A stretch of 64,000 nucleotides of DNA from a virus. Taxonomy: Duplodnaviria > Heunggongvirae > Uroviricota > Caudoviricetes. Below the pieces are notes generated by a model. The model did not search any database, was not told where the DNA came from, and was given only the letters and a program-made list of their open reading frames with translations. The stretch covers positions 122,688-186,687 of the IMG/VR virus record IMGVR_UViG_2834277561_000001. One strand, written 5' to 3'. This document shows positions 1 to 64,000 of this stretch, piece by piece. The translations under genes were made by a program, and so were the position numbers. Every line of letters begins with the position of its first letter. Position 1 is the first letter of the stretch.

Positions 1-120
1 TAATAATGACTTTTATTCACAAAGTATTGTAACAGAAAAAATGAATGAATGTCCATATAGAACAGAAAAAGTCTATCGTTGTAAAAAATGTGGTATAGAA
101 AAGAGGTATAGTAGTAGTTA

Positions 121-444
121 ATGGAATCTTTCGACAAGGAATTATTCATGGAATTGTGCAAGAAATACAATGTTACAATGAGCAAGACGTCCAAATCTCC
201 AATGATTAAAGATAAATATGGCGTACATGTTATAGACGAATATGATCCTCATTTTTCTAACGATGAATCAATTTTGCTTGCAGCTCATTCAATAATAGAA
301 AATACATTACGTAAAATGATAGATGGAGAATATAGTAGTGAATTATATACATTTGGAGAATATGAGATTGCTAAAGGAGTTGTAGGTGAATTATTTTGCA
401 CCATAAGAAAGAGTAATGAAAGAGAAGTTTCGTATGAAGAATAA
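121..444 (+). CDS. hypothetical protein
   Basis: ORF of 107 aa starting with ATG, same orientation as the neighbouring genes. Confidence 0.5.
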   Translation: MESFDKELFMELCKKYNVTMSKTSKSPMIKDKYGVHVIDEYDPHFSNDESILLAAHSIIENTLRKMIDGEYSSELYTFGEYEIAKGVVGELFCTIRKSNEREVSYEE

Positions 445-560
445 AATGACCATGGTGGAATTTCTGGAAAGATATTTTGGTATGGAGTTTTTGCTGTACC
501 AGAAAATTATTTTAAATCGATTTGAGGAATCAATATCATCAAATTTAAACGAGGTGAAAA

Positions 561-842
561 ATGAGAGTAGAAGAAATTGCATTACGCCAGGAAATTCGGC
601 AGATGTTAAATGAAGCAGGAATCAACAGAGAAACGCTGCGCGAAATGGCACAGAATACTATTAAAGAAGAAGTCGAAAAACAAGTCAATTTTAAAATATC
701 CCAAACTAATATCATGTCAATGGTGTCATTAAATAAATATGAAGTTAGAGATGCGTTCAGAGAAGCAGTAAAAGAACAGGTAAAATCCAATGTTAAAATT
801 TCCGTAAATATTGACAACGAGTTATGTGCAAATCAGTGTTAA
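561..842 (+). CDS. hypothetical protein
   Basis: ORF of 93 aa with upstream GAGGTGA ribosome-binding site. Confidence 0.55.
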   Translation: MRVEEIALRQEIRQMLNEAGINRETLREMAQNTIKEEVEKQVNFKISQTNIMSMVSLNKYEVRDAFREAVKEQVKSNVKISVNIDNELCANQC

Positions 843-1096
843 CGATGAATACTCCGGATAGGTGTGATGATTGTCTTTGTGTTGACACATATGATTCTTC
901 ATATCAATGGTGTAGATATGCTAAAAAGAAAATGCCATTTTCTATTCATTTCACAAAACCTGATTGGTGTCCATTGAATCCATTACCAGAAAAAGATGAC
1001 TGGGATGATCCGTATGACGAATATTATACTGGATATGCTAATGGCTGGAACAGATGTTTGAGTAAAATCACAGGAGAGGATGATGAGTTATGTTAA
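824..1096 (+). CDS. hypothetical Cys-rich protein
   Basis: ORF of 90 aa with multiple Cys residues (CDDCLC..C). Confidence 0.5.
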   Translation: MCKSVLTMNTPDRCDDCLCVDTYDSSYQWCRYAKKKMPFSIHFTKPDWCPLNPLPEKDDWDDPYDEYYTGYANGWNRCLSKITGEDDELC

Positions 1097-1638
1097 TTTC
1101 TCTTATAAAATGTATTAATGACAATGAAACAAAATATAAATATCTTCCATTAGAATATTGTTGTGATAAAATGCGGCTGAATCCTATGCTGAATTTGACA
1201 AGTGAATGTGATGAAAACAACTATGTATTTTGTGATGAATGCGAAGAACGATGGAATCCGTGGGCTGATTGCAATCAAAAGTGTGGGATACGAATGGATT
1301 CTAAAACTTTTGAGCTACCTCATATAAAAATGTTTCGACAGGTATATGATGAAGATGATTTTCCAGTAGATGAAAGTATTTCGATTAAATATTGTCCTCA
1401 TTGCGGTGAAAAAATAAACATATCAGTTGTTGGAGAAGTAGATATTACTAATCTTGTAAAAGAATTGGAGAATAAATATATTGCAGCAAGAGAAAAATAT
1501 GATAACTGTGACAGTATTAAACAAAGAAAAGCATTATATGAGGAAATGAAAAAAGCTGATAATGAATACGAAGATGTATTCAGATTTGGAGAATTCAAAT
1601 ATAATATTAAGGATGTGAAATGGCATGGCAACAGTTAG
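1090..1638 (+). CDS. hypothetical zinc-ribbon protein
   Basis: ORF of 182 aa with CDECEERW..C..C and CPHCG motifs. Confidence 0.55.
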   Translation: MLISLIKCINDNETKYKYLPLEYCCDKMRLNPMLNLTSECDENNYVFCDECEERWNPWADCNQKCGIRMDSKTFELPHIKMFRQVYDEDDFPVDESISIKYCPHCGEKINISVVGEVDITNLVKELENKYIAAREKYDNCDSIKQRKALYEEMKKADNEYEDVFRFGEFKYNIKDVKWHGNS

Positions 1639-1948
1639 TGAAAATTATATTAAACTAAAGAAAAAATGGTACTCAAGATATCACGAATTCGTGTATGTAG
1701 ATACAGAAAATCATCTGGCAGATGATATTTTTGTAACAAATAAAATTCCCGTTAAATTCAAAGGGGATTATAAACATGATGATAAAAAATATATTATTGT
1801 ATATTGTAAAGTGAAATCAAAGTACTTAGATGAATTTACAAATTCTCTTGGACAATTAAAAAATAAGATGATTCATAATGGATTCAAGGATTATGAAGTT
1901 TTTTGTAAAAATCTGTCAGAAAAAATCTATCAAGATTGTCTAAATTAA
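1625..1948 (+). CDS. hypothetical protein
   Basis: ORF of 107 aa. Confidence 0.55.
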   Translation: MATVSENYIKLKKKWYSRYHEFVYVDTENHLADDIFVTNKIPVKFKGDYKHDDKKYIIVYCKVKSKYLDEFTNSLGQLKNKMIHNGFKDYEVFCKNLSEKIYQDCLN

Positions 1949-1991
1949 TTCTAATAAAAATCCCCAATAAATGTGATCACAATTGAATATT

Positions 1992-2046
1992 GAAAGAAAG
2001 ATTTTGAAATTTTTCTTTCATGGGCGGGCTTGCAACCGCCCTATTT
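1992..2046 (+). terminator. tandem hairpins after gene 1625-1948: AT hairpin GAAAGAAA/TTTCTTTC followed by GC hairpin GGGCGG-N8-CCGCCC and TATTT
   Basis: Inverted repeats read directly from the sequence; lies in the intergenic gap upstream of the MTase gene. Confidence 0.5.
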
Positions 2047-2130
2047 AGCAGCACTAAAATTATTTTACGAAAGGAAAAGTAGAGTAATCCTAGGTAAAAT
2101 GCGTGTACACGCCTTGAAAAACAAGGCTTT

Positions 2131-3084
2131 TTGAACGATTCTAATGAAAGAAAAAGTTTATCGGTATTATCATTATTTGATGGCATTTCATGCGGTAGAG
2201 TCGCACTTGATCGTTGCGGAATTCCAGTAAAATATTATTTTGCATATGAGATTGAACCGAATGCAATCAAAATTAGTAGATACAATTATCCTGAAATTCA
2301 TCAATGTGGTGATGTATTTGCAGAAGATTTTTCGAAGTATCAAGGTATAAATCTTTTAATCGGAGGTAGTCCTTGTACAAATTTCTCAGGAGCGAAATGT
2401 ACTAAAACCGCCAAGGCAAAAAAGGAAACAAAACCAAATGAAGGTGAAGGATGGGATTTATTTAAGCAGTATGTCAGAGCATTACATGAATCTCAACCAA
2501 AATATTTCTTATATGAAAACAATTATAGAATTTCACTGGAAATCCAGGATGCAATTTCTGATGCTTTAGGTGTAAAGCCAGTGTTGATTGATAGTCAACT
2601 CGTTTCCGCGCAGAGAAGAAAGAGATTATATTGGACAAATATACCTGTATCGGGACTTCCGGAAGATAAAGGAATATTAGTGAAAGATGTTATCTGTGAT
2701 GATTCATCATTAATTAAGGAATTTGACGATAGGATGAGAAATACATTAATCAAATGTGAGAATTACATAAAATATGATCTAGGCGGTAAAGGACATTATT
2801 CGCAGCAAGACAGATTATATTATCTGGACAACAAGGCTCCTACGGTTCCGAGATGTAGAACTGAAACTAAGTTCAATGTGTGGTTAGGTGGAGAATTATA
2901 TAAAAAGACATGTCCATTGGAAATTGAAAGACTTCAAACTTTGCCGGATGATTACACAAAATACGGCAGAGAAGAAGATGGAACTATTGTTGAAGTGCCA
3001 AAAACTCGAAGATTTGAAGCAATTGGTAACGGATGGACAGTTGATATAATCTCGTGGATTTTAGGAGGAATAAAGAATGCATAA
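2131..3084 (+). CDS. DNA (cytosine-5)-methyltransferase
   Basis: Motif I LFDGISCG, motif IV GGSPCTNFS, ENN (variant of ENV), QRRKR and C-terminal GNGWTV; TTG start preceded by AAGG. Confidence 0.85.
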   Translation: MNDSNERKSLSVLSLFDGISCGRVALDRCGIPVKYYFAYEIEPNAIKISRYNYPEIHQCGDVFAEDFSKYQGINLLIGGSPCTNFSGAKCTKTAKAKKETKPNEGEGWDLFKQYVRALHESQPKYFLYENNYRISLEIQDAISDALGVKPVLIDSQLVSAQRRKRLYWTNIPVSGLPEDKGILVKDVICDDSSLIKEFDDRMRNTLIKCENYIKYDLGGKGHYSQQDRLYYLDNKAPTVPRCRTETKFNVWLGGELYKKTCPLEIERLQTLPDDYTKYGREEDGTIVEVPKTRRFEAIGNGWTVDIISWILGGIKNA

Positions 3085-3424
3085 CATTAATATTTATCAA
3101 AAATACAAACGAATCATGAAATACGACGAAACCGTATTGGATGAAATTGATAATTTGGATGAAGCCAAATCTTTAATCCGAATGATAGTGAATTCTATTA
3201 ATTCACATATAGTTGCTTTGAATCATAACTATCGATGGCACGACTTGAGACAAAATCCTGGTGATTTACCTCGGAAATATAAAGAAGTTATTGTACGGGT
3301 TAAAGAGAACAACTTTTCGCGTACATATTATATGGTTAGTCGTTTAGATGATGATGGTTTCTTAGTTTGTAAAGGTGACAAAGTTCTGGCATGGAAAAAT
3401 ATAGAGCCATTTGAGGAGAAATAG
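3077..3424 (+). CDS. hypothetical protein
   Basis: ORF of 115 aa overlapping the upstream stop codon. Confidence 0.55.
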   Translation: MHNINIYQKYKRIMKYDETVLDEIDNLDEAKSLIRMIVNSINSHIVALNHNYRWHDLRQNPGDLPRKYKEVIVRVKENNFSRTYYMVSRLDDDGFLVCKGDKVLAWKNIEPFEEK

Positions 3425-3475
3425 AACATATATATGAAATTTTGTTTTCATCAATAAAAAAGGAGATGCAAAAGC

Positions 3476-4084
3476 ATGGCGAAGTTCAATATAACTGTAG
3501 ATCTTGACTGGATGGATGACGAAGAAGGATATTCTATCGACGACGAATTAAAGGAAAGAGTGATTAAAGGTATCGAAGACACTTTATTAAAAAGGGCGAC
3601 GGATGATGCTGTGAAAGCTGTTGACGATAAGATTCGTGAAAAAGTTGGTGAAGCAGAGAATTCAATACAGGAAGCGGTTGACAAATTCATTTCCACGGTC
3701 TGTGAAGAAAAAATAAACAAGATAATGATTCCTGTAAAAAAGAATTCATGGAGCGGTGAAGTAAAATATAAACCACTTTCTGAATATGTAGGGGAAAGAT
3801 TTAATTATTATATTACCGAGAAGAAGTTTGACAAAGACGGCAATGTTGCAAGGTGGAGCAGTGAATCCGTATATTCCGCGGCTGATTTACTAACAAGTGA
3901 TTATCTCAAAAAAGAGCTGGATACAAAAGTAGAGACAATGATTTCAAATGCGAGAAAAGAAGTTGAAGAATCGTTGATTAAATCTTTTGAGCAGAAACTG
4001 AAAGAAAACTTATCAAAAGACATTATTGAGAAAATGAATATTCCTGATGTGTTAAGAAGATTTAGTGAAATGAGTCTGGAATAG
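3476..4084 (+). CDS. hypothetical protein
   Basis: ORF of 202 aa with AGGAG ribosome-binding site. Confidence 0.6.
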   Translation: MAKFNITVDLDWMDDEEGYSIDDELKERVIKGIEDTLLKRATDDAVKAVDDKIREKVGEAENSIQEAVDKFISTVCEEKINKIMIPVKKNSWSGEVKYKPLSEYVGERFNYYITEKKFDKDGNVARWSSESVYSAADLLTSDYLKKELDTKVETMISNARKEVEESLIKSFEQKLKENLSKDIIEKMNIPDVLRRFSEMSLE

Positions 4085-4100
4085 AAATGTTGGGTGAAAA

Positions 4101-4541
4101 ATGAAAAACATAGAATATTACAAAGAAAAGATATTAGATATTATAGGTCATGGCGATAGTGTAGGAGTAGATAGAAACACTAATGAGCCAGAAGGATGTG
4201 CGTTCCTTGGGTGTGAAAACTGTAAATTGTTAGATAATTGTAATAATGGATTGCAGGAATGGTGCAATGAAGAATATATTGAAAAGCCTCAAATTACAGA
4301 AAATGATAAGAAATTTTTAGATATTGTCAATCCTAAATTTAAATATATTGTAAAAGATAGAGACAATATATTATGTCTTTCTATGGAAATGCCTTTTAGA
4401 GGCGAAAACCATTGGATAGGAGTAAATAGTTGTGAATATATAAGTGAGAATTGTTTTAACGGATTGTTTAGATTCATTAAATGGGACGATGAGGAACCAT
4501 GGCGGCTTGATGATTTGAAAAAATTGGAGATATGTGAATGA
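4101..4541 (+). CDS. hypothetical protein
   Basis: ORF of 146 aa. Confidence 0.55.
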   Translation: MKNIEYYKEKILDIIGHGDSVGVDRNTNEPEGCAFLGCENCKLLDNCNNGLQEWCNEEYIEKPQITENDKKFLDIVNPKFKYIVKDRDNILCLSMEMPFRGENHWIGVNSCEYISENCFNGLFRFIKWDDEEPWRLDDLKKLEICE

Positions 4542-4804
4542 GATTAATTGATGCAGAGTTATTAAAAGAAAGTATCGCAAAATGGTTGAAACCATCTAAA
4601 CCAGATGAAACAGAAATGATAGAGGTTGCAGATGCTCTTGTTAGTACGATGATGGAAATTGACGAGCAGCCGACGGCATTTGATGTAGATAGGGTGTTGG
4701 GGAAAATGCACAGTGAAATGATGAACAGCGCAAGTAGTGAGTTTGATTACGCAATGTATAGGGCAATCGAAATTGTGAAAGGTGGCGGAGTTGATGGCAA
4801 TTAA
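4538..4804 (+). CDS. hypothetical protein, paralogue of 5537-5788
   Basis: MRLIDAE...IDEQPTAFDVD...AIEIVKGGG shared with the downstream copy. Confidence 0.55.
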   Translation: MRLIDAELLKESIAKWLKPSKPDETEMIEVADALVSTMMEIDEQPTAFDVDRVLGKMHSEMMNSASSEFDYAMYRAIEIVKGGGVDGN

Positions 4805-5402
4805 ACCTATTTTATTCAATACCGAGATGGTTCGGGCAATCATGGACGGGAGAAAGAGCTGTACTCGGCGGATGGTAAAACCCCAGCCAAATGAAAAGCA
4901 TACATACCCGCTCGGTTTTGTTACCGACAGTACAGAGAAGAAAGAGGTGGGATGCTTTGGATTTGGCATTAATGAATACAGCAGTTCTATTCAATACACA
5001 AAGCCACAGTATCAGCCGGGAGATATCCTGTATGTCCGGGAAACATGGGGACATCCAATTTCCTTAAATTCAGATAAACAGTATGTTTTTAGAGCAGATA
5101 AGATAGCGGAAAGTGGCTTTAAAAATGATAGTCATATATGGCACCCATCCATCCACATGCCGAAAGAAGCGGCGAGAATCTGGCTGAAGGTTACGGATGT
5201 ACGGGTGGAGCGGTTGCAGGATGTGACAGACGATGATGCAGAAGCAGAGGGATGTTTCGATTATACATCAACAGCACTTGGTTTTCCCGATATATGGGAT
5301 TCCACCATCAAGAAATCCGACCTTGACCGCTACGGATGGGATACGAATCCGTGGGTCTGGGTGATCGAGTTTGAGAGGTGTGAGAAACCACAGGGGGTAT
5401 GA
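4782..5402 (+). CDS. ASCH-domain protein
   Basis: N-terminal MVRAIMDGRKSCTRR (ASCH/PUA-like GxKxxxxR motif); gene has locally elevated GC. Confidence 0.5.
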   Translation: MAELMAIKPILFNTEMVRAIMDGRKSCTRRMVKPQPNEKHTYPLGFVTDSTEKKEVGCFGFGINEYSSSIQYTKPQYQPGDILYVRETWGHPISLNSDKQYVFRADKIAESGFKNDSHIWHPSIHMPKEAARIWLKVTDVRVERLQDVTDDDAEAEGCFDYTSTALGFPDIWDSTIKKSDLDRYGWDTNPWVWVIEFERCEKPQGV

Positions 5403-5403
5403 T

Positions 5404-5550
5404 ATGGCTAAACACTGTACCAGGGAGTGTCCAGACAGCGAAACAGAATGCTGCATCTGCTGTACGAAACAGGATTCCTACCAGAGTAGATGTGATGATA
5501 TGAACGGTTATGAATATGCGGAGGAGTGTGAAGAATATGAGACTGATTGA
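5404..5550 (+). CDS. small Cys-rich protein
   Basis: 48-aa ORF with AGGGGG ribosome-binding site at canonical spacing; 9 Cys residues. Confidence 0.35.
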   Translation: MAKHCTRECPDSETECCICCTKQDSYQSRCDDMNGYEYAEECEEYETD

Positions 5551-5788
5551 TGCAGATAAGATCGATTTTAACGAAGTTTTTGTTGGTGCAAGTGAATTTG
5601 CACAAGACACAAGAAATGCGGCACAAATGTTGATTGATGAACAGCCTACTGCGTTTGACTTGGATATGGTTGTTCAACAATTGGAAAAACGAAGTACATT
5701 ATCAAGACCTGTGGGATGGACAAAATCTTATGAAATCGTAACTTTGGATGACGCTATAGAAATCGTGAAAGGTGGTGGAGCTAAATGA
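5537..5788 (+). CDS. hypothetical protein, paralogue of 4538-4804
   Basis: MRLIDADK...IDEQPTAFDLD...AIEIVKGGG; start set to match the paralogue (the ORF track begins at 5510). Confidence 0.5.
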   Translation: MRLIDADKIDFNEVFVGASEFAQDTRNAAQMLIDEQPTAFDLDMVVQQLEKRSTLSRPVGWTKSYEIVTLDDAIEIVKGGGAK

Positions 5789-6054
5789 AATATCCAGAAG
5801 AAATGTATATTGATAGTCAGATATTTGCGGTGGATATGGATGGTTCGGAATCAAATCTGACAGAAAAAATTGTAAAGATAAGAACTCCTCATTCGTGCTG
5901 TGTATGTGAAAAACAGATACCTAAAGGCGAAAAAATGTTAAACCAAAAAGCAATAGTAGAAGGACAAGGCTGGTGTAGCTGCTACATTTGCATACCATGT
6001 GTTGAAAATTGGCTAGAAGAATCAGGACAAGTAGAGGATGGTGAAGTTGAATGA
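5785..6054 (+). CDS. hypothetical zinc-binding protein
   Basis: ORF of 89 aa with CCVCEKQ..CSCYICIPC. Confidence 0.5.
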   Translation: MKYPEEMYIDSQIFAVDMDGSESNLTEKIVKIRTPHSCCVCEKQIPKGEKMLNQKAIVEGQGWCSCYICIPCVENWLEESGQVEDGEVE

Positions 6055-6459
6055 GAGAAATTCTTTTCAAGGCAAAACGGATTGATAATGGTGAATGGGT
6101 TGAGGGGGTGTTTAGTAATAGATCATTCACGGTCAAACTTATTTGAATATCGAATGTAACCAGTTGAATCAGGCGTTTTATACGCACCACCTATTGACCC
6201 AGAAACCCTCTGCCAGTTCACAGGACTTTACGACAAGAACAGCAATAAAATCTGGGAAAATGACATATGTGATCGCAAAGAAAAATATCCAGAAGTTGTA
6301 AAAATGGCTAATGGGGATTGGACATTGGATTACAGTTATGCACTTGGAAGAGATTATGGCAATAGTTATTGTAATCTGGGATTCTATGTCAATGAAAGAA
6401 AATGTGTTGAAGTTATTGGAAACATTTTTGATAATCCAGAATTATTAAAAGGATGTTAA
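6051..6459 (+). pseudogene. YopX-family phage protein, disrupted by a frameshift
   Basis: N-terminal part MREILFKAKRIDNGEWVEGV ends at TGA 6144-6146; a YopX-like C-terminal part (IDPETLCQFTGLYDKNSNKIWENDI...GNIFDNPELL) continues in the +1 frame with no start codon. Confidence 0.5.
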
Positions 6460-6461
6460 GT

Positions 6462-6632
6462 ATGAGGATATTAATTAAAGATCACGATTTAAAATTAGAA
6501 AAAGAATATCCTGGAATATCGCTTCAATCCATCGAAATTACAGAATGTCGTGCATGGTGGAGATTTGACATGGATCATCCATTATTAATGTGTACGACAT
6601 ATAATGATAAGCATTTATATTTTGACGTGTGA
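6462..6632 (+). CDS. small hypothetical protein
   Basis: 56-aa ORF with AAAGGATG ribosome-binding site directly downstream of the YopX remnant. Confidence 0.35.
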   Translation: MRILIKDHDLKLEKEYPGISLQSIEITECRAWWRFDMDHPLLMCTTYNDKHLYFDV

Positions 6633-6838
6633 GATGTAGGCAACATTATAGATTTAGTCGAAATAATCTATGATTGTGGCTATTTAGATTTGTCTCGGCA
6701 TCAAATAAAAGATGAATTTGGTAGAAATTATTAGGATGAAAGAAATCTTTCATTAGAGAATTAGGTAATTAAAATAAGTTTAAATAAAATCATTTTAAAT
6801 CAAATATTGTATTAAGGAATATCGCTGGAGGTGAAGTT

Positions 6839-7189
6839 ATGGGATTGGCAAAATCTGGAATTTTGTCGGAGGTAGAATTCTATAAAATGATTATGCTGCC
6901 ATATGAAGATCAACCGGATTATCTGTTGTGTGATGATTTTAAATGGATAGAAAATGAATTTTTTGTATGGATTAGGCATGATCGAATCGAAGATTTTGTG
7001 GATTATTTTGTAACTAAATTCGGGAAAGAATGTTTCGATTATAAAAGCACAAAAGCCGATTTGACTATAGATCATGTGATTATAAATATGACAGATTTAA
7101 TTGGACATGCGGTAGATATTGAATCTGTATTTCCAAAAGATCCGCGCACGTTTAGCGAAAAGATAGACGATCACATAATGTGGGGTTGA
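6839..7189 (+). CDS. hypothetical protein
   Basis: ORF of 116 aa with GGAGGTG ribosome-binding site. Confidence 0.55.
   Translation: MGLAKSGILSEVEFYKMIMLPYEDQPDYLLCDDFKWIENEFFVWIRHDRIEDFVDYFVTKFGKECFDYKSTKADLTIDHVIINMTDLIGHAVDIESVFPKDPRTFSEKIDDHIMWG
7112..7138 (+). repeat. direct repeat copy 1 (GTAGATATTGAATCTGTATTTCCAAAA)
   Basis: A 26 of 27 match recurs at 7263-7289 in the downstream intergenic region. Confidence 0.7.
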
Positions 7190-7262
7190 TGCAGGTGGTA
7201 TAGATGTGAAATTGCAGGATACATATGTTGTTATTAATTTATGTGAATTGTTTGGAGACACA

Positions 7263-7289
7263 GTAAATATTGAATCTGTATTTCCAAAA
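7263..7289 (+). repeat. direct repeat copy 2, partial duplication of the 3' end of gene 6839-7189
   Basis: GTAAATATTGAATCTGTATTTCCAAAA. Confidence 0.7.
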
Positions 7290-7318
7290 AAGGAATATAC
7301 ACATTAGGAGAATCTATT

Positions 7319-7603
7319 ATGAAAGTAGTTGATTTAATAAATATTTTAAATCAGATAGGATATGATGAAAATACTGAATTAACATTTAGTTGCACAGATG
7401 GCAATACCGGGCAGTATTACGAGATTCCATTTGAAGAAATATCTTTTGGAGAAGAATTAACTGGAAAACCTTACGAAAAAGATCAAATTGACATTGAAGT
7501 CGATGTGGATTCAGTTAAATCGTATTTGCATAATAAAGGAATGTCAATGTTAGATGGCTTAATTTTGGACATGTGTGATGTAATAGCAAAATATAGAGAA
7601 TAA
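7319..7603 (+). CDS. hypothetical protein
   Basis: ORF of 94 aa with AGGAG ribosome-binding site. Confidence 0.55.
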   Translation: MKVVDLINILNQIGYDENTELTFSCTDGNTGQYYEIPFEEISFGEELTGKPYEKDQIDIEVDVDSVKSYLHNKGMSMLDGLILDMCDVIAKYRE

Positions 7604-7643
7604 ATATAATAATGAAAAATTTCTTTCAAAGAGGTGAATATAA

Positions 7644-7865
7644 ATGATTAAGTATTATTGTGATCTGTGTAAAGAAGAAGTGAAAGAACGTCATCATTAT
7701 CATATACCAATTATGGATAAAAATGGTAAGTTTAAATCAGTTTCTTTACATTTATGTAATGTTTGTTGCAATAAAATTGAACTATTTGCACGAGAATTGG
7801 CTGAACCCGAAATGGAAGAACGGTTAAATGATCTAGCAAATTGTAAGGATGATTTTGATTGGTAA
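7644..7865 (+). CDS. hypothetical zinc-ribbon protein
   Basis: CDLC...CNVCC. Confidence 0.5.
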   Translation: MIKYYCDLCKEEVKERHHYHIPIMDKNGKFKSVSLHLCNVCCNKIELFARELAEPEMEERLNDLANCKDDFDW

Positions 7866-7879
7866 AGGAGAATTTAATT

Positions 7880-8129
7880 ATGAGAATTAAAAATATTAAA
7901 GATGCTGAAGTATTTCTGAATGTTGTAAAACAGTGCAAAGGTGATATTACATTAACATCTCAGTATGGGGATAAATTCAATCTCAAATCTGCACTGAGTC
8001 AGTATGTTGTATGTTGCAGTTGCAGCACTTCTTGGTGAACATGGTGAAGAACTGGAACTTTGGTGTACAGATAAAAGCGATGAGACAAAATTTTTGGAAA
8101 TGTTTAAAGAAAATCCAACAATGGTATAG
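7880..8129 (+). pseudogene. hypothetical gene interrupted by a frameshift at a TGTTGCAGTTGCAG tandem repeat
   Basis: Frame 1 MRIKNIKDAEVFLNVVKQCKGD...SQYVVCCSCSTSW stops at 8036; a protein-like continuation VAALLGEHGEELELWCTDKSDETKFLEMFKENPTMV lies in another frame. Confidence 0.3.
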
Positions 8130-8140
8130 GAGGTACCAAT

Positions 8141-8287
8141 ATGAAAAGCATTATCGGATGCATTATAAATGGAATTATAGCTTCGGGAATAGTATTTCTA
8201 TCAGGGGTTCAGAGTAATAGTCCTGAATTTTGGGGATTATTCGGATTATGTTGTTTGATGGTAATTAATAGTGCAATGACAATTTGA
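8141..8287 (+). CDS. small hydrophobic membrane protein
   Basis: 48-aa ORF with strong TAGGAGGT ribosome-binding site and one or two predicted transmembrane segments. Confidence 0.45.
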   Translation: MKSIIGCIINGIIASGIVFLSGVQSNSPEFWGLFGLCCLMVINSAMTI

Positions 8288-8308
8288 GATGAATAATTTT
8301 GTGAAATT

Positions 8309-9082
8309 ATGCAAGTAAATAAAATATATAATCAAGATTGCCTAGAAGGATTAGGATTATTAGACAATGAATGTATTGATTTGACAGTAACATCACCGCC
8401 GTATGATAACTTACGATTATATAATGGTTATTATTTTAAGTTTGAAGAAATAGCGAAGGAACTATATAGAGTGATGAAACCAGGGGGCGTTATTGTATGG
8501 ATTGTTGGAGATAAAACAAAAAACGGTTCTGAAACAGGAACGTCATTTCGTCAAGCTTTATATTTTAAGAATATAGGTTTTAATTTACATGATACTATGA
8601 TATACGAGAAAAATAATCCTACACCTCAAAAATCAAACAGATATCAACCATGTTTTGAATATATGTTTATATTAAGTAAGGGGAAACCAAAGACATTCAA
8701 TCCTATAATGATTGAGAAGAAATATATAGAATCTCGACCAAATAAAATGTATAACAAAGACAAATCTGGGATGCAAATTCAGCATCAATATTCCTCGTTA
8801 TCTAATTTAAAAATCAAGAACAATATATGGAAATATAATGTAGGGCTATATCATAGCACAAATGACAAAGAAGCATTTAAACATCCTGCTATATTTCCGG
8901 AGCAGTTGGCTGCTGATCATATTCTATCATGGTCAAATGAAGGTGATATTATTCTTGATCCATTTATGGGTAGTGGAACCGTTGCAAAAATGGCATTGAT
9001 TAACAAGAGAAAATTTATGGGATTTGAGATAAGTACTGAATATTGTAAATTAGCGAAAGAAAGGATATCTAAGTATGTATAA
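8309..9082 (+). CDS. DNA amino-methyltransferase, beta-class, probably N4-cytosine
   Basis: N-terminal IYNQDCLEGL, motif IV TSPPY followed by C-terminal motif I FMGSGT. Confidence 0.8.
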   Translation: MQVNKIYNQDCLEGLGLLDNECIDLTVTSPPYDNLRLYNGYYFKFEEIAKELYRVMKPGGVIVWIVGDKTKNGSETGTSFRQALYFKNIGFNLHDTMIYEKNNPTPQKSNRYQPCFEYMFILSKGKPKTFNPIMIEKKYIESRPNKMYNKDKSGMQIQHQYSSLSNLKIKNNIWKYNVGLYHSTNDKEAFKHPAIFPEQLAADHILSWSNEGDIILDPFMGSGTVAKMALINKRKFMGFEISTEYCKLAKERISKYV

Positions 9083-9326
9083 AACATTAAATGAAACCGT
9101 ATACGGAATGTGTAGTACTGATTATAAAGAAAGATTTGTTGCAGAATATAATCAGCTTGTAATTAGATATAGAGGATTGAAGAATATGTTGGACAAATGG
9201 GATAGAAATGAATTAGATTTTAAACCTACTTGCCCGCGAAGCACCTATAATTTACAGATTAAAGCTATGACAGATTATATTGACGTACTTGAGGCACGAG
9301 CTGCTATGGAAAATATTTATCTTTGA
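9075..9326 (+). CDS. hypothetical protein
   Basis: ORF of 83 aa overlapping the MTase stop codon. Confidence 0.55.
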   Translation: MYKTLNETVYGMCSTDYKERFVAEYNQLVIRYRGLKNMLDKWDRNELDFKPTCPRSTYNLQIKAMTDYIDVLEARAAMENIYL

Positions 9327-9419
9327 TAATGGATAATATTGTATGTTTAAACCAAGTGTGTCAGCGGATCAAAGAATATGAAAGAAAACTTTCATAGAAT
9401 GGATAAATAGGAGGGAATT

Positions 9420-9980
9420 ATGGTATATGGAGTATTTGGTGGTTGTTATAGCGACTGGTATATAGTTGGTTATTTTGATAATCGTAATGATGCAGACAAA
9501 TATTGTTGTATCTCTAATGCTGATTATTATGTAAAACCATTAAAAAATTTAACAAATGAAAAAGATCTGTCGAAAGTAGAATTAAAATATACTCATGAGG
9601 TTCTTTTTGATTATGATAAAAACAATAAATATACTATGAGAAAAGAACCAGATAGATATAGATGTTATATAGATAATGAATTGCATTGCAATAGCATAAC
9701 GAAAAGTAATGGATGGTATCACTGGATAAAATTTGAAATTAATATTAGTCATAATAATAGAAAACTTGCTGAAAAAATTGCACAAGATTATTTGGCAGAA
9801 TTACGTTCTTACGGTGATGGTAAAATTTATGATGAAAATATTAAGTTGATGAATGAAAAATTTGTAAGACCTTTTAAAGAAAAAGAAAGATTAGAAAAAG
9901 AGAAACAGCTAAGAGAAAAAGAATTAGCTGAATTAAAAAGGTTAAAAGAAAAGTATGAGCAAAGAACTAAAATGGTGTAA
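9420..9980 (+). CDS. hypothetical protein with Lys/Glu-rich coiled-coil tail
   Basis: ORF of 186 aa with GGAGGGAA ribosome-binding site. Confidence 0.55.
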   Translation: MVYGVFGGCYSDWYIVGYFDNRNDADKYCCISNADYYVKPLKNLTNEKDLSKVELKYTHEVLFDYDKNNKYTMRKEPDRYRCYIDNELHCNSITKSNGWYHWIKFEINISHNNRKLAEKIAQDYLAELRSYGDGKIYDENIKLMNEKFVRPFKEKERLEKEKQLREKELAELKRLKEKYEQRTKMV

Positions 9981-10121
9981 ACAATTTATTAAATGTAGCA
10001 GCTTATCAATGTATCACATGAAAAGGCGTGTAAGAAAAAAGAATAGGAATAGAGTAGTTAAAATGTTTTCTTGTATAAATTGTTTGCCATATCCTGTTGA
10101 ATGGATGGAAAAGGAGAAACA

Positions 10122-10304
10122 ATGAATATATTAAATGTCTATTTATTACTTATAGGAATTTTTATGTCAATCATGGGAATTGTCTGGTCTAAGAAAAATT
10201 GGATTAATGTTTTTATAAAAATATTATATTTAGTAAGTGGTACATACTTGATTTTATATGCTTTATATTTGAGTAATATTTTATTAGTTGTACATAAGAG
10301 TTGA
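10122..10304 (+). CDS. small membrane protein
   Basis: AAGGAGAAAC ribosome-binding site followed by ATG; two hydrophobic helices. Confidence 0.5.
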   Translation: MNILNVYLLLIGIFMSIMGIVWSKKNWINVFIKILYLVSGTYLILYALYLSNILLVVHKS

Positions 10305-10338
10305 AAAATTTATTTCATTTTGAAAGGAGAATTTATAA

Positions 10339-10638
10339 ATGACAGGAAAGAAATACAGAAAAGTATTAAGTGTAGGAATTTTAGCAATTATCGGTGTGGT
10401 TGCAATTTCATTATCTGGATGCTCCTCTAGATGGGATAGAGAAATGAAATCTACAGTGAGTAATTGGACTGGTGGGCTTAATCGTACAGTGACGGTTTAT
10501 GACTATAACGGGCAAGAAATCAAAAGTTGGACTGGTAAATTTGATGTGACAGAAGATGATAATGAAGTTTACTTTGATGATGAGAATGATAAACGTGTAA
10601 TTATTCAAGGTGGTATTGTTATCAATGAAGAAAATTAA
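10339..10638 (+). CDS. putative lipoprotein
   Basis: Signal peptide with lipobox LSGCSS. Confidence 0.55.
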   Translation: MTGKKYRKVLSVGILAIIGVVAISLSGCSSRWDREMKSTVSNWTGGLNRTVTVYDYNGQEIKSWTGKFDVTEDDNEVYFDDENDKRVIIQGGIVINEEN

Positions 10639-10657
10639 GTAAAGTAGGAGAAATCAT

Positions 10658-10870
10658 ATGTGGAAAGTAGACTATTACACTTTAGAGGTCGATGAAGATG
10701 GCTATGTAGGAAATGTAAAACAATATAGTGACGTTTGGTATACAGAATATGGAATTCCAATTTTATTTGATAAATTACAAGAAATTATAGACAAAAGAAA
10801 AGGCACAAATAAATATAAACCTGTAATTTTAAAAAATGAGTCTGTAGCAGGACATGGTGATATATGTTAG
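10658..10870 (+). CDS. hypothetical protein
   Basis: ORF of 70 aa with GGAG ribosome-binding site. Confidence 0.5.
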   Translation: MWKVDYYTLEVDEDGYVGNVKQYSDVWYTEYGIPILFDKLQEIIDKRKGTNKYKPVILKNESVAGHGDIC

Positions 10871-11235
10871 ATCATTATGAATGGAAAAGTAAGATATACT
10901 TGTATCCACCAGATAAAATTAACGACATATATTATAAAGTTTGTTGCTATTGGAATGCAAAAACTGAAATGTATGATTCTATTTTAGCTGACAGTTATTT
11001 ATATGATTCAGCATATATTTCAAATCCTAAACTTCGTGGCTATTCTGCCGAATATTCCCGTCAAATATTTTTATTTTGTCAACATGTACTTATTTGTGAA
11101 TGTGAGAAACCGTTTGATGAAACCTTATGGAAGCATATAAATAATAATAAATATTCTGCTCGTCAGTGGATAAAAGAATATGAAAGAATGGTTTCATCTG
11201 GAGAATTAGATTTTATAGAAAAATATAAAAATTGA
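10864..11235 (+). CDS. hypothetical protein
   Basis: ORF of 123 aa. Confidence 0.5.
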   Translation: MLDHYEWKSKIYLYPPDKINDIYYKVCCYWNAKTEMYDSILADSYLYDSAYISNPKLRGYSAEYSRQIFLFCQHVLICECEKPFDETLWKHINNNKYSARQWIKEYERMVSSGELDFIEKYKN

Positions 11236-11247
11236 ATAGGAGATTTT

Positions 11248-12612
11248 ATGAATTACGAAGATTTTCTAAAACAAAAGGATTATGTTCTGGAAAGTAGTGG
11301 ATTCAATATTGACAAAGATAAATTAAATCCCATGCTATTTGACTTCCAGAAAGATGTAGTAAGGTGGGCGTTAGCAAAAGGTAGAGCTTGTATTTTTGCA
11401 GAGTGTGGCTTGGGAAAAACGTTAATGCAATTATCATGGGCGCATCAAGTACATTTATATACAGGCGGTAAAGTTTTGATTCTTGCACCTCTATCGGTTG
11501 CGGATCAGACAAAGAGAGAAGCTGAAAAATTCCATTACAATGCAAAAGTATGTGAGAAGCAGGAAGATTGTATTAATGGAATTAATATTACAAACTATGA
11601 GAAACTAGATAAATTCATAGCAAATGAATTTGTTGGTGTAGTCTTAGACGAGAGTTCAATTATTAAATCCTATACCGGAAAGGTTAGGACATCTATTATA
11701 GATAATTTCGCAAATGTTCCCTATAAATTAGCATGTACTGCAACGCCAGCTCCAAATGATTATATGGAATTAGGAAACCATTCTGAGTTTTGTGGAGTAA
11801 TGACAAGATCCGAAATGCTTTCTATGTTTTTTGTTCATGACGGAGGACAGACCTCCAAGTGGAGATTAAAAGGACATGCAAAAGATGTATTTTGGCAGTG
11901 GATGGCAAGTTGGTCTGTATTTATTGATAATCCTGCAAATTTAGGATATGACGGCACAGATTATAATCTTCCGCCACTTAATATTCACGAGATTATTGTA
12001 GACGGGGATGAACCAGTAACCGAAACAATGACATTAACAGAAAGAAGAAACGCAAGAAAAGATACCCTTGAATTAAGATGTCAAAAGGCAGCGGAGTACG
12101 TAAATAATTCAGACGAACAGTGGCTCGTTTGGTGTGATCTAAACGCAGAAGGTGAGCGTTTAGGAGAATTAATCAATGAGAGCAAAAATGTTCAGGGTAG
12201 CGATAAGAATAAATATAAGAGTGAAACAATGCTTTCATTTTCAGATAGAAATCTAAAATGTCTCATCAGCAAACCCCAGCTCGCAGGTTATGGCATGAAT
12301 TGGCAGAATTGTCACAACGTTATTTTTACTGGATTATCAGATAGCTTTGAGCAGTATTATCAGGCTGTAAGAAGATGTTGGCGCTTTGGTCAGACGGAAG
12401 AAGTCAATGTATATATTATTATTTCCGCAAAAGAAGGTTGCGTAAAAGAGAATATCGAAAGAAAGCAATCTGATTTTGTCGCAATGAGAGATGCCATGAT
12501 TAGCCTCACAAAAGAGATCACTAAAAAAGAACTTAGATCAACTTGTAGACTTACCACACCTTATGAAGCAAATACAGAAATGAAATTACCAAACTGGGAG
12601 GAATTTAAATAA
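11248..12612 (+). CDS. SNF2/DEAD-like helicase
   Basis: Walker A AECGLGKT, motif II VLDESS, and motif VI QAVRRCWRFGQ. Confidence 0.8.
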   Translation: MNYEDFLKQKDYVLESSGFNIDKDKLNPMLFDFQKDVVRWALAKGRACIFAECGLGKTLMQLSWAHQVHLYTGGKVLILAPLSVADQTKREAEKFHYNAKVCEKQEDCINGINITNYEKLDKFIANEFVGVVLDESSIIKSYTGKVRTSIIDNFANVPYKLACTATPAPNDYMELGNHSEFCGVMTRSEMLSMFFVHDGGQTSKWRLKGHAKDVFWQWMASWSVFIDNPANLGYDGTDYNLPPLNIHEIIVDGDEPVTETMTLTERRNARKDTLELRCQKAAEYVNNSDEQWLVWCDLNAEGERLGELINESKNVQGSDKNKYKSETMLSFSDRNLKCLISKPQLAGYGMNWQNCHNVIFTGLSDSFEQYYQAVRRCWRFGQTEEVNVYIIISAKEGCVKENIERKQSDFVAMRDAMISLTKEITKKELRSTCRLTTPYEANTEMKLPNWEEFK

Positions 12613-13526
12613 TGGAAAATGTAAATGTAATCGATCAGGCAATCGCAAATAGATATGCTCTTTATCATGGAGACAGTGTGGAAATCACAAAAGATATTCC
12701 AGATAATAGCATTCACTATACAATCTTTTCACCTCCGTTCTCGCAGCTTTATGTTTATTCAAATTCTGATAGAGATATGGGTAACTGTAAAGGTGACGAT
12801 GAATTTTATAATCATTTCAAATATCTGGCGAAAGAATTATACAGAATCACAATGCCAGGCAGACTTTTAAGCTTTCATTGTATGGATCTTCCATTAATGA
12901 AATCCAGAGATGGTGTTATTGGACTTAAAGATTTTCCTGCTCTGATGCTTAAAATCTTTCAGGATTGTGGATTTATTTATCATAGCAAAGTAACAATTTG
13001 GAAAAATCCTGTAACAGAAATGCAGCGTACAAAAGCATTAGGTCTTTTACATAAACAGATTAAAAAAGATAGTTCTATGAGTAGACAGGGACTTCCGGAT
13101 TATGTAATTACTGTAAGAAAACCTGGTGAAAATCCCGAAAGAGTAGAACATACAAATGAATCATTTCCTGTCGGGGTATGGCAGAATTATGCATCTCCTG
13201 TATGGATGGATATTCGTCAGAGTGATACATTACAGAGAAAATCTGCGAGAGCGGATCAGGACGAGAAACATATTTGTCCTCTTCAGTTGGAAGTTATTCA
13301 GAGATGTATTGAACTGTGGACAAACCCGAATGATATTGTTTTTGATCCATTTGGAGGAATTGGATCAACTCCGTATGTTGCTGTAAAAATGGGTAGACGT
13401 GGAATTGCGAGTGAATTAAAAGATAGTTACTTTGAACAGATGAAGAAAAATGTTGAATTGGTAGCTGCCGAAGAACCATCTCTTTTTCCTGTAGGAGAGA
13501 AAAGTATTGAGGATGTAGTCGCGTAA
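12612..13526 (+). CDS. DNA amino-methyltransferase, beta-class, probably N4-cytosine
   Basis: Motif IV FSPPF near the N-terminus and motif I VFDPFGGIGST near the C-terminus; forms a helicase-MTase pair with the gene upstream. Confidence 0.8.
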   Translation: MENVNVIDQAIANRYALYHGDSVEITKDIPDNSIHYTIFSPPFSQLYVYSNSDRDMGNCKGDDEFYNHFKYLAKELYRITMPGRLLSFHCMDLPLMKSRDGVIGLKDFPALMLKIFQDCGFIYHSKVTIWKNPVTEMQRTKALGLLHKQIKKDSSMSRQGLPDYVITVRKPGENPERVEHTNESFPVGVWQNYASPVWMDIRQSDTLQRKSARADQDEKHICPLQLEVIQRCIELWTNPNDIVFDPFGGIGSTPYVAVKMGRRGIASELKDSYFEQMKKNVELVAAEEPSLFPVGEKSIEDVVA

Positions 13527-13542
13527 GTGACTATTTTCTCAT

Positions 13543-13848
13543 ATGAAATACAACTTTCGAGGGAGAATAAATATGTATACAAAATTGGACGCGAAAATAG
13601 AAGCATTAGGGTTTGTTAAGTTAGAGAACGAAGAACCAGAAGATGAATTCGGAGTGTCTTACAGGCGTGAAAAATACACGCAGCGAGTAGATATTCTTCG
13701 TATTCCAGAAGGTGATCACATTGTAACTTCCTATGAAGAGAAAATGAATAGTGAAGATAGAAATAATGTAATTGGACTTACATATGAAGAAATGGTTTTA
13801 TTCGCGAAGAAATTAAAAGAAATGAAGAAGAAATATAAGTGGGAGTAG
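13543..13848 (+). CDS. hypothetical protein
   Basis: ORF of 101 aa. Confidence 0.5.
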   Translation: MKYNFRGRINMYTKLDAKIEALGFVKLENEEPEDEFGVSYRREKYTQRVDILRIPEGDHIVTSYEEKMNSEDRNNVIGLTYEEMVLFAKKLKEMKKKYKWE

Positions 13849-14306
13849 CTATGAGATTAAGTGAAATTGCAGAATATATGATAGATCATCATATGGAAGA
13901 AAGTCTGGAATCAGAAGTCGTGCGTGGTAATCGCGAAAAATGGTATGAAGAATCATTGATTGATCCTCTGATGGATGAGTTCTGGTATCACGACTTGGGA
14001 TTATGTGGATGTAATTGTCCCGAAGATACAAAAGAGGCAATCAGAAAATATCTTCACATCAGAAAAGACTTTCATGACAAAGAACTTGCATACGAAGGTG
14101 TTGTGAGAAGATATCGGACTGATCTTGGAATAGACGAGCATAGTCAAGTACAGCATGGTGTCTTACAGTTCATGATGTATGTATTGGATAAAGAAGGGTA
14201 TACGGAACATGGCGGCAGTGTTGGTGGATGTTGGCTTACTAAAAAAGGCGAGATGTTTATGGATGTATTAGATGCGTGGTATAAACGAGAACATTCGGAG
14301 AATTAG
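13839..14306 (+). CDS. hypothetical protein
   Basis: ORF of 155 aa. Confidence 0.5.
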   Translation: MGVAMRLSEIAEYMIDHHMEESLESEVVRGNREKWYEESLIDPLMDEFWYHDLGLCGCNCPEDTKEAIRKYLHIRKDFHDKELAYEGVVRRYRTDLGIDEHSQVQHGVLQFMMYVLDKEGYTEHGGSVGGCWLTKKGEMFMDVLDAWYKREHSEN

Positions 14307-14326
14307 TAATAGAAGGAGTTAAAAAT

Positions 14327-14590
14327 ATGAATAGACAAACGGAAGATTATATTTCATTAAAACCTATTGCCGATAGGTTTAAAGATTCTGCAAATTCCAT
14401 TACTGATGATGAGATTAGGAATATGATTAAAAATTCTTTGCAAAGACAAATTGATGAACAGCTTGATTTAGGATTGGACACTTTAGGATATCGTACAACA
14501 GAGATAATTGATCACTGGTTTGATGATTGTGGTAATGAGGATTTTGTTGTAACTCTAATTAAAAATGGTTTAAAGAAAAAATTTGATTGA
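14327..14590 (+). CDS. hypothetical protein
   Basis: ORF of 87 aa with AGGAG ribosome-binding site. Confidence 0.55.
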   Translation: MNRQTEDYISLKPIADRFKDSANSITDDEIRNMIKNSLQRQIDEQLDLGLDTLGYRTTEIIDHWFDDCGNEDFVVTLIKNGLKKKFD

Positions 14591-14599
14591 GATATCTAT

Positions 14600-14746
14600 A
14601 TGAAATTAACAAAAGAACAGGCAATCAAAGATCAGTTGAAACAACCGACAGTTGCAGAAGTTGTTAAGACAGCCGAGAAAGAACCAGTTCCGGCAGCAGG
14701 TAAAGCACCAGAAATTCCGGATTTTATGAAGCAGGAGGAAATGTGA
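14600..14746 (+). CDS. small hypothetical protein
   Basis: 48-aa ORF that fills the gap between genes; the overlapping minus-strand ORFs look spurious. Confidence 0.3.
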   Translation: MKLTKEQAIKDQLKQPTVAEVVKTAEKEPVPAAGKAPEIPDFMKQEEM

Positions 14747-14747
14747 T

Positions 14748-15353
14748 ATGAACAATAAAGAAATTTTAAAGAAAGCCAAGGAACTTGTTGAGTTGCTGAA
14801 ACAACAGGAAGAAACCGGAAAGGTTGAGTTGTCAACACTGAAACGAGGAGATGTGTTCCAGACCACTGGGAAGCGTAAATACAAGGTTCTGGAACAGTAT
14901 GGAGATACAACGAAAATTATTTCGCTTGATCTGGTGAAAGAAAATGTAGAGTTTGGTGATACCTCAGATTACAAAACATCAAAGGTAAAGAAACTGTGTG
15001 ACACTGAAATTCTGAAAGACTTCGAAAAAGAATTCGAGGCAGAAAATATCGAAACACACACAGCAGATATTATCACTGCGGATGGACAGAAATTGGGGAC
15101 TGTTGATTGTAAAATTCGACCGATTACGTTTGATGAAGCACGAGAATACACAGATATTATACCGAACAATGATCTGAACGACTGGTATTGGACATTATCG
15201 CCATGGTCAACGGAAGAACGTGGATGGGAAAAAAATATTTCCATTGTTTCCCCTTCGGGCGTTATCAGCAACTACGGTTTCAGCAACGGGAATGGTGTTC
15301 GCCCAGTTTGTATCTTAAAATCTAATATCTTTGTATCTAAGGCGGAGGAATGA
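14748..15353 (+). CDS. hypothetical protein, tandem paralogue A (conserved C-terminal W..PWS..SPSG..VRPVCI domain)
   Basis: C-terminus matches the next gene, and 17-19 nt DNA blocks are identical between the two copies. Confidence 0.6.
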   Translation: MNNKEILKKAKELVELLKQQEETGKVELSTLKRGDVFQTTGKRKYKVLEQYGDTTKIISLDLVKENVEFGDTSDYKTSKVKKLCDTEILKDFEKEFEAENIETHTADIITADGQKLGTVDCKIRPITFDEAREYTDIIPNNDLNDWYWTLSPWSTEERGWEKNISIVSPSGVISNYGFSNGNGVRPVCILKSNIFVSKAEE

Positions 15354-15955
15354 TTATGAAGAAAAATCTGCAATATTTTGAGGATGAATTATCCAGATTA
15401 AGTAAAGAGTTCACGGAATTCAAGAAAAAGCACATCGGAAAGCCGGAAATCGGAAAAGCTATTGAACTTGCTGGTATGGAATGGTTGATTCTGGATAAGA
15501 CAGAAAACGGATATTTTGCCATTTTGAATGGATTTGATGGAAAAGAAAGAGCATTTGATTCAGATTCAAATAACTGGATTTCAAGTAAACTGAGAAATGA
15601 GTTAAACACTCGTTTTCTTAAAAAAATTACGGACGAGCTTGGAGAAGATGTAGTTATTGAGTTTGATCGAGATTTGCTTTCTTTGGACGGCCAGACAGAA
15701 TACGGACATTGTAAAGATAAGATTTCGATTTTGACGGTGGATGAATACCGAAAATACAGAAAATTCCTTACAAATATGGGTGGATGGTGGTGGCTGCTTA
15801 CTCCATGGAGTACACTAGCAAATAATTACAGCACAACAAATACCGTTGTTTCCCCTTCGGGCCTTATCAACAGCTACAATTGCTACGACTTTAATGATGT
15901 TCGCCCAGTTTGTATCTTTTCTTCTTCAATATTTGAATCAGGAAATGATGATTGA
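15350..15955 (+). CDS. hypothetical protein, tandem paralogue B
   Basis: GGWWWLLTPWST...VVSPSGLINSYN..VRPVCIF. Confidence 0.6.
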   Translation: MIMKKNLQYFEDELSRLSKEFTEFKKKHIGKPEIGKAIELAGMEWLILDKTENGYFAILNGFDGKERAFDSDSNNWISSKLRNELNTRFLKKITDELGEDVVIEFDRDLLSLDGQTEYGHCKDKISILTVDEYRKYRKFLTNMGGWWWLLTPWSTLANNYSTTNTVVSPSGLINSYNCYDFNDVRPVCIFSSSIFESGNDD

Positions 15956-16017
15956 TGGCGAATGAAGATTTAAAGGTAAAAAAGATGAAATCGAAATTTC
16001 GAAGGTGAAATAATAAA

Positions 16018-16353
16018 ATGGGAAAGAAAATTGATGCGGATTGGCTTCTACAAAAAACAGATATAATAATCGAGAAAATGAAAAAGAAAAAGTATGCAGG
16101 CATAGGAACAGATGTGATTCCAATGTTTATGAATAAAATGATTGAAGCGTATGATAAAAGTAAATCTATAGATAAAGAAGTAAATAAGAAAGAACTTATT
16201 GAAGAAATTATTAATACTATTTATGAAGAAATAGAAAATAGCGGTGATTCCTATTATGTTACAAAAGAGAATCAGGAATTTTCGGCAGATGTCGGGTATG
16301 TTAAAGAATGGCTTGATGATTATAAAGAAGTTCTTCGTAAACGGTATTCATAA
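16018..16353 (+). CDS. hypothetical protein
   Basis: ORF of 111 aa. Confidence 0.5.
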   Translation: MGKKIDADWLLQKTDIIIEKMKKKKYAGIGTDVIPMFMNKMIEAYDKSKSIDKEVNKKELIEEIINTIYEEIENSGDSYYVTKENQEFSADVGYVKEWLDDYKEVLRKRYS

Positions 16354-16434
16354 ACAATGTATTTTTGATGTGTTAGCTAAAAGAAAGGGGAAAATCCAAT
16401 TACCATCTAAGATAATTGGATTATATGTGATTTT

Positions 16435-16794
16435 ATGAATGATATTGTATATTTTGAACTAAATAATTGGTTTCGTGGAAGAGACTATCCAAACGACGAG
16501 CCGTTTGTTTCTTGGATGAGTAATGATTTGCAATTAAAATTCAATAATGAAGATTGGATTATTGAAAATAAATTATGTGTAGTAAAAACATTTATAGATA
16601 TGTCTTGTAACTTCTGTATTACTACTACAAAGGAATGGGTAGAAGATAATTGCCCTAAGTTGCTCACAGAATATAAAAAGTTTTTAAGATATCCAGATAA
16701 ATATGGTGATGTTTATGGTAAATTTGGAACATTATTTTTAGAATATTGCGTAGAAAATATCGGTTTGGAAGATAGAGAAGAAGACGATATTTAA
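16435..16794 (+). CDS. hypothetical protein
   Basis: ORF of 119 aa. Confidence 0.5.
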   Translation: MNDIVYFELNNWFRGRDYPNDEPFVSWMSNDLQLKFNNEDWIIENKLCVVKTFIDMSCNFCITTTKEWVEDNCPKLLTEYKKFLRYPDKYGDVYGKFGTLFLEYCVENIGLEDREEDDI

Positions 16795-16852
16795 AGTGGA
16801 GGAATAGTAATGAAATTTTTAGAAGGACACGAACAGGAATATAGAAATTGAT

Positions 16853-17161
16853 ATGACAAAAATAGTGATGGATATGGTAGAGCTTGTTTTACTTATGCCG
16901 AAAGATTGGGCGGAGTTGCTTGAGAATAAAATTAAATCATCGACTGAAGATCCTATGAAAGTTGTGATAGATAATGCAGATAAATTAAGTAATGATACTG
17001 ATACTGAAGGCATTACTGGTTTTATGTATAGTTTTGCGGTAAGTATTCTTTCACAGTGTTGGAAATACGGCGAATATCTTAGAAAATGGCATAACCAAGA
17101 GTATAGCTACGACGGGATGGGTGTTGTAAATCCTGCGGCTATGTCACTAAAACTAAAATGA
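16853..17161 (+). CDS. hypothetical protein
   Basis: ORF of 102 aa. Confidence 0.5.
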   Translation: MTKIVMDMVELVLLMPKDWAELLENKIKSSTEDPMKVVIDNADKLSNDTDTEGITGFMYSFAVSILSQCWKYGEYLRKWHNQEYSYDGMGVVNPAAMSLKLK

Positions 17162-17236
17162 ATAATACAACGTTATTTTAAGGGGGCGAGAATGATTATG
17201 AATGAAGAATATTAGAGTTTAAAAAGATCTGCCTAT

Positions 17237-17458
17237 GTGTGTGTTTGTCTTACTGATGACGGGCATGGTTCTGTAACAGTGTGGGATACGGCAGAAGATG
17301 CATGGGGTGATGCATGGGAAAGAACAGAAAATTTTCTCAACGAAAATTTAGGACGATCATATTGCAAAAAAGTATATGATGGTTACGAGATTTTTGTAAT
17401 AGGAAATCCAAAAGTACAAAGATATTATAAAGTATTTGATGCACAAGAACTAGAATGA
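17237..17458 (+). CDS. hypothetical protein
   Basis: ORF of 73 aa. Confidence 0.45.
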   Translation: MCVCLTDDGHGSVTVWDTAEDAWGDAWERTENFLNENLGRSYCKKVYDGYEIFVIGNPKVQRYYKVFDAQELE

Positions 17459-17483
17459 AAATTTAGTATATGGAGAATTTAGT

Positions 17484-17837
17484 ATGAGAAAATATGTATC
17501 CGCAAAATATCTGAGAATCACGATGTATGATAATGATTTCACTTATTCACTCTTACAGTTGGCTGATATTTTGTATGAAATTTTTTGTACAACAAGATTT
17601 CCAGAAGACAAAGATTTACCTATATTAAAAGATTATGTGCAGCATTTGTGGTTTTCATTACATAATATAGATCGTCGTATGGAACACAAGAGTTGTAATG
17701 ATTTTAAAGAAACTCATTTAAAAATATTTACGCCTCATTTGGAGTTTGTGGACTATTTAGATATTCCGGCTGGATGGAACAATGACGTGGATGTATATAT
17801 TCCAATGTTTGAAAATGCTGAAATTCTTAGAAGATAG
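17484..17837 (+). CDS. hypothetical protein
   Basis: ORF of 117 aa with GGAG ribosome-binding site. Confidence 0.5.
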   Translation: MRKYVSAKYLRITMYDNDFTYSLLQLADILYEIFCTTRFPEDKDLPILKDYVQHLWFSLHNIDRRMEHKSCNDFKETHLKIFTPHLEFVDYLDIPAGWNNDVDVYIPMFENAEILRR

Positions 17838-17840
17838 GAG

Positions 17841-18305
17841 ATGATATTGTTGTTGGACATTCAGGATCTTGCACTACTTAAAATAACGTGCGTAAAAGAA
17901 TGGGAAATCCGTTTTGATTATGATGGGATTCATTATTTATTACATGGCACAGGAGAGGCCGGAGAACCAGATAGACAGGATTTTTATGAGCGAACCGTAT
18001 TTCAAGATGGAAAATACGAGCTTTCTTATATAACAACTACTTATGGATCAGAAAATGTACGTACTGATTACATAAGAATAAGTAGCAAGAACAAAGATGA
18101 GTTTGGCTATTACGATAAACTTGTATATAGCCATATTGATAAAGAATTTTTTGCCTATAAACTCACAAAACGTGGTTTTGCTACGGGGATTATGGAGAAT
18201 AAAGTAAAAGAAGAATCACAAAGGATAAGTAAAGTTCAGAAACAAATTACGGAACTTCAAGATCAGATTTATGAATTAAGGGAACAGATAAATGATTATA
18301 TCTGA
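17841..18305 (+). CDS. hypothetical protein with coiled-coil C-terminus
   Basis: ORF of 154 aa. Confidence 0.5.
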   Translation: MILLLDIQDLALLKITCVKEWEIRFDYDGIHYLLHGTGEAGEPDRQDFYERTVFQDGKYELSYITTTYGSENVRTDYIRISSKNKDEFGYYDKLVYSHIDKEFFAYKLTKRGFATGIMENKVKEESQRISKVQKQITELQDQIYELREQINDYI

Positions 18306-18337
18306 TACAAATGAAACCGATATTTCAGGAGGAGAAT

Positions 18338-18922
18338 ATGAAAAGACAGATTAGAAAAGGTGTTTATGAAACAAATTCTTCAAGTACACATGCGATTTGT
18401 ATTACAAAAGAAAATGTAGAAAATAATGTAATTCCAAATCATATTGATTTTTGCATCGGAGAATATGGTTGGGAATTTGAAGAATATAAGGATATCTATA
18501 ATAAAGCTTCTTATTTAATTACCGCAATTCTATCATTTGAAAAAGAATATGCAGATGAAAAATTAGAACAGTTAAAATCAATCCTGAATTCTTATGGAAT
18601 TACTTACACTCTTCCAGATGTAAAAGTTCAGGCAACTGAATGGGATGGAAAAACTTGTTATCACTATGATATAGACGGATACATTGATCATAGTGGTGAA
18701 CTAAAACCTTTACTTGATGATTTGTTATCAGATTCGGATAAGTTATTTAGATTTCTATTTGGAGAATCTCTTCTTATTACTGGAAACGATAATGGTTATG
18801 ACTATAATGATAGAATGCGGATTGCTGAAGAAACAGAAGATGAGAGTTGGGGTAGTTATACAATATATGGTGATTTGAAGCCTGAATTTGACAAATATGA
18901 TATTTATGAAAAGAGGAATTAA
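18338..18922 (+). CDS. hypothetical protein, MKRQIRxGV(Y/F)E(T/S)NSSS(T/M)H family, copy 1
   Basis: AGGAGGAG ribosome-binding site; conserved N-terminus shared with the next two genes. Confidence 0.6.
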   Translation: MKRQIRKGVYETNSSSTHAICITKENVENNVIPNHIDFCIGEYGWEFEEYKDIYNKASYLITAILSFEKEYADEKLEQLKSILNSYGITYTLPDVKVQATEWDGKTCYHYDIDGYIDHSGELKPLLDDLLSDSDKLFRFLFGESLLITGNDNGYDYNDRMRIAEETEDESWGSYTIYGDLKPEFDKYDIYEKRN

Positions 18923-18924
18923 AC

Positions 18925-19638
18925 ATGAAGAGGCAAATTCGCAGAGGAGTTTTTGAATCAAATTCAAGTTCCATGCATGCATTATGTGTAATGAAAAAGA
19001 GTGAGCAATATACACCAGAAGAAATTTTAGACAGTTTATATTTGTATGATGATTACGAGACTCAAGAAAAGGACTGTATTTGGGAGCCGCGAGAATCAAA
19101 CATGGAATTTGGAAGAAGCCCATTTAAAGCAATTGGAACATTTGCAGATAAATGGTTATATGCTTGCGCATCAATGGTTGAAGAATATAACGACAATACT
19201 TATAAAGAACTCAAAAGAATTGCATTTAAATATATTCCTGGATTAAAGAAAATAGTGATGCCGTTTACATATGGATGCAAGCTAAATAAAGATAATCCTA
19301 AAAATAATGGAAATATTCTTTGTAAAGAATATGGGATGACAGAAGATGAATTAATCGAATATCTCATGCAAAAAGAAGAAGAATGTGATATAGAAATCAA
19401 TTATTGGAAAGACAGGGATGGAGACTGGATCTATCATGAACCATATACAGGACAGGTTGATGAAGATATTTTAAGTAGATTCCTAGAAACGGAGAATATT
19501 ACATTAGAGGAATTTTTGATTAACAAGAAATATGTTGTGATTCAAGACGGAGACGAACGTTGTGAATTTGCAAAAATTAAGAAAACTGGATTAATTAATT
19601 TGGATGCAATTGATCATGAATATCCGGATAGAGAATAG
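18925..19638 (+). CDS. hypothetical protein, MKRQIRRGV family, copy 2
   Basis: MKRQIRRGVFESNSSSMHA. Confidence 0.6.
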   Translation: MKRQIRRGVFESNSSSMHALCVMKKSEQYTPEEILDSLYLYDDYETQEKDCIWEPRESNMEFGRSPFKAIGTFADKWLYACASMVEEYNDNTYKELKRIAFKYIPGLKKIVMPFTYGCKLNKDNPKNNGNILCKEYGMTEDELIEYLMQKEEECDIEINYWKDRDGDWIYHEPYTGQVDEDILSRFLETENITLEEFLINKKYVVIQDGDERCEFAKIKKTGLINLDAIDHEYPDRE

Positions 19639-19651
19639 GAGAATAAAAAAT

Positions 19652-20026
19652 ATGAAAAGACAAATTAGACGCGGAGTTTACGAAACTAATTCATCAAGTA
19701 CACATTCGCTCGTAATGTGTAGTGGAGAAGAATATAATAAATGGCGTTCTGGAAAATTATTATTTTGGGTAGGCAAAAATAAATTTGGAACAAAAGAGGA
19801 TATTATTGAAGAATTAAAAGAACTTACTCGTTGGGATAATTCTTTAAAGTATCCAGATGTCAATTGGGATGATGATTCAGTAGTTGCTGATATTTTTGAT
19901 AGTGAAAAAATTCAAACCAGTGACGAATTTTTTGACGATGAATATTTAGAAACGTTTGAAAAAGAATATACTACTCCGGATGGAGAAAAGGTTATTTCAT
20001 TTGGAAAATATGGATATGACGGTTGA
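19652..20026 (+). CDS. hypothetical protein, MKRQIRRGV family, copy 3
   Basis: AGGAGAAT ribosome-binding site; MKRQIRRGVYETNSSSTHS. Confidence 0.6.
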   Translation: MKRQIRRGVYETNSSSTHSLVMCSGEEYNKWRSGKLLFWVGKNKFGTKEDIIEELKELTRWDNSLKYPDVNWDDDSVVADIFDSEKIQTSDEFFDDEYLETFEKEYTTPDGEKVISFGKYGYDG

Positions 20027-20041
20027 TTTCGGAGGGTCTTA

Positions 20042-20962
20042 TTGAAACTACAAATACAGTATTCGCCGTCGTTTTATAGTTGTATATCATTTGCATCGAA
20101 GAAAACAATAGATTTGTGTAATAAATTTATTTATAAAAATAGTGGAATTTACACAATAACAAATAAGATAAACGGACATAGATATATAGGTCAATCCAAA
20201 AATATATATCAAAGAATTAACTCGCATAAAAATCTTTTGAGAAATCATAGACATATATATAAAAACGGACAACCATCTTTGTTACAAAAAGCATGGGATA
20301 AATATGGTGAGGAAAATTTTGAATTTAAAGTTTTACAATTTTGCTCAGTAACTGAATTGAACAAAAATGAGCAATATTGGATAGATTTATATAATACGAA
20401 TAGAGCAAATGGTGGAATGGGATATAATTTGAACAACGGTGGTGCGGGCAGGAAACATAATTATTCTACTGTAAATGGTAAAATTGTTGTTAATAACGGT
20501 TCTATTCAAAAATTTATATATCCGAATGAATTAACAAAATATGAAGAGAATGGATATGTGCATGGAATTTTAGAAAAAAACAAACAAAAAATGATAAATA
20601 ATAGAGAAATATTATATGGTGAAAATCATCCCGCGTGGAATAAACCGTGGACGCAAGAACACAGGGATCGTATCATGGAGGGCGTTAAAAAGGCGCAAAA
20701 AGAAGGAAAATATAATTGGAAAAGAAAGAAACAATCAGAAGAAACAAAGAAAAAGAGGATTGACACATTAAAAAGTAAACCAGTTAATAAAAATTCATTA
20801 AAAGCACTTGAAAAGATTGCAAAAAATAAAAGAAAGAGTGTGGTTCAATTAGATATGGATTTAAATTATATTGCAACTTATAGTGGCGTTAATAAAGCGT
20901 CAGAAATAACTGGTGCCTCTGCTTCTGGAATATGTCAATGTTGTAAAGGAGCATTCCTGTAA
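20042..20962 (+). CDS. GIY-YIG homing endonuclease, I-TevI-like
   Basis: SGIYTITNKINGHRYIGQS...NFEFKV...NEQYWIDLYN; basic C-terminal DNA-binding region; GGAGGG followed by a TTG start. Confidence 0.75.
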   Translation: MKLQIQYSPSFYSCISFASKKTIDLCNKFIYKNSGIYTITNKINGHRYIGQSKNIYQRINSHKNLLRNHRHIYKNGQPSLLQKAWDKYGEENFEFKVLQFCSVTELNKNEQYWIDLYNTNRANGGMGYNLNNGGAGRKHNYSTVNGKIVVNNGSIQKFIYPNELTKYEENGYVHGILEKNKQKMINNREILYGENHPAWNKPWTQEHRDRIMEGVKKAQKEGKYNWKRKKQSEETKKKRIDTLKSKPVNKNSLKALEKIAKNKRKSVVQLDMDLNYIATYSGVNKASEITGASASGICQCCKGAFL

Positions 20963-21061
20963 TTCATTAAAAGCGCCAATTGAATAAAAAAGAACCTCAA
21001 GGTATGATTGAGTTGCATCTTGGCGGATGTAAACAAAACAATCAAGCACTGGAGGTTCCAA

Positions 21062-22351
21062 ATGAATTATACACAGAATGAAAAGATTGAGCAAGTAACA
21101 GATTCAACAATGGTTGTCGGAGTTGATATCGGAAGCCAGATACATTATGCAAGAGCTTTTGATAACAGAGGACGCGAACTTACAAAACGTATTTTTTCTT
21201 TTCATAACGATCTGGAAGGGTTCAATTCTTTCAACCTTTGGGCAGAGACACTTAAGACTGAGAATAAAAAGACTGCAGTTCTGATCGGCTGCGAGCCAAC
21301 AGGTCATTACTGGTTTGCGTTTGCGAAGTATGTAAATGATCATCAGAAAAGATTAGTAATGGTCAATCCATTCTCGGTTAAGAAGATCAAGGAACTTGAT
21401 GATAACAGTCCAAAGAAAACAGATTCAAAAGATCCAAAAACAATCGCAAAACTAGTTGTGGATGGGAGATATTCAATCCCATACATGCCAGAAGGCATTT
21501 ATGCCGAAATAAGAGACCTGGTATACAGCCGTGACAGGATCATGAAGCAGCACAACATATCTGCAAACAGGATCCAGAGATGGCTTGCAATACATTTCCC
21601 GGAATATCTGGGATTATACACACGATTTGATGCAATAAGCGGCCTGGCAGTGCTTGAAAAAGCACCATTGCCAAAAGATGTGATCGCGCTTGGAGTAAAT
21701 GGGATCCGAAAGATCTGGCATGATAAAAAGATGCGTGGCAGAGGAGTTACTGAAGATAGGGCAAAGACCCTGGTTGAAGCTGCGCACAACAGTGTTGGAC
21801 TTGACGGAGGGATTGGAACAAAAAGTGAATTATATATGCTGCTTGAAGAGCATCGCTTATGGACTTCGCAGTTAGAAGCCGTCAATAAAGTACTTGAGGA
21901 AATGATCCTAAAAGTACCACATGTGGAGAAGTTACTCGCCATTAAAGGAGTAGGGAGCATCACAATAGCAGGATTCATAGCTGAGGTAGGTGATATCAGA
22001 CGCTTTGATTCACCGAAACAGATCCAGAAGTATGCAGGACTGGAACTGGTAGAAAACAGTTCAGGAAAGCATAAAGGAAGGACGAGGATCAGCAAACGCG
22101 GGAGAAGGAAACTCAGAAAGATCCTGTATCAGGTAATGGTACCGCTGCTTGCAAGAAACAAGGAGTTCCGTGGAATCTATGATTACTATGTAACCCGTGT
22201 AAAGAATCCGCTGAAACGAAGGCAGGCAATGGTTGCCGTCAGCTGTAAGTTGATCCGAGTGTTTTATGCGGTATTAACGAAAGGTGTGGAGTATGACAGA
22301 TTTAAAATGATGTCAGATATCCACCGAAAAAGCGACATAATAGCTGCCTGA
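21062..22351 (+). CDS. IS110-family transposase
   Basis: N-terminal VVGVDIGSQIHYA (DEDD/RuvC-like) and C-terminal Transposase_20-like region AIKGVGSITIAGFIAEVGDIRRFDSPKQIQKYAGL; GGAGG ribosome-binding site. Confidence 0.85.
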   Translation: MNYTQNEKIEQVTDSTMVVGVDIGSQIHYARAFDNRGRELTKRIFSFHNDLEGFNSFNLWAETLKTENKKTAVLIGCEPTGHYWFAFAKYVNDHQKRLVMVNPFSVKKIKELDDNSPKKTDSKDPKTIAKLVVDGRYSIPYMPEGIYAEIRDLVYSRDRIMKQHNISANRIQRWLAIHFPEYLGLYTRFDAISGLAVLEKAPLPKDVIALGVNGIRKIWHDKKMRGRGVTEDRAKTLVEAAHNSVGLDGGIGTKSELYMLLEEHRLWTSQLEAVNKVLEEMILKVPHVEKLLAIKGVGSITIAGFIAEVGDIRRFDSPKQIQKYAGLELVENSSGKHKGRTRISKRGRRKLRKILYQVMVPLLARNKEFRGIYDYYVTRVKNPLKRRQAMVAVSCKLIRVFYAVLTKGVEYDRFKMMSDIHRKSDIIAA

Positions 22352-22700
22352 GCAAAAAGTACTGTAAACAGGAAAGCGTCCGCCATCAATGGTGCTGTGA
22401 AACAGGAATGCAAAATATATAAGACAAAGTAGAGCCAGTAGCTGCATTGACATTTTCTATAGGGCAACGACCCTGCTAAAGGAGCATGAGCAGCACCCAA
22501 CTATGGATAAGCAGAACGAAGGAATTTAGGACCCGTCAGAGGATGGTGATCCTGGTAGACATGAGAGGTTAGTTACTGTAGGTGGATTTGGGAAACAGGA
22601 AGGCCTTCATAAGAAGAAACAAAGACGTTTTATTTCTTGTACCTAAAATCATCAGAAATGGACTCCATGAAGTCACTTCATATCCAGAAAACTCTATTTT
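22352..22700 (+). ncRNA. structured 3' non-coding end of the IS110 element, candidate bridge/guide RNA
   Basis: About 350 nt with no ORF, GC-rich, and containing multiple local inverted repeats. Confidence 0.25.
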
Positions 22701-22794
22701 GTAGATATATGTAACTTATTAACTGTTCAGCAAAGTCAGTAAAATCAAGGATTTTTGTTGAACATGCACTAAAAAGAATAGAGAGAGAGAATAT

Positions 22795-23721
22795 ATGCAA
22801 AAGGTTATAAATGGGTGTATGAAGACGAATATAAAGAGTTACAAAAACGGTAATTTTCGTACATTTATTGATTTAAATGATGGAACAAAAATTAGAGAAA
22901 CAGATGAAGATGAATTTATTGCAGACTTTGCAGAATCGATGGATGTAAAAATATGTAACTACTGTGATATTGGCTGCCCCATGTGCCACGAGGGAAGTAC
23001 AACAAAGGGCAAATTTGGAGACATTTTAAATGAGAAATTTATTCAAACACTTCATCCGTATCAAGAAATCGCGATAGGTGGAGGGGATGCCACAAGTCAT
23101 CCAGATTTAATTCCATTTTTATATGAACTTAGAGAAAAGCGAGTAATTGCAAACCTGACCGTGAATCAGATACATTTTGAAAAGAAACAGGATTTAATCA
23201 AAAAACTTGTTGATAATCACCTAATCTATGGTCTTGGCATTTCGCTAGTAAATCCTACTGAAAAATTTATTGAACTTGTAAAACAGTATCCGAATGCAGT
23301 TATTCACGTCATCAATGGTGTATTAAAGCCGGAAGATGTAAAAGCTTTGGAGAATAATAATTTGAAGATATTGATTCTTGGATACAAACATTTACGTCGA
23401 GGAAATGAGTATTTCGACGCAGCGCATGAAAAAATTGAGAAGAATCAAAAATGGCTATACGATAATCTTGAAGGAATGCTTGATAAATTCAAAGTGGTAA
23501 GTTTCGACAATCTGGCAATTGAGCAGCTTAACGTAAAGAGATTACTTAGCCAGGAAGAATGGGACGAATTTTATATGGGCAATGATGGTCAAAGTACATA
23601 CTATATTGACATGGTAGAGCGAAAATTTGCAAGAAGTTCAACAGCTCATATGAATAAAAGATATGATTTACTTGATTCTGTCGATGATATGTTCAATGTG
23701 ATTAGAATGGAGAATGATTAA
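22795..23721 (+). CDS. radical SAM domain protein
   Basis: CDIGCPMC (CxxxCxxC) and IGGGDATSHPDL glycine-rich SAM-binding motif. Confidence 0.7.
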   Translation: MQKVINGCMKTNIKSYKNGNFRTFIDLNDGTKIRETDEDEFIADFAESMDVKICNYCDIGCPMCHEGSTTKGKFGDILNEKFIQTLHPYQEIAIGGGDATSHPDLIPFLYELREKRVIANLTVNQIHFEKKQDLIKKLVDNHLIYGLGISLVNPTEKFIELVKQYPNAVIHVINGVLKPEDVKALENNNLKILILGYKHLRRGNEYFDAAHEKIEKNQKWLYDNLEGMLDKFKVVSFDNLAIEQLNVKRLLSQEEWDEFYMGNDGQSTYYIDMVERKFARSSTAHMNKRYDLLDSVDDMFNVIRMEND

Positions 23722-23988
23722 ATGGAATGGAGTAATAGAAAATATTTTCTTGTTAATTGCGGTGGGTGGTTGCATAATCTCTGGGTTTCTGAATTAAAAG
23801 GAATTAAATCTGTAAAAATTCACAATCCATATTCATGGAATATAAATCATAAAGGACATGAAAATTATATGGTAGGTGTAAATTCTTCTAAGGTAAATTC
23901 CGTTATAACAATTTTCAATAATGCAAAGAAAGTAACCAATGGTAGATATTTATATAAAGAAATCACAAAAGAAATTGCAGGACAATAG
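23722..23988 (+). CDS. hypothetical protein
   Basis: ORF of 88 aa. Confidence 0.5.
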   Translation: MEWSNRKYFLVNCGGWLHNLWVSELKGIKSVKIHNPYSWNINHKGHENYMVGVNSSKVNSVITIFNNAKKVTNGRYLYKEITKEIAGQ

Positions 23989-24000
23989 TGGAGGTAAAAC

Positions 24001-24246
24001 ATGAAAGTGCTTAAAGATGAAATGCCAGATATTAATTGGAGGCAAACTTTTACAATTGAATTTTCGTTAAAGGAATTATTGATTTTATATGATGCGTTTT
24101 CAATGGTTTCGTTTGATTCACAAATAAGTGAATATAAAAACAAAGCAAATATTCCATACTCTATAAAAGAAAATGATAGTTTTTATAAGGATTTTGCGGA
24201 TTTAGTAGAGAATAAAATAGATATAGAAAAATTACATAGAGAATGA
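24001..24246 (+). CDS. hypothetical protein
   Basis: ORF of 81 aa with GGAGG ribosome-binding site. Confidence 0.5.
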   Translation: MKVLKDEMPDINWRQTFTIEFSLKELLILYDAFSMVSFDSQISEYKNKANIPYSIKENDSFYKDFADLVENKIDIEKLHRE

Positions 24247-24282
24247 AACGTTGCTTTCATATAAAAAAATTGAGGTGAAATT

Positions 24283-24753
24283 ATGATTTACAAATTAACA
24301 TTAGGTGATTGGTCAAAGGATGGGCATGAACAATATCGAGAATTCTTATTTGACTGTAACTATGGTGTTCATAAGATCCGTCAGGCATATAAAGATAGTT
24401 GCAAAAAATTAGGGATTTCATTTAATCATAACTCCGATTATACAGAATTAGGACTTCGTTTCAGAGATGAACGTCAGATATGGACTGAATATGAGGATGA
24501 GAACATAAGTGAATTTGCCTTTAATGTTTTAAAAACAGAAGGATGTCTTGATAATATTGATTATCATGAAGAAGATGGTGAATATTTTATTGAAGGATAT
24601 TCTGAATGTGCAATACTCATTATGAATTTTATTGCATTATCCATGCCTAACGATTTCGAGTATAAACTGGTAGAAAAAGAAGACTACGAGCCTATTAATG
24701 GATGGTGGAATGATGAATTGAACGAGCAATTTGGATATGGATTGTTTTATTAA
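24283..24753 (+). CDS. hypothetical protein
   Basis: ORF of 156 aa with GAGGTG ribosome-binding site. Confidence 0.55.
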   Translation: MIYKLTLGDWSKDGHEQYREFLFDCNYGVHKIRQAYKDSCKKLGISFNHNSDYTELGLRFRDERQIWTEYEDENISEFAFNVLKTEGCLDNIDYHEEDGEYFIEGYSECAILIMNFIALSMPNDFEYKLVEKEDYEPINGWWNDELNEQFGYGLFY

Positions 24754-24765
24754 AAGGATTGTTTT

Positions 24766-25089
24766 ATGAATTTTTATAGAGAACTAACTTCTGACGAACA
24801 GGTGGTATATAAATCACTTTTTCGTGGAGATAAAAGTAACTATGTTCCAGAAGAAATTAATGGAAAATCTGCTAATAGCTGCGACTATCATGCCATGACT
24901 CATGCTCATACAGAAATATTAGGTGTTTTCTGCGACAATACTGCAACATCAGATCAGGAATTAAGAGAAATACTTACTATAGGACTTTCTGAATGGCGAA
25001 AAAGATGCCTAAATGCTGACTGTATATCTTGTGCGTGGTACAGACAACAAGAAAACCCATGTGAAATTTGTAATGATTGCTATGACTGA
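24766..25089 (+). CDS. hypothetical Cys-rich protein
   Basis: ORF of 107 aa. Confidence 0.5.
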   Translation: MNFYRELTSDEQVVYKSLFRGDKSNYVPEEINGKSANSCDYHAMTHAHTEILGVFCDNTATSDQELREILTIGLSEWRKRCLNADCISCAWYRQQENPCEICNDCYD

Positions 25090-25093
25090 TTTG

Positions 25094-25393
25094 ATGGAGA
25101 ATAAAATGTGTGTATGTAAAAATGGATATGAATTACAAAAAGATTTGAAACCACCACAGCGTTGTCATTCTGATGAACAATGCTATATTGATTCATGTAA
25201 AGAATGTAGTGCTTACGATCACAGATATGACATTATTGATCAAGCAATTGAATCTGCGAAATGCAGAATTTACAGATTAAAAGCTAATCGAGGTGAAAGT
25301 TTTGCTCATCAGAAAAAAGCAGAAAATCAAATTCAGCTTATGAATGTAACAATTGATGCACTTAAGTATTATAAAGAGAATCTATATATGTAG
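25094..25393 (+). CDS. hypothetical Cys-rich protein
   Basis: ORF with ATG start just after the upstream stop. Confidence 0.45.
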   Translation: MENKMCVCKNGYELQKDLKPPQRCHSDEQCYIDSCKECSAYDHRYDIIDQAIESAKCRIYRLKANRGESFAHQKKAENQIQLMNVTIDALKYYKENLYM

Positions 25394-25415
25394 AACAAAA
25401 CAGGAGGAAGATAAA

Positions 25416-26018
25416 ATGATGAATAATTTTTTAAATGGAATGTTTGGCAAAATCGGCAATGGAATGTGTAAATTATCTATGAGTGGCAATATTGCCGTCA
25501 AAACATCTAATGGATACAAAAGCTACAATGTAAAGACTGGAAAACTCACAAATTGTGGCAACTTCGTATTTCCTGGTGTTGATGAGAATTTTTTCTTTGT
25601 GATTCCGACAAATAATGTTACAAAAGGAGATATTATTCTTGTAAGTGGGAAACCAAGATGTGTCATTGAAACAGAAAAAAATCGAATTACAGTTATTAAC
25701 TACGAGGATTCCACCATTGAAACAATCTTGCCTGAACGCCACATGTTTATGGGAAATACATATTTCTATGGAAAAATCGTTTCCATGTTCGGGAGTAATT
25801 TAAAAGGTAAGAACGGTGCGAATAAAATCTTCAAGTATATGATGATGTCTCAGATGATGGGTGGAAATAATACTTCCGGATTATCAACTGAAAGTAACGG
25901 CATGAATTCCATGCTTCCATTTATGATGATGGGCGGCAATATGGGTGATATGTTTGATGGAATGTTTGACTTTGACGAAATTGAAAATACAGATGAAGTA
26001 GACGAGGAGGAAGAATAA
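25416..26018 (+). CDS. hypothetical Gly/Met-rich protein with acidic tail
   Basis: AGGAGGAAG ribosome-binding site; C-terminal MMGGN...DEVDEEEE. Confidence 0.55.
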   Translation: MMNNFLNGMFGKIGNGMCKLSMSGNIAVKTSNGYKSYNVKTGKLTNCGNFVFPGVDENFFFVIPTNNVTKGDIILVSGKPRCVIETEKNRITVINYEDSTIETILPERHMFMGNTYFYGKIVSMFGSNLKGKNGANKIFKYMMMSQMMGGNNTSGLSTESNGMNSMLPFMMMGGNMGDMFDGMFDFDEIENTDEVDEEEE

Positions 26019-26019
26019 T

Positions 26020-26901
26020 ATGGGATGCGGATCATGGACAAGTAAAAGTTTTACTAGCTATGCAAACAGCAGAGGAATGGATGTTTCCACAAGCGGGGCT
26101 ATTTTAGGAAATTACTCAAATCAGGAAATTTTCAAATCTCGAAGTATCAATCCTGCACTTTCACCTGTAAATATCATGAGAGAATGCTGTGACAACGATG
26201 AACATCCAAATACCGTCCCAGTGGTACTAGGCTTGGATGTGACTGGATCGATGGGTGATGCAGCAGTTGAAATTGCTAAGAAACTCAATGTAATTATGAC
26301 AAAACTGTATGAAAAAGTAACTGATGTCGAATTTATGATCATGGGTATTGGAGATTTGTCTTATGATGATTGTCCTATTCAGATTTCACAGTTTGAATCA
26401 GATATCAGAATTGCGGAGCAGCTGGATAAACTTTATTTTGAATTTGGTGGCGGCGGCAACGGATTTGAATCCTATACAGTAGCATGGTATATGGGATCTC
26501 GCCATACAAAACTTGATTGTCTGTCTCGTGGTAAAAAAGGAATAATCATCACAATTGGAGATGAACAACTTAATCCTTATCTCCCGTTAAGAGGTAGATA
26601 TTGTGGACTTGAAGATGCAACAGGTGATAAATTACAGGCAGACATTGAAACAAAAGATCTTTACGAAGAAACATCTAAAAAATTCAATATCTATCATCTG
26701 GATGTTCAGCATGGACGAAGATGGGATGAAGATGAAATTGAAACATCTTTTAAAAAATATCTCAAAGATGATCATTTCAGAAGAGTTTCTATGGACAGCA
26801 TCGCAAATGAAATTGTAGATATTGTAGTCAGCGAAGTAGAGAATAATAAAACAGAAGAACCAGTAGTTACATCTGGGAATTCTGAGGAAATTACATGGTA
26901 A
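26020..26901 (+). CDS. von Willebrand factor A (vWA) domain protein
   Basis: MIDAS motif LDVTGSMGD. Confidence 0.7.
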   Translation: MGCGSWTSKSFTSYANSRGMDVSTSGAILGNYSNQEIFKSRSINPALSPVNIMRECCDNDEHPNTVPVVLGLDVTGSMGDAAVEIAKKLNVIMTKLYEKVTDVEFMIMGIGDLSYDDCPIQISQFESDIRIAEQLDKLYFEFGGGGNGFESYTVAWYMGSRHTKLDCLSRGKKGIIITIGDEQLNPYLPLRGRYCGLEDATGDKLQADIETKDLYEETSKKFNIYHLDVQHGRRWDEDEIETSFKKYLKDDHFRRVSMDSIANEIVDIVVSEVENNKTEEPVVTSGNSEEITW

Positions 26902-26959
26902 GATAGGAGTTTTTAGAATAAGTAAATTTATAGATATAACGGGGTATAAGTATAACCAC

Positions 26960-27685
26960 TTGACTGTACTTAGAAGAGGGCCAGATTTAATTAAAAAGGA
27001 TGGGAAAAAACAGACTAGGTGGTACTGTTCCTGTGATTGTGGAAGTGATAAAGAAGTGTTGGTTCTTGGATACAATTTAAAAAATGGAAATACAACTTCT
27101 TGTGGATGTGAACATTTAAAAAATGCAATGAGAAGCGGAAAATTAACAGGAAGAATAAATGGCAAAAGGAATAAAAAATTTAATTCTTATGATTTGTCAA
27201 GAGAATATGGAGTAGGGTTTACGTCTAAAAATGAAGAATTTTACTTTGATTTAGAAGATTACGATAAGATTAAAAATTATTGTTGGCATATAAATAATGA
27301 TGGATATGTTGCTAATAAAACAGAAGAAGGATGCATTCTAATGCACAGATTAGTAATGGGATTGTCGAAAGGGGATCACCGGGAAGTAGATCATATATAT
27401 CATAAAACTAATGATAATAGAAAAGATCAATTAAGAATAGTTTGTTCTTCTGAAAATAAGATGAATCAAGGTATTCCTTCAAATAATACTAGTGGATATA
27501 GAGGTGTTTATTATGATAAGCAGTATGATAGATGGTCGGCAGAAATTGTAGCTTATAACCATAAATTTCGACTAGGGTATTTTACTAACAAATCCGACGC
27601 TGTTAAAGCAAGAAAACAAGCAGAGGAAAAATATTTTGGAGAATATAATTATCGAGGAGGTGATGCATCCTATGAAAAACCTTAA
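26960..27685 (+). CDS. HNH homing endonuclease with AP2 DNA-binding domain
   Basis: HNH block DHREVDHIYHKTNDNRKDQLRIVCSSENKMN; AP2 block SGYRGVYYDKQYDRWSAEI...RLGYF..KSDAVKARKQAEEKY; N-terminal LTVLRR; TTG start, with the true start possibly upstream and non-canonical. Confidence 0.8.
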   Translation: MTVLRRGPDLIKKDGKKQTRWYCSCDCGSDKEVLVLGYNLKNGNTTSCGCEHLKNAMRSGKLTGRINGKRNKKFNSYDLSREYGVGFTSKNEEFYFDLEDYDKIKNYCWHINNDGYVANKTEEGCILMHRLVMGLSKGDHREVDHIYHKTNDNRKDQLRIVCSSENKMNQGIPSNNTSGYRGVYYDKQYDRWSAEIVAYNHKFRLGYFTNKSDAVKARKQAEEKYFGEYNYRGGDASYEKP

Positions 27686-28785
27686 AGTTATCATAGGAGC
27701 CTGAGAATTTTGGGGATGAGGGAAAAGGAATGATGACAGATTTCTTTTCCCAGAAATCAAACAGCATTGTAGTGTGTTCAAACGGCGGAGCACAACGCGG
27801 ACATACCGTAGTAACTCCAGATGGAATCAGACATGTCTTTCATCATTTTGGTTCCGGAGCATTTAATGGAGCAAGCACGTATTTACCAGAAGATTTTATC
27901 TTAAATCCAGTTGTTTTCCGCCAGGAATTACACGAGCTTTACAGAGTAAAGCATCTTCCCGCAACATATATTCATAATGATTGTATGGTCACAACTCCAT
28001 GGGATATGATGGCAAATCAGATTGTTGAAGAAAGTCGTGGTAAGAATAAACATGGAAGTTGTGGCATGGGAATTTTTGAAACAATTACACGCTACAAGGC
28101 GGGAGTAGTTGATTTAGATTCTTCTATTCGCGATTATTATTTGGAACGGTTTTCGGAAGAAAATATACAGTTATCTGATTCATGGAAAACTCTTATTATG
28201 AATGATGATATATTCGATCATTTCTTAGATGATTTGGATTTTATGAACGAATATTGTTCTGTAATTTCTGATGACTATTTTCTAAATCTATTCGATAACA
28301 TTGTATTCGAGGCAGGACAGGGTTTACTACTTGATCAGAACAATCTTGAATATTTTCCAAATTTAACTCCTTCAAATACAGGCATTAAAAATCCTAAGAA
28401 AATTATTGAACGTGTTGAGTGGAATGATGAGATCGAGATAGAAACCTGTTATGTTACAAGAACATATATGACGAGACACGGTGCGGGCAAGTTTCCTACT
28501 GAATGTAATAAATCGGTAATTAATGGAAAAATGTTTGATAAAACAAATGTACCTAATATTCATCAGAATTCATTAAGATACGGAACATTAGATTACGAAG
28601 AATTATGTAGTAGATGTTCAAACGATGTTAAAGATTTTGGGGATAAAAAATCTATTGCTATCACACATTGCAATGAATTTCCATATGATTCAAATAAAAT
28701 CTCTGAAATATTTAAAGGATGGGATATTTACTATTCTAATGGAGAAATTCGGGACAGTATCAATAGAAAGTGTGATAGTTTATGA
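27672..28785 (+). CDS. adenylosuccinate synthetase homologue (PurA/PurZ-like), N-terminus requires a +1 frameshift at 27702
   Basis: Frame A reads MKNLKVIIGA then TGA; the +1 frame reads ENFGDEGKGMM..VVCSNGGAQRGHTV...FEAGQGLLLD...TRHGAGKFPTE, matching E. coli PurA MGNNVVVLGTQWGDEGKGK..GGHNAGHT..FEGAQGTLLD..TRVGAGPFPTE. Confidence 0.7.
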
Positions 28786-29078
28786 AAAAAGATAATAGAG
28801 AAATTCATATTTGGTTAGACGATCCGCCGTGTATAGTGAATGCATGTACTTCATATTTTTGTACTAGAGATTTATTTGATATAAATGAGAAAATTATTCA
28901 CACTACGCAAACACATTTTTGTTCGTTCAGATATCATAGAAGAATTTTTGTACATGTAAATGGTGGTGTACATGAAATTAAAATTGGTGAAACAGAAGGT
29001 ACGAATAGGGAAATTCGCGAAGGACATAATATTGAGAAAATGTTATTTGCTGGAGAATTTGACTGGTTTAGGGAGTAA
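28782..29078 (+). CDS. hypothetical protein
   Basis: ORF of 98 aa. Confidence 0.5.
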   Translation: MKKDNREIHIWLDDPPCIVNACTSYFCTRDLFDINEKIIHTTQTHFCSFRYHRRIFVHVNGGVHEIKIGETEGTNREIREGHNIEKMLFAGEFDWFRE

Positions 29079-29083
29079 AGAAA

Positions 29084-29452
29084 ATGTCTACAGGATTTAA
29101 TTGGTTTAAGTCATATAAAATCACAATCCATCGAGCAACAAAAATGTGGGATTGGGATGAACACAAGATTGAATATATAGGTGGAGGTAGTACTTCTCAT
29201 TCAGGACATAATATTTCAGTTGTTCAAGATCTTATTGAAAAATATAGTGGAAAGAGAATTCCTACAATAGAAGAAGATTTTATAAGTTCAGAAGATGAAA
29301 ATTTGCATTTAATTAATCCGAAAGAAATGTCAGAAATTTGTGAAAGAATATTATCTGGAAATGAAGTAAACGAAACAGACCTGAGAAGTCGTATTCAATG
29401 GTTCAAAACCTTGTCGGATGAAGGATATTATCTATCGTATGATTATATGTAA
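29084..29452 (+). CDS. hypothetical protein
   Basis: ORF of 122 aa. Confidence 0.5.
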   Translation: MSTGFNWFKSYKITIHRATKMWDWDEHKIEYIGGGSTSHSGHNISVVQDLIEKYSGKRIPTIEEDFISSEDENLHLINPKEMSEICERILSGNEVNETDLRSRIQWFKTLSDEGYYLSYDYM

Positions 29453-29487
29453 TAGAATGAAATCAGAGTTTTGAGGGATGTAATAAT

Positions 29488-29775
29488 ATGTGGAAAAGAA
29501 ATAGCGATATTTTCCCTGGTGAATGGGTTGGTACGTATCATGAAAAAGAATTGGAAAAAGAATTAGAAATAGGTGATCACGCAAAAGTAATTGTTGATTC
29601 TCAATTTCAAGATTATTTTATCAATACTGGCAAAAAATATCCAAGAGCTATTGGGAAAATTGGGATTGTTAAGAAAATTTGTACAGATGATGAATGGGCG
29701 TATTTCTTATCATTTGGACACGAGATGTGTTCAAATTGGTTTAAAAGATATTCCTTAGAAAAAATTGAAAGTTAG
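29488..29775 (+). CDS. hypothetical protein
   Basis: ORF of 95 aa. Confidence 0.5.
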   Translation: MWKRNSDIFPGEWVGTYHEKELEKELEIGDHAKVIVDSQFQDYFINTGKKYPRAIGKIGIVKKICTDDEWAYFLSFGHEMCSNWFKRYSLEKIES

Positions 29776-29787
29776 AGGATGTAATAC

Positions 29788-29985
29788 GTGAGAAAATATT
29801 TAATGGAAGTAGATCGATTTATAGGTATAGATACTTATGATCCAGACGCATGTGAAAAATGTAAATATGGATTCGATACGGAGTCTAAAATGGTAGATTT
29901 TATCAAAAATGAATTAGGATTTTTTGATGAAATACGAGGCATCTATAAATTAGAAAAAATTGATCCTAAAAAATACAATAATTAA
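29788..29985 (+). CDS. hypothetical protein
   Basis: ORF of 65 aa. Confidence 0.45.
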   Translation: MRKYLMEVDRFIGIDTYDPDACEKCKYGFDTESKMVDFIKNELGFFDEIRGIYKLEKIDPKKYNN

Positions 29986-30020
29986 GATTCTGAAATGCGT
30001 GTTTCAAGGAGGTGTTGAAA

Positions 30021-30371
30021 ATGATTCATATATGTGTCGGAAGAGAATGTAACGATTATATAGATTGTGATAAAAAGGACATATGCAAGTATTCGCGAAA
30101 TAAAAGGTTTCCAATGAGCGTATTTAATCTATTTTTGCTATATAAGAGAGATAATAGACTTAGTGGCACTTCTAAATGTCCATATCATAAAAGTCGAAAT
30201 TATACGTGTTGGGATTGCGCTCATCAAACAAATTGGGAAGAATGTGATGTAGTTCCAAAAGATAGACTTCCGTATGTTGCACAGGATGGATGGAAAGACT
30301 ATAGCAGATGTGGAAGTTTTAAGAAAGCAAACTATGCGAATGATTATTTGTACGAAGAATATAAATATTAG
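30021..30371 (+). CDS. hypothetical Cys-rich protein
   Basis: AAGGAGGTG ribosome-binding site followed by ATG. Confidence 0.5.
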   Translation: MIHICVGRECNDYIDCDKKDICKYSRNKRFPMSVFNLFLLYKRDNRLSGTSKCPYHKSRNYTCWDCAHQTNWEECDVVPKDRLPYVAQDGWKDYSRCGSFKKANYANDYLYEEYKY

Positions 30372-30383
30372 AAGGATTATAAA

Positions 30384-30647
30384 ATGAAAAGATTAACTAT
30401 TCAGGAGTTTCCACGTACTGACATATTATGGAATAAAGTAAATGAAATCATTGACTATATCAATAAAAAAGAAAACAACAATCCAGAGTCGTTATATGCA
30501 ATTAAAAATATCGAAACTGGAGAAATCATTTTCAATGCACGTGGTGGAGCGTATCAAAACAAAGAAGCAGCAATTAGCAAATGTTTAGAATTAGGGCAAG
30601 AAACGCATAAATTAGTAGAGTACAAATTGAGTGAGGAACAATTATGA
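30384..30647 (+). CDS. hypothetical protein
   Basis: ORF of 87 aa. Confidence 0.5.
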   Translation: MKRLTIQEFPRTDILWNKVNEIIDYINKKENNNPESLYAIKNIETGEIIFNARGGAYQNKEAAISKCLELGQETHKLVEYKLSEEQL

Positions 30648-30859
30648 TCACATTAGAAGATATTTTACCACTTGTTTTGGAAAATGATATTCGTCTTGTT
30701 GATAACGACTCTGGCGATGAAATCTGTTTTCTTAGAAATGGCTATTTCAATTCTATCTTATCTGAAAAATATTCCCGTGCAATTGTAAAACATATTAACA
30801 ATGATGAATGTATTGAAGATACCATAAACATTTATATTTTGGTAAGAAATAATGATTAA
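30644..30859 (+). CDS. hypothetical protein
   Basis: ORF of 71 aa. Confidence 0.45.
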   Translation: MITLEDILPLVLENDIRLVDNDSGDEICFLRNGYFNSILSEKYSRAIVKHINNDECIEDTINIYILVRNND

Positions 30860-31124
30860 ATACAGCAAACCATATCCTACAATCGGAGAATTAATAAAAG
30901 ACAAGGACTATGATTATGTTTCATATAGAATGCTGATTCCTGGATTCGATGAAGAAAACGGGGAATTTGCAGGTTGTTTCTCATCGAAAAATGGTAAGAT
31001 TATTCCATTGGATTATGACACATATTACGAGTCCGAAGAAGTTATCGCCTCGGAAGAATGGAATATGCCAAAAGAGGGAATTGAAAACGGATTAACTGTT
31101 GTTGTAGAAGGGGAATTTTTATGA
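30852..31124 (+). CDS. hypothetical protein
   Basis: ORF of 90 aa. Confidence 0.5.
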   Translation: MIKYSKPYPTIGELIKDKDYDYVSYRMLIPGFDEENGEFAGCFSSKNGKIIPLDYDTYYESEEVIASEEWNMPKEGIENGLTVVVEGEFL

Positions 31125-31333
31125 AAGAAATTGGAAGAAAACGTATAAATTATGACTCAATCGTCACAGTGGAACTTTCATTAAGAGAATTACAAATCAT
31201 AAAAGATGCGTGTGGTGTGGCAAAATTCGAAACTATGCGTAATATATGGGATACACAAAATCCACCATATACATTTGAAGATAAAGATAAAGTAAGAGCA
31301 ACGGCAAGTGCTGTTTTATCAAGTTATATGTAA
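31121..31333 (+). CDS. hypothetical protein
   Basis: ORF of 70 aa. Confidence 0.45.
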   Translation: MKEIGRKRINYDSIVTVELSLRELQIIKDACGVAKFETMRNIWDTQNPPYTFEDKDKVRATASAVLSSYM

Positions 31334-31355
31334 AAGGTGGTGAAAATACAATATT

Positions 31356-31529
31356 ATGCCAGTATTTTATTTTTTAGTAATTTGCGGTGCAATCGCAGTA
31401 TGGTTTTTGCTTTCTGGGATTTTCTATCCAATTGGTAAGTTTCTAAAGCACATTGGAGATGATGTAATTGGTGAATTAACCAGAGAAGATGAAAATAAAA
31501 AAGAAAAGAAAACGGAGGATAATGAATGA
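31356..31529 (+). CDS. small transmembrane protein
   Basis: 57-aa ORF with N-terminal hydrophobic helix and charged tail; overlaps the start of the SPFH gene. Confidence 0.35.
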   Translation: MPVFYFLVICGAIAVWFLLSGIFYPIGKFLKHIGDDVIGELTREDENKKEKKTEDNE

Positions 31530-32479
31530 AACGAGGGAAATTAGGTGGAATTGTATTAGGAGTATTTATTGTCGTTGTATTAATTTGTTTATGGAAATGT
31601 AGTGTTCGAGTACCAACCGGATATAAGGCAGTAACATATCATCTGAATGGTGGAATTTCAAAAGATACATTAGATGAAGGATGGCACATTGTTCCGCCAA
31701 CAGTAGTGAAGACTTCTTTATATTCTATTGGAATTGAACAGTCATACCTTACTTCCGAAGATAAGGGTGATTCTCCTAAAGACGAAAGCTTTAAGACTCC
31801 TACAGCAGATGGAAAATCCTTACTTGTTAATTTGGAATTTTCTTATATGTTTGATCAAGATAGAATTACAACAGTGTTTAAAAAATTCAAAGGACAGTCA
31901 GGCGAGACTGTAAAAAACACTTTTATTAAACCTAAAATGAAAGCATGGACACAGGAAGTTACTGCAAAATATCCTGTAACAGATGTATTTGGAGATAAAC
32001 GTCAGGAGCTGAATGAAGCACTTGATACATATCTGAAACAGAAGTTTGATCCATATGGAATCATTATTGACACTGTAAACTTCACATCTATTTCTACGGA
32101 TGATGAAACTCAGGCGGCTATTCAGAAGAAAGTCAATGCACAACAGGAACTTGAGCTTGCGAATATCGAAGCAAAAACAGCAAAAGTTCAGGCAGATAAA
32201 GACAAGGAAGTTGCACTGATCACAGCAGAGCAGGACAAAGAAAAAGCAGCTATTCAGGCTGAACAGGCGAAAATTGATGCAGAAGGTAAAGCTGAAGCTG
32301 TAAAAATCAAAGCACAGGCAGAAGCAGAAGCTAATAAAGAAATTGCAGAGTCTCTTACTCCGGAACTGATTGAGAAACAGAAGATTGACAAATGGAATGG
32401 AGAGGTTCCGAAGATCCAGGGCAGTGATACTTCAACAATTGTAGATACAAGAGACATGACTGAGCCTACAGAAGAATAA
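31526..32479 (+). CDS. SPFH/band-7 (stomatin/prohibitin-like) membrane protein
   Basis: N-terminal transmembrane helix, SPFH core, and long Ala/Lys/Glu coiled-coil tail. Confidence 0.65.
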   Translation: MKRGKLGGIVLGVFIVVVLICLWKCSVRVPTGYKAVTYHLNGGISKDTLDEGWHIVPPTVVKTSLYSIGIEQSYLTSEDKGDSPKDESFKTPTADGKSLLVNLEFSYMFDQDRITTVFKKFKGQSGETVKNTFIKPKMKAWTQEVTAKYPVTDVFGDKRQELNEALDTYLKQKFDPYGIIIDTVNFTSISTDDETQAAIQKKVNAQQELELANIEAKTAKVQADKDKEVALITAEQDKEKAAIQAEQAKIDAEGKAEAVKIKAQAEAEANKEIAESLTPELIEKQKIDKWNGEVPKIQGSDTSTIVDTRDMTEPTEE

Positions 32480-32486
32480 TTTTTAT

Positions 32487-32520
32487 CCATGCGAGACTTT
32501 GACATCTCGCATGGAATTTA
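32487..32520 (+). terminator. rho-independent terminator-like hairpin
   Basis: Perfect 10-bp stem CCATGCGAGA/TCTCGCATGG with 8-nt loop, followed by AATTTA. Confidence 0.6.
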
Positions 32521-32529
32521 GGAGAATAT

Positions 32530-32778
32530 ATGAGAGATGCAACAATAGAAGAACAGAAATATGTATCTTCGAATATTGAATCGATTTCCAGTAAAACAGG
32601 AGTCAATTGTTTTGGCAAATCAACGCTTGTTGAAAAGATAGAGAATTTGATTGATGAAATTGATCAGAATATGCAGGATGATTTATATCTCATATCTGTA
32701 GATATGTCTAATGGTCGAGTATATGAATATTTGCGTGATATTAAATGGAAATTGGAAAATATATTATCAAGTGAGTAA
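32530..32778 (+). CDS. hypothetical protein
   Basis: ORF of 82 aa with GGAG ribosome-binding site. Confidence 0.5.
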   Translation: MRDATIEEQKYVSSNIESISSKTGVNCFGKSTLVEKIENLIDEIDQNMQDDLYLISVDMSNGRVYEYLRDIKWKLENILSSE

Positions 32779-32823
32779 ATAATGACGAAATATCACTTTC
32801 ATTGTTGAGAGGAGATGGATAAT

Positions 32824-32958
32824 ATGTTTAAAGTAAAGAGCCGTAGAGGGATTATCTATACCGTTTATGCAGTTGATGGGAAGTACTTTCTAGTTTACGG
32901 AACAACGTGGGAATGGAGAAGCATGTATGATTTTTACCCTATAGATGAAGCAAGATGA
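32824..32958 (+). CDS. small hypothetical protein
   Basis: 44-aa ORF with GAGAGGAG ribosome-binding site. Confidence 0.35.
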   Translation: MFKVKSRRGIIYTVYAVDGKYFLVYGTTWEWRSMYDFYPIDEAR

Positions 32959-33485
32959 AAAGAAAATTAGATTTTGTTATATATGAATCAGACACATATA
33001 GAATGACATTTCGTTTTTATCCTAAAAAATCCCATTGTCATAGTTTTAATGATGAGTTACCTAAAACATGGCTCGATGTGTATAAAGTATATTACTCATG
33101 GGCAATTTTGAAGCAATTGAAAAATGAAAATGGGAATATTGAAAAAACAGTAATACTATTTATGGATCATTGTGATGAATGTTCTGTCATTGATGAAATA
33201 TCGGCAAGATGCGATTTATTATCTCGTAGAGTAGAACGAGTTGAACGTAAAGATGATACTGGTGAAAATTATCGAATTAATGTGCTAAACAATGAGTGTT
33301 TTCCGATGGGTATGGGGGTTTCATGGATGATTCGAAAAACCAGAGATGGAAGTTACATTTTCGAAGTTTGGAATTTCTCCAACAATGGGTTTAGATTCGT
33401 CCTGCCGTTTGAAAAAGTAAAAGAATTTGGTGAATACTTACAGATGTGTTGTGATTATATGTTAGAACATAGCGAACCAATTTAG
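32955..33485 (+). CDS. hypothetical protein
   Basis: ORF of 176 aa. Confidence 0.5.
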   Translation: MKRKLDFVIYESDTYRMTFRFYPKKSHCHSFNDELPKTWLDVYKVYYSWAILKQLKNENGNIEKTVILFMDHCDECSVIDEISARCDLLSRRVERVERKDDTGENYRINVLNNECFPMGMGVSWMIRKTRDGSYIFEVWNFSNNGFRFVLPFEKVKEFGEYLQMCCDYMLEHSEPI

Positions 33486-33501
33486 AAAAGGAGAAAATAA
33501 T

Positions 33502-33651
33502 ATGACAGCAAAAGAAAATCGAGATTTACAGGAATTTACCGCATTTTGCGAAAGAAAAGGAATTTGTATTAAAGATGAAAACGGACATTATAAAAGCACA
33601 TATGATGTACTGTCTGAATTGGCTAGACATTGGGAGAATAAACAGGATTAG
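33502..33651 (+). CDS. small hypothetical protein
   Basis: 49-aa ORF with AAAGGAGAA ribosome-binding site. Confidence 0.35.
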   Translation: MTAKENRDLQEFTAFCERKGICIKDENGHYKSTYDVLSELARHWENKQD

Positions 33652-33779
33652 AGAATATGAATTGGAATCCCGTGTTAAACAAATTTATTGAAATTAAAAA
33701 TACCTATATCAAAAAATGGAGAAGAAAAATTCAAATTACTGGAAGACTTTCATAAATGTGATTTGGATGCAAGATAATT

Positions 33780-34070
33780 ATGAAGCGAGATCCTGAAAAA
33801 CATTATATAAAGAAGAAAATGGATACAATAAGAGTTAAAAAGATTTATCCTAGATTTTTTTATTATCCGTGTGAGAAGTGTGGGTTTGAGTACAAGAAAG
33901 AGAATATGTATCAATGCGATTGGGAAGATAGTTGTCTAATTCTATCATATACTCGTTATGGGTGTAGTCATTGTTTCGATAGTGAAACACAATTTGTTAA
34001 ATATTTACAAGATAATGGAATCTTATATAATGAAGAATCTTTAAAAAGAGCATATCGAGGTTTGGAATGA
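33780..34070 (+). CDS. hypothetical Cys-rich protein
   Basis: ORF of 96 aa. Confidence 0.45.
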   Translation: MKRDPEKHYIKKKMDTIRVKKIYPRFFYYPCEKCGFEYKKENMYQCDWEDSCLILSYTRYGCSHCFDSETQFVKYLQDNGILYNEESLKRAYRGLE

Positions 34071-34306
34071 GTATGAAATCAAATTTCAAGGAGATTTATA
34101 TGATTGACAGTAACGATACTATTCAGTATGAAAATGGTAGGGATTCCGACTATGAAGATGGATTTGAATATGCGAAATCTATTTATTTGGATATCATAGA
34201 AGATATGGCGTATGAGATTGCTACGAACAGATATCCGAAAAAATATACCCATACAGATGATGTATTAAAAATAATTGGTGAATTTGTACCTGAAAAATAT
34301 AGGTAG
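34067..34306 (+). CDS. hypothetical protein
   Basis: ORF of 79 aa. Confidence 0.45.
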   Translation: MSMKSNFKEIYMIDSNDTIQYENGRDSDYEDGFEYAKSIYLDIIEDMAYEIATNRYPKKYTHTDDVLKIIGEFVPEKYR

Positions 34307-34311
34307 TACAA

Positions 34312-34476
34312 ATGACATTCAAAGAACAATCAGAAATTCTTAACAGGCAAAGAATTAAAGAGTGGACACATTTATGTGAAAGCGCAGGAATCTATTTAAA
34401 AAAGTCAAATGACGAATACAAGACAGTTTATGAATTTTTTAAAGAATTATCAATTAAATTCAAAGGCAAAAAATAA
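34312..34476 (+). CDS. small hypothetical protein
   Basis: 54-aa ORF. Confidence 0.3.
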   Translation: MTFKEQSEILNRQRIKEWTHLCESAGIYLKKSNDEYKTVYEFFKELSIKFKGKK

Positions 34477-34488
34477 GAAAGGTTAATT

Positions 34489-34812
34489 ATGGCAAATTTA
34501 ATTATACGAGATAGAGGAACTGGGAAAAGTACTGCATTAGTATATACAAGTTTTGTAACAAGATATCCGATTCTTGTTCAGTATGAATCAAGAATTCAAC
34601 ATTTAATAACCATTGCAATAGATTTAGGAGTTAATATCCCTCGTCCTATACGAATAGATCAATATCGAGATAGTAAAAGAAAAGAAGAAAATGTATTAAT
34701 TGATGAAGGTTATGATCTGATTGGAGCTGCGGTTGATTCATATTTAGAAACTCATGTAGCTGCTATTACATTTACAGACAAAATAAAAGAGGGTGAAAAT
34801 CAATGCAGATAA
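34489..34812 (+). CDS. hypothetical protein
   Basis: ORF of 107 aa. Confidence 0.5.
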   Translation: MANLIIRDRGTGKSTALVYTSFVTRYPILVQYESRIQHLITIAIDLGVNIPRPIRIDQYRDSKRKEENVLIDEGYDLIGAAVDSYLETHVAAITFTDKIKEGENQCR

Positions 34813-35045
34813 TTCATGCAATTTCAGACAACTTAGAAGCACTATATATTGACGGAGAATTAGTAAGTGAAGGCAGTCATATTGATTTTGATGATACTTT
34901 GTCGCTTCTTGCTACTCAAGCAAATACAAAAAATGAAAAAATTTATTTTGAATCTGTATCAGTTGATCAGGATTGGCTAGAAAATTGGAGTTGTTTTCCT
35001 AGTCATTTTCATCATATACCAAAAGATATGATTTGTATAAATTAA
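34803..35045 (+). CDS. hypothetical protein
   Basis: ORF of 80 aa. Confidence 0.45.
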   Translation: MQIIHAISDNLEALYIDGELVSEGSHIDFDDTLSLLATQANTKNEKIYFESVSVDQDWLENWSCFPSHFHHIPKDMICIN

Positions 35046-35062
35046 AGGAGAATATATAGAAA

Positions 35063-35344
35063 ATGATTATTACAGGAATGAATCACTTCCAGAGAGTATG
35101 TTTAAAGAAAATGGTTGAATGGTACAACGCAGATGCCGATATTTACCATACGCGGCAAAGGATTAATCTTGATGATGTATTTGTAGTATGGAGTTGCAAA
35201 ACATTACAGAATTATAAATGTCTAGTATCCACAACGGTTTCTGGTGATGGCATTTACGCGGAATATACATATAATGGGGACAAACAAGAACTTTATGAAG
35301 ATGTATATAAGAAACTTACAAATACTTGCATTACAGAAGAATAG
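35063..35344 (+). CDS. hypothetical protein
   Basis: ORF of 93 aa. Confidence 0.5.
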   Translation: MIITGMNHFQRVCLKKMVEWYNADADIYHTRQRINLDDVFVVWSCKTLQNYKCLVSTTVSGDGIYAEYTYNGDKQELYEDVYKKLTNTCITEE

Positions 35345-35353
35345 GGGAAAAAA

Positions 35354-35608
35354 ATGAAACCAATTGTGTTTTATGATTTTGACCATGTATATCAGAACGA
35401 AATCACTATTAAGAAGGATAAATTCGAAAAATTGCTTAAAGATGTTTACAATGCAGGATTTGAAGATGGAAGAAGAGATTCGCATTTGTATTTTTCGAAT
35501 CCTCCGAGAAATGGGGAATGGGAAATTACATGTGGCAGCAATGTGAAAAGAGATCCGATAAACGGCTCATTACATATGGGAACAACAAAAGTCTCTGACA
35601 AAATTTAA
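35354..35608 (+). CDS. hypothetical protein
   Basis: ORF of 84 aa. Confidence 0.5.
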   Translation: MKPIVFYDFDHVYQNEITIKKDKFEKLLKDVYNAGFEDGRRDSHLYFSNPPRNGEWEITCGSNVKRDPINGSLHMGTTKVSDKI

Positions 35609-35690
35609 CCACGAAATTTATTTTTCATTATTATAAAAATTAAATCTTTATTTATTTCTAACGCCTTAATTCAAGGCAATTTTCCAAAAA

Positions 35691-36479
35691 TTGAATTCAA
35701 AATTAAATAAGAAAGTAGGTGTCATTGTTATAAAAGATGATATTTTAACAAATGGCAAATGGGAATTTGATGATAATGTGGCAGCATGTTTTGAAGACAT
35801 GCTCTCACGATCAATCCCCCAATATGACATTATGCGAAAATCTATTCTCGATTTAGCTTCTATACGAATCAACAAAATATTACAGCGATATTCAGATGAT
35901 GATTTATCTATTTGTTCGCAACCATTTTCATTGTTAGACATTGGATGTTCCGATGGGTTACAAATTTCGGATTTCTTGTCTCGTTATAATCACGGACACT
36001 ATGTTGGAATAGATATATCTGAGCCGATGTTAAGAAAAGCGAGAGAACGTTTTGAATATGAAATTAAAACAGGGGTTGTTTCGATTTCTCATATGGATTT
36101 GAGAAAAGAATTTCCGAGAGAATATTTTGACATTATCACTTCTACGCTATGTATTCAATTCACGCCTATTGAATATAGACAAGAAATTCTATCAAACGTG
36201 TATAAATCATTAAATCATGAAGGGATTTTTTTGATGGTTGAGAAAGTACTTGGTGAAACATCTGCTCTTAATAATATGTTTGTTGAAAATTATTATAATC
36301 TCAAAAAGACTAACGGATATACACAAAATCAAATAGATAGAAAAAAATTATCTCTTGAAGGAGTATTGGTTCCCTGTACAAACAAATGGAATGTTGAATT
36401 ATTACATCAAGCAGGATTTAGACAGGTCGATGTATTTTGGCGATGGATGAATTTTGTTGGATATATTGCAATTAAATAG
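35691..36479 (+). CDS. CmoA-like carboxy-S-adenosyl-L-methionine (Cx-SAM) synthase homologue
   Basis: WEFDDNVAACFEDMLSRSIPQY matches E. coli CmoA [22 protein letters not shown]; motif I LLDIGCSDG; C-terminal NGYTQNQIDRKK...AGF..VDVFWRWMNFVGYIAIK matches CmoA NGYSELEISQKR...AGF..SELWFQCFNFGSLVALK; TTG start. Confidence 0.75.
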   Translation: MNSKLNKKVGVIVIKDDILTNGKWEFDDNVAACFEDMLSRSIPQYDIMRKSILDLASIRINKILQRYSDDDLSICSQPFSLLDIGCSDGLQISDFLSRYNHGHYVGIDISEPMLRKARERFEYEIKTGVVSISHMDLRKEFPREYFDIITSTLCIQFTPIEYRQEILSNVYKSLNHEGIFLMVEKVLGETSALNNMFVENYYNLKKTNGYTQNQIDRKKLSLEGVLVPCTNKWNVELLHQAGFRQVDVFWRWMNFVGYIAIK

Positions 36480-36494
36480 GGGGGCAAATATAAT

Positions 36495-37676
36495 ATGCTG
36501 AATGTATTTGAAGGATTTTCTGGGATTGGCGTATTTACAATTGCTCTTGAAGAAATGGGAATAGAATATAATCTCATTGGGACAAGCGAAGTTGACAAAT
36601 ATGCTATCCTGTCTTACGATGCAATTCATAATAAATCTATAAAATTATCTAATGATAATTTGTCTGATAATCAGATGATTTCATATTTAAAAAAAATAAA
36701 TGTCGGTTATAATTTCTCAACTGGCAAATCTGAAATTCCAAAACAGCATGATGAAATATTAAGATTATATAGTTCATGTAAAAACATAAGAAATTATGGG
36801 GATATTAGAAAAATCAATACCAATAATCTTCCTGATATTGATTTGTTTACATATTCATTTCCATGTAAAAATATTACCAATGAGGGACAGCAATTAGGAT
36901 TCGAAAAGGATAGTGGTACGCAATCATCATTAGTTTGGAATTGTGAACCAATAATTAAATACAAAAGACCTAAATTTCTTATTATGGAAAATGTTAAAAA
37001 TATTATCAGCAAGACGCATATATCTATATTCAATGAATGGTGTACCACATTATCGGCATATGGATATAAAAATTATTGGAAATTATTTAATGCAAAAAAA
37101 TATGGCATTCCACAAAACCGAGAACGAGTTCTTATGATATCTATTCTAAATGATTCTATTGATTTCAAAATTCCCAACGAAATTCCATTACAATTGTCAT
37201 TAATTGATGTACTCGAAAAGAATAAAGTCGATTCAAAATATTATATTGATATTAACGAAGCATTTAATGGATTGATCAGCAATTTAAGGTTTAATAATGG
37301 ATATCCTGTAGTAGATGTTCGAGAAGCAACTAAAAAAGGATATACAGAAGCGACGATTGGTGACACTATTAATGTAGCTCATTATAACAGCAAAACAAGA
37401 AGGGGCAGAGTAGGACATAGCGTTGCCCAAACTTTGACCACTACTTGTTATCAACACGTATTAGAATTGGATGGCTCTGTTAGACGTTTGACACCAAAAG
37501 AATGTTGGAGATTGCAATTACTAGATGATAAATATTTTGATTTGGTCAATGAAATCGCTAAAATTCCAGAAACAAAATTGTATGAACGCGCAGGAAGGAC
37601 AATACCTATAACTATTGTTAAAGAAATATATAAAAATCTATTTAGGAGTATTTTAGATGAGAAAAATCATAGATGA
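36495..37676 (+). CDS. DNA cytosine-C5 methyltransferase-like enzyme with variant motif IV PCK
   Basis: Motif I FEGFSGIGVF, motif IV SFPCKNIT (PCK where PCQ is usual), motif VI MENVKN, motif VIII IPQNRERV; lies immediately downstream of the CmoA-like gene. Confidence 0.8.
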   Translation: MLNVFEGFSGIGVFTIALEEMGIEYNLIGTSEVDKYAILSYDAIHNKSIKLSNDNLSDNQMISYLKKINVGYNFSTGKSEIPKQHDEILRLYSSCKNIRNYGDIRKINTNNLPDIDLFTYSFPCKNITNEGQQLGFEKDSGTQSSLVWNCEPIIKYKRPKFLIMENVKNIISKTHISIFNEWCTTLSAYGYKNYWKLFNAKKYGIPQNRERVLMISILNDSIDFKIPNEIPLQLSLIDVLEKNKVDSKYYIDINEAFNGLISNLRFNNGYPVVDVREATKKGYTEATIGDTINVAHYNSKTRRGRVGHSVAQTLTTTCYQHVLELDGSVRRLTPKECWRLQLLDDKYFDLVNEIAKIPETKLYERAGRTIPITIVKEIYKNLFRSILDEKNHR

Positions 37677-38454
37677 CTTTTTAGAAGAAAAAATAAGAGA
37701 TAAAAATTCTGTTGCTATTTTATTTAGCGGGGGATTAGATAGTTTGTCATTGTTATTATCTTGCCTGGATATTGGTATAAAACCCGTTTTATATACATTT
37801 TTTTTGGAATCATATGAATCTAGTGATATTAAAAGTTCTAGGAATATAGCGAAAATTTTTGGATTAAAGCTTATTGAAATTCCTATTAAACAAGATTTAA
37901 AGACATTAATTAATGATGTTGAGTATATTGTAACTAATTTTAACACTTATAAAAAATCAGCTGTTCAATGTGTTCATCCTTTTCTATACGCAGAAAAACT
38001 TATAAAAGAAAAATATGTTTTAAGTGGTTTATGTGCAGATGATTTATATGGAACATCTAAACATATGAGTATACTCTCAAAAAATTACGAGGAATTCCAA
38101 AGAAAAAGACTAGATATTATCTCTGATGAAACATCCTCTGGATATAGATATATTAAATCAATCTTTCACAACAAAATATTTATCGCACCTTACAAGGAAT
38201 GTCGAAAATTAATTGATTATTTTATGTCCTTAGATTATAAATCAATGAATTCTCCGAAGCAAAAATATGTTACGTATAGTGCATATCGCAACGTAATAGA
38301 TAGATATAAATTATATCGCAGAAATGAAAACTTGCAATGTGCTTCAAAAATACGGGAATACCATGATAGTTTGTTAAAAACAGATTTAAATACCAACAAT
38401 TACAAAATAGTAACTCCTATATATAGGAATTTGTATTTAGAATATCATAATTAA
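37657..38454 (+). CDS. PP-loop ATP pyrophosphatase, asparagine-synthetase C-domain-like amidoligase
   Basis: PP-loop ILFSGGLDSLSLLL and GLCADDLYG (AsnB GADELFGGY-like); no glutaminase domain; overlaps the MTase gene end by 20 nt. Confidence 0.65.
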   Translation: MRKIIDDFLEEKIRDKNSVAILFSGGLDSLSLLLSCLDIGIKPVLYTFFLESYESSDIKSSRNIAKIFGLKLIEIPIKQDLKTLINDVEYIVTNFNTYKKSAVQCVHPFLYAEKLIKEKYVLSGLCADDLYGTSKHMSILSKNYEEFQRKRLDIISDETSSGYRYIKSIFHNKIFIAPYKECRKLIDYFMSLDYKSMNSPKQKYVTYSAYRNVIDRYKLYRRNENLQCASKIREYHDSLLKTDLNTNNYKIVTPIYRNLYLEYHN

Positions 38455-38481
38455 ATTTGTAATAAATAGGGGGATGATTCT

Positions 38482-38619
38482 ATGACAGCAAAAGAAAAAT
38501 TAATAGACTATGGATATGAAGATGTAAAGTTGCTTTCTTATTACACTTTTGATGATGCTTTAATTGGTGTAATACATGATAATCGCGCAGTTTACGATTA
38601 CAACAAAATGATTGAATGA
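38482..38619 (+). CDS. small hypothetical protein
   Basis: 45-aa ORF with TAGGGGGATG ribosome-binding site. Confidence 0.35.
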   Translation: MTAKEKLIDYGYEDVKLLSYYTFDDALIGVIHDNRAVYDYNKMIE

Positions 38620-38654
38620 CTAATTAATTATGATCATTGTAATGAAGATGATAA

Positions 38655-39014
38655 ATGTTTAATATAGGAGATAAAGTGTTTCACATTGGGAATGATTATA
38701 TTCCTATAGATTATGTAGAAATTTTAGCAAAACCAGATAAAGAGAAACTGTATTACAAAATTCGTAGCTTTGATTTTGGTGGGACTTATGGGGGATTTCC
38801 GGATGATCTATTTTACGATAGAGAACTGGCTTCAAAAAAATTAAAAGAAAGAGAATTGCATAGACAGAAAGAAATTACTAAAAATATAAAGTCAGTTGGT
38901 GATTTATTGCAAATGATGTATGAATGTATGTTTTGCGAAGAATACACGGACTACGATAAGATTATGGTTGCGAGGCAAAAAGCCAAGGAATTATGTAATA
39001 TTGAATTAAAATAA
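38655..39014 (+). CDS. hypothetical protein
   Basis: ORF of 119 aa; an alternative GTG start at 38682 has an AGGAG ribosome-binding site. Confidence 0.5.
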   Translation: MFNIGDKVFHIGNDYIPIDYVEILAKPDKEKLYYKIRSFDFGGTYGGFPDDLFYDRELASKKLKERELHRQKEITKNIKSVGDLLQMMYECMFCEEYTDYDKIMVARQKAKELCNIELK

Positions 39015-39046
39015 TACAATGAAACATCGCTTTTATAGGAGAAAAT

Positions 39047-39322
39047 ATGATTAAAAAGTGTATAAGAAAAGAGCATCTTGATTGCATTCAATTCACAAAA
39101 GATAACCAGGATGAAGTTTTAAAGATATTGGAACCAAACCTTGATGGCGAACATGTTTTTATTAAGGAAGAAACTGATAAATATTGTTTAATTGAACATT
39201 TGGGTTGGTGTAAAGCGTACTACTATTACAATCATTGGTATGTGCTGGGGGAAGATAGAGATTATTTATGGAATCAATATAGTCCAGAAGATTTCCAAGA
39301 AATGTTTAAATTAGTAGAATGA
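39047..39322 (+). CDS. hypothetical protein
   Basis: ORF of 91 aa with GGAG ribosome-binding site. Confidence 0.5.
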   Translation: MIKKCIRKEHLDCIQFTKDNQDEVLKILEPNLDGEHVFIKEETDKYCLIEHLGWCKAYYYYNHWYVLGEDRDYLWNQYSPEDFQEMFKLVE

Positions 39323-39390
39323 TGAAAGAAATATTTCAAAAGGTGATGGTAATGAATAAAAAAGAGAAATGATTTAAGCCAGGTGATATA

Positions 39391-40110
39391 GTGTATTGGT
39401 GTCACAGTGATGGTGGTGGTAAATATTCTGTAAAATATGGAATAATAGAAGAACAATATAATCCAACAGAAGTATTTATACAGTTCTTAGCTCCTAGAGA
39501 AAGACGATTGGTTAATGGAATATCAATTAATAAGTTTGAGAGTGACGGAAAATATAAGAAACTACCAAACGGGTGGACATATAATACAGACCTGTATGAA
39601 TTAACATGGGAACCATTAACAGAAGAAGAAAAGAATTTCAAATTGGATATTAAAGATCCGGCGACTATTAAGGAAGCATTCAACAGAGGATTTATTGTAA
39701 AAGACGAAGAAATTTACCATGGTACTATTGTGACTGATGTGACGAAAGATGGATATAAAGTAGTAAAGAGATATCCATCGTGGATGCATCATATTTGTAA
39801 CGCATCGATTGAGTCTTGGGATCTATATTATACTTATGAAGAAGCTCAGAAGATTGTTAATTGCAATTTACAGGAGTTGTATCGTCAAGCTGCGTTATCT
39901 GATTATGAGTGGTCTGTAGAACAGATAGATAAGACTCTTAGATGGTGGCAGTATATCACAAATCAATCTGACTTGGAAGTCCAGGCGTACAGAGATTGGT
40001 TGCTACGAAGAGACAATATTGAAGACATCGAAACAAGAACTTTTGGCGGACAGGTTCAGTGGAAGTATTGGAAGAATCAAAGATGGAATAATATCGAATT
40101 AACTTCTTGA
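39391..40110 (+). CDS. hypothetical protein
   Basis: ORF of 239 aa with GTG start preceded by AGGTGA. Confidence 0.5.
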   Translation: MYWCHSDGGGKYSVKYGIIEEQYNPTEVFIQFLAPRERRLVNGISINKFESDGKYKKLPNGWTYNTDLYELTWEPLTEEEKNFKLDIKDPATIKEAFNRGFIVKDEEIYHGTIVTDVTKDGYKVVKRYPSWMHHICNASIESWDLYYTYEEAQKIVNCNLQELYRQAALSDYEWSVEQIDKTLRWWQYITNQSDLEVQAYRDWLLRRDNIEDIETRTFGGQVQWKYWKNQRWNNIELTS

Positions 40111-40161
40111 CCAATTCGGTCACAATTTCAAAAATACAATTAAATAGAGGAGTATTAATAT

Positions 40162-41007
40162 ATGCCAGCACATGATGATTTAGGGCTTCGAATGAAGACA
40201 TTTTATGAACAGATTCCAAAAACGAGGCTAATGAGAAGGTGTCCAGTTGCCATCAGGATTGATGGGAAAGCTTTTCATACGTTTACGAGAGGATTCCAAA
40301 AACCATTTGATGAGGTATTAATCAAATCAATGCAGCAAACAATGAAATACCTATGTGAAAATATTCAGGGATGTGTACTTGGATATACGCAATCAAATGA
40401 GATTACATTGATTCTTGTGGACTATAAGAAGCTCACATCTTCTGCATGGTTTGACTATGAAGTGCAGAAAATGTGTAGTATTGCTGCGAGTATGACAACT
40501 ATGGCATTTAATAGGGCTTTTGCTAAGAATGTAGGAGATTATTGTACATATAATTACGAATGTATGGATAATACTCATGAAAACTATGAACATATTTTAT
40601 CTTTAGCAGTTGATAAGGGTGCAATGTTCGATGCCCGTTGTTTTAATATTCCAAAAGAAGAAGTAACAAATCTCGTATATTGGAGACAACTTGACGCATC
40701 TCGTAATTCGATTCAGATGTTGGGACAGGCTAATTTTTCTCATAGTGAACTTCAGAATAAGTCATGTAATGATATTCAGGATATGCTAATGATGCAAAAG
40801 GGAATAAATTGGAATGATTTGCCAGTATATCAGAAGAGAGGAAGTTGTTGTGTAAGAAATAAGATAGTTGTTAAGTCCAATGGTATTATGGAAACAATAC
40901 AATTAAGAGACACTTCTAAATCTGAAAATGAGTGGATTGTTGATAAAAATATTCCGATTTTTAGAGGTGAAGACAGGAACTATATTGACAAGTTAATTTA
41001 TGTTTAA
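40162..41007 (+). CDS. tRNA(His) guanylyltransferase-like protein (Thg1/TLP family 3'-5' nucleotidyltransferase)
   Basis: VAIRIDGKAFHTFT..KPFD...GYTQSNEITLIL matches the Thg1 core VVRLDGRNFHRF..KPND...AYGQSDEYSFV. Confidence 0.7.
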   Translation: MPAHDDLGLRMKTFYEQIPKTRLMRRCPVAIRIDGKAFHTFTRGFQKPFDEVLIKSMQQTMKYLCENIQGCVLGYTQSNEITLILVDYKKLTSSAWFDYEVQKMCSIAASMTTMAFNRAFAKNVGDYCTYNYECMDNTHENYEHILSLAVDKGAMFDARCFNIPKEEVTNLVYWRQLDASRNSIQMLGQANFSHSELQNKSCNDIQDMLMMQKGINWNDLPVYQKRGSCCVRNKIVVKSNGIMETIQLRDTSKSENEWIVDKNIPIFRGEDRNYIDKLIYV

Positions 41008-41022
41008 AGGAGTATTAATATT

Positions 41023-41580
41023 ATGAAGAAAAAGAAGAATACATGGAAAGTAGTTTTAATTGTATTCGTAAGTGTTTTAGCCATGCTTCTTATGGGAGTA
41101 TTTGGAGTCCAGGGATTCCAGAATAAAGCGATTTCATATGAAGAACAGGTAAACACGGCAGAATCAGATATTAAAGTTCAAGAAAAGAGAAGAGTAGATT
41201 TAGTATACAATCTTGCTGATTGTGTAAAGCAATATGACAAACATGAATCTGAAACACTGAAAGCAATTGTTGATGGACGAGGTGGATCAAGTGGGGATGT
41301 AGAAAATGTAACTACTGCTATCTCCGCAGTAAGTGAAGCATATCCAGAGCTGAAATCTGACCAGAATTACAAAGAATTAATGAATGAACTGTCTATGACC
41401 GAAAATCTAATTGCTGAATACAGAAGCAATTACAATAAGCAGGTTAAATCATACAGAAGATATGTACGAGCATTTCCACAGAGATTTTTCTTAAATATGC
41501 TCGGATATGAAATTCAAGATTTCAAGTTACTTGATTATGGAGCAACTGAGAATGCACCACAGAACTTATTTGGAGAATAA
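41023..41580 (+). CDS. LemA-family membrane protein
   Basis: N-terminal transmembrane helix followed by LemA-like QVNTAESDIKVQEKRRVDLVYNLADCVK...YRSNYNKQVKSYRRYVRAFPQRFF. Confidence 0.6.
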   Translation: MKKKKNTWKVVLIVFVSVLAMLLMGVFGVQGFQNKAISYEEQVNTAESDIKVQEKRRVDLVYNLADCVKQYDKHESETLKAIVDGRGGSSGDVENVTTAISAVSEAYPELKSDQNYKELMNELSMTENLIAEYRSNYNKQVKSYRRYVRAFPQRFFLNMLGYEIQDFKLLDYGATENAPQNLFGE

Positions 41581-41582
41581 AT

Positions 41583-42326
41583 ATGAGAAGTGGATGGGAT
41601 TTAGGCGACTTTGAAATAACAAGGCGCGAAGTTCTTGCCAGCGTGTCAATCATTGCAATCATGCTTTTGATTGGCTCGTTGCTATCCGCCAAGATATCAA
41701 ATTGGCAGATGGACAGAAATGAGAAATATAACAAAGCAGTTAAAATCGAAAACAATACCGACTTGTTTCAATATGGAATGGATACAAATGTAGGAAATGC
41801 TTTTGTGTATGGGAAATTAAAAGCTATAGATACAGTTACGTATCCAGAAATCGGCGGAGAATATATGTATGTGAAAAAAGTAAAAGAAAAGTATACCAAA
41901 CATACGCGCCGAGTTGCACATAGAAGTGGAGGTTATACATATTATACGACAGAAACATATTGGACATGGGATTACGCGGGATCGGAAGATATAGAAGGGA
42001 AAGAAATTTCATTTTGTGGAATTAAATTCCCAATCAAGAAGATCGATTATCCTATTCCTGATTATATTGAAACAATAAAAGAGTCTTATTATGTTAGATA
42101 CAAATATTACGGTACTGCTACGGAATATACAGGAACAGTTTTTACGGCATTGAAAGATAAAACTATCGAAGATGGCAGCTCATTTTATGAAGATTCTAAA
42201 ATTCCAGAAGTAATTGATAGGTTGGAGTCTGGAATATGGAATGTTGTTTTCTGGATCTTTTGGATTTTGTTGACAGGATTCGCTGTTTTTGGATTTTACT
42301 ATTTAGACAATGAATGGTTGGAGTGA
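41583..42326 (+). CDS. membrane protein, partner of LemA
   Basis: N- and C-terminal transmembrane helices. Confidence 0.5.
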   Translation: MRSGWDLGDFEITRREVLASVSIIAIMLLIGSLLSAKISNWQMDRNEKYNKAVKIENNTDLFQYGMDTNVGNAFVYGKLKAIDTVTYPEIGGEYMYVKKVKEKYTKHTRRVAHRSGGYTYYTTETYWTWDYAGSEDIEGKEISFCGIKFPIKKIDYPIPDYIETIKESYYVRYKYYGTATEYTGTVFTALKDKTIEDGSSFYEDSKIPEVIDRLESGIWNVVFWIFWILLTGFAVFGFYYLDNEWLE

Positions 42327-42331
42327 ATAAT

Positions 42332-42808
42332 ATGAAAATGTGTGTTACAGGACATCGCCCAAATAAATTATATGGATATGATTTGACAGATGATAGATGG
42401 ATTGCTCTCAAAGAAGATTTTAAGCAAATTCTGATAGAAAATAAATGTGATGAAGCAATTACTGGAATGGCACTAGGCGTTGATACTATTTTTGCATATG
42501 CGGTTTTAGAGCTGAAAGAAGATGGGCATGATATTAAGCTGCACTGCGCAGTTCCATGTAGGAATTTTTCTGGTAAGTGGAATATCTATGACAGGGTAAA
42601 ATATCGTAATATTATTTCTTTAGCTGATACTGTAAAGTTGGTATCTGATGAAGAATATAAACCATACCTAATGCAAAAGAGAAATGAATATATGGTTGAC
42701 CATTCAGATAAAGTCATTGCTGTTTGGGATGGCAGCAAAAGTGGCACGAAAAATTGTATTGACTATGCAAAGAAAGTTGGAAAAGACATTATATTTGTTC
42801 AGCCATAA
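42332..42808 (+). CDS. DUF1273/YoqJ-like (SLOG superfamily) protein
   Basis: MKMCVTGHRP...GMALGVD...AVWDGSKSGTK. Confidence 0.5.
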   Translation: MKMCVTGHRPNKLYGYDLTDDRWIALKEDFKQILIENKCDEAITGMALGVDTIFAYAVLELKEDGHDIKLHCAVPCRNFSGKWNIYDRVKYRNIISLADTVKLVSDEEYKPYLMQKRNEYMVDHSDKVIAVWDGSKSGTKNCIDYAKKVGKDIIFVQP

Positions 42809-43092
42809 AATTTTTTGTCTAAAAAATCCCTTCTTAGATGATTGGAAATTATGTCAAATTTCCTATTGTAAAATATTGCATTGACAAGTTCTTATCCTAT
42901 TCTATTCAAAGTCGAAATCGGTGTAATTTCTAATAAATATATAAGCAAAAAATTGAAAAATGAACAAAGTCTAAGAAACGATGAAACTGGTCTTTCATCG
43001 GCATTTTTAAACTATATGTTGTATTTTGTTTCCTTTTATATAGCATATATTGTGTGTTTTATATGAACAACTGAGAGGATTGAATAAGTATT

Positions 43093-43803
43093 ATGATACA
43101 TAAAAAAATAGTGAATACATATGCCGCTATAGCCTCAGTGTTCCCGGCAGAACTTGAAAAAGACTTATCTGATAATGAAAGAATATGTCCTACTTGTCAT
43201 GGACTCGGAATGGTGGTCGAAGATAATATTTTTGAGCTAAAAGATGACAATTCAGAATTTGGCAAAAAATATAGATTTCCATACAAAAAACAAGCTCTTT
43301 CATTTTGTCCAGATTGTGTTAATGGCGTTCAAACACTTTGTCCATATTGTAAAAAACCATATCTAAAATATGAGACATATTGTGATTGCCCTGGGGCAAA
43401 AAAAGAGAAAGAGAGAATTGAAAAAGAGAAATATAACAAATTAATTTCAAATGCAAAAGAAGTAAATGTAGATTGCGTAGAAAATATGCTTTATTGCGAA
43501 GAAGATGATGTGTTTTATGAAGATATTCATGATTTTTTTGATCGTTGGTATGATGACATACCCCGACCTGAAAGATTATGGGTAACATCGAAAGTAGAAT
43601 TGTCCATTGATGCAACAAATGTAATAGAAGATGCATGTTCAGAATTGCATGAAGATGCGGTAGATTGTTGCGATTATAAAGAATTGCAAGGAATATTAGA
43701 CAAATGGTGTAGTGAGCAAAAAGGAACAACCACGTATTATCCGAATTATAAAGAATATGTGACTATTGACTGGGATAAATATAAGGGATGCATTTATATG
43801 TAA
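43093..43803 (+). CDS. hypothetical Cys-rich protein
   Basis: CPTCHGLG, CPDC and CPYC clusters. Confidence 0.5.
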   Translation: MIHKKIVNTYAAIASVFPAELEKDLSDNERICPTCHGLGMVVEDNIFELKDDNSEFGKKYRFPYKKQALSFCPDCVNGVQTLCPYCKKPYLKYETYCDCPGAKKEKERIEKEKYNKLISNAKEVNVDCVENMLYCEEDDVFYEDIHDFFDRWYDDIPRPERLWVTSKVELSIDATNVIEDACSELHEDAVDCCDYKELQGILDKWCSEQKGTTTYYPNYKEYVTIDWDKYKGCIYM

Positions 43804-43978
43804 ATATTGTGATTATGACTCAATTGAGTGTTGTATTTTCGTAGACTCATTAGACGGAAAATATTATTTAGACATCGAAACATGTGAGTGGGATGCCTAT
43901 GATGATGGATTTGTGCATCAGAAAGAATATATAGATTACTGTCCTTGGTGTGGACGAAAACTAAAAGGAGATAAGTAA
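43766..43978 (+). CDS. hypothetical zinc-ribbon protein
   Basis: ORF of 70 aa with TTG start; CKYC...CPWCG. Confidence 0.4.
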   Translation: MTGINIRDAFICKYCDYDSIECCIFVDSLDGKYYLDIETCEWDAYDDGFVHQKEYIDYCPWCGRKLKGDK

Positions 43979-43980
43979 AC

Positions 43981-44340
43981 ATGGAAAATTTTGAAGAGAA
44001 ACTTTTGGACATGTTGCAAAAGAAAATTCTTTCGGATATTTCAAAACAGGAATTAATCAGTGTGAAATATGATGATAGAATTCCGGTTCCGGAGAATTTA
44101 CTTACAGAAGTATATATGAGTTTAGATATCGATGTTATTAAAAAGAAATTAAAAGAACGATTAGAAGATGAAATGGCAGATAAGATTGCTAATAAAATGA
44201 TTACGGAGTATTCCAATGATATTAAACAAATTATGTGCAACAGAGAACTACGGGAAGAACTTCGCAGTTATATGCGTGGCAAAATTCGTAAAATTGCAGA
44301 TGATGTATGTATTCCGGAAGGAGAAAATCATGATTATTAA
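43981..44340 (+). CDS. hypothetical protein
   Basis: ORF of 119 aa. Confidence 0.5.
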   Translation: MENFEEKLLDMLQKKILSDISKQELISVKYDDRIPVPENLLTEVYMSLDIDVIKKKLKERLEDEMADKIANKMITEYSNDIKQIMCNRELREELRSYMRGKIRKIADDVCIPEGENHDY

Positions 44341-44677
44341 TTTAGACGATAGTTGGAAATGGAAATATTTTCAGCACCCATATTATCGACTTAAAGAAAA
44401 TGTTTCGAATTTCTATTATAAACATCATAAAAAAATTTACAGATGCAGAATATGCGGATTAAAAGAAGCTCCATTCTTATGGGATTCATATAACAGTCTT
44501 CCGAATGAATTTGGATGGCATCAGTTCAAAGATGGAACTTGGGCTTGCCATCATTGTATTGATCATCATGGTGATAGATCAACTGAGGAATGGAACGAGG
44601 TGGTTAAAATGCATAACAGAATACTATATCAGAATTTACGAAAGATGGGATACATAAATGAAAGTGTTAAAAAATAA
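44330..44677 (+). CDS. hypothetical Cys/His-rich protein
   Basis: AAGGAGAAAATC ribosome-binding site followed by ATG. Confidence 0.5.
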   Translation: MIINLDDSWKWKYFQHPYYRLKENVSNFYYKHHKKIYRCRICGLKEAPFLWDSYNSLPNEFGWHQFKDGTWACHHCIDHHGDRSTEEWNEVVKMHNRILYQNLRKMGYINESVKK

Positions 44678-45131
44678 TTATCCTGAAACACTAGAAAAAC
44701 AAGCTTTAGAGAATATAGAAGTAGAATGTGAAAATTGCGGATCTATTTTGAGTGTCAACAATAAAGACACTCATATCGGATGGCTAGGAATGAAATACGT
44801 GACATGTCCTTGTTGTAATAAAGATACCTCTGTAGAAGAATTTGAGGGAATCACAGTCACTGCGAAAAACGTAAATTTTCCAACACATTTTCATTATACG
44901 GACAAAGAACAAAGATGGGTTGTTCATGTAGAAGACGAGAATATCAATAAAAACATCAAAAAAGGCATTGAATATTTCAGATTAAATAAAGATGAATATT
45001 ATTGGTTTACTGAATCTGGAGATACTATCGTAATTATGTTCCGTTATGAGGATGATTCTATGTATTCCGTTTATGTATCACGTAGTTTTTACGAGGGAGA
45101 TATCGAATTTGAAGGAGAAGATTATAAATGA
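44658..45131 (+). CDS. hypothetical protein
   Basis: ORF of 157 aa. Confidence 0.5.
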   Translation: MKVLKNNYPETLEKQALENIEVECENCGSILSVNNKDTHIGWLGMKYVTCPCCNKDTSVEEFEGITVTAKNVNFPTHFHYTDKEQRWVVHVEDENINKNIKKGIEYFRLNKDEYYWFTESGDTIVIMFRYEDDSMYSVYVSRSFYEGDIEFEGEDYK

Positions 45132-45442
45132 CAGATTTTGAAACATGGATGCTGGATGATGGATATGACAGAATATTTCATTATTTAAGATATCGGCTGC
45201 CAGGGCAATTTACTCCTGAAGAAATGGACAGAAAGTATTCAGATCAGCCACTAGAATATTTAGATATCCATTATGAATTTATGAAAATTGAAACTGCGAT
45301 TGAATTGCCGGATGGAGATATTCTTCTGGAATATCATCCCTGTTATAAAGGTGAAAATGAGTGGGATATTTCTGAAAAATTGGAATATATCAAATTGAGT
45401 CAGATTAAATTGTCTTATTATCCAGACGAACAGATTTTATGA
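45128..45442 (+). CDS. hypothetical protein
   Basis: ORF of 104 aa. Confidence 0.5.
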   Translation: MTDFETWMLDDGYDRIFHYLRYRLPGQFTPEEMDRKYSDQPLEYLDIHYEFMKIETAIELPDGDILLEYHPCYKGENEWDISEKLEYIKLSQIKLSYYPDEQIL

Positions 45443-45517
45443 GACTGACGAAAGTAACATTTCAACCATATATGGCGTCAAATCTATATATGGTATTACA
45501 AGTAGATACATAATGAG

Positions 45518-46642
45518 GTGATTATAATTAAGATTTATAAAGAAAAACAATTTCTAATATTTGATTTCGAAAACGGAAAAACATGTAGATACGATTTTGC
45601 GACAAAAACAAGCATTGGTATAAAAGGAAAACCTGTCAAAAATTTGCAGCATCAATTGCAAGGGTATAATTTGGATCAATTGTGGGATTGCTTTGAGGAC
45701 AAGAATTATGCTAGATTTTTACGATATATTCAGAGAGCAAATTCACGATATGGTATGAGAAATATTGGAACTATTTTGGATAATGTACCATATTATAAAA
45801 ATCTTGAACAGATATTTTCGGCTGGCATAGAAAATCTTATATATCTCTCTAATCATGATACTGATTTTACTATAAATGACATTCCTAAATCATTGATCAA
45901 AATCGCTAAAGAACATAATATTACAATTTCAGAAAGATTAATTTCGTATTATAAAATAAATCCTAATGCCCATCTAATCGCATACAATCTGGATTATATG
46001 ACCTTAAACGACGATGATATCTATCATACAATGATGGGAACTGCAAGTTATGGACAGGATGAACCTGGATATTTCAATAGGTTGATTGCATCATATGGAT
46101 ATAATGGAAAAGCTCTTTGGATGTATTTGGATCGTTTAAAAACATTGGAAGCTCTTACGGATTTTGATTACATTATAAGAGAAATTTATGATTATGCTCG
46201 TATGATGAGTACTATAAGTGATAAATATGATAAATATCCTCGCAATTTTTTAACTACACATAAAATTGCATGCCGCAATTACAATCGATTAAAGAAAGAA
46301 TTTGAGGAAGATATTTTTAAAAAGAGAATTAATAAAATGTATGAAGTTGCATATAAGGATTATATTTTCATATGCCCAAAATGCACACAGGATATCAAAG
46401 ACGAGGCAGTAATGCAGAACAATTGTGTTGCTTCTTATATTGATAAGGTGATTAATGGAGAATGTCAGATTTTATTTCTCAGAAAGAAATCTAACCCAAA
46501 ACAGAGTCTTATAACAATCGAAGTTAGAGATAACAGAATCGTTCAGGCACTCAGAAGATTTAATAATCCAGTAACAGACGAAGATCAAGAAGCAATCAAT
46601 TATTTCAATAGAAAATTTGAAAAGGAGAAAATGGCAGCATGA
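45518..46642 (+). CDS. hypothetical protein, possibly PcfJ-like
   Basis: ORF of 374 aa with a C-terminal Cys cluster (CPKC..NNCVASY). Confidence 0.5.
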   Translation: MIIIKIYKEKQFLIFDFENGKTCRYDFATKTSIGIKGKPVKNLQHQLQGYNLDQLWDCFEDKNYARFLRYIQRANSRYGMRNIGTILDNVPYYKNLEQIFSAGIENLIYLSNHDTDFTINDIPKSLIKIAKEHNITISERLISYYKINPNAHLIAYNLDYMTLNDDDIYHTMMGTASYGQDEPGYFNRLIASYGYNGKALWMYLDRLKTLEALTDFDYIIREIYDYARMMSTISDKYDKYPRNFLTTHKIACRNYNRLKKEFEEDIFKKRINKMYEVAYKDYIFICPKCTQDIKDEAVMQNNCVASYIDKVINGECQILFLRKKSNPKQSLITIEVRDNRIVQALRRFNNPVTDEDQEAINYFNRKFEKEKMAA

Positions 46643-47073
46643 TTGAAGCAGGAACAAAATTAAGACTTATTAAACCGATTGGCGGATTAAAAAATATTGG
46701 CGAAGAATTTACTGTATCAGAAGTAAATGACGGCATAATTTATTTTTATTCTAAATCCGGAGGTGGATGTATTTCAACTGACGGATGGAATATGTATTTT
46801 AGGGAAGTTAAAGCAACAGAAAATAATTGGGCAAATTGGTATAAAGAAAAGGCTGAATTAGTTTTTGATAAACAAACAATCGAATTTTCCGTAAAAGTTA
46901 GATGTAACGACTATGGATTACAGGTTAAATATAAAGGATTGAAAGTGAAAGTTCTTGTTAAAGATCCAGATGATTTTGATTATGATGAACTTTTTTCTAA
47001 AGCATGTCAGAAATTGTTTTATAAATATTCAAAAAATAATGTTGTCTTTTTTCTTAAGGGATGTAATTCATGA
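46639..47073 (+). CDS. hypothetical protein
   Basis: ORF of 144 aa. Confidence 0.5.
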   Translation: MIEAGTKLRLIKPIGGLKNIGEEFTVSEVNDGIIYFYSKSGGGCISTDGWNMYFREVKATENNWANWYKEKAELVFDKQTIEFSVKVRCNDYGLQVKYKGLKVKVLVKDPDDFDYDELFSKACQKLFYKYSKNNVVFFLKGCNS

Positions 47074-47585
47074 ATAAATTATGCTTCCTTAAAGAGATGA
47101 TGAATCCAATTGTCGAGAAATGTTTGGATAAATATGGTGGAGGAGAATCATATTTTACAGAAATTGATGCAATGATTAAATCAAATCCTGTGCTGATGAG
47201 CGAATACATTCAATATATCACAGAAAAAGAGAACATATATAATGTGATATTTAGTGGTGAAATTGGACTGAAATACTTTGCTATGCAATTGAAGCAACAA
47301 ATTCCGAGTGATATTAATCTATTTCTGCTTCCTGGTGGACTCAGACTAAATCCATCAAAATTATTTGAGGCAGACAATAACATATTAGAGTCACGAACAG
47401 TTTTGTCATCTAAATATATATTTTTAGATGACAGCTATTATAGTGGCAAAACATTAAATGCTGTGTCTGAATTTGTGAAAAAAGGCGGAGGAGTCATTGA
47501 AAAATCATATGTGTTTTATGATGGCTCGCCAGTAAAAACAAATGTGCAAAGTTTATATAGATATTACGACAATTTGGAGAATTAA
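47070..47585 (+). CDS. phosphoribosyltransferase-domain protein
   Basis: PRPP-binding loop YIFLDDSYYSGKTLNAV (hydrophobic stretch, DD, then G.T). Confidence 0.5.
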   Translation: MNKLCFLKEMMNPIVEKCLDKYGGGESYFTEIDAMIKSNPVLMSEYIQYITEKENIYNVIFSGEIGLKYFAMQLKQQIPSDINLFLLPGGLRLNPSKLFEADNNILESRTVLSSKYIFLDDSYYSGKTLNAVSEFVKKGGGVIEKSYVFYDGSPVKTNVQSLYRYYDNLEN

Positions 47586-47588
47586 TAT

Positions 47589-48098
47589 ATGAATGAATAT
47601 TTAGAAAAACATGGTATTGAAAAAATAGAAAATCTTATAGGAATGATCGCATATCATACATATCCATCACAGGGGATTATTCAATCCAGAATCCGTAAAA
47701 TATTATTCAAAACGAAATGGATTATTTATGATGAAAGTAGTTATGGCATCGAAGAACTAGTCAAATCCGTATTTTTTGATTATGACGAGGCAAAAGAATA
47801 TGAATTTTCGCAGCTTAACAAAAGAACCGCTAGACAGTTAATTAACACCGTTTCTAAAAATATGGATAATCACAATTCGGAAATCAACACTTTATATCGG
47901 CTTCTTAAAAAATATCCGACAGAGGAATCGCGTAAACATTATCATAAAAATTGCGGGAATTGTGTAAATGTATCCGATGATTGTATAGCTGGTATTTGTA
48001 GAGAATGTATGGAAGACGAAGTGACTACTGGAAAATTCGAAAATTGGAATCCGGATTTAGAAAAACTTAAAGAATTATGGATTCAAACAGAGAATTAA
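47589..48098 (+). CDS. hypothetical protein with C-terminal Cys cluster
   Basis: ORF of 169 aa. Confidence 0.5.
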   Translation: MNEYLEKHGIEKIENLIGMIAYHTYPSQGIIQSRIRKILFKTKWIIYDESSYGIEELVKSVFFDYDEAKEYEFSQLNKRTARQLINTVSKNMDNHNSEINTLYRLLKKYPTEESRKHYHKNCGNCVNVSDDCIAGICRECMEDEVTTGKFENWNPDLEKLKELWIQTEN

Positions 48099-48139
48099 TA
48101 TATATGAACCGATGTTTTTAGAATTGAAGGATGTAAAGT

Positions 48140-48439
48140 ATGTATAAAGAATTAAGTAAAGATGAAGATTTTTCAAAATCTTACCCTACATGGGTAATTG
48201 CGTATTGTGTTGACATCAATTCCTTTTTTGTAACAAATCAGAGACATTTCTTTTGGGAATACGATAATGAATTTTCCTGTGAGAGCGATGCCATAGAATA
48301 TTTCAAAACTCATTTAGATGAATTTAGGAAAATAAGGAATGAGATACTGACCTCAACTGGCGGTTGGAGTGTAAATAGCGATTTATATTTAGAAAATACA
48401 CAAGAAAGTTTCAAATATGATGAAACGAATATTTCATGA
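48140..48439 (+). CDS. hypothetical protein
   Basis: ORF of 99 aa. Confidence 0.5.
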   Translation: MYKELSKDEDFSKSYPTWVIAYCVDINSFFVTNQRHFFWEYDNEFSCESDAIEYFKTHLDEFRKIRNEILTSTGGWSVNSDLYLENTQESFKYDETNIS

Positions 48440-48457
48440 GAAAAAAGGAGTTACTGA

Positions 48458-49486
48458 ATGATGATTGAAGAAATCAAACAGAAAGTTGCGAGTAAAGAAT
48501 ATAACTTTTTAAGAGAAAATGAACACCTTGGAAAGAATATTATTCTTCTTGGACTTGGTGGAAGCCATGCATACGGAACGAACACGGAAAGTTCTGATCT
48601 CGATGTTCGTGGTATCGCAGTTAATAGAAAAGAAGAAATATTATCAAATATTCGTTTTGAACAGTTTGTTAATGAAGAAACGGATACGACAATTTATTCG
48701 TTTAACAAAATAATTGCGTTGTTGTCAAATTGCAATCCTAATACAATCGAAATCCTTGGATTAAAGCCGGAACATTACCTTTATATCAATTCTGTAGGAA
48801 AAGAATTGCTTAATAATTCACATATGTTTTTATCAAAAAAATGTGTGCAATCATTCGGCGGTTATGCAAATAGCCAGTTGCGAAGGCTAGACAATAAAGC
48901 AGTTCGTCTTGTAGGACAGGCAGAAAGAGAGAATCATATATTAAATAGTATTAAAAATGCTTTTGCAACTTTTCCTGATAAATATTTTCCATTTAAAGAT
49001 GGTGATATTAAACTCTATATAGATAAAGCCGTACAGGAAGATTATGATACCGAAATTTTCATGGACGTTAATTTGACACACTATCCACTAAGAGATTACA
49101 AATCTATGTGGTCTGAAATGAATAATATTGTGAAAGATTATTCCAAAATCGGCAAGCGGAATAAGCACGCAATTGAGCATGAAAAACTTGGCAAACATAT
49201 GATGCATTTGGTTAGATTATTTTACACATGTTTTGATATTCTTGAAAATGAAAGAATTGTTACGTATAGAAAAGAAGAACATGATTTGCTCATGGATATT
49301 CGAAATGGCAAATATCTTGATGATAATCGACAGCCAATACCGGAGTTCTTTGAGTTAGTGGATGAACTCGAAAAACGATTAGATTATGATAAAGTAAATA
49401 CATCTCTTCCAGATAAACCAGATTATAAGAGAATTAATGATTTTGCAATTTCCGTCAATGAACGGATTGTAAAAGGAGAATTATAA
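48458..49486 (+). CDS. nucleotidyltransferase-fold (Pol-beta superfamily) protein
   Basis: GLGGSHAYGTNTESSDLDV matches the GS-x(n)-DxD NTase signature. Confidence 0.5.
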   Translation: MMIEEIKQKVASKEYNFLRENEHLGKNIILLGLGGSHAYGTNTESSDLDVRGIAVNRKEEILSNIRFEQFVNEETDTTIYSFNKIIALLSNCNPNTIEILGLKPEHYLYINSVGKELLNNSHMFLSKKCVQSFGGYANSQLRRLDNKAVRLVGQAERENHILNSIKNAFATFPDKYFPFKDGDIKLYIDKAVQEDYDTEIFMDVNLTHYPLRDYKSMWSEMNNIVKDYSKIGKRNKHAIEHEKLGKHMMHLVRLFYTCFDILENERIVTYRKEEHDLLMDIRNGKYLDDNRQPIPEFFELVDELEKRLDYDKVNTSLPDKPDYKRINDFAISVNERIVKGEL

Positions 49487-49487
49487 T

Positions 49488-49718
49488 ATGTGGAAAAATA
49501 CAAACAAATACAATAATATGATTAGTGCTTTCCAGTGTGATTTTGCATGTGCCAGAGACAGACTTTGTAATTTACGGTTATCCGACTTAGATACTGCAAT
49601 TACAAATAAAGATGATCCTCGGTATAAAAGTATCAATGAAGATATTGATCTCCTTGAAGAACTAGAGTTTCTTCTTCGATACGGGAAAGCAAAAATTATG
49701 GTAAAAGAAGGAGAATAA
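49488..49718 (+). CDS. hypothetical protein
   Basis: ORF of 76 aa. Confidence 0.45.
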   Translation: MWKNTNKYNNMISAFQCDFACARDRLCNLRLSDLDTAITNKDDPRYKSINEDIDLLEELEFLLRYGKAKIMVKEGE

Positions 49719-49722
49719 ACAT

Positions 49723-50106
49723 ATGGGAACTAAATTTCTAATTTTAATATCTATGGTTTTCTGCCATATTGTAGATGATTATTATTTACAGGGTTGGCTT
49801 GCATCCGCAAAGCAGAAATCATGGTGGGATAAAAATTCGCCAGATAAATTATATAAACATGATTATATTGCGGCGTTGTTCATGCACAGTTTTAGCTGGA
49901 CATTCATGATGATGCTTGTCCCTACAATTTACATAATTCTATTTGGTGGAAAATATTATCCGTTAGTATTTGTAGTCAATATCATTATTCATATGATTAC
50001 GGATAACCTAAAAGCGAATGCAAAAGTAATTAATTTATGTCAGGATCAGTTGATTCACATGATTCAGATTATTGGAACGTTTATTGTTTTTATCATATGT
50101 AAATAA
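49723..50106 (+). CDS. membrane protein, possibly DUF3307-like
   Basis: Three or four hydrophobic helices; HIVDDYYLQ motif. Confidence 0.45.
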   Translation: MGTKFLILISMVFCHIVDDYYLQGWLASAKQKSWWDKNSPDKLYKHDYIAALFMHSFSWTFMMMLVPTIYIILFGGKYYPLVFVVNIIIHMITDNLKANAKVINLCQDQLIHMIQIIGTFIVFIICK

Positions 50107-50131
50107 ATTACATTAAAAGGAGAATAAATTT

Positions 50132-50536
50132 ATGACAAAAGAAGAAGCTGTTGAAATTATCAAAAAAGATATGAGTAATATTATGGCTGATGAAAATACA
50201 TTCAGAAGACAATACGATCTCCATCAGGCGGAAGCATTGGCGTTACAGGCTTTGAGTAATGAAATTTTAGAATCGAATCCAAGAAAAGCTTATGTCAAAA
50301 TGATACCAGGAAATATTGTTTATTTAAAAAATGATAAGTTATTTGCAATTGTACTTGATGTTTTAGACGACGATATTCCTGATTGCATGGTATATGATGA
50401 AAATGGAATAGTTCAAAAAATCTCAATCACCGAAGTTTTGCCAATTATATCATCATCTATAAAATATGACACGCAACTGTATTTTGACAAGATGATGTCA
50501 GAATTGCGTAGAATGAAACATCCAACGGAGAATTAA
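50132..50536 (+). CDS. hypothetical protein
   Basis: ORF of 134 aa with AAAGGAGAA ribosome-binding site. Confidence 0.5.
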   Translation: MTKEEAVEIIKKDMSNIMADENTFRRQYDLHQAEALALQALSNEILESNPRKAYVKMIPGNIVYLKNDKLFAIVLDVLDDDIPDCMVYDENGIVQKISITEVLPIISSSIKYDTQLYFDKMMSELRRMKHPTEN

Positions 50537-50673
50537 TAACCGTCCAAGTATGAATGACATAAAACTTATCATACAATCGCACTTATATCTAACGATATAA
50601 AGTAAACCAGTTAATTAAGTAGAGGGTTGGAACTGGCATCTGAAAACGAAAGATGAAGCAACTTCTACAACAA

Positions 50674-50747
50674 TGGGCATTCGCCAAGCGGTAAGGCACA
50701 GCACTTTGACTGCTGCATTTTCGTTGGTTCGAATCCAACATGCCCAG
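50674..50747 (+). tRNA. tRNA-Gln (anticodon UUG)
   Basis: Acceptor TGGGCAT/ATGCCCA, D-arm GCCAAGCGGTAAGGC, anticodon stem CAGCA/TGCTG with loop CTTTGAC, T-arm GTTGGTTCGAATCCAAC; close to E. coli tRNA-Gln. Confidence 0.8.
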
Positions 50748-50751
50748 TTAA

Positions 50752-50832
50752 GCGGATATGGCGGAATGGCAGACGCAGAAAACTCAAAATCTTCCGGAGA
50801 AATTCGTGTGGGTTCAAGTCCCACTATCCGTA
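50752..50832 (+). tRNA. tRNA-Leu (anticodon CAA) with long variable arm
   Basis: Acceptor GCGGATA/TATCCGT, anticodon loop CTCAAAA, long variable arm, T-arm TGGGTTCAAGTCCCA. Confidence 0.7.
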
Positions 50833-51148
50833 TTAGGCTAATATTTGTAAGTAAGTTGCTGAAGCGCAAGGTGATTGAAAACAAAATTAGGCCTAAAGTT
50901 ATAACTTTTAACGCGTGTTGTGATCTGGAACCGAGTAAAGTTGGGGCTACGGCATACTGGTTGTATGGTTTGGGTATGCATTTTTTGAGTCAACTACAAT
51001 GACGAGGGTTGTGGTGAAATGGCGAGGATGTCGGGGTAACGCCGATGTGTAGTCGTAGTTGATTAGAAATATCTTTCAAGTTCAGTGCAACGAGAGAAAG
51101 ATGAACAGAACGTAAGCTTAGTATATCTTTCCTTTCTAGCATTAAACC
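50833..51148 (+). other. structured non-coding region between tRNA-Leu and the tRNA-like element
   Basis: No credible ORF; multiple inverted repeats such as GCATAC..GTATGC and AGTTG..CAACT; ORFs reported here overlap tRNAs or are low-complexity. Confidence 0.3.
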
Positions 51149-51219
51149 TGCTCGTTGGTGCAATGGTAGCACAATGGGGACGACTCCTAGTGATAAAGGT
51201 TCGATTCCTTTGCGGGCAA
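51149..51219 (+). tRNA. tRNA-like element: canonical acceptor, D-arm and T-arm but aberrant anticodon arm (pseudo-tRNA or noncanonical tRNA)
   Basis: Acceptor TGCTCGT/GCGGGCA with two G-U pairs, D-arm GTGCAATGGTAGCAC, T-arm AAAGGTTCGATTCCTTT; anticodon region ATGGGGACGACTCCTAG lacks U33. Confidence 0.3.
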
Positions 51220-51284
51220 TCTCCCGAAATCACAAAAAGTTTTGCGGGAAATCTTCACGAAATTGCAAAATGTTGGAGGTAAAT

Positions 51285-51566
51285 ATGAAATATGTAGAGA
51301 ATATTGTTATAGGAAAACCAATTTTGCCACCATGCGTTATGTTTGCATCTGATGTGCATGATTGGATAAATAATGAAATTGAGAAGACTTATTATACAAA
51401 TGAACGATTTTTACCAAAGATTCTGGTAGAGCTTGGCATCTATCCGTCGATAAGTGAAATTCGAAGAAACAAACCTAATCTTATGATTTCATTAGATAGA
51501 CTAGATTTCTTAGATAATTTGAAGATTAGTAAGAAAAGACGATTATGGATTTTAGTAGGAGAATAA
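51285..51566 (+). CDS. hypothetical protein
   Basis: GGAGGT ribosome-binding site followed by ATG; the longer track ORF would overlap the tRNA-like element. Confidence 0.5.
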   Translation: MKYVENIVIGKPILPPCVMFASDVHDWINNEIEKTYYTNERFLPKILVELGIYPSISEIRRNKPNLMISLDRLDFLDNLKISKKRRLWILVGE

Positions 51567-51569
51567 AAA

Positions 51570-51839
51570 ATGGCAAAAGCAGTGGTAATGCGAACTGATC
51601 AGGGAGTAATGTTGTTGGGAACAACTCAGACTATTTCCGGAGCCTGGTGGAATGCGGAAGGATGCTATAAGTATTGTCAGAGAAATGAAAAATGGCAAGC
51701 TGCGTTACAGTCACATAAATTAATTCATGCATCCTCATTGATTGGATATGAGAAGAACACTGAAGACTGGTATACAAAAAGAGAGAATTTCATAGATGTA
51801 GATGTATCTTATAAATGTTCTCAAACATACGGAGGATAA
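51570..51839 (+). CDS. hypothetical protein
   Basis: ORF of 89 aa. Confidence 0.5.
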   Translation: MAKAVVMRTDQGVMLLGTTQTISGAWWNAEGCYKYCQRNEKWQAALQSHKLIHASSLIGYEKNTEDWYTKRENFIDVDVSYKCSQTYGG

Positions 51840-51842
51840 GTA

Positions 51843-52253
51843 ATGGAGAATATCGAGTTTCATGAAGGAGACTTCGTTCAGAGAAAAGATGGCGCAATAG
51901 GTTACATATATTACATCTGTCATTGCTCAGATTGTAAAAGTCGAGGTTTCTTTGAACCGACTATTAAATATTTAAACGGTGAGACAGAATATATTTCTAA
52001 TTATGATGTTAAAAATCTTGAAAATTCTTATATTCAAATAGGTACTCATGTATTTGACAAAAATGCAAAAAGTAAGATAAAAAATAATTGTCCTAAATAT
52101 TCTCTAATTGGAGAAATAACATATAAGGATATTGATCCGGATATCATTTCAAATGCGTTGATAGACATGAAAAACAATAATTATGTTCCAGTATTAAAAG
52201 ATATTTCGTATTCCGGAGCGAAATTATATTGGATTCTTAAAAAGGAGAACTAA
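51843..52253 (+). CDS. hypothetical protein
   Basis: ORF of 136 aa. Confidence 0.5.
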   Translation: MENIEFHEGDFVQRKDGAIGYIYYICHCSDCKSRGFFEPTIKYLNGETEYISNYDVKNLENSYIQIGTHVFDKNAKSKIKNNCPKYSLIGEITYKDIDPDIISNALIDMKNNNYVPVLKDISYSGAKLYWILKKEN

Positions 52254-53185
52254 TGAACAAGTTATTTACACATACAGATTTAGATGGCGTTGGATGCGCT
52301 ATTATAGCAAAATTGGTTTACGGAGATGAAATAGATATTTCGTTCTGTGATTATAACGAAGTTTATGAAAAAGTTGGAAAATGCCAGCCTAATAATTATG
52401 ATCATATCGATATAACAGATATCAGCGTTGGTGAAATACTTGGTAAATCTATAGATGAAAATTATTCAAATCAAGTTAATTTATATGATCATCACGCAAC
52501 GGCAAAAGATCTTGATAAATATTCGTGGGCGGTCGTTAAAGTAAATGACGAGAAAACAGGATTAATGACATGTGGTACAGAAATTTATTATAACCATATT
52601 GGTCAGTATATTGATAAAGAATATCGATTGGCTGTCGAGTCATTTGTAAAATATGTAACGTTATGGGATACGTGGAGATGGAAAGAAAAAAATTCTGGAT
52701 TAGCAGGAGCCAATGCTAAGAAAATCAATACTTTATTTAGTATTTATGGAAGAGAGAAATTTATCAAATGGGCGATTGATCATATAAAATCTGGAGTCTT
52801 CCCTAATTTTACAGTAGCAGATTTGAGCATTTTAGAACCTAAACAAAATGAAGTTCTTCGATATATTGATGAAAAAGACAATCAATATATTAAGAGAAAA
52901 GATTTTGCAGGAAGAGTATTTGGCGTGGTGTTTGCAGAAAATTACATTAGTGAACTTGGAAATGCCTTATGTGAACGACATCCAGAATTAGCTTATACTG
53001 TAATTATTGATATTGGAAAGGGAAAGGTTTCTTATAGAACTATTCGCGATGATATTAATTTAGGAAAAGATATTGCATCATTATATGCTGGCGGTGGACA
53101 TGCTAAAGCAGCTGGTTCAGAATTTGGAAAAATCATTGTTTATGATGTAATTGATAAGCTTTTTAAAGGCAGGATTATATCATGA
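52253..53185 (+). CDS. DHH-family phosphoesterase (NrnA/RecJ-like)
   Basis: THTDLDGVGCA (DxD), LYDHHAT (DHH), YAGGGHAKAAG (GGGH). Confidence 0.7.
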   Translation: MNKLFTHTDLDGVGCAIIAKLVYGDEIDISFCDYNEVYEKVGKCQPNNYDHIDITDISVGEILGKSIDENYSNQVNLYDHHATAKDLDKYSWAVVKVNDEKTGLMTCGTEIYYNHIGQYIDKEYRLAVESFVKYVTLWDTWRWKEKNSGLAGANAKKINTLFSIYGREKFIKWAIDHIKSGVFPNFTVADLSILEPKQNEVLRYIDEKDNQYIKRKDFAGRVFGVVFAENYISELGNALCERHPELAYTVIIDIGKGKVSYRTIRDDINLGKDIASLYAGGGHAKAAGSEFGKIIVYDVIDKLFKGRIIS

Positions 53186-53199
53186 CGAGGCATTAAAAT

Positions 53200-53589
53200 A
53201 TGACTAATTATTTTAGTAATATATTCCATAATATTAGTAACTTAATAATGGATTGTTATGATGCTCACAAAAATAAATGGGTAGATATAATCCTCTGCAA
53301 TAGTCATCCACATATAGGTGATGTCGTATACACAAAAATGAATACAGTTCTGGATATTGGAATAATAAAAAGTTTAAACCCGCTTCAAATATATGCACGA
53401 AGCACCAAATATGATAGGTGCGGAATTCCGAGACAATTCGGCGGAGTATTATATTGTACGTGGTATAATTCTAAAATCAATTTATCTCTTAGCGAATGGA
53501 TAAAAATATCAAAAGATTCTGATGTAAAAACTGTATGTAGTAGGCTTAACATTCCATATTACAGTTATAAAAGGAGATCATATGATTAA
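53200..53589 (+). CDS. hypothetical protein
   Basis: ORF of 129 aa. Confidence 0.5.
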   Translation: MTNYFSNIFHNISNLIMDCYDAHKNKWVDIILCNSHPHIGDVVYTKMNTVLDIGIIKSLNPLQIYARSTKYDRCGIPRQFGGVLYCTWYNSKINLSLSEWIKISKDSDVKTVCSRLNIPYYSYKRRSYD

Positions 53590-53932
53590 TTTGGACGATT
53601 ATTTCAGCGATTTTTCTCCAGAAGAAGCTATGGAGCAAACAGACGAACATTTTAAACAGTTAGAACGAGAAAATATGATTGAAAGATTACGAAAATTTTT
53701 TGATCGTGGTTGCGGATATTCTGGAACGCAAGAACAACTTAATGATTGGATGCAAGAAACCATTAAAGGGCTTGATCCTAAAACGAAATTATATTTCGAT
53801 GAATGTATGATTGTGAACTATGATGGAAACGAAGTTCTGGGTGGTTTAGATGATTTCATCAACATGTTCTGGGATAAAGCAATCGAAGGAATTTTGAATG
53901 TTTTAGAAACAGAGGAGATACATATTGGGTAA
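53582..53932 (+). CDS. hypothetical protein
   Basis: ORF of 116 aa. Confidence 0.5.
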   Translation: MINLDDYFSDFSPEEAMEQTDEHFKQLERENMIERLRKFFDRGCGYSGTQEQLNDWMQETIKGLDPKTKLYFDECMIVNYDGNEVLGGLDDFINMFWDKAIEGILNVLETEEIHIG

Positions 53933-54176
53933 AACTACAATTACATACAATAGCAAATATGATGTTGGAGATATTGTTGTATTCAAAAAAGATAGGATGC
54001 TATTGGTAGGCATTATAGATGGGTATTATGTAGAAGATAATTTAATTTGGTACAATATTCGCATTAACAACAATAGAGTGTTCACATATTCTAATGGCGG
54101 TGATATTGGTGAAGAAGATATTGTATATAAGATAAATGCAAAAACTCTAAAAGATGAAATTTTTCGTCTAAATTAA
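53925..54176 (+). CDS. hypothetical protein
   Basis: ORF of 83 aa with TTG start. Confidence 0.4.
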   Translation: MGKTTITYNSKYDVGDIVVFKKDRMLLVGIIDGYYVEDNLIWYNIRINNNRVFTYSNGGDIGEEDIVYKINAKTLKDEIFRLN

Positions 54177-54219
54177 TCAATGTGAAATTTTAGTTTCAAA
54201 AGGTAATAATGGAGAATAT

Positions 54220-54501
54220 ATGAATAAATTCACAGAGAATGAAGAAGGTTATATTGTTTTTGAAGACGGTGGAACATCTCCTATTGCTTATGGTGCTAGT
54301 GAGAAGTGGTTCCCGACATATAACAAAGCAATAGAATATGCTTTAAGCATTGTAAATGAAAGAATAGAAGAATTTAAAAATGTGTATGACTTAAATTCCG
54401 TGATTGTGTACGCAGGAGCGGAAAAATTGCTGCATGAAACCCATTCAGTTCCTAATAATGGAAAAGTTGTATTTTGTTGGAGCAATTATTATAGGAAGTA
54501 G
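54220..54501 (+). CDS. hypothetical protein
   Basis: ORF of 93 aa with GGAG ribosome-binding site. Confidence 0.5.
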   Translation: MNKFTENEEGYIVFEDGGTSPIAYGASEKWFPTYNKAIEYALSIVNERIEEFKNVYDLNSVIVYAGAEKLLHETHSVPNNGKVVFCWSNYYRK

Positions 54502-54609
54502 CAATAAAATGAAACAAAACGAAATGGATAGATAATATCTCTATTTCATTTACAAATTCTAAACAGTCTATTCAGGCTGAAAATTTCCAGATAAAAGAGA
54601 ATTATAAAT

Positions 54610-55047
54610 ATGATATATAAGTCAACAGATATCTCGGAATATGTCTTAGGATATATCTATAAGACAAAAGAATACAGAATAAATGTATTGCAATTAATGG
54701 ATATCTTATATTTTGTACAGGCTCAATTTTTGGTAAATAAAAATCTAAGAGCATTTGCAGAAGATATAGTTGCAAAAGATTGGAGTGTTTTCATCGAAAG
54801 TGTTTGGAGGAAATATAAGATATATTGCAATTCAATTATTCCTGTTCACATAAATAACTTCGACAATGTTTGTAAAAAGATATATCATTCCGATGCACTT
54901 CTTGTTAATGATGTTGTAATTTTGATTCATGGTTCATCTTGGAAACTCATGAATATCATAAGAGAGCAAACACCTTATATAAATGGATTAAACAATTATC
55001 CTACTTTTACAATTACTGATACAGACATGAAAAAATTCTTCTCATAA
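54610..55047 (+). CDS. hypothetical protein
   Basis: ORF of 145 aa. Confidence 0.5.
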   Translation: MIYKSTDISEYVLGYIYKTKEYRINVLQLMDILYFVQAQFLVNKNLRAFAEDIVAKDWSVFIESVWRKYKIYCNSIIPVHINNFDNVCKKIYHSDALLVNDVVILIHGSSWKLMNIIREQTPYINGLNNYPTFTITDTDMKKFFS

Positions 55048-55192
55048 AGAGAATTATATATTAGGTGGTTACAGCATACCTTTGGATCTTTCATAAACCA
55101 CTGTTCACATAGATTTATCTTATAGATTTACTTCTATGTTCCGTCGATTTTCGGCGTTTATATACAATTAAATACGGAAAGGATGATAAAAA

Positions 55193-55645
55193 ATGAGTGG
55201 TGAATTCAGTATTAAAATTGGCAAAATTGATTTTAATAGAATTGATGATTTAATAAAACCATATGGAAATACATCAATTTGTACAGGCAATAAGCCAGCC
55301 CAGGATTTAACCATTACCAGTACAAGTAATGAGACATTTCATATTTGCGGAAATAATGATTGGGCGTATTTAGTTGTGGATGCATTATCCCCATTATTAC
55401 AATATGCTTCACTTGTAGAAAATAAAATTTCAAATGACTTGCGTAAAATGGATAGGGAGAAAAATTCGAAACCTAAAGTTATCGGATTAGGCAGAAATGA
55501 TTTTAGAGCATTAGATATTTTATTTAGAATTCGCGGATCTGAAGATTCATTAAAAGAATACAGAAATATTCCTGTTGTAAGACTAGAAGAAGATAATGCA
55601 ATAGAATTTTTAGGTACAAAAGAATTTGATTTACCATTTGAATAA
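55193..55645 (+). CDS. hypothetical protein
   Basis: ORF of 150 aa with AAAGGATG ribosome-binding site. Confidence 0.5.
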   Translation: MSGEFSIKIGKIDFNRIDDLIKPYGNTSICTGNKPAQDLTITSTSNETFHICGNNDWAYLVVDALSPLLQYASLVENKISNDLRKMDREKNSKPKVIGLGRNDFRALDILFRIRGSEDSLKEYRNIPVVRLEEDNAIEFLGTKEFDLPFE

Positions 55646-55664
55646 AAAGGAGAACTAAACATAT

Positions 55665-56303
55665 ATGGCAGAAAATTATTTTAAATTACTGTATGACGTT
55701 GATGTAAGCGGAAAAGTCAAAGAAAAAAACGGATTAAGCTTTTTATCTTGGGCGGCTGCATGGGCAGAAATTAAGAAAAGGCATCCAGATGCAACTTACA
55801 AAATTTATCATCAGACAATTACGAGGCATGTTGGTGACGAAAATAGTTGGTACGAAACTACATTTGAAAGACCATGGTTTGACGACGGAAGATCTGGATG
55901 GGTAAAAACTAGCGTCACAGTTAATGGTATTGAACATATCGAAGAACTTGCTATTATGAATTTTAGTAATAAATCCATTGAAGCGGAAAAAATCACATCT
56001 ACGGATGCTACCAAATCATTTCAGAGAGCTATCACAAAAGCATGTGCAAGACACGGAATCGGACTCTTCGTATATGAAGGAGAGGATCTTCCTGAAGAAC
56101 TTAAAGTGACTGCGAAATTACAGGCAGAATGTATGGATTTAATAAAAAAGAAATCTGCGTTATCTGAAAAAACAAAAGAAAAAGTCGCAGAAATTTGCAA
56201 AGAAATTCTCGATGATGAAAATGGAGAGCCGAGAATTTGCGAAAATAATAAGAAGCTCGAAGATTTAAAAAAGAAACTTATAGCCACTAGAAAAATTGTT
56301 TAA
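55665..56303 (+). CDS. Rad52-like single-strand annealing protein (Sak/DUF1071-like)
   Basis: GLSFLSWAAAWAEIKKRHPDATYKIY resembles the Sak N-terminal signature; sits in the replication/recombination module next to the SSB. Confidence 0.5.
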   Translation: MAENYFKLLYDVDVSGKVKEKNGLSFLSWAAAWAEIKKRHPDATYKIYHQTITRHVGDENSWYETTFERPWFDDGRSGWVKTSVTVNGIEHIEELAIMNFSNKSIEAEKITSTDATKSFQRAITKACARHGIGLFVYEGEDLPEELKVTAKLQAECMDLIKKKSALSEKTKEKVAEICKEILDDENGEPRICENNKKLEDLKKKLIATRKIV

Positions 56304-56439
56304 TTTATTTTATCTATTGACCAATTTCAGGTCAAAAATTCCACTAAAAAAAGAGAATTGTATATTGGGGCGGTATAGCATACCCCTGGGATTCCTATTC
56401 CCACAAATCACTAAATAATTAAACAGAGGAGAAAAACAT

Positions 56440-56826
56440 ATGTTTTCAGAAGGAAATTATGCGCACATTTGGGAGTTAGAGGACAAAGGTAAGTATCATG
56501 AAGCTCGTATGTCTACATCCAGAAAAAATAGTCAGACAGGAGAGTACGAACAGGACTGGTCATCATTTGGAGTTAGACTCGTTGCTACGGCTCACGAACA
56601 GGCAAAAAATCTCGATACAAGTAAAAATGTAAGAATTGGAAGATGTGGAGTTTCCAATAAATATGATAAAGAAAAGAAAATCACATATACAAACTATGTA
56701 ATTTTTAATTTCGAAGATGAAAATTCTAATTCTGGCGGTAGCGATACTCAGAAACCTCAGAAATCAAAAGATGATTTTATGGATGTTTCCGCCTCTATTG
56801 ACGACGATGAACTTCCATTCTGCTAA
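56440..56826 (+). CDS. single-stranded DNA-binding protein (atypical SSB)
   Basis: Gly/Ser-rich linker and acidic C-terminal tail DDDELPF, the SSB client-binding motif. Confidence 0.6.
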   Translation: MFSEGNYAHIWELEDKGKYHEARMSTSRKNSQTGEYEQDWSSFGVRLVATAHEQAKNLDTSKNVRIGRCGVSNKYDKEKKITYTNYVIFNFEDENSNSGGSDTQKPQKSKDDFMDVSASIDDDELPFC

Positions 56827-56839
56827 GAGGTAGTTAAAT

Positions 56840-57190
56840 ATGGCAGATAAAGAGTATGTCTGCGCATATAATCATTGCTTACATCACGGCGAGAAGGTGA
56901 AAGCCTCAGAAGCCGTGGTGATTGGCAATAAAAAATACCATTGGGATTGCGCAGCGACAAAACAAGAAATTGCAGAATGCGCTTCAACATATATGGAATA
57001 CATGGAAGATAAAACGCAGTATCCATTAGTAATGAGGATTTTGAATACACTTGTGTTTAAAAATCAAGTACCTCCGGAATATATTTTGAAGCAAATCAAG
57101 AAGTCAAAATTGTATTACAAATCAAAACCAGTTCATGCCTTATATGGATTGAGACGATTATTTTGGGAATATGAGATGAAGATGGGGTAA
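56840..57190 (+). CDS. hypothetical Cys/His-rich protein
   Basis: ORF of 116 aa. Confidence 0.5.
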   Translation: MADKEYVCAYNHCLHHGEKVKASEAVVIGNKKYHWDCAATKQEIAECASTYMEYMEDKTQYPLVMRILNTLVFKNQVPPEYILKQIKKSKLYYKSKPVHALYGLRRLFWEYEMKMG

Positions 57191-57196
57191 TAAAAA

Positions 57197-59122
57197 TTGA
57201 TCGTTGACAGAAAACTTATTGAAAAAGCAAAAGAAAAACTTGGAAATCAGAACGCATTTATCATGGCAGAATTACTTGAACTTGAAGATTTTGATGAAAA
57301 AAATCTGAAATCCTGTTGCCCATATCATGATGAGGATACTCCAAGCTTTATTTACAATCCTAAAAATTATAGCATGCATTGCTTTTCATGCAATAAAACA
57401 GTAGATATCATTGATGTATTGATGGGAAAAGGAAAAACTTTTCTTGAATCCGTCCAGTTTCTATTTGATAAAGCAGGAATCGAATGTAGTTTTGGTGAAC
57501 AGAATGTAAAGACCAAACATAATTATCGTTATCCGCATGAAGAACCAATTAATGATAAACCAAATGTTGTTGACTATTTTGGTAAACGTGGCATTTCAAA
57601 AAATGTTCTGGATTACCTTGATGTGAGAGAAGACAATCATGGCAATGCCGTATTCAACTTCTATGATACAAACGACGTTCTTACTATGGTGAAATATCGC
57701 CCATCTCATACAGTAGAAAAACATTCTGGACAGCCGAAAACATGGTGTCAGAAAGATTCGGATACCGCGCCATTGCTTTTCAATATGAACCGCGTCAACA
57801 CATCAAAACCTCTCCTTTGTACGGAAGGCGAAATTGACTGCGCTAGTGCAATCGAGGCGGGTTATCTAAACACCGTAAGTGTTCCGCTTGGAGCAGGAAA
57901 TCTTCATTGGATTGAAGAAAACTGGGATTGGCTTGATACTTTTGACGACATTATCATCTGGTCTGATAACGATGCAGCAGGTGAAAAGATGCGAAAAGAA
58001 TGTATTTACAGACTCGGAACTTGGCGCACAAAGTACATTGTTACACCTGAATATTACGAAAAAGAGGATGGGAGAAAAATTCCGCTAAAAGATATCAATG
58101 ACTGTTTGCAGATTGGCGGTAAACAGTTTGTAATGGATCTGATTTCGGCAGCAAAAGACGTTCCTGTAAAAAGTGTTGTTGATTACTCAGAAATTGAAGA
58201 ACTCGATGTGTCACAGATGGACGGGGTTCAAACGGGAATCAAGCCTCTGGACAATGAATTAGGTAAACTGTTTTATGGTACACTCACGATTTTATCAGGG
58301 AGGCCAGGATCTGGGAAAACCTCGCTTATCGACCAGGCGATTGCTATGACAATCGACAATGGCAGCCCGACATTCTTATATTCCAAAGAGCTGCCGGAAC
58401 GTCTTTCTGCAAACTGGTTTAATACAATTATCGCAGGACGCAGGAATATGGTAGAAAAACATAATAGTAGCGGTAAAAAATATTATGTTGTTCCATATGA
58501 TACACAGAAAAAAATGCAGCAGTATTATAATAAGAAGCTTTTCATTTACAAAGACGAGGAATCTAATGATTTTGAAGCTGTGCTGAAATCAGCTGAAGAA
58601 TGCGTGAGAAAATTCGGTTGCAAATTAATTGTTCTTGATAACCTTATGATGCTCGATTTGAAGTGTAATGAGAGCGACAAAAATACAGCTCAGACAAATC
58701 TTATAAATCTATTAATCAAATTCGCCGTGAAGTTCAATGTCGCGGTAGTCTTAATTGCTCATCCAAGAAAAACCCAGGATTCAAATTCAGATATTGAAAT
58801 GTATGACATTGCCGGAAGTTCCAACATTATCAACCTTGCAATGAGATCTATTGGCTTGCGTCGTGTTTCCAAAAAAGAAAAAGAAGACCCTAAATGCAAA
58901 TGGCATAAATATGATGTTGTACTAACTGTAATGAAAGACAGGATGTTTGGTAAGTCCGATGTACAAATTGGACTGTGGTATGACTTAGTATCCAGAAGAT
59001 TTTATACGGATTACGCGGAATATGACAAGCAATTCGCGTGGGACGACAATTATTACATTGACAAATTGGAGTATGTGGATAGAGGACGGGTTGATCCTGA
59101 AGATGAATTTCCTGATAAGTAA
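57197..59122 (+). CDS. DNA primase-helicase (DnaG-like zinc finger and TOPRIM fused to DnaB-like helicase)
   Basis: Zinc finger CCPYHDEDTPSF..CFSCNK, TOPRIM EGEIDCAS and WSDNDAAG, Walker A GRPGSGKTS, Walker B IVLDNLMM; TTG start. Confidence 0.85.
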   Translation: MIVDRKLIEKAKEKLGNQNAFIMAELLELEDFDEKNLKSCCPYHDEDTPSFIYNPKNYSMHCFSCNKTVDIIDVLMGKGKTFLESVQFLFDKAGIECSFGEQNVKTKHNYRYPHEEPINDKPNVVDYFGKRGISKNVLDYLDVREDNHGNAVFNFYDTNDVLTMVKYRPSHTVEKHSGQPKTWCQKDSDTAPLLFNMNRVNTSKPLLCTEGEIDCASAIEAGYLNTVSVPLGAGNLHWIEENWDWLDTFDDIIIWSDNDAAGEKMRKECIYRLGTWRTKYIVTPEYYEKEDGRKIPLKDINDCLQIGGKQFVMDLISAAKDVPVKSVVDYSEIEELDVSQMDGVQTGIKPLDNELGKLFYGTLTILSGRPGSGKTSLIDQAIAMTIDNGSPTFLYSKELPERLSANWFNTIIAGRRNMVEKHNSSGKKYYVVPYDTQKKMQQYYNKKLFIYKDEESNDFEAVLKSAEECVRKFGCKLIVLDNLMMLDLKCNESDKNTAQTNLINLLIKFAVKFNVAVVLIAHPRKTQDSNSDIEMYDIAGSSNIINLAMRSIGLRRVSKKEKEDPKCKWHKYDVVLTVMKDRMFGKSDVQIGLWYDLVSRRFYTDYAEYDKQFAWDDNYYIDKLEYVDRGRVDPEDEFPDK

Positions 59123-59137
59123 GAGAGGTAAATTTCA

Positions 59138-62100
59138 TTGATTCAAAATTATCATTGTCATAAATCATATAGTAATATTTTAGTTGCTGATTGTCCTGCT
59201 TCATATGATGATTATTTTAAAAGAGTTGTAGAATTAGGACATAATGTAATATCAAGTGTAGAACATGGATATCAAAGCAACTACTATATTCCATATGAAA
59301 TTGTCAATAATTATAATGACAAATTAAAGAAGCAAGTAGAAGAAGGTACTCTATCTGGATCTGAATACAATAGAAAGAAGCTTAAATTTATTTTTGGAGC
59401 AGAGGCTTATTGGGTAAAAGATAGACTTGCTGAATATTCCAAAATAGATAAAAAAACAGGGAAGATTGTATCTGCAAAAGACAGAACAAATTGCCATATT
59501 ATTTTGTTAGCAAAAAATGAAGAGGGTCGGCAGGATATTAATGAAGTCCTTTCAATTGCGAATATAGATGGATTCTATGGACAGCCACGAATCGATATAG
59601 ATCTTCTTCTAAAAATCAAACCAGAAAATGTATTGGTAACAACAGCTTGTTTAAAATACTGGGTTTATGAAGATATAGATGAAATTACAAAAACCTTGCA
59701 TAATCATTTTAAAGAAAATTTCTTTCTTGAAATTCAGTATCATAATACCGATTTACAGAAAAAAATAAATCGACATATTCTCGAATTATCGGAAGAACTT
59801 GGAATTAAATTGATTTTTGGATATGATAGCCATTATATTTATCCAGATGATTCTGTAGAACGAGATAATTATTTAGAAGCACGAGGAATCACTTATGACG
59901 AAGATGAAATTGGATGGTATATGGATTATCCGGATGAATCAGAAGTTCGCAGAAGATTACGTGAGCAAGGTGTTTTAAATGAAGAACAAATCAATGAATG
60001 TATTAATAATACAAATTTACTTCTTGATTTTGATGATATTGTTCTTGATAAACGAATTAAGCTGCCTAGAAATTATAAATTTAATGGTGAATGGGTAGGA
60101 GATAAATCCCAGGAATGGAGAGACAATAAACTTAGAGAACTTGTATATTCTAAATGGAATGATATAAAACACACGATTTCGCCGGACAGATACGAAGAAT
60201 ATGAAAAAGGTATTGAATACGAACTTGATGCCATTATTGGTACAAAAATGTCTGATTATTTCTTAATTGACTATGAGTTAGTTCGTATTGGCACATCCAA
60301 CGGTGGAGTAATTACAAAAACAGGTAGAGGAAGTGGTGTTTCATATTATATAAATTCACTTCTTGGATTTAGTAATATTGACAGATTTATTTCCCCTGTA
60401 ACATTATATCCAGACCGATTTATTTCAAAAACGCGAATCTTAAAAACTCGTTCACTACCTGACCTTGATCTAAATCTTGGAACTGTAGATATTTTTGCAA
60501 AGGCACAACTTGAAGTTATGGGTGAAGGACATGCTTATCCCATGATTTCGTATAAACCATTAAAAACATCTTCAGCATTCAAACTCTATGCAAAATCCCA
60601 AAAACTTGATTTTCAAATTGCAAATGACATATCTGCACAGATTAAAGAATATGAAAAAGCTTTAAAAAATGCAGATGATGATATGAAAGATACCATCGAC
60701 CTTTATGATTTTGTAGATAAGAAATATAGAAGATATATTGAAGAAAGTAAAAAATATCAAGGTATTATTAATGCCAAATCCCAGGCTCCTTGTGGGTATC
60801 TGATTTATGACGGGGATATTAAAAGAGAGGTCGGACTTATTCGTTGTAAATCAGAATCTACCAAGAAAGAAGTTATCACAACTGTCATTGATGGAATGGT
60901 AGCTGAAAATTACAAATTTGTTAAAAATGATTTATTAAAAGTAGATATTTGGCTTACAATTAATAATATTTTTAAGATGGCGGGAGTCAAAACTCCTACC
61001 GTTCCAGAGATGACTAAACTTATTGAGAATGATGAAAAAACATGGAGTGTTTATAAGAGTGGATACACATTAGGAGTCAATCAATGCGAATCTTCATTCG
61101 GTATTCAATGTTGTAAAAAATATCAGCCACAAGATATGAGAGAATTAACATCTCTTGTTGCAGCTCTTCGTCCTGGATTCAAAACTCAGTTAGATACCTT
61201 TTTAAATAGATTACCATATACAACCGGAGTTCAAGAACTGGATGATCTTTTAAAAGATTCTTTTCATTATATGATGTATCAAGAATCTATTATGACATAT
61301 CTTGGATGGCTTGGTATTGAACAAACAGAGACTTATGCTATTATCAAAAAAATTAGTAAAAAGAAATTTAAAGAAAAGGAATTGACTGAACTAAAAGCTA
61401 AATTGCTTAATGGATGGATTAAAAATGTCGGTACGGAGAATGGATTTACAAAAACATGGGAAATCATTGAGGCTGCCGCAAAATATTCTTTCAATGCATC
61501 CCATGCTCTGAGCTATGCCTACGATTCTGTATATGGAGCTTATGCAAAAGCTCATTATCCATATGAATTCTATGCTGTTATGATGCAACACTATGCTGAT
61601 AAAGGTAATAAAGATAAAGTAACTGCATATAAAAAAGAAATGTTTGAATTTGCCAAAATAAAAGAAGGATCATATAAACTTGGTCTTGACAACAGAAAAT
61701 TCTCAATGGATAAAGAGAATAAAGTAATTCATCCCGCATTATCATCTATCAAGAACTTTTCAAATGCCATTGCCGAGAAATTGTATGAACTTGGGAAAAA
61801 TAAATATTCCTCGTTCGAGGATGTATTGGTTGCTTTTAGAACAGCTGGAATATCTGATTCAAGAATTGAAGATTTGATTAAAATTAGCTATTTTTCTGAC
61901 TTTGGAAATATCAATTATCTCCTTCATTATCTGGAAGTTTTTAACATATTCTTTAAAAATAAACAATATCTCAAACAACCCACAAAAGAAAACATGTTTA
62001 AAAACAATATCAATTTTGATATTCTTAGAAAACACTGTCAATCGGAATCACCCAAAAAATTTATAAACATTGATGCGTCTACTATTATCCGAGAGCTATG

Positions 62101-62443
62101 TGAAAATTATCAAGTAGAGACTAAATTCAAAGATATGTTGCAAATGAGAAAAGATGTTCTTGGGTATTACGACATTGTAGATAAGAAATACCAACGATAT
62201 TGTGTCGTAGAAGATTTAAATGTCAATTATTCCCCTAAGATAACTCTATATCCATTAGCTAATGGCAACACTTTTCAGGTAAAAATAAAGAAAACTATTT
62301 TCAAAAAGCATCCACTAAAACGGGGAGATATTATAAAAGTAGTAGATAGTGATCACCAATACAAGATGAAAAAAGTAGAAGGTGAATGGGTAAAATCGAC
62401 AACTGAAAAAGAATGGTGGATTAACGAATACAAGGTATATTAA
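59138..62443 (+). CDS. DNA polymerase III alpha-like (DnaE-family, PHP domain) replicative polymerase
   Basis: N-terminal PHP motif YHCHKSYSN...SVEHG; 1101 aa; TTG start preceded by GAGAGG. Confidence 0.7.
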   Translation: MIQNYHCHKSYSNILVADCPASYDDYFKRVVELGHNVISSVEHGYQSNYYIPYEIVNNYNDKLKKQVEEGTLSGSEYNRKKLKFIFGAEAYWVKDRLAEYSKIDKKTGKIVSAKDRTNCHIILLAKNEEGRQDINEVLSIANIDGFYGQPRIDIDLLLKIKPENVLVTTACLKYWVYEDIDEITKTLHNHFKENFFLEIQYHNTDLQKKINRHILELSEELGIKLIFGYDSHYIYPDDSVERDNYLEARGITYDEDEIGWYMDYPDESEVRRRLREQGVLNEEQINECINNTNLLLDFDDIVLDKRIKLPRNYKFNGEWVGDKSQEWRDNKLRELVYSKWNDIKHTISPDRYEEYEKGIEYELDAIIGTKMSDYFLIDYELVRIGTSNGGVITKTGRGSGVSYYINSLLGFSNIDRFISPVTLYPDRFISKTRILKTRSLPDLDLNLGTVDIFAKAQLEVMGEGHAYPMISYKPLKTSSAFKLYAKSQKLDFQIANDISAQIKEYEKALKNADDDMKDTIDLYDFVDKKYRRYIEESKKYQGIINAKSQAPCGYLIYDGDIKREVGLIRCKSESTKKEVITTVIDGMVAENYKFVKNDLLKVDIWLTINNIFKMAGVKTPTVPEMTKLIENDEKTWSVYKSGYTLGVNQCESSFGIQCCKKYQPQDMRELTSLVAALRPGFKTQLDTFLNRLPYTTGVQELDDLLKDSFHYMMYQESIMTYLGWLGIEQTETYAIIKKISKKKFKEKELTELKAKLLNGWIKNVGTENGFTKTWEIIEAAAKYSFNASHALSYAYDSVYGAYAKAHYPYEFYAVMMQHYADKGNKDKVTAYKKEMFEFAKIKEGSYKLGLDNRKFSMDKENKVIHPALSSIKNFSNAIAEKLYELGKNKYSSFEDVLVAFRTAGISDSRIEDLIKISYFSDFGNINYLLHYLEVFNIFFKNKQYLKQPTKENMFKNNINFDILRKHCQSESPKKFINIDASTIIRELCENYQVETKFKDMLQMRKDVLGYYDIVDKKYQRYCVVEDLNVNYSPKITLYPLANGNTFQVKIKKTIFKKHPLKRGDIIKVVDSDHQYKMKKVEGEWVKSTTEKEWWINEYKVY

Positions 62444-62982
62444 TGAAACAATATTATACAGATAAGCATTACAAAGAATTGCTATCCCACATGATAATTT
62501 TGGTAGACACTCGAGATCAAACTAACGGTGAAATCCTTGAGTGGTTTACCAAACATAAAGTGAGATGGAAGACAAAAGCGTTAAAAACAGGCGATTACGG
62601 GCTAATGATAGAGTCATGTCCAGAGTTAGGATTTCTCACAGATACCTATTTCACAGATGAACTGTGTATTGAACGCAAAAATTCAGTATCAGAATTAGCG
62701 GGCAATTTCTCTAATGTATTAAAAGATGACGACAGAATCTTTAAAGAGTTCAATCGTATGATAAATATCGAGAGAAACTTCCTATTAATAGAAAATGATA
62801 ATATAGGAGATATCATAGACCGTAACTACCGCTCAAAACTTAATCCAGATTCATTTTTGCGGGCATTGTTGACATGGCAGCACAGAAATAATATGCACAT
62901 ATATTTTGTTCCCAAAAAGCATATGGGTAAAATGATATATGAAATTTGTAAGAATTGCCTGGACTCAAAAATATTAAGATAA
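62443..62982 (+). CDS. ERCC4/Hef-like PD-(D/E)xK nuclease (putative junction resolvase)
   Basis: ILVDTRDQ, GDYGL and CIERKNSVSEL resemble the ERCC4 VDxRE..GDY..ERKxxxDL motifs. Confidence 0.4.
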   Translation: MKQYYTDKHYKELLSHMIILVDTRDQTNGEILEWFTKHKVRWKTKALKTGDYGLMIESCPELGFLTDTYFTDELCIERKNSVSELAGNFSNVLKDDDRIFKEFNRMINIERNFLLIENDNIGDIIDRNYRSKLNPDSFLRALLTWQHRNNMHIYFVPKKHMGKMIYEICKNCLDSKILR

Positions 62983-62996
62983 AAGGAATAAATAAC

Positions 62997-63635
62997 ATGG
63001 ACAACAATTTAATAACAACGTTTGAAGCACTTCTAAATAAAGTAGATAGAGACGGAATGGATAAATTACTTATCTTTATTAAGAAAAGTGATTTTTATAC
63101 GGCTCCGGCAAGCACCAGGTTTCACTCCTGTCATGAAGGAGGACTTCTTGAACATACCATGAACGTGTATAACTGCTTGCTTTCTAAAAAGAAAAATCCC
63201 ATTTGGGCAGAGAAACTTGCCGAAATTCCAGATGAATCACTTATTATTTCTGCGCTTTTACATGACTTATGTAAGACGTATTTTTATGGTTCTGAATTAA
63301 AAAATCAGAAAACATATGATGAAGAAAAAATCAATGCCGCAAATCCACGCATGGTCAAAAGCGATTCTAATGGCAAATTCATTTGGGAAACGGTACCGAA
63401 ATATGTTGTGGATGATAAAATTCCATATGGACATGGCGAAAAGTCAGTCATGATGATCGAAGAATATATCAGATTGACGCCTTCTGAAAGATACGCGATC
63501 CGTTGGCACATGGGGTGGTCTGAACCGAAAGAAAATTATAATGCTCTCGGCGCAGTATTTGGCAAATATCCGTTGGCACTTGCATTACACGAAGCAGATC
63601 AGGAAGCTACATATTTACTGGAAAAGGAAGAATGA
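62997..63635 (+). CDS. HD-domain phosphohydrolase (YhaM-like HD)
   Basis: RFHSCHEGGLLEHTMNV ... LLHDLCK (H..H...HD). Confidence 0.65.
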   Translation: MDNNLITTFEALLNKVDRDGMDKLLIFIKKSDFYTAPASTRFHSCHEGGLLEHTMNVYNCLLSKKKNPIWAEKLAEIPDESLIISALLHDLCKTYFYGSELKNQKTYDEEKINAANPRMVKSDSNGKFIWETVPKYVVDDKIPYGHGEKSVMMIEEYIRLTPSERYAIRWHMGWSEPKENYNALGAVFGKYPLALALHEADQEATYLLEKEE

Positions 63636-64000
63636 TTATGAATAACTTGACAATTTCGGATGCAATTCAAATCTTAGACCCTAAAACCACATCTGACGCT
63701 ATCCGTGAAATCGAGTATTATGGAGGATTAGCGGGTAAGAAAAGAGCGATAGAAGCAGTAAACCAAGCATGTGAAATGGCATGCAGTATGATGCGAGCAT
63801 ATAGAAAGGATATGCATATGTTATATAAAATTACACGAATTACCCATACAGGAACATATGGGAAAGAAGGAACTGACCGTACTGACGGAAGATATCCTTT
63901 GAGAATCGGCAGAATTGTGGAAATGAGATATGATTCCATTGGAATTGGTATTCCTATGACATTAAATTATATAAGAGATTCTGATGGAATGCCACTCAGA
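63632..64000 (+). CDS. hypothetical protein, 3'-partial (runs off the window end)
   Basis: ATG overlaps the HD gene stop (ATGA); open frame for 123 codons with no stop. Confidence 0.5.
   Translation, partial: MIMNNLTISDAIQILDPKTTSDAIREIEYYGGLAGKKRAIEAVNQACEMACSMMRAYRKDMHMLYKITRITHTGTYGKEGTDRTDGRYPLRIGRIVEMRYDSIGIGIPMTLNYIRDSDGMPLR

Follow-up and report, generated by a model that had tools for sequence, protein, structure and literature searches.

A mobile homing-endonuclease cassette breaks the reading frame of a PurA-like gene in gut Clostridia phages with a 4-nt insertion that may be rescued by +1 frameshifting

At the mobA/gene 60 locus of T4, a free-standing homing endonuclease of the HNH family moves as a unit with a diverged copy of the target segment that it replaces. 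The mobA element carries a homing endonuclease gene (HEG) and an insert-encoded homologous region, homR, which is 67-81% identical to the parental sequence (bioRxiv 10.1101/2022.08.31.505936). At its right end, a frame-breaking insert blocks nicking, and the recoded open reading frame (ORF) overlaps that of the HEG out of frame (bioRxiv 10.1101/2022.08.31.505936; PMC5009743). The target is a topoisomerase II gene of T4-like phages, and both the recoding and the immunity have been demonstrated experimentally there; it is the insert (50 nt, or 20 nt, in elements of this type), not the polymorphisms, that blocks nicking.

Ribosomal +1 shifts are known from several other settings. In prfB (RF2), an in-frame UGA closes a short first ORF and the main ORF follows in the +1 frame, with a purine-rich, Shine-Dalgarno (SD)-like element standing 3 nt 5' of the shift codon, CUU, which re-pairs (CUU_U). 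Good re-pairing is not needed at yeast antizyme (GCG_UGA_C), Ty3 (GCG_AGU_U) and the tail gene of Listeria phage PSA, where an Ala or Pro codon occupies the P site and a stop or slow codon the A site; in PSA, the shift takes place at a Pro codon beside the stop. Frame-breaking indels may also be advantageous for some other reason ('savior indels'), as in the G-run mutants of herpes simplex virus thymidine kinase, in which a trickle of ribosomal frameshifting is thought to supply sufficient product.

Here, we describe a frame break in a predicted adenylosuccinate synthetase homologue (PurA, PF00709) within a 64,000-nt stretch of phage DNA (the window, to which all coordinates refer; all features lie on its plus strand). 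The gene begins as a short ORF1 (27672..27704), in which ATG 27672-74 opens the reading MKNLKVIIGA, corresponding to beta-strand 1, and TGA 27702-04 ends it. ORF2 (27703..28785; 360 codons plus a stop at 28783-85) lies in the +1 frame, which contains TAG at 27694-96 and then reads GAG CCT GAG AAT TTT GGG GAT GAG GGA AAA GGA ATG ATG. Its translation past the TAG includes ENFGDEGKGMM, with the P-loop GDEGKG encoded at 27712-27729, and its earliest start codon is ATG 27730, where the public annotation RHG20090.1 (351 aa) starts. Dropping T27702 joins the two frames into a protein of 370 aa, whose match to Pfam Adenylsucc_synt begins at profile position 1 (E=1.9e-32). The PF00709 match reaches 113 bits against a cutoff of 27 and spans only positions 1-282 of the 416 in the profile. 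Both GDEGKG and GGAQRGHT, with the catalytic His of GHT, are invariant among relatives, all of which have Gln at the position of PurA Asn38.

The first-pass annotation of this DNA had proposed such a split gene, and every feature that it described is present, including an AGGAG at 27695-99; the P-loop of the adenylosuccinate synthetase homologue is reachable only by a +1 shift within 27697-27702. It had also stated that the joined product matches PurA almost position for position. This is nearly so, but the product is one residue longer (GA-E-NFGDEGKG against GA-NFGDEGKG), leaving a gap in the HMMER alignment. In the intact relative MT835469.1, MKDIKIVIGANFGDEGKG is readable in a single frame. 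DNA homology between this relative and the window begins exactly at 27672, and compared with intact alleles the window has a net insertion of 4 nt (GGAGC[CTGAG]AATTTT vs GGAGC[A]AATTTT). The break is not native to the PurA-like gene, hundreds of whose relatives run uninterrupted (cassette-free and in frame in 12 viral, 46 genomic and ~190 database relatives). A repaired in-frame allele was searched for among relatives, and none was found. Three other ways across the junction were considered and set aside: with stop-codon reassignment, readthrough of the TGA in frame 0 yields no PurA-like sequence; for termination-reinitiation or non-AUG starts, the +1 frame offers no NTG or ATN codon in 27697-27729; and a 4-nt hop to the canonical protein has no cognate landing codon.

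The frame break is a net 4-nt insertion, written here as TGAG (27702-05), that forms the right-hand end of a mobile homing-endonuclease cassette (26919..27705; ~790 nt) made up of the HEG, a cassette-specific copy of PurA-like codons 1-10 and the insert. The earlier suggestion that the adjacent homing endonuclease has something to do with the break is therefore sound, the endonuclease cassette being its cause. Haplotypes that are otherwise identical either have or lack this cassette, a discrete, sharp-edged unit that is missing from near-identical genomes. In one of these (L002), the flanks are 97.5% identical to those of the window, 26919-27671 is absent and 27672-27705 is a diverged patch in which about 10 of the 34 nt differ in addition to the 4 inserted; to the right of the junction (27706-28785), there are 2 mismatches in 1080 nt. 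A second genome without 26919-27671 (L122) likewise has its N-terminus in frame, and shows 0 mismatches over 1137 nt right of the junction to a frameshifted counterpart (L121).

The upstream neighbour is a vWA-like gene (phrog_2971; 26020..26901), syntenic in L001, L002, L018 and L118-L122. In cassette-free genomes, its stop codon comes immediately before the SD and ATG of the PurA-like gene. This resident SD, TAGGAG (26904..26909), serves the PurA-like gene in those genomes; in the window it lies just left of the cassette, upstream of the HEG (TGGTAAGATAGGAG / TTTTTAGAATAAG in the window vs TGGTAAGGTAGGAG / ATCATAGAAGATGAAAGAC in L002). The cassette carries an SD of its own, GGAGGTG (27656..27662), 9 nt upstream of ATG 27672 and invariant across all cassette haplotypes. 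In this arrangement, an HNH endonuclease gene has been inserted precisely between the SD and the start codon of the PurA-like gene, bringing its own SD and ATG, a diverged copy of codons 1-10 and then TGAG, ahead of the P-loop codons. The DNA of ORF1 is ~70% identical to the parental codons that it replaces.

The cassette also carries a predicted hairpin (27669..27698; -12.2 kcal/mol, z=-3.5, 0/200 shuffles) with 8-bp arms UCCUAUGA (27669-76), which contains the AUG, and UCAUAGGA (27691-98), which finishes at the codon preceding GCC. Its arms are invariant in all frameshifted alleles, and intact alleles have no counterpart. Scans for Rfam elements, terminators and promoters gave nothing above chance. 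An exact search of viral contigs for the N-terminal patch (AAAGTTATCATAGGAGCC) returned 4 matches, all chance hits in unrelated DNA, and a pattern search of genome contigs for the patch alone returned 0.

The HEG (26960..27685; 241 aa from TTG) encodes an HNH homing endonuclease whose C-terminal domain is AP2-like, and its stop codon (TAA 27683-85) falls within ORF1 of the PurA-like gene. A conserved upstream ISKFIDITG suggests that its true start is near AUA 26918. It matches phrog_374 and phrog_99, 'HNH endonuclease' (E~9e-34), has a blastn match to the HNH endonuclease of Geobacillus virus E3 and shows a weak AP2 match. As is usual for homing endonuclease genes, it decays: one allele has a nonsense codon (L064), and two share a deletion of the HNH core (L059 and L060). 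Related HEGs occur at 19 other loci, where the downstream genes have no frame breaks.

This selfish cassette spreads among gut Clostridia phages, always with the 4-base insertion at the start of the gene, and has moved between PurA-like genes that are just 56-75% identical. The divergence of the HEG is uncoupled from that of the PurA-like gene. Identical HEGs adjoin PurA-like genes that are 77-90% identical (L056 and L062 have the same HEG and a mere 77% aa identity in the PurA-like gene), while different HEGs adjoin PurA-like genes that are 97% identical; between L066 and L071, dS is 0.007 in the HEG and 0.34 in the PurA-like gene. Across all cassette lineages, HEGs have diverged to 72% aa identity, with dS up to ~1. 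In six cassette-sharing pairs, which have 0-4 mismatches across 780 nt of cassette, the edges are sharp, with divergence beginning 9-42 nt to the right of TGAG and ~850 nt to the left. The position of this co-conversion boundary hints at a cut near 27700. Frameshifted alleles are scattered and in the minority, and they have intact twins that are nearly identical to them; downstream, such twins are identical for more than 1.1 kb.

Judged by analogy, the locus seems to work like the mobA/gene 60 family without being a member of it. As in T4, the endonuclease travels with a diverged copy of the segment it replaces, here a 30-nt copy of codons 1-10 (compare homR and the bypass cassette) followed by TGAG. 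In both, the frame-breaking insert sits at the right end, the recoded and endonuclease ORFs overlap in different frames, each clade contains near-identical element-free genomes, and the endonuclease is sometimes lost or decayed. The differences are equally clear. The insert is 4 nt long, the target is a PurA-like gene of Clostridia phages, and this target is not split in two as gene 60 is; instead, its start is replaced. Unlike the gene 60 bypass, the locus lacks matched take-off and landing codons, a take-off stem-loop and a nascent-peptide signal (ORF1 has only 10 codons), and neither a GCC nor a GGA landing codon was found in register at the window junction. As bypass signals are missing, the implied event is a +1 shift rather than a hop. 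Recoding and immunity, which are experimental results in T4, we infer here.

Other systems share parts of the arrangement. Free-standing HNH-AP2 phage homing endonucleases likewise have an HNH core and an AP2-like C-terminus, occupy intergenic sites beside a conserved target, and show presence/absence polymorphism and decay; however, their relatives at other loci leave the downstream gene uninterrupted, and only this lineage has a frame-breaking insert. The locus resembles the antizyme, Ty3 and PSA sites in its Ala codon followed by a stop, but those sites are eukaryotic or use different codons and tRNAs, and the yeast sites need a near-cognate tRNA-Ala reading GCG. To our knowledge, no comparable +1 case exists for GCC in Bacillota. 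The thymidine kinase mutants involve a homopolymeric run under drug selection; the present locus has no slippery run, and its insert would be advantageous by conferring immunity to a nuclease.

We assign a probability of roughly 0.5 to the reading that the insert protects its carrier from the carrier's own nuclease while a +1 shift at the candidate site GCC_UGA_G (27699..27705) restores expression of the PurA-like gene, probably weakly. By analogy with T4 mobA/gene 60, the nuclease would cut in or beside the conserved DNA coding for the start and P-loop in naive genomes, and the recoded codons and 4-nt insert would disrupt its target and render carriers immune, at the price of a frameshift in the PurA-like gene. 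A ribosome held up at UGA in its A site, with tRNA-Ala paired to GCC, would then shift +1 and read on through GAG AAU UUU. The product, MKNLKVIIGA-ENFGDEGKG..., would have an extra residue ahead of the P-loop and contain the tryptic junction peptide VIIGAENFGDEGK, and the level of enzyme would probably be reduced. In some lineages (GKGKLTDYY), no in-frame start lies close to the P-loop, and a +1 shift is the sole route to a protein containing it. There is precedent for an Ala codon followed by UGA as an efficient +1 site, yeast antizyme GCG_UGA_C shifting at 37% intrinsically (PMC5009743). The candidate site is identical in 18 contigs, all of which have ATAGGAGCC-TGAG-AAY immediately past the C-terminus of the HEG, and GTT RTC ATA GGA GCC TGA G AA does not vary between cassette lineages with HEGs that differ at 49% of synonymous codons. 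Such nucleotide conservation also covers the final ~85 nt of the HEG and marks the 5' end of alleles that are intact, so it is not specific to a recoding signal. The site lacks any known 3' stimulator or Rfam element, and the tRNAs found in the phage (Gln-TTG, Leu-CAA and Ser-CGA) include no suppressor or otherwise odd one.

The first-pass annotation had raised a different kind of recoding, a native, autoregulated +1 frameshift of the PurA-like gene stimulated by AGGAG, as in prfB. The short ORF1 ending in UGA, the SD-like motif 5' of the stop and the junction conserved in 18 contigs all speak for this, yet we consider it very unlikely indeed. The site is confined to alleles with the HEG cassette and absent from every cassette-free orthologue; this distribution means that the gene did not have it as an ancestral regulatory device, and nothing here corresponds to the feedback logic of RF2. 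AGGAG ends within the P-site codon, overlapping G27699 of GCC instead of standing 3 nt upstream, and because of this overlap cannot act as the prfB SD does. GCC also has no CUU-like capacity to re-pair (GCC to CCU leaves a first-position mismatch), and the base after UGA is G, where prfB nearly always has C (PMC5009743). The further possibility that the annotation had allowed, an intact gene with an indel introduced in sequencing or assembly, is refuted; apart from the a priori frequency of such errors, there is nothing to suggest it, and we regard the chance as negligible. The insertion is 4 nt long, lies in no homopolymer and sits within a 34-nt patch holding ~10 further substitutions, and the junction (ATA GGA GCC TGA G AAY) is identical in 18 independent contigs (IMG/VR, ENA, Logan and an NCBI isolate genome), which differ in study and assembler. 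The frame break is real. It is also highly improbable that the functional product is an N-terminally truncated protein from ATG 27730, without strand 1 and the P-loop, even if gene callers annotate the ORF from there (RHG20090.1). Such a protein would lack the invariant phosphate-binding loop GDEGKG, lineage A alleles have no ATG near the equivalent of 27730 (GKGKLTDYY), and the P-loop codons upstream of this ATG are intact in L018, L058-L061 and L121, alleles that were retrieved without requiring those codons.

The alternative that carries real weight, quite possible in our view if somewhat below an even chance, is the same mobile cassette with no recoding, the 4-nt insert simply inactivating the PurA-like gene. 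Homing would then be fast enough, and the gene dispensable enough in a temperate phage, for carriers to persist, and intact-looking ORFs would reflect recent insertion or repeated replacement by recombination. Against this, the 14 complete frameshifted ORFs are all intact (354-360 codons), including those with dead HEGs, while the HEG, although shorter, has been damaged independently at least 2-3 times in these genomes. However, because frameshifted alleles are outnumbered by intact ones and have near-identical intact twins, most insertions must be very young, so that the intactness of these ORFs proves little; even the dead-HEG remnant is younger than its own flanks (3.2% vs 9-23% divergence). 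Substitutions argue against silencing, as amino-acid changes are not in excess on the tip of a dead-HEG allele, L060 (12 synonymous and 9 nonsynonymous; omega ~0.18), where the ratio is the same as in three intact sister alleles (25 and 21), nor on the L065 tip. The shift itself is a difficulty for recoding, with a site that is intrinsically weak (poor re-pairing of GCC to CCU, G after UGA) and an SD-like element misplaced for prfB-type stimulation. The extra residue is another: 191/191 relatives share one spacing, (I/C)G-xxx-GD(E/C)GKG, and no in-frame protein with GAENFGDEGKG was found among the 202 retrieved, so the +1 product may be inactive. A deletion of T27702, which would give the same product in frame, was never seen. 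Against silencing, a dead gene should drift freely, yet GCC TGA G and its surroundings are invariant while HEG dS reaches ~1. The PurA-like family is under strong purifying selection (omega ~0.1) in hundreds of phages, and a cassette that always kills the gene should be costly, yet this one persisted until its HEG had diverged to 72% aa identity.

Three further lines were set aside. Pairwise dN/dS of frameshifted alleles (omega 0.07-0.2) is uninformative about function, as most of the divergence predates invasion, the HEG being far less diverged than the PurA-like genes. The pair L059/L060 is not a clean record of evolution after HEG death: its remnant (3.2%) is younger than the flanks and the 3' 270 nt of the gene are mosaic, and the time spent in the frameshifted state therefore cannot be read from it. 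An apparent premature stop in L070 lies on a 1.5-kb contig with unrelated DNA at both ends.

It is only just short of an even chance, in our estimate, that the locus represents a second natural class of HEG-linked recoding, in which gut Clostridia phages combine a 4-nt 'immunity' insert with an obligatory +1 shift at GCC_UGA_G, leave prfB-type signals unused and perhaps draw on the hairpin. A genuine shift would mean that the T4 gene 60 bypass is no longer a one-off. Frame-breaking self-protection repaired by the ribosome would be a recurring HEG strategy, in at least two mechanistic forms (one a 50-nt hop, the other a 4-nt insert with a +1 shift), and selfish elements would have recruited ribosomal recoding more than once, by differing mechanisms, to invade highly conserved coding DNA while sparing the gene. 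It would also provide a new bacterial +1 site, Ala-GCC followed by UGA without prfB signals, in an experimentally accessible host, since a cultured Blautia obeum isolate carries the phage as a prophage. Should the gene instead be silenced, the cassette would be a clean natural example of a homing element spreading while knocking out a conserved auxiliary metabolic gene. Either way, the public 351-aa 'adenylosuccinate synthase' annotation of cassette alleles is wrong at the N-terminus, and gene callers will systematically overlook the effect of the cassette.

The first-pass annotation had also likened the protein to the PurZ enzymes of Z-genome phages. It does share with PurZ and PurZ0 that it is a phage-borne PF00709 homologue of ~365 aa, and its PHROG label is '2-aminooxy adenylosuccinate synthetase', but a PurZ identity is not supported. 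In PurZ and PurZ0, the catalytic Asp13 (E. coli PurA numbering) is replaced by Ser (PMC12884076), in all phage members of these groups; here, the Asp of GDEGKG (D14) is retained and is invariant in 20 relatives. A profile of the family is also closer to bacterial PurA (4e-22 against PDB) than to the PurZ of phiVC8 (6e-4) or S-2L (0.03), and its matches to PurZ are limited to the N-terminal ~60 aa. None of DatZ, MazZ, DpoZ, DutZ and DmtZ was found in the 64-kb window, and the HD hydrolase that the annotation had mentioned in this connection falls below the Pfam cutoff in its HD match. The window does encode a DnaE-type Pol III alpha and a primase-helicase.

The PurA-like gene is split between two reading frames, as the first-pass annotation had described. 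On the plus strand, the ATG at 27672 opens a short ORF (27672-27704) that encodes MKNLKVIIGA and stops at TGA 27702-27704, while the remainder of the gene (27703-28785, stop codon at 28783-28785) lies in the +1 frame. The +1 frame is blocked by TAG at 27694-27696 and then reads GAG CCT GAG AAT TTT GGG GAT GAG GGA AAA GGA ATG ATG, with no ATG, GTG or TTG between this stop and ATG 27730. The two frames can be joined by a +1 shift only within 27697-27702, giving a protein of 370 aa whose match to Pfam Adenylsucc_synt starts at profile position 1 and scores 113 bits (cutoff 27). The public call, RHG20090.1 (27730-28785), is a 351-aa 'adenylosuccinate synthase' that begins downstream of the P-loop, and its annotation mentions neither a frameshift nor an absent N-terminus. 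This call is assigned to Blautia obeum and lies on a 763.6-kb contig of a cultured isolate, and hence the window is a prophage. Genomes of Ruminococcus, Lachnospiraceae, Mediterraneibacter, Robinsoniella and Clostridium contain relatives without the interruption.

Comparison with intact genomes locates the origin of the frame break. In gut phage MT835469.1 (L001), the same gene is in one frame (MKDIKIVIGANFGDEGKG), and its Shine-Dalgarno sequence and ATG come straight after a vWA-like upstream gene, with no homing endonuclease gene (HEG); DNA homology to the window restarts exactly at 27672. Against all intact alleles, the window shows a net insertion of 4 nt 5' of the P-loop codons. A much closer cassette-free genome, L002, has flanks 97.5% identical to the window and differs at only two positions over 27706-28785, but it lacks 26919-27671, and the 34 nt at 27672-27705 form a patch of divergence, with about 10 substitutions besides the 4-nt insertion. 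This pattern marks 26919-27705 as one foreign segment, a cassette comprising the HEG, a new Shine-Dalgarno sequence, a new ATG, its own codons 1-10 and a terminal TGAG. Its left edge lies directly 3' of the resident TAGGAG Shine-Dalgarno sequence, and by this alignment its right-hand end is the frame break. We put the probability of such a cassette origin at roughly 95%. Directly 3' of the PurA-like gene, identity is only about 91% (28786-29992 vs L002 4000-4932) and 29472-29992 has no counterpart in L002, which points to a further module of mosaic or replacement origin.

Seventeen further contigs share the cassette arrangement and were located through HEG homology (L018), N-truncated protein calls (L058-L061), junction patterns (L056, L062-L071) and a cluster look-up (L121). 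All carriers share the junction ATA GGA GCC TGA G AAY; when the insert position was left free to hold any 4 nt, the pattern search returned only TGAG, and a search with the cassette's own N-terminal patch alone found no cassette lacking TGAG. Carriers span at least four PurA-like lineages (protein identity 56-75%). The HEGs are much less diverged than the adjoining genes (dS 0.14-0.99 vs 1-3). In some pairs, identical HEGs lie beside PurA-like genes just 77-90% identical, and converse pairs also occur. Six pairs have cassettes of ~780 nt differing at 0-4 positions; their sequences start to diverge 9-42 nt beyond TGAG on the right side and about 850 nt away on the left. Within the window's lineage, six of the 15 listed members of the protein cluster (at least 90%) are frameshift-type 351-aa calls, and such calls have intact twins with an identical downstream protein; frameshifted L121, whose cassette differs from the window's at 12/787 nt, has no mismatches to intact L122 over 1137 nt right of the junction. 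The HEG also decays, with a nonsense codon in L064 and an HNH-core deletion common to L059 and L060/L061. Recurrence, lineage spread, decoupling of HEG and gene, sharp edges, twins and decay are together the sequence signatures of an actively homing element. With these signatures and the same junction in 17 other contigs, the assembly error previously offered as an alternative is excluded. One short contig, L070 (OQVT01048956.1, 1479 nt), holds a cassette remnant and the PurA-like ORF as far as codon 165 between unrelated, more GC-rich DNA on both flanks; it represents either an assembly chimera or a fragment that has moved to another place.

The HNH endonuclease ORF (26960-27685, plus strand) lies directly 5' of the PurA-like gene, its stop overlapping the first ORF by 14 nt. 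It matches phrog_374/99 (E about 9e-34) and, by blastn, the HNH endonuclease of Geobacillus virus E3; there is also a weak AP2 match. Its frame is also open and conserved (ISKFIDITGxKYxHLTVL) over 26905-26960, 5' of the first canonical start (TTG 26960); AUA 26918 lies 8 nt past the resident AGGAG and is kept in other cassettes, which suggests a weak, non-canonical start. Related HEGs at other loci leave the neighbouring gene's frame unbroken. Two of these (L033 2495-2560 and L035 ~3270; 44-46% identical) lie directly 5' of another P-loop gene (MSRKFGKKKEVNLNPLSYNIGIAGLSGVGKTT), whose start in L033 overlaps the HEG stop, and the family may in general target nucleotide-binding genes at their 5' or P-loop-coding ends. 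In intact alleles L001-L010, the first 21 nt of the gene are identical (ATGAAAGACATTAAGATTGTG), synonymous sites included, though the proteins are 66-75% identical; this could be the endonuclease recognition sequence or a translation-initiation constraint. About 5 kb 5' of the cassette, the phage region also contains an IS110-family transposase ORF (21008-22351; DEDD_Tnp_IS110 and Transposase_20).

No report of this locus was found in the searchable literature, and the nearest known system is T4 mobA/gene 60. As judged from sequence, the architectures match point for point apart from the bypass features: both combine a homing endonuclease with a copy of the replaced target segment that the insert itself encodes (67-81% identity to the parental sequence in T4), a right-end insert that breaks the frame, and a recoded ORF overlapping the endonuclease ORF out of frame. 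In T4, the insert rather than the polymorphisms stops nicking by the element's own nuclease (bioRxiv 10.1101/2022.08.31.505936; PMC5009743). By analogy, the nuclease would recognise naive alleles by their conserved start/P-loop-coding DNA, and the recoded codons and TGAG would confer immunity on carriers; the narrow right-hand co-conversion boundary fits a cut near 27700. The matched codons and long gap that define bypass are absent here, and the locus is therefore at most a variant of mobA/gene 60, in which an HEG-linked +1 frameshift would replace the hop.

The P-loop-containing protein would be made solely via this +1 shift, in which tRNA-Ala would occupy GCC with the A site at UGA (GCC_UGA_G, 27699-27705). 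In yeast antizyme, efficient +1 shifting has been proven at GCG_UGA_C, likewise an Ala codon before UGA (PMC5009743). Other routes were considered: read-through of TGA yields nonsense, a 4-nt hop has no landing codon, and an alternative start is precluded as the +1 frame has no start codon 5' of the P-loop and, in lineage A, none 3' of it either. No suppressor tRNA is encoded; the three tRNAs clustered at 50674-51219 (Gln-TTG, Leu-CAA and Ser-CGA) include no suppressor and no expanded anticodon loop.

Given a cassette origin, we see an even chance that the gene is rescued by +1 frameshifting, probably inefficiently; plain silencing is only slightly less likely. Against silencing, none of the 14 complete frameshifted ORFs is disrupted, not even those next to dead HEGs, whereas at least 2-3 independent lesions have hit the shorter HEG. 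However, most insertions are very young, since intact twins exist, and ORF intactness therefore proves little; the dead cassette is itself younger than its flanks. The tip of dead-HEG allele L060 carries 12 synonymous and 9 nonsynonymous changes, against 25 and 21 in three intact sisters pooled (Fisher p=1), and L065-specific changes give an omega of about 0.2, both of which argue for continued use. So does the invariance of GTT RTC ATA GGA GCC TGA G AA across cassette lineages with HEGs varying at 70/143 synonymous codons; nucleotide conservation is nevertheless also seen over the final ~85 nt of the HEG and at the 5' end of the gene in intact alleles, and hence is not specific to a recoding signal.

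A cassette-specific hairpin also counts towards continued use. This perfect 8-bp inverted repeat (27669-27676/27691-27698, plus strand; UCCUAUGA/UCAUAGGA; -12.2 kcal/mol, z=-3.5) sequesters the AUG of the first ORF and ends at the codon 5' of the shift site. All cassettes have it unchanged, and intact alleles lack it. The hairpin might couple the gene to HEG translation, mask the internal AGGAG or act as a 5' stimulator, among other possible roles. In favour of silencing, the +1 product has one extra residue at a spacing fixed in 191/191 relatives, no in-frame 'repaired' allele was found among the relatives, and no known RNA element was found at the shift region. The shift site also lacks the features of prfB, to which the first-pass annotation had likened it: AGGAG overlaps the P-site codon rather than lying 3 nt 5', GCC has no +1 re-pairing, and the base 3' of UGA is G rather than C.

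Judged by its residues, profile matches and gene context, the encoded protein is PurA-type, and the earlier suggestion of PurZ is not supported. The Asp of GDEGKG is invariant; this position is Ser in 100% of phage PurZ/PurZ0, whereas Asp is kept in 99% of PurA (PMC12884076). The family profile matches bacterial PurA at 4e-22 but PurZ structures only marginally (6FM1 6e-4, 7ODX 0.03, over about 60 residues). Within the 64-kb window there is no DpoZ or MazZ; a DnaE-type polymerase, a primase-helicase and a C5 methylase are encoded, and the supposed HD hydrolase scores under the Pfam cutoff. The PurA alignment covers only the N-terminal two thirds, the C-terminal third not aligning, and the position of PurA Asn38 is Gln in all relatives; on this basis, the substrate or cofactor of this phage PurA-like family may differ from that of classical PurA. 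In many intact relatives (P0003, whose cluster has 1010 member sequences, P0077, P0095 and L120), GDCGKG replaces GDEGKG in the P-loop.

Follow-up and report, generated by a model that had tools for sequence, protein, structure and literature searches.

A probable CmoA-CmoX-CmoY-type cytosine hypermodification cassette with an M.MpeI-like transferase in a metagenomic phage

Why would a bacteriophage carry an enzyme of the CmoA kind next to a cytosine C5-methyltransferase homologue and an asparagine-synthetase-type ligase? This question is raised by three adjacent genes at 35691-38454 of the window, by which we mean the whole 64-kb stretch of phage DNA analysed here. The first-pass annotation had proposed that carboxy-S-adenosylmethionine (Cx-SAM) is made in the infected cell, that its carboxymethyl group is transferred to C5 of cytosine in DNA or dCMP, and that the product may be amidated to 5-carbamoylmethylcytosine, by a system "at most very recently described". 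The surmise about novelty was right, since the CmoA-CmoX-CmoY set of Synechococcus phage S-B43 was published in December 2025 (Yang et al., Nat Commun 2025;17:281; PMC12783734; PDB 8YF3). Biochemically, the S-B43 enzymes (SpCmoA, SpCmoX and SpCmoY) form Cx-SAM, use it to produce 5cxmC at GC sites of dsDNA, and convert this to its glycine amide, 5gcxmC; the modified base is also present in S-B43 virion DNA (PMC12783734). Considering homology, residue patterns and gene linkage, we regard it as probable that the three genes of the window make up a cassette of this kind, which would hypermodify phage DNA after replication. Most likely, then, the kind of system is known already, and the transferase of the window comes from a different methyltransferase lineage.

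The three open reading frames are co-oriented on the + strand, as described in the first-pass annotation (Table 1). The genes had also been called overlapping, which is true of the cmoX-like and cmoY-like genes (20 nt, suggesting translational coupling) but not of the cmoA-like and cmoX-like genes, which are instead separated by 15 nt. The start of the cmoA-like gene is doubtful: its two closest IMG/VR relatives (L003 and L004) have an in-frame stop after the TTG position and no canonical start before the conserved CmoA-like N-terminus, and an in-frame ATA at 35730, preceded by a Shine-Dalgarno-like AGGTG, is another possible start. A promoter and terminator scan of 35300-38800 found no terminator-like sites, and the number of sites was no higher than in shuffled sequence.

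Table 1. Genes, ribosome-binding sites and key codons of the predicted cassette (window coordinates).
Feature	Position	Strand	Description
cmoA-like gene	35691..36479	+	262 aa as listed, TTG start; predicted Cx-SAM synthase
Lys219 codon, CmoA-like	36345..36347	+	aligned to E. coli CmoA Arg199
GGGGG Shine-Dalgarno-like run	36480..36484	+	read in the 15-nt spacer from cmoA TAG (36477-36479) to cmoX ATG (36495)
cmoX-like gene	36495..37676	+	393 aa, ATG start; predicted DNA cytosine C5-carboxymethyltransferase, M.MpeI-like lineage
Cys124 and Lys125 codons, motif IV PCK, cmoX-like	36864..36869	+	Lys125 at the HhaI Gln82 position
Arg368 codon, motif X AGRTIP, cmoX-like	37596..37598	+	equivalent to SpCmoX Arg350, HhaI Asn304 and M.MpeI Asn374
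AGGAG Shine-Dalgarno	37644..37648	+	8 nt upstream of cmoY ATG, inside the 3' end of cmoX; sequence read directly
cmoY-like gene	37657..38454	+	265 aa, ATG start; predicted stand-alone asparagine-synthetase-type (PP-loop, AMP-forming) amide ligase
PP-loop SGGLDS codons, ligase	37726..37743	+	ATP pyrophosphatase signature, residues 24-29

In the proposed pathway, the CmoA-like enzyme would, by homology, convert host SAM and prephenate to carboxy-SAM. The transferase would then flip the target cytosine out of double-stranded phage DNA, Cys124 attacking C6, and move the carboxymethyl group of carboxy-SAM to C5 to give 5-carboxymethylcytosine, with Arg368, and probably Lys125 too, holding the extra carboxylate of the cofactor and disfavouring plain SAM. 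Finally, the AsnB-type ligase, judged by its homology to SpCmoY, would adenylate the carboxylate with ATP and join an amine as an amide; glycine or some other small amino acid or amine is the likeliest candidate, with free ammonia less probable. The expected gain would be a phage genome resistant to host restriction and to other DNA-targeting defences. The analogous SpCmoX was assayed on dsDNA, so the acceptor should be DNA and not dCMP. Thus, the chemistry first suggested matches the S-B43 homologues in Cx-SAM formation, C5 carboxymethylation and amidation, and parts from the present reading in its carbamoylmethyl product. The S-B43 system has the same three enzyme classes in one tight cluster and the same predicted logic (Cx-SAM, 5cxmC, amide); it differs in gene order, A-Y-X versus A-X-Y in the window, and in its cyanobacterial host, whereas the host of the window phage is probably a low-GC Firmicute-like bacterium, given its 33% GC and its relatives in Clostridium and Bacillus records.

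The first protein matches the CmoA model TIGR00740 end to end (E 4.2e-41, 141.2 bits, profile 9-239 of 239), and this model leads every other methyltransferase model by >90 bits, which bears out the earlier assignment to CmoA rather than to generic class I methyltransferases. In the PDB it comes closest to H. influenzae YecO (1im8, E 2e-24), followed by E. coli CmoA (4gek, E 1.9e-21, matched over the full length); it also matches phrog_4752 (E 7e-64) and is 26% identical to SpCmoA (E 4e-22). Pfam by itself returns generic methyltransferase domains only, and the protein lies under the curated NCBIfam TIGR00740 cutoff (141.2 vs 193.3 bits), for which cellular orthologues served as calibration. 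SpCmoA, validated by experiment, is lower still (115.6 bits), and nine phage CmoA-like partners range from 115 to 196 bits. The N-terminal W-x-F-D...F..M...S-x-P-x-Y segment is kept as KWEFDDNVAACFEDMLSRSIPQY, DIGCSDG is also there, and by alignment the SAM-binding residues equivalent to D62, G64, S66, D89 and D117 are retained. In E. coli CmoA, no side chain other than that of Arg199 contacts the Cx-SAM carboxylate (PMC4482062); the window protein has Lys219 there, which is basic but not Arg. Positions 199 and 203 covary among CmoA relatives as (R/K, E) or (E/N, R), the active SpCmoA having the swapped pair (E, R). On these grounds the protein is predicted to be a Cx-SAM synthase, homologous in this step to the E. 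coli CmoA/CmoB system (4gek), where the acceptor is tRNA ho5U; in the window the predicted acceptor is C5 of DNA cytosine, reached through a C5-MTase fold.

The ligase is homologous to SpCmoY along its full length (E 2e-31, with 30% identity over 247 residues; 265 vs 271 aa) and matches PF00733 (E 3e-8) and phrog_26038 (E 3e-35), its match to TIGR01536 being limited to the synthetase part (profile 238-385). Both motifs quoted in the first-pass annotation were found, SGGLDS and, at residues 124-132, GLCADDLYG, and all 20 invariant columns of the ligase family, SpCmoY included, are kept. A PDB sequence search gave no match at E up to 0.01, the fold coming from structure prediction and fold search: the AlphaFold2 model (pLDDT 96.9) best matches the synthetase domains of AsnB, human ASNS and beta-lactam synthetase (TMq 0.72-0.79), with LarE and TilS at 0.3-0.46.

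Like SpCmoY, the window ligase consists of a synthetase domain without a glutaminase domain. This architecture, together with homology to the glycine-adding SpCmoY, makes an amide of glycine or another amine more likely than the carbamoylmethyl product first suggested, which is disfavoured. A ligase that used free ammonia within the same pathway, giving 5-carbamoylmethylcytosine after all, has a small probability. AsnB-family synthetase domains can use free ammonia, and the window ligase departs from SpCmoY at sites that hardly vary within its own clade (YRR at 220-222 and IREYH at 232-236, read as VKD and IDHLF in SpCmoY), so that at only 30-35% identity another nucleophile is possible. The glycine cluster of Yang et al., the largest of their ligase clusters, is marked by residues of a pocket for the glycine carboxylate; in an all-against-all BLAST, the best link between the window clade and SpCmoY was 35% identity and 155 bits, by estimate under the cluster threshold of that study, and the ligase may or may not fall within this cluster. 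However, the length and domain architecture of the ligase fit SpCmoY, and glutamine-derived ammonia was assigned to a separate ligase cluster carrying an amidase domain (PMC12783734). The ligase family may have other substrates too, since a B. cereus CmoY homologue has no CmoX or CmoA within 5 kb.

Returning to the favoured glycine-type or other amine amide, its precursor would be made by a transferase that belongs to the C5-MTase family (PF00145, E 4e-56). By sequence its closest PDB entry is M.MpeI (4dkj, E 4.5e-34, 28% identity), which also ranks first by predicted fold (E 3.8e-28, TMq 0.75; model pLDDT 91.6), the top matches being C5-MTases; SpCmoX (8yf3) ranks 37 by fold (TMq 0.58) and shares 21% identity (42 bits, E 1e-8). 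The catalytic residues C124, E165-N166-V167 (motif VI) and Q207, R209 and R211 (motif VIII QxRxR) are invariant across 27 homologues. The PCK noticed in the first-pass annotation was found within SFPCK, residues 121-125, and motif X aligns as AGRTIP in the window transferase, AGNSIP in M.MpeI, GNSV in HhaI and ERVGRMVP in SpCmoX. In SpCmoX, Arg350 of motif X is the determinant that binds the Cx-SAM carboxylate; the wild type accepts Cx-SAM only and R350N is inactive (PMC12783734). A cationic residue at N374 confers CxSAM use on engineered M.MpeI, and M.MpeI N374K, like M.CviPI Y205K/R, is a DNA carboxymethyltransferase from the Kohli laboratory (PMC13288465). The window enzyme has the M.MpeI scaffold and a cationic residue at exactly this position; it differs from the engineered one in being natural, in having Arg rather than Lys, and in a further change, also to a cationic residue, where PCQ has Gln.

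SpCmoX has SPPC followed by Ser in motif IV, and the window transferase SFPC followed by Lys. SPPC was used together with R350 by Yang et al., whose CmoX set comprises 5,615 sequences (PMC12783734), as a bioinformatic filter and not as a demonstrated requirement for function; it occurs in two of 104 other Lys/Arg-type homologues. With SFPC in place of SPPC and 21% identity to SpCmoX, the Cx-SAM preference is extrapolated across lineages. SpCmoX is closest to M.HaeIII and the window transferase to M.MpeI, and the latter is probably a second carboxymethyltransferase lineage, separate from SpCmoX and independent in origin. The CpG-recognition loops of M.MpeI (T301-E305 and G322-R326; TFNSE and SGANSR) read HYNSK and TCYQH here, so CpG specificity cannot be assumed to have been inherited. 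Judged by its residues, the transferase is of the M.MpeI/M.SssI-type scaffold without being a functional member of that type, Arg standing for N374 and the loops being replaced.

Covariation between motifs IV and X was followed in the window transferase and its 120 best homologues. The residue after PC and the motif X residue were Lys with Arg in 104, Arg with Arg in one and Gln with Asn in 17, with no mixed pairs, and all canonical (Gln/Thr/Ile-type) relatives that were examined had Asn in motif X. The Lys/Arg sequences make up a single clade that holds no canonical member and excludes SpCmoX. The earlier idea that PCK is an adaptation to the cofactor is thus supported in that this Lys covaries with the motif X Arg, although the published determinant is the latter residue, which had gone unnoticed. 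In M.HhaI, Q82 adjoins N304 beside the transferable group, and the Q82A/Y254S/N304A variant was engineered sterically for extended SAM analogues (Lukinavicius et al. 2012, PMC3526304). Both covarying positions are among these three, which face the transferable group; there, alanines opened space, whereas in the natural clade both sites have gained positively charged side chains, pointing to charge pairing with a carboxylate. This pattern supports a role in Cx-SAM use for the Lys after PC, alongside the motif X Arg.

Furthermore, a CmoA gene adjoins the Lys/Arg-type enzyme in all nine other loci and in none of the 77 canonical (Asn-type) relatives (Fisher 2e-12, for loci that are not phylogenetically independent, the Lys/Arg enzymes being one clade). 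A regular-expression scan had pointed to Lys/Arg motif X residues without CmoA in L027, L033-35 and L044, and alignment shows GN in all of these. From the positions of Arg368 and Lys125, their covariation and this linkage, we infer that the transferase would use Cx-SAM. The conserved triad to be looked for in related phages was found in part, cmoA being constant among Lys/Arg loci and a CmoY homologue missing in half of them (L005, L006, L008, L089, L090).

The same observations bear on the reading that the three genes are unrelated neighbours, namely an ordinary SAM-dependent 5mC methyltransferase, a generic class I methyltransferase and a PP-loop enzyme. The generic Pfam result and sub-cutoff CmoA score of the first protein would suit it, as would several other ordinary DNA methyltransferases in the window, yet we hold it to be very unlikely, since CmoA is by far the best model, end to end, motif X has Arg where canonical relatives have Asn, CmoA adjacency is confined to the Lys/Arg type, and SpCmoX loses activity when this Arg is changed to Asn (PMC12783734).

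Equally hard to credit is a CmoA-like enzyme serving mainly tRNA cmo5U through a host CmoB, or depleting host SAM as anti-defence, although CmoA classically acts in tRNA modification, the window holds tRNA genes, a Thg1-like enzyme and an RlaP-like RNA-repair protein, and SAM depletion was raised as a possible side effect (PMC12783734). Depletion could be an additional effect rather than an alternative, and CmoA is tied to the Arg-bearing transferase across relatives whose flanks otherwise differ. As had been remarked before, no CmoB gene is present, at least in the 64-kb window, where E. coli CmoB as tblastn query gave nothing better than E 0.78; the genome is larger, related contigs being 120-180 kb. 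The phage's three tRNAs (Gln-UUG, Leu-CAA and Ser-CGA) are not of species known to carry cmo5U.

The DNA-modification cassette, as we read it, recurs in relatives. A megablast of 15 kb around the locus gave no match among GenBank phages, and only metagenome contigs are known to carry the phage. L084 encodes the transferase protein unchanged and in a matching gene layout, L095 has a ligase protein about 99% identical, and L003 and L004 are about 82% identical at the protein level; in the latter three the cassette is kept as a unit with differing flanks. Other gene orders occur in L012, L085 and S-B43. In L089, cmoA and three PCK-type paralogues have as neighbour a bona fide DAHP synthase, which opens the pathway to prephenate; the window has no DAHP synthase. 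The hosts of such phages are probably gut-associated.

The same genome encodes a PurZ-like enzyme, and the cytosine cassette might be combined with 2-aminoadenine. Pfam found no MazG-like gene in the five ORFs downstream (28782-30647) or the three upstream (24283-25393) of the PurZ-like gene, and Rfam returned tRNAs only over the window, with no intron model near this gene.

In brief, the three profile families first named, TIGR00740, PF00145 and PF00733, are all represented at this locus, by matches well above what chance would give. A stronger joint reading, in which a natural M.MpeI-derived lineage independent of SpCmoX, with a Lys and Arg clamp, its own non-GC target and a ligase that may add an amine other than glycine, would make an undescribed cytosine hypermodification, is tentative and, on balance, doubtful. 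No new field is opened, since the December 2025 paper already described this type of system, how it works and how widely it is distributed. Nevertheless, the sequence rule of Lys after PC, motif X Arg and adjacent cmoA could find such enzymes in sequence data and could guide the engineering of carboxymethyltransferases with new specificities for epigenomic sequencing, where M.MpeI N374K already serves. Moreover, a new modified base could result, depending on which amine the ligase attaches. If the cassette reading is true, natural cytosine carboxymethylation would be wider than the single characterised enzyme lineage, and phages of low-GC bacteria would have recruited another methyltransferase scaffold for the same chemistry.

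The first-pass annotation had described a three-gene cassette at 35691-38454, encoding a CmoA-like protein (A), a C5 cytosine methyltransferase homologue (X) and an AsnB-like ligase (Y), and both the ORFs and the family matches confirmed this observation. The discovery hoped for there did not follow, since this type of system has been known since December 2025 and is already reported as widespread. In the Synechococcus phage S-B43, CmoA (here SpCmoA) makes carboxy-S-adenosylmethionine (Cx-SAM); CmoX (SpCmoX), a C5-methyltransferase homologue that accepts only Cx-SAM, carboxymethylates cytosine C5 in dsDNA at GC sites; and the AsnB-like ligase CmoY (SpCmoY), which has no amidase domain, attaches glycine to form 5gcxmC, a base detected in DNA from virions (Yang et al., Nat Commun 2025;17:281; PMC12783734). 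In the structure 8YF3, solved at 1.9 A, the carboxymethyl group is contacted by Arg350 of CmoX, which takes the place of HhaI Asn304; the R350N mutant is inactive, and 5,615 CmoX (picked by an SPPC motif plus R350), 4,257 CmoA and 2,251 ligase candidates were reported (PMC12783734). The cassette studied here is similar in that the same three enzyme classes are clustered, X has Arg at the R350 position and Y, like CmoY, has no glutaminase domain, but it differs in scaffold, X being nearest M.MpeI and SpCmoX M.HaeIII. From these resemblances we infer the functions of A, X and Y throughout. The pathway first proposed for the three genes (Cx-SAM to carboxymethylcytosine to 5-carbamoylmethylcytosine) holds in outline, while its diagnostic residue, substrate level (likely DNA) and end product need correction.

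Coordinates of the cassette genes in the window
Gene	Position	Strand	Product
A (CmoA-like)	35691-36479	+	262 aa, TTG start
X (C5-methyltransferase-like)	36495-37676	+	393 aa
Y (AsnB-like ligase)	37657-38454	+	265 aa

Read directly from the sequence, the A-X spacer is 15 nt long and contains GGGGG, and the first 20 nt of Y lie within X, AGGAG being located 8 nt 5' of the Y start codon. Between 35300 and 38800 no terminator-like sites were seen and a promoter scan was no better than chance. Transcription runs rightward across the whole window, at a G+C content of about 33%, and the gene content includes phage replication and nucleic-acid genes (primase-helicase, PolIII alpha, Sak, homing endonucleases). 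All ORFs of at least 200 aa (1-64000) are on the + strand, where A greatly exceeds T (24126 vs 18919); GC skew is positive in each 2-kb bin and falls from ~0.3 to ~0.1 towards the right end. When 15 kb around the locus were searched by megablast, the deposited phage genomes yielded nothing closely related. Metagenome contigs (12.6, 76.7, 120 and 180 kb) include close relatives and one in which X is identical at the protein level and the genes are laid out in the same way. Clostridium sp. GCA_032505195.1 also holds relatives. The cassette flanks are not alike among the window and three loci of X relatives (L003, L004, L095), indicating that the cassette moves as a unit, and the gene order varies from A-X-Y in the window to A-Y-X in S-B43 and L012 and Y-X-A in L085.

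As a C5 cytosine methyltransferase homologue (PF00145, E 4e-56), protein X is complete, with catalytic Cys124, ENV and QxRxR conserved, and its closest solved relative by sequence is the CpG methyltransferase M.MpeI (E 4.5e-34). Its predicted fold (pLDDT 91.6) is also nearest M.MpeI (4dkj, E 3.8e-28, TMq 0.75), with 8yf3 as 37th-best match, and it scores 220-301 bits against canonical (Asn-type) M.MpeI-like relatives vs 42 against SpCmoX. On this shared scaffold, motif X reads AGRTIP (R368) in X vs AGNSIP (N374) in M.MpeI and GNSV (N304) in M.HhaI. At 21% identity to SpCmoX (E 1e-8), ERAGRTIP aligns with ERVGRMVP and R368 with R350. The signature positions in motifs IV and X correspond to HhaI Gln82 and Asn304, where X has Lys and Arg; both HhaI residues were modelled close to the extended side chain that AdoMet analogues transfer, and Q82A and N304A were made to accept bulky SAM analogues (PMC3526304). 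Furthermore, the CxSAM activity of engineered M.MpeI stems from a cationic residue at N374 (PMC13288465).

When the residue after PC (motif IV) and the motif X residue were classified in X and its 120 best homologues from a 5.8-billion-protein set, 104 Lys + Arg, one Arg + Arg, 17 Gln + Asn and no mixed pairs were obtained, and the surrounding residues shifted along (PCKN...YERAGR vs PCQD...YKQAGN). In a rough neighbour-joining tree the 107 Lys/Arg sequences grouped together as one clade that excluded SpCmoX and every Asn-type sequence. This covariation thus supports the suspicion that PCK reflects adaptation to the cofactor, even though it is the motif X Arg that was published as the determinant; since SpCmoX carries Ser after PC, the Lys is particular to the lineage of X. 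Moreover, motif IV of X is SFPC, and SPPC occurs in only 2 of the 104 other Lys/Arg homologues; taken literally, an SPPC filter would miss nearly all of this clade.

The link to CmoA was surveyed in 80 IMG/VR loci encoding relatives of X. The Lys/Arg signature was present in six, all with a directly adjoining CmoA homologue; the remaining 74 have Gln, Thr or Ile after PC and Asn in motif X in every readable case (about 67, the rest being truncated or split ORFs), and none has a CmoA homologue within 6 kb. Among further homologues looked up, a CmoA-like gene (top family TIGR00740) lay beside 3/3 Lys/Arg proteins (L085, L089, L090) and 0/3 Gln/Asn controls. Combined, this gives 9/9 vs 0/77 (Fisher 2e-12), the Lys/Arg proteins forming one clade and the events not being independent. 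Judged from sequence, X belongs to a distinct, monophyletic, M.MpeI-like lineage whose Lys + Arg signature tracks cmoA perfectly. A CmoY homologue accompanies the A-X pair in L003, L004, L012, L085 and L095 and is absent from L005, L006, L008, L089 and L090, a patchiness that agrees with the second step being optional, as pictured in the published work (PMC12783734). In L089 (100-5086; ENA ERZ28594470, a 73.9-kb phage-like contig), three PCK-type C5-methyltransferase paralogues, at least two with ERAGR, occur with a CmoA gene, and between the paralogues lies a bona fide 3-deoxy-7-phosphoheptulonate (DAHP) synthase (NF006421, 406 bits, above cutoff). This enzyme catalyses the first step of the shikimate pathway and so may help to increase the prephenate available for Cx-SAM synthesis, in line with a need for prephenate. 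No DAHP synthase gene was found in the window.

The match of protein Y to the asparagine synthase synthetase domain (PF00733) covers the N-terminal part of that domain, and a PDB sequence search gave no match at E up to 0.01. The folds closest to its confident AlphaFold2 model (pLDDT 96.9) are synthetase domains, from E. coli AsnB, human ASNS, beta-lactam synthetase and carbapenam synthetase (TMq 0.7-0.79 for most chains); the model fits other PP-loop enzymes, LarE and TilS, much more poorly (TMq 0.3-0.46). Y and SpCmoY share 30% identity over 247 residues (E 2e-31; 265 vs 271 aa). We place Y in a diverged clade, linked to SpCmoY at only 30-35% identity and unlike it at several near-invariant clade positions (e.g., YRR 220-222, IREYH 232-236). 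A 5-carbamoylmethylcytosine end product, as the first-pass annotation had it, is conceivable, but an amino-acid amide is the likelier outcome, because Y has no amidase domain and resembles SpCmoY. The CmoY homologue of L003 (7166-7986) is split into two ORFs, by frameshift or assembly error, and that of L004 (7166-8149) is extended to 327 aa. As a caveat on Y, a B. cereus genome (GCA_900176975.1; L093:5001-5822) carries a 53%-identical CmoY homologue beside a phage integrase, with neither CmoA nor a methyltransferase encoded within 5 kb.

Protein A matched only generic class I methyltransferase domains in Pfam, and the NCBIfam CmoA model TIGR00740 end to end (E 4e-41, 141 bits, profile 9-239 of 239), ~90 bits above every other methyltransferase family; among solved structures, H. 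influenzae YecO/CmoA and E. coli CmoA come closest. The score lies under the curated 193-bit cutoff, which is no argument against function, since the biochemically validated SpCmoA (26% identity to A, E 4e-22) reaches only 115.6 bits and nine CmoA-like partners of related methyltransferases score 115-196 bits, with CmoA as top family in 9/9. The one residue of E. coli CmoA in contact with the Cx-SAM carboxylate is Arg199 (PMC4482062), to which a Lys of A is aligned. Positions 199/203 are (R/K, E) or (E/N, R) in ten homologues compared, the active S-B43 enzyme having the swapped pair, and a basic side chain on this helix face is kept in all ten. SAM depletion by A may be a side benefit, not an alternative explanation. 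A tRNA role, suggested by the CmoA family itself, is unlikely: tblastn found no CmoB in the window, the gene is tied to X, and the phage tRNAs present (Gln-UUG, Leu-CAA, Ser-CGA) are not among the species known to carry cmo5U.

The start codon of A is not secure (window 35691-35800; L003 and L004 5150-5320). L003 and L004, which among the IMG/VR loci are closest to the window, have an in-frame stop past the position that TTG holds in the window, and no ATG, GTG or TTG lies 5' of the KWEFDxNVAxCFEDM segment conserved at the N-terminus; what all three conserve is an in-frame ATA, located 8-10 nt past an SD-like AGGTG/GGGAG. In L084, one metagenome gene caller cut the homologue to 167 aa.

With regard to target sequence, M.MpeI reads CpG through loop 1 (T301-E305) and loop 2 (G322-R326) (PMC10899764), which align with HYNSK and TCYQH in X. 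Given these replacements, CpG specificity should not be assumed, and no motif can be predicted; observed/expected ratios in the window are near expectation (CpG 0.91, GpC 1.05).

The window further encodes a PurZ-like adenylosuccinate-synthetase homologue (27730-28785; phrog_1211 '2-aminooxy adenylosuccinate synthetase', E 4e-59; PF00709, E 6.5e-25), a hint of 2-aminoadenine (Z base) DNA. The P-loop GDEGKG of this gene sits directly past a stop codon and, in the same frame, shortly before the first ATG; as an HNH homing-endonuclease gene (26960-27685) is immediately upstream, the PurZ-like gene may be interrupted or mis-started. No Rfam intron was found there, nor a MazG-like partner among eight neighbouring ORFs (Pfam). 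Other genes include an HD-domain protein (62955-63635), a radical-SAM-like gene (22795-23721) and, inside the replication-region gene array, a GIY-YIG endonuclease followed by an IS110-family transposase (PF01548 and PF02371; 20042-22351). Near the cassette are RNA-repair-type genes, namely a Thg1-like tRNA-His guanylyltransferase homologue, an RlaP-family nucleotidyltransferase and tRNA genes (40162-41007, 48458-49486, 50674-51219); in L095, a 120-kb close relative, the same cassette is instead preceded by a kinase-like gene and one for a T4 Rnl1-type RNA ligase (4224-6392). Three further DNA methyltransferase genes (2131-3084, 8309-9082, 12612-13526) comprise two N6/N4 methyltransferases (PF01555) and one canonical C5-methyltransferase with a GSPCT motif IV, whose Asn-type motif X (IGNG) points to SAM as its cofactor.

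In brief, this phage appears to stack several DNA modifications, and what its cassette adds to the published system is modest: a distinct transferase lineage, a diverged ligase clade and, in a relative, a DAHP synthase beside cmoA.
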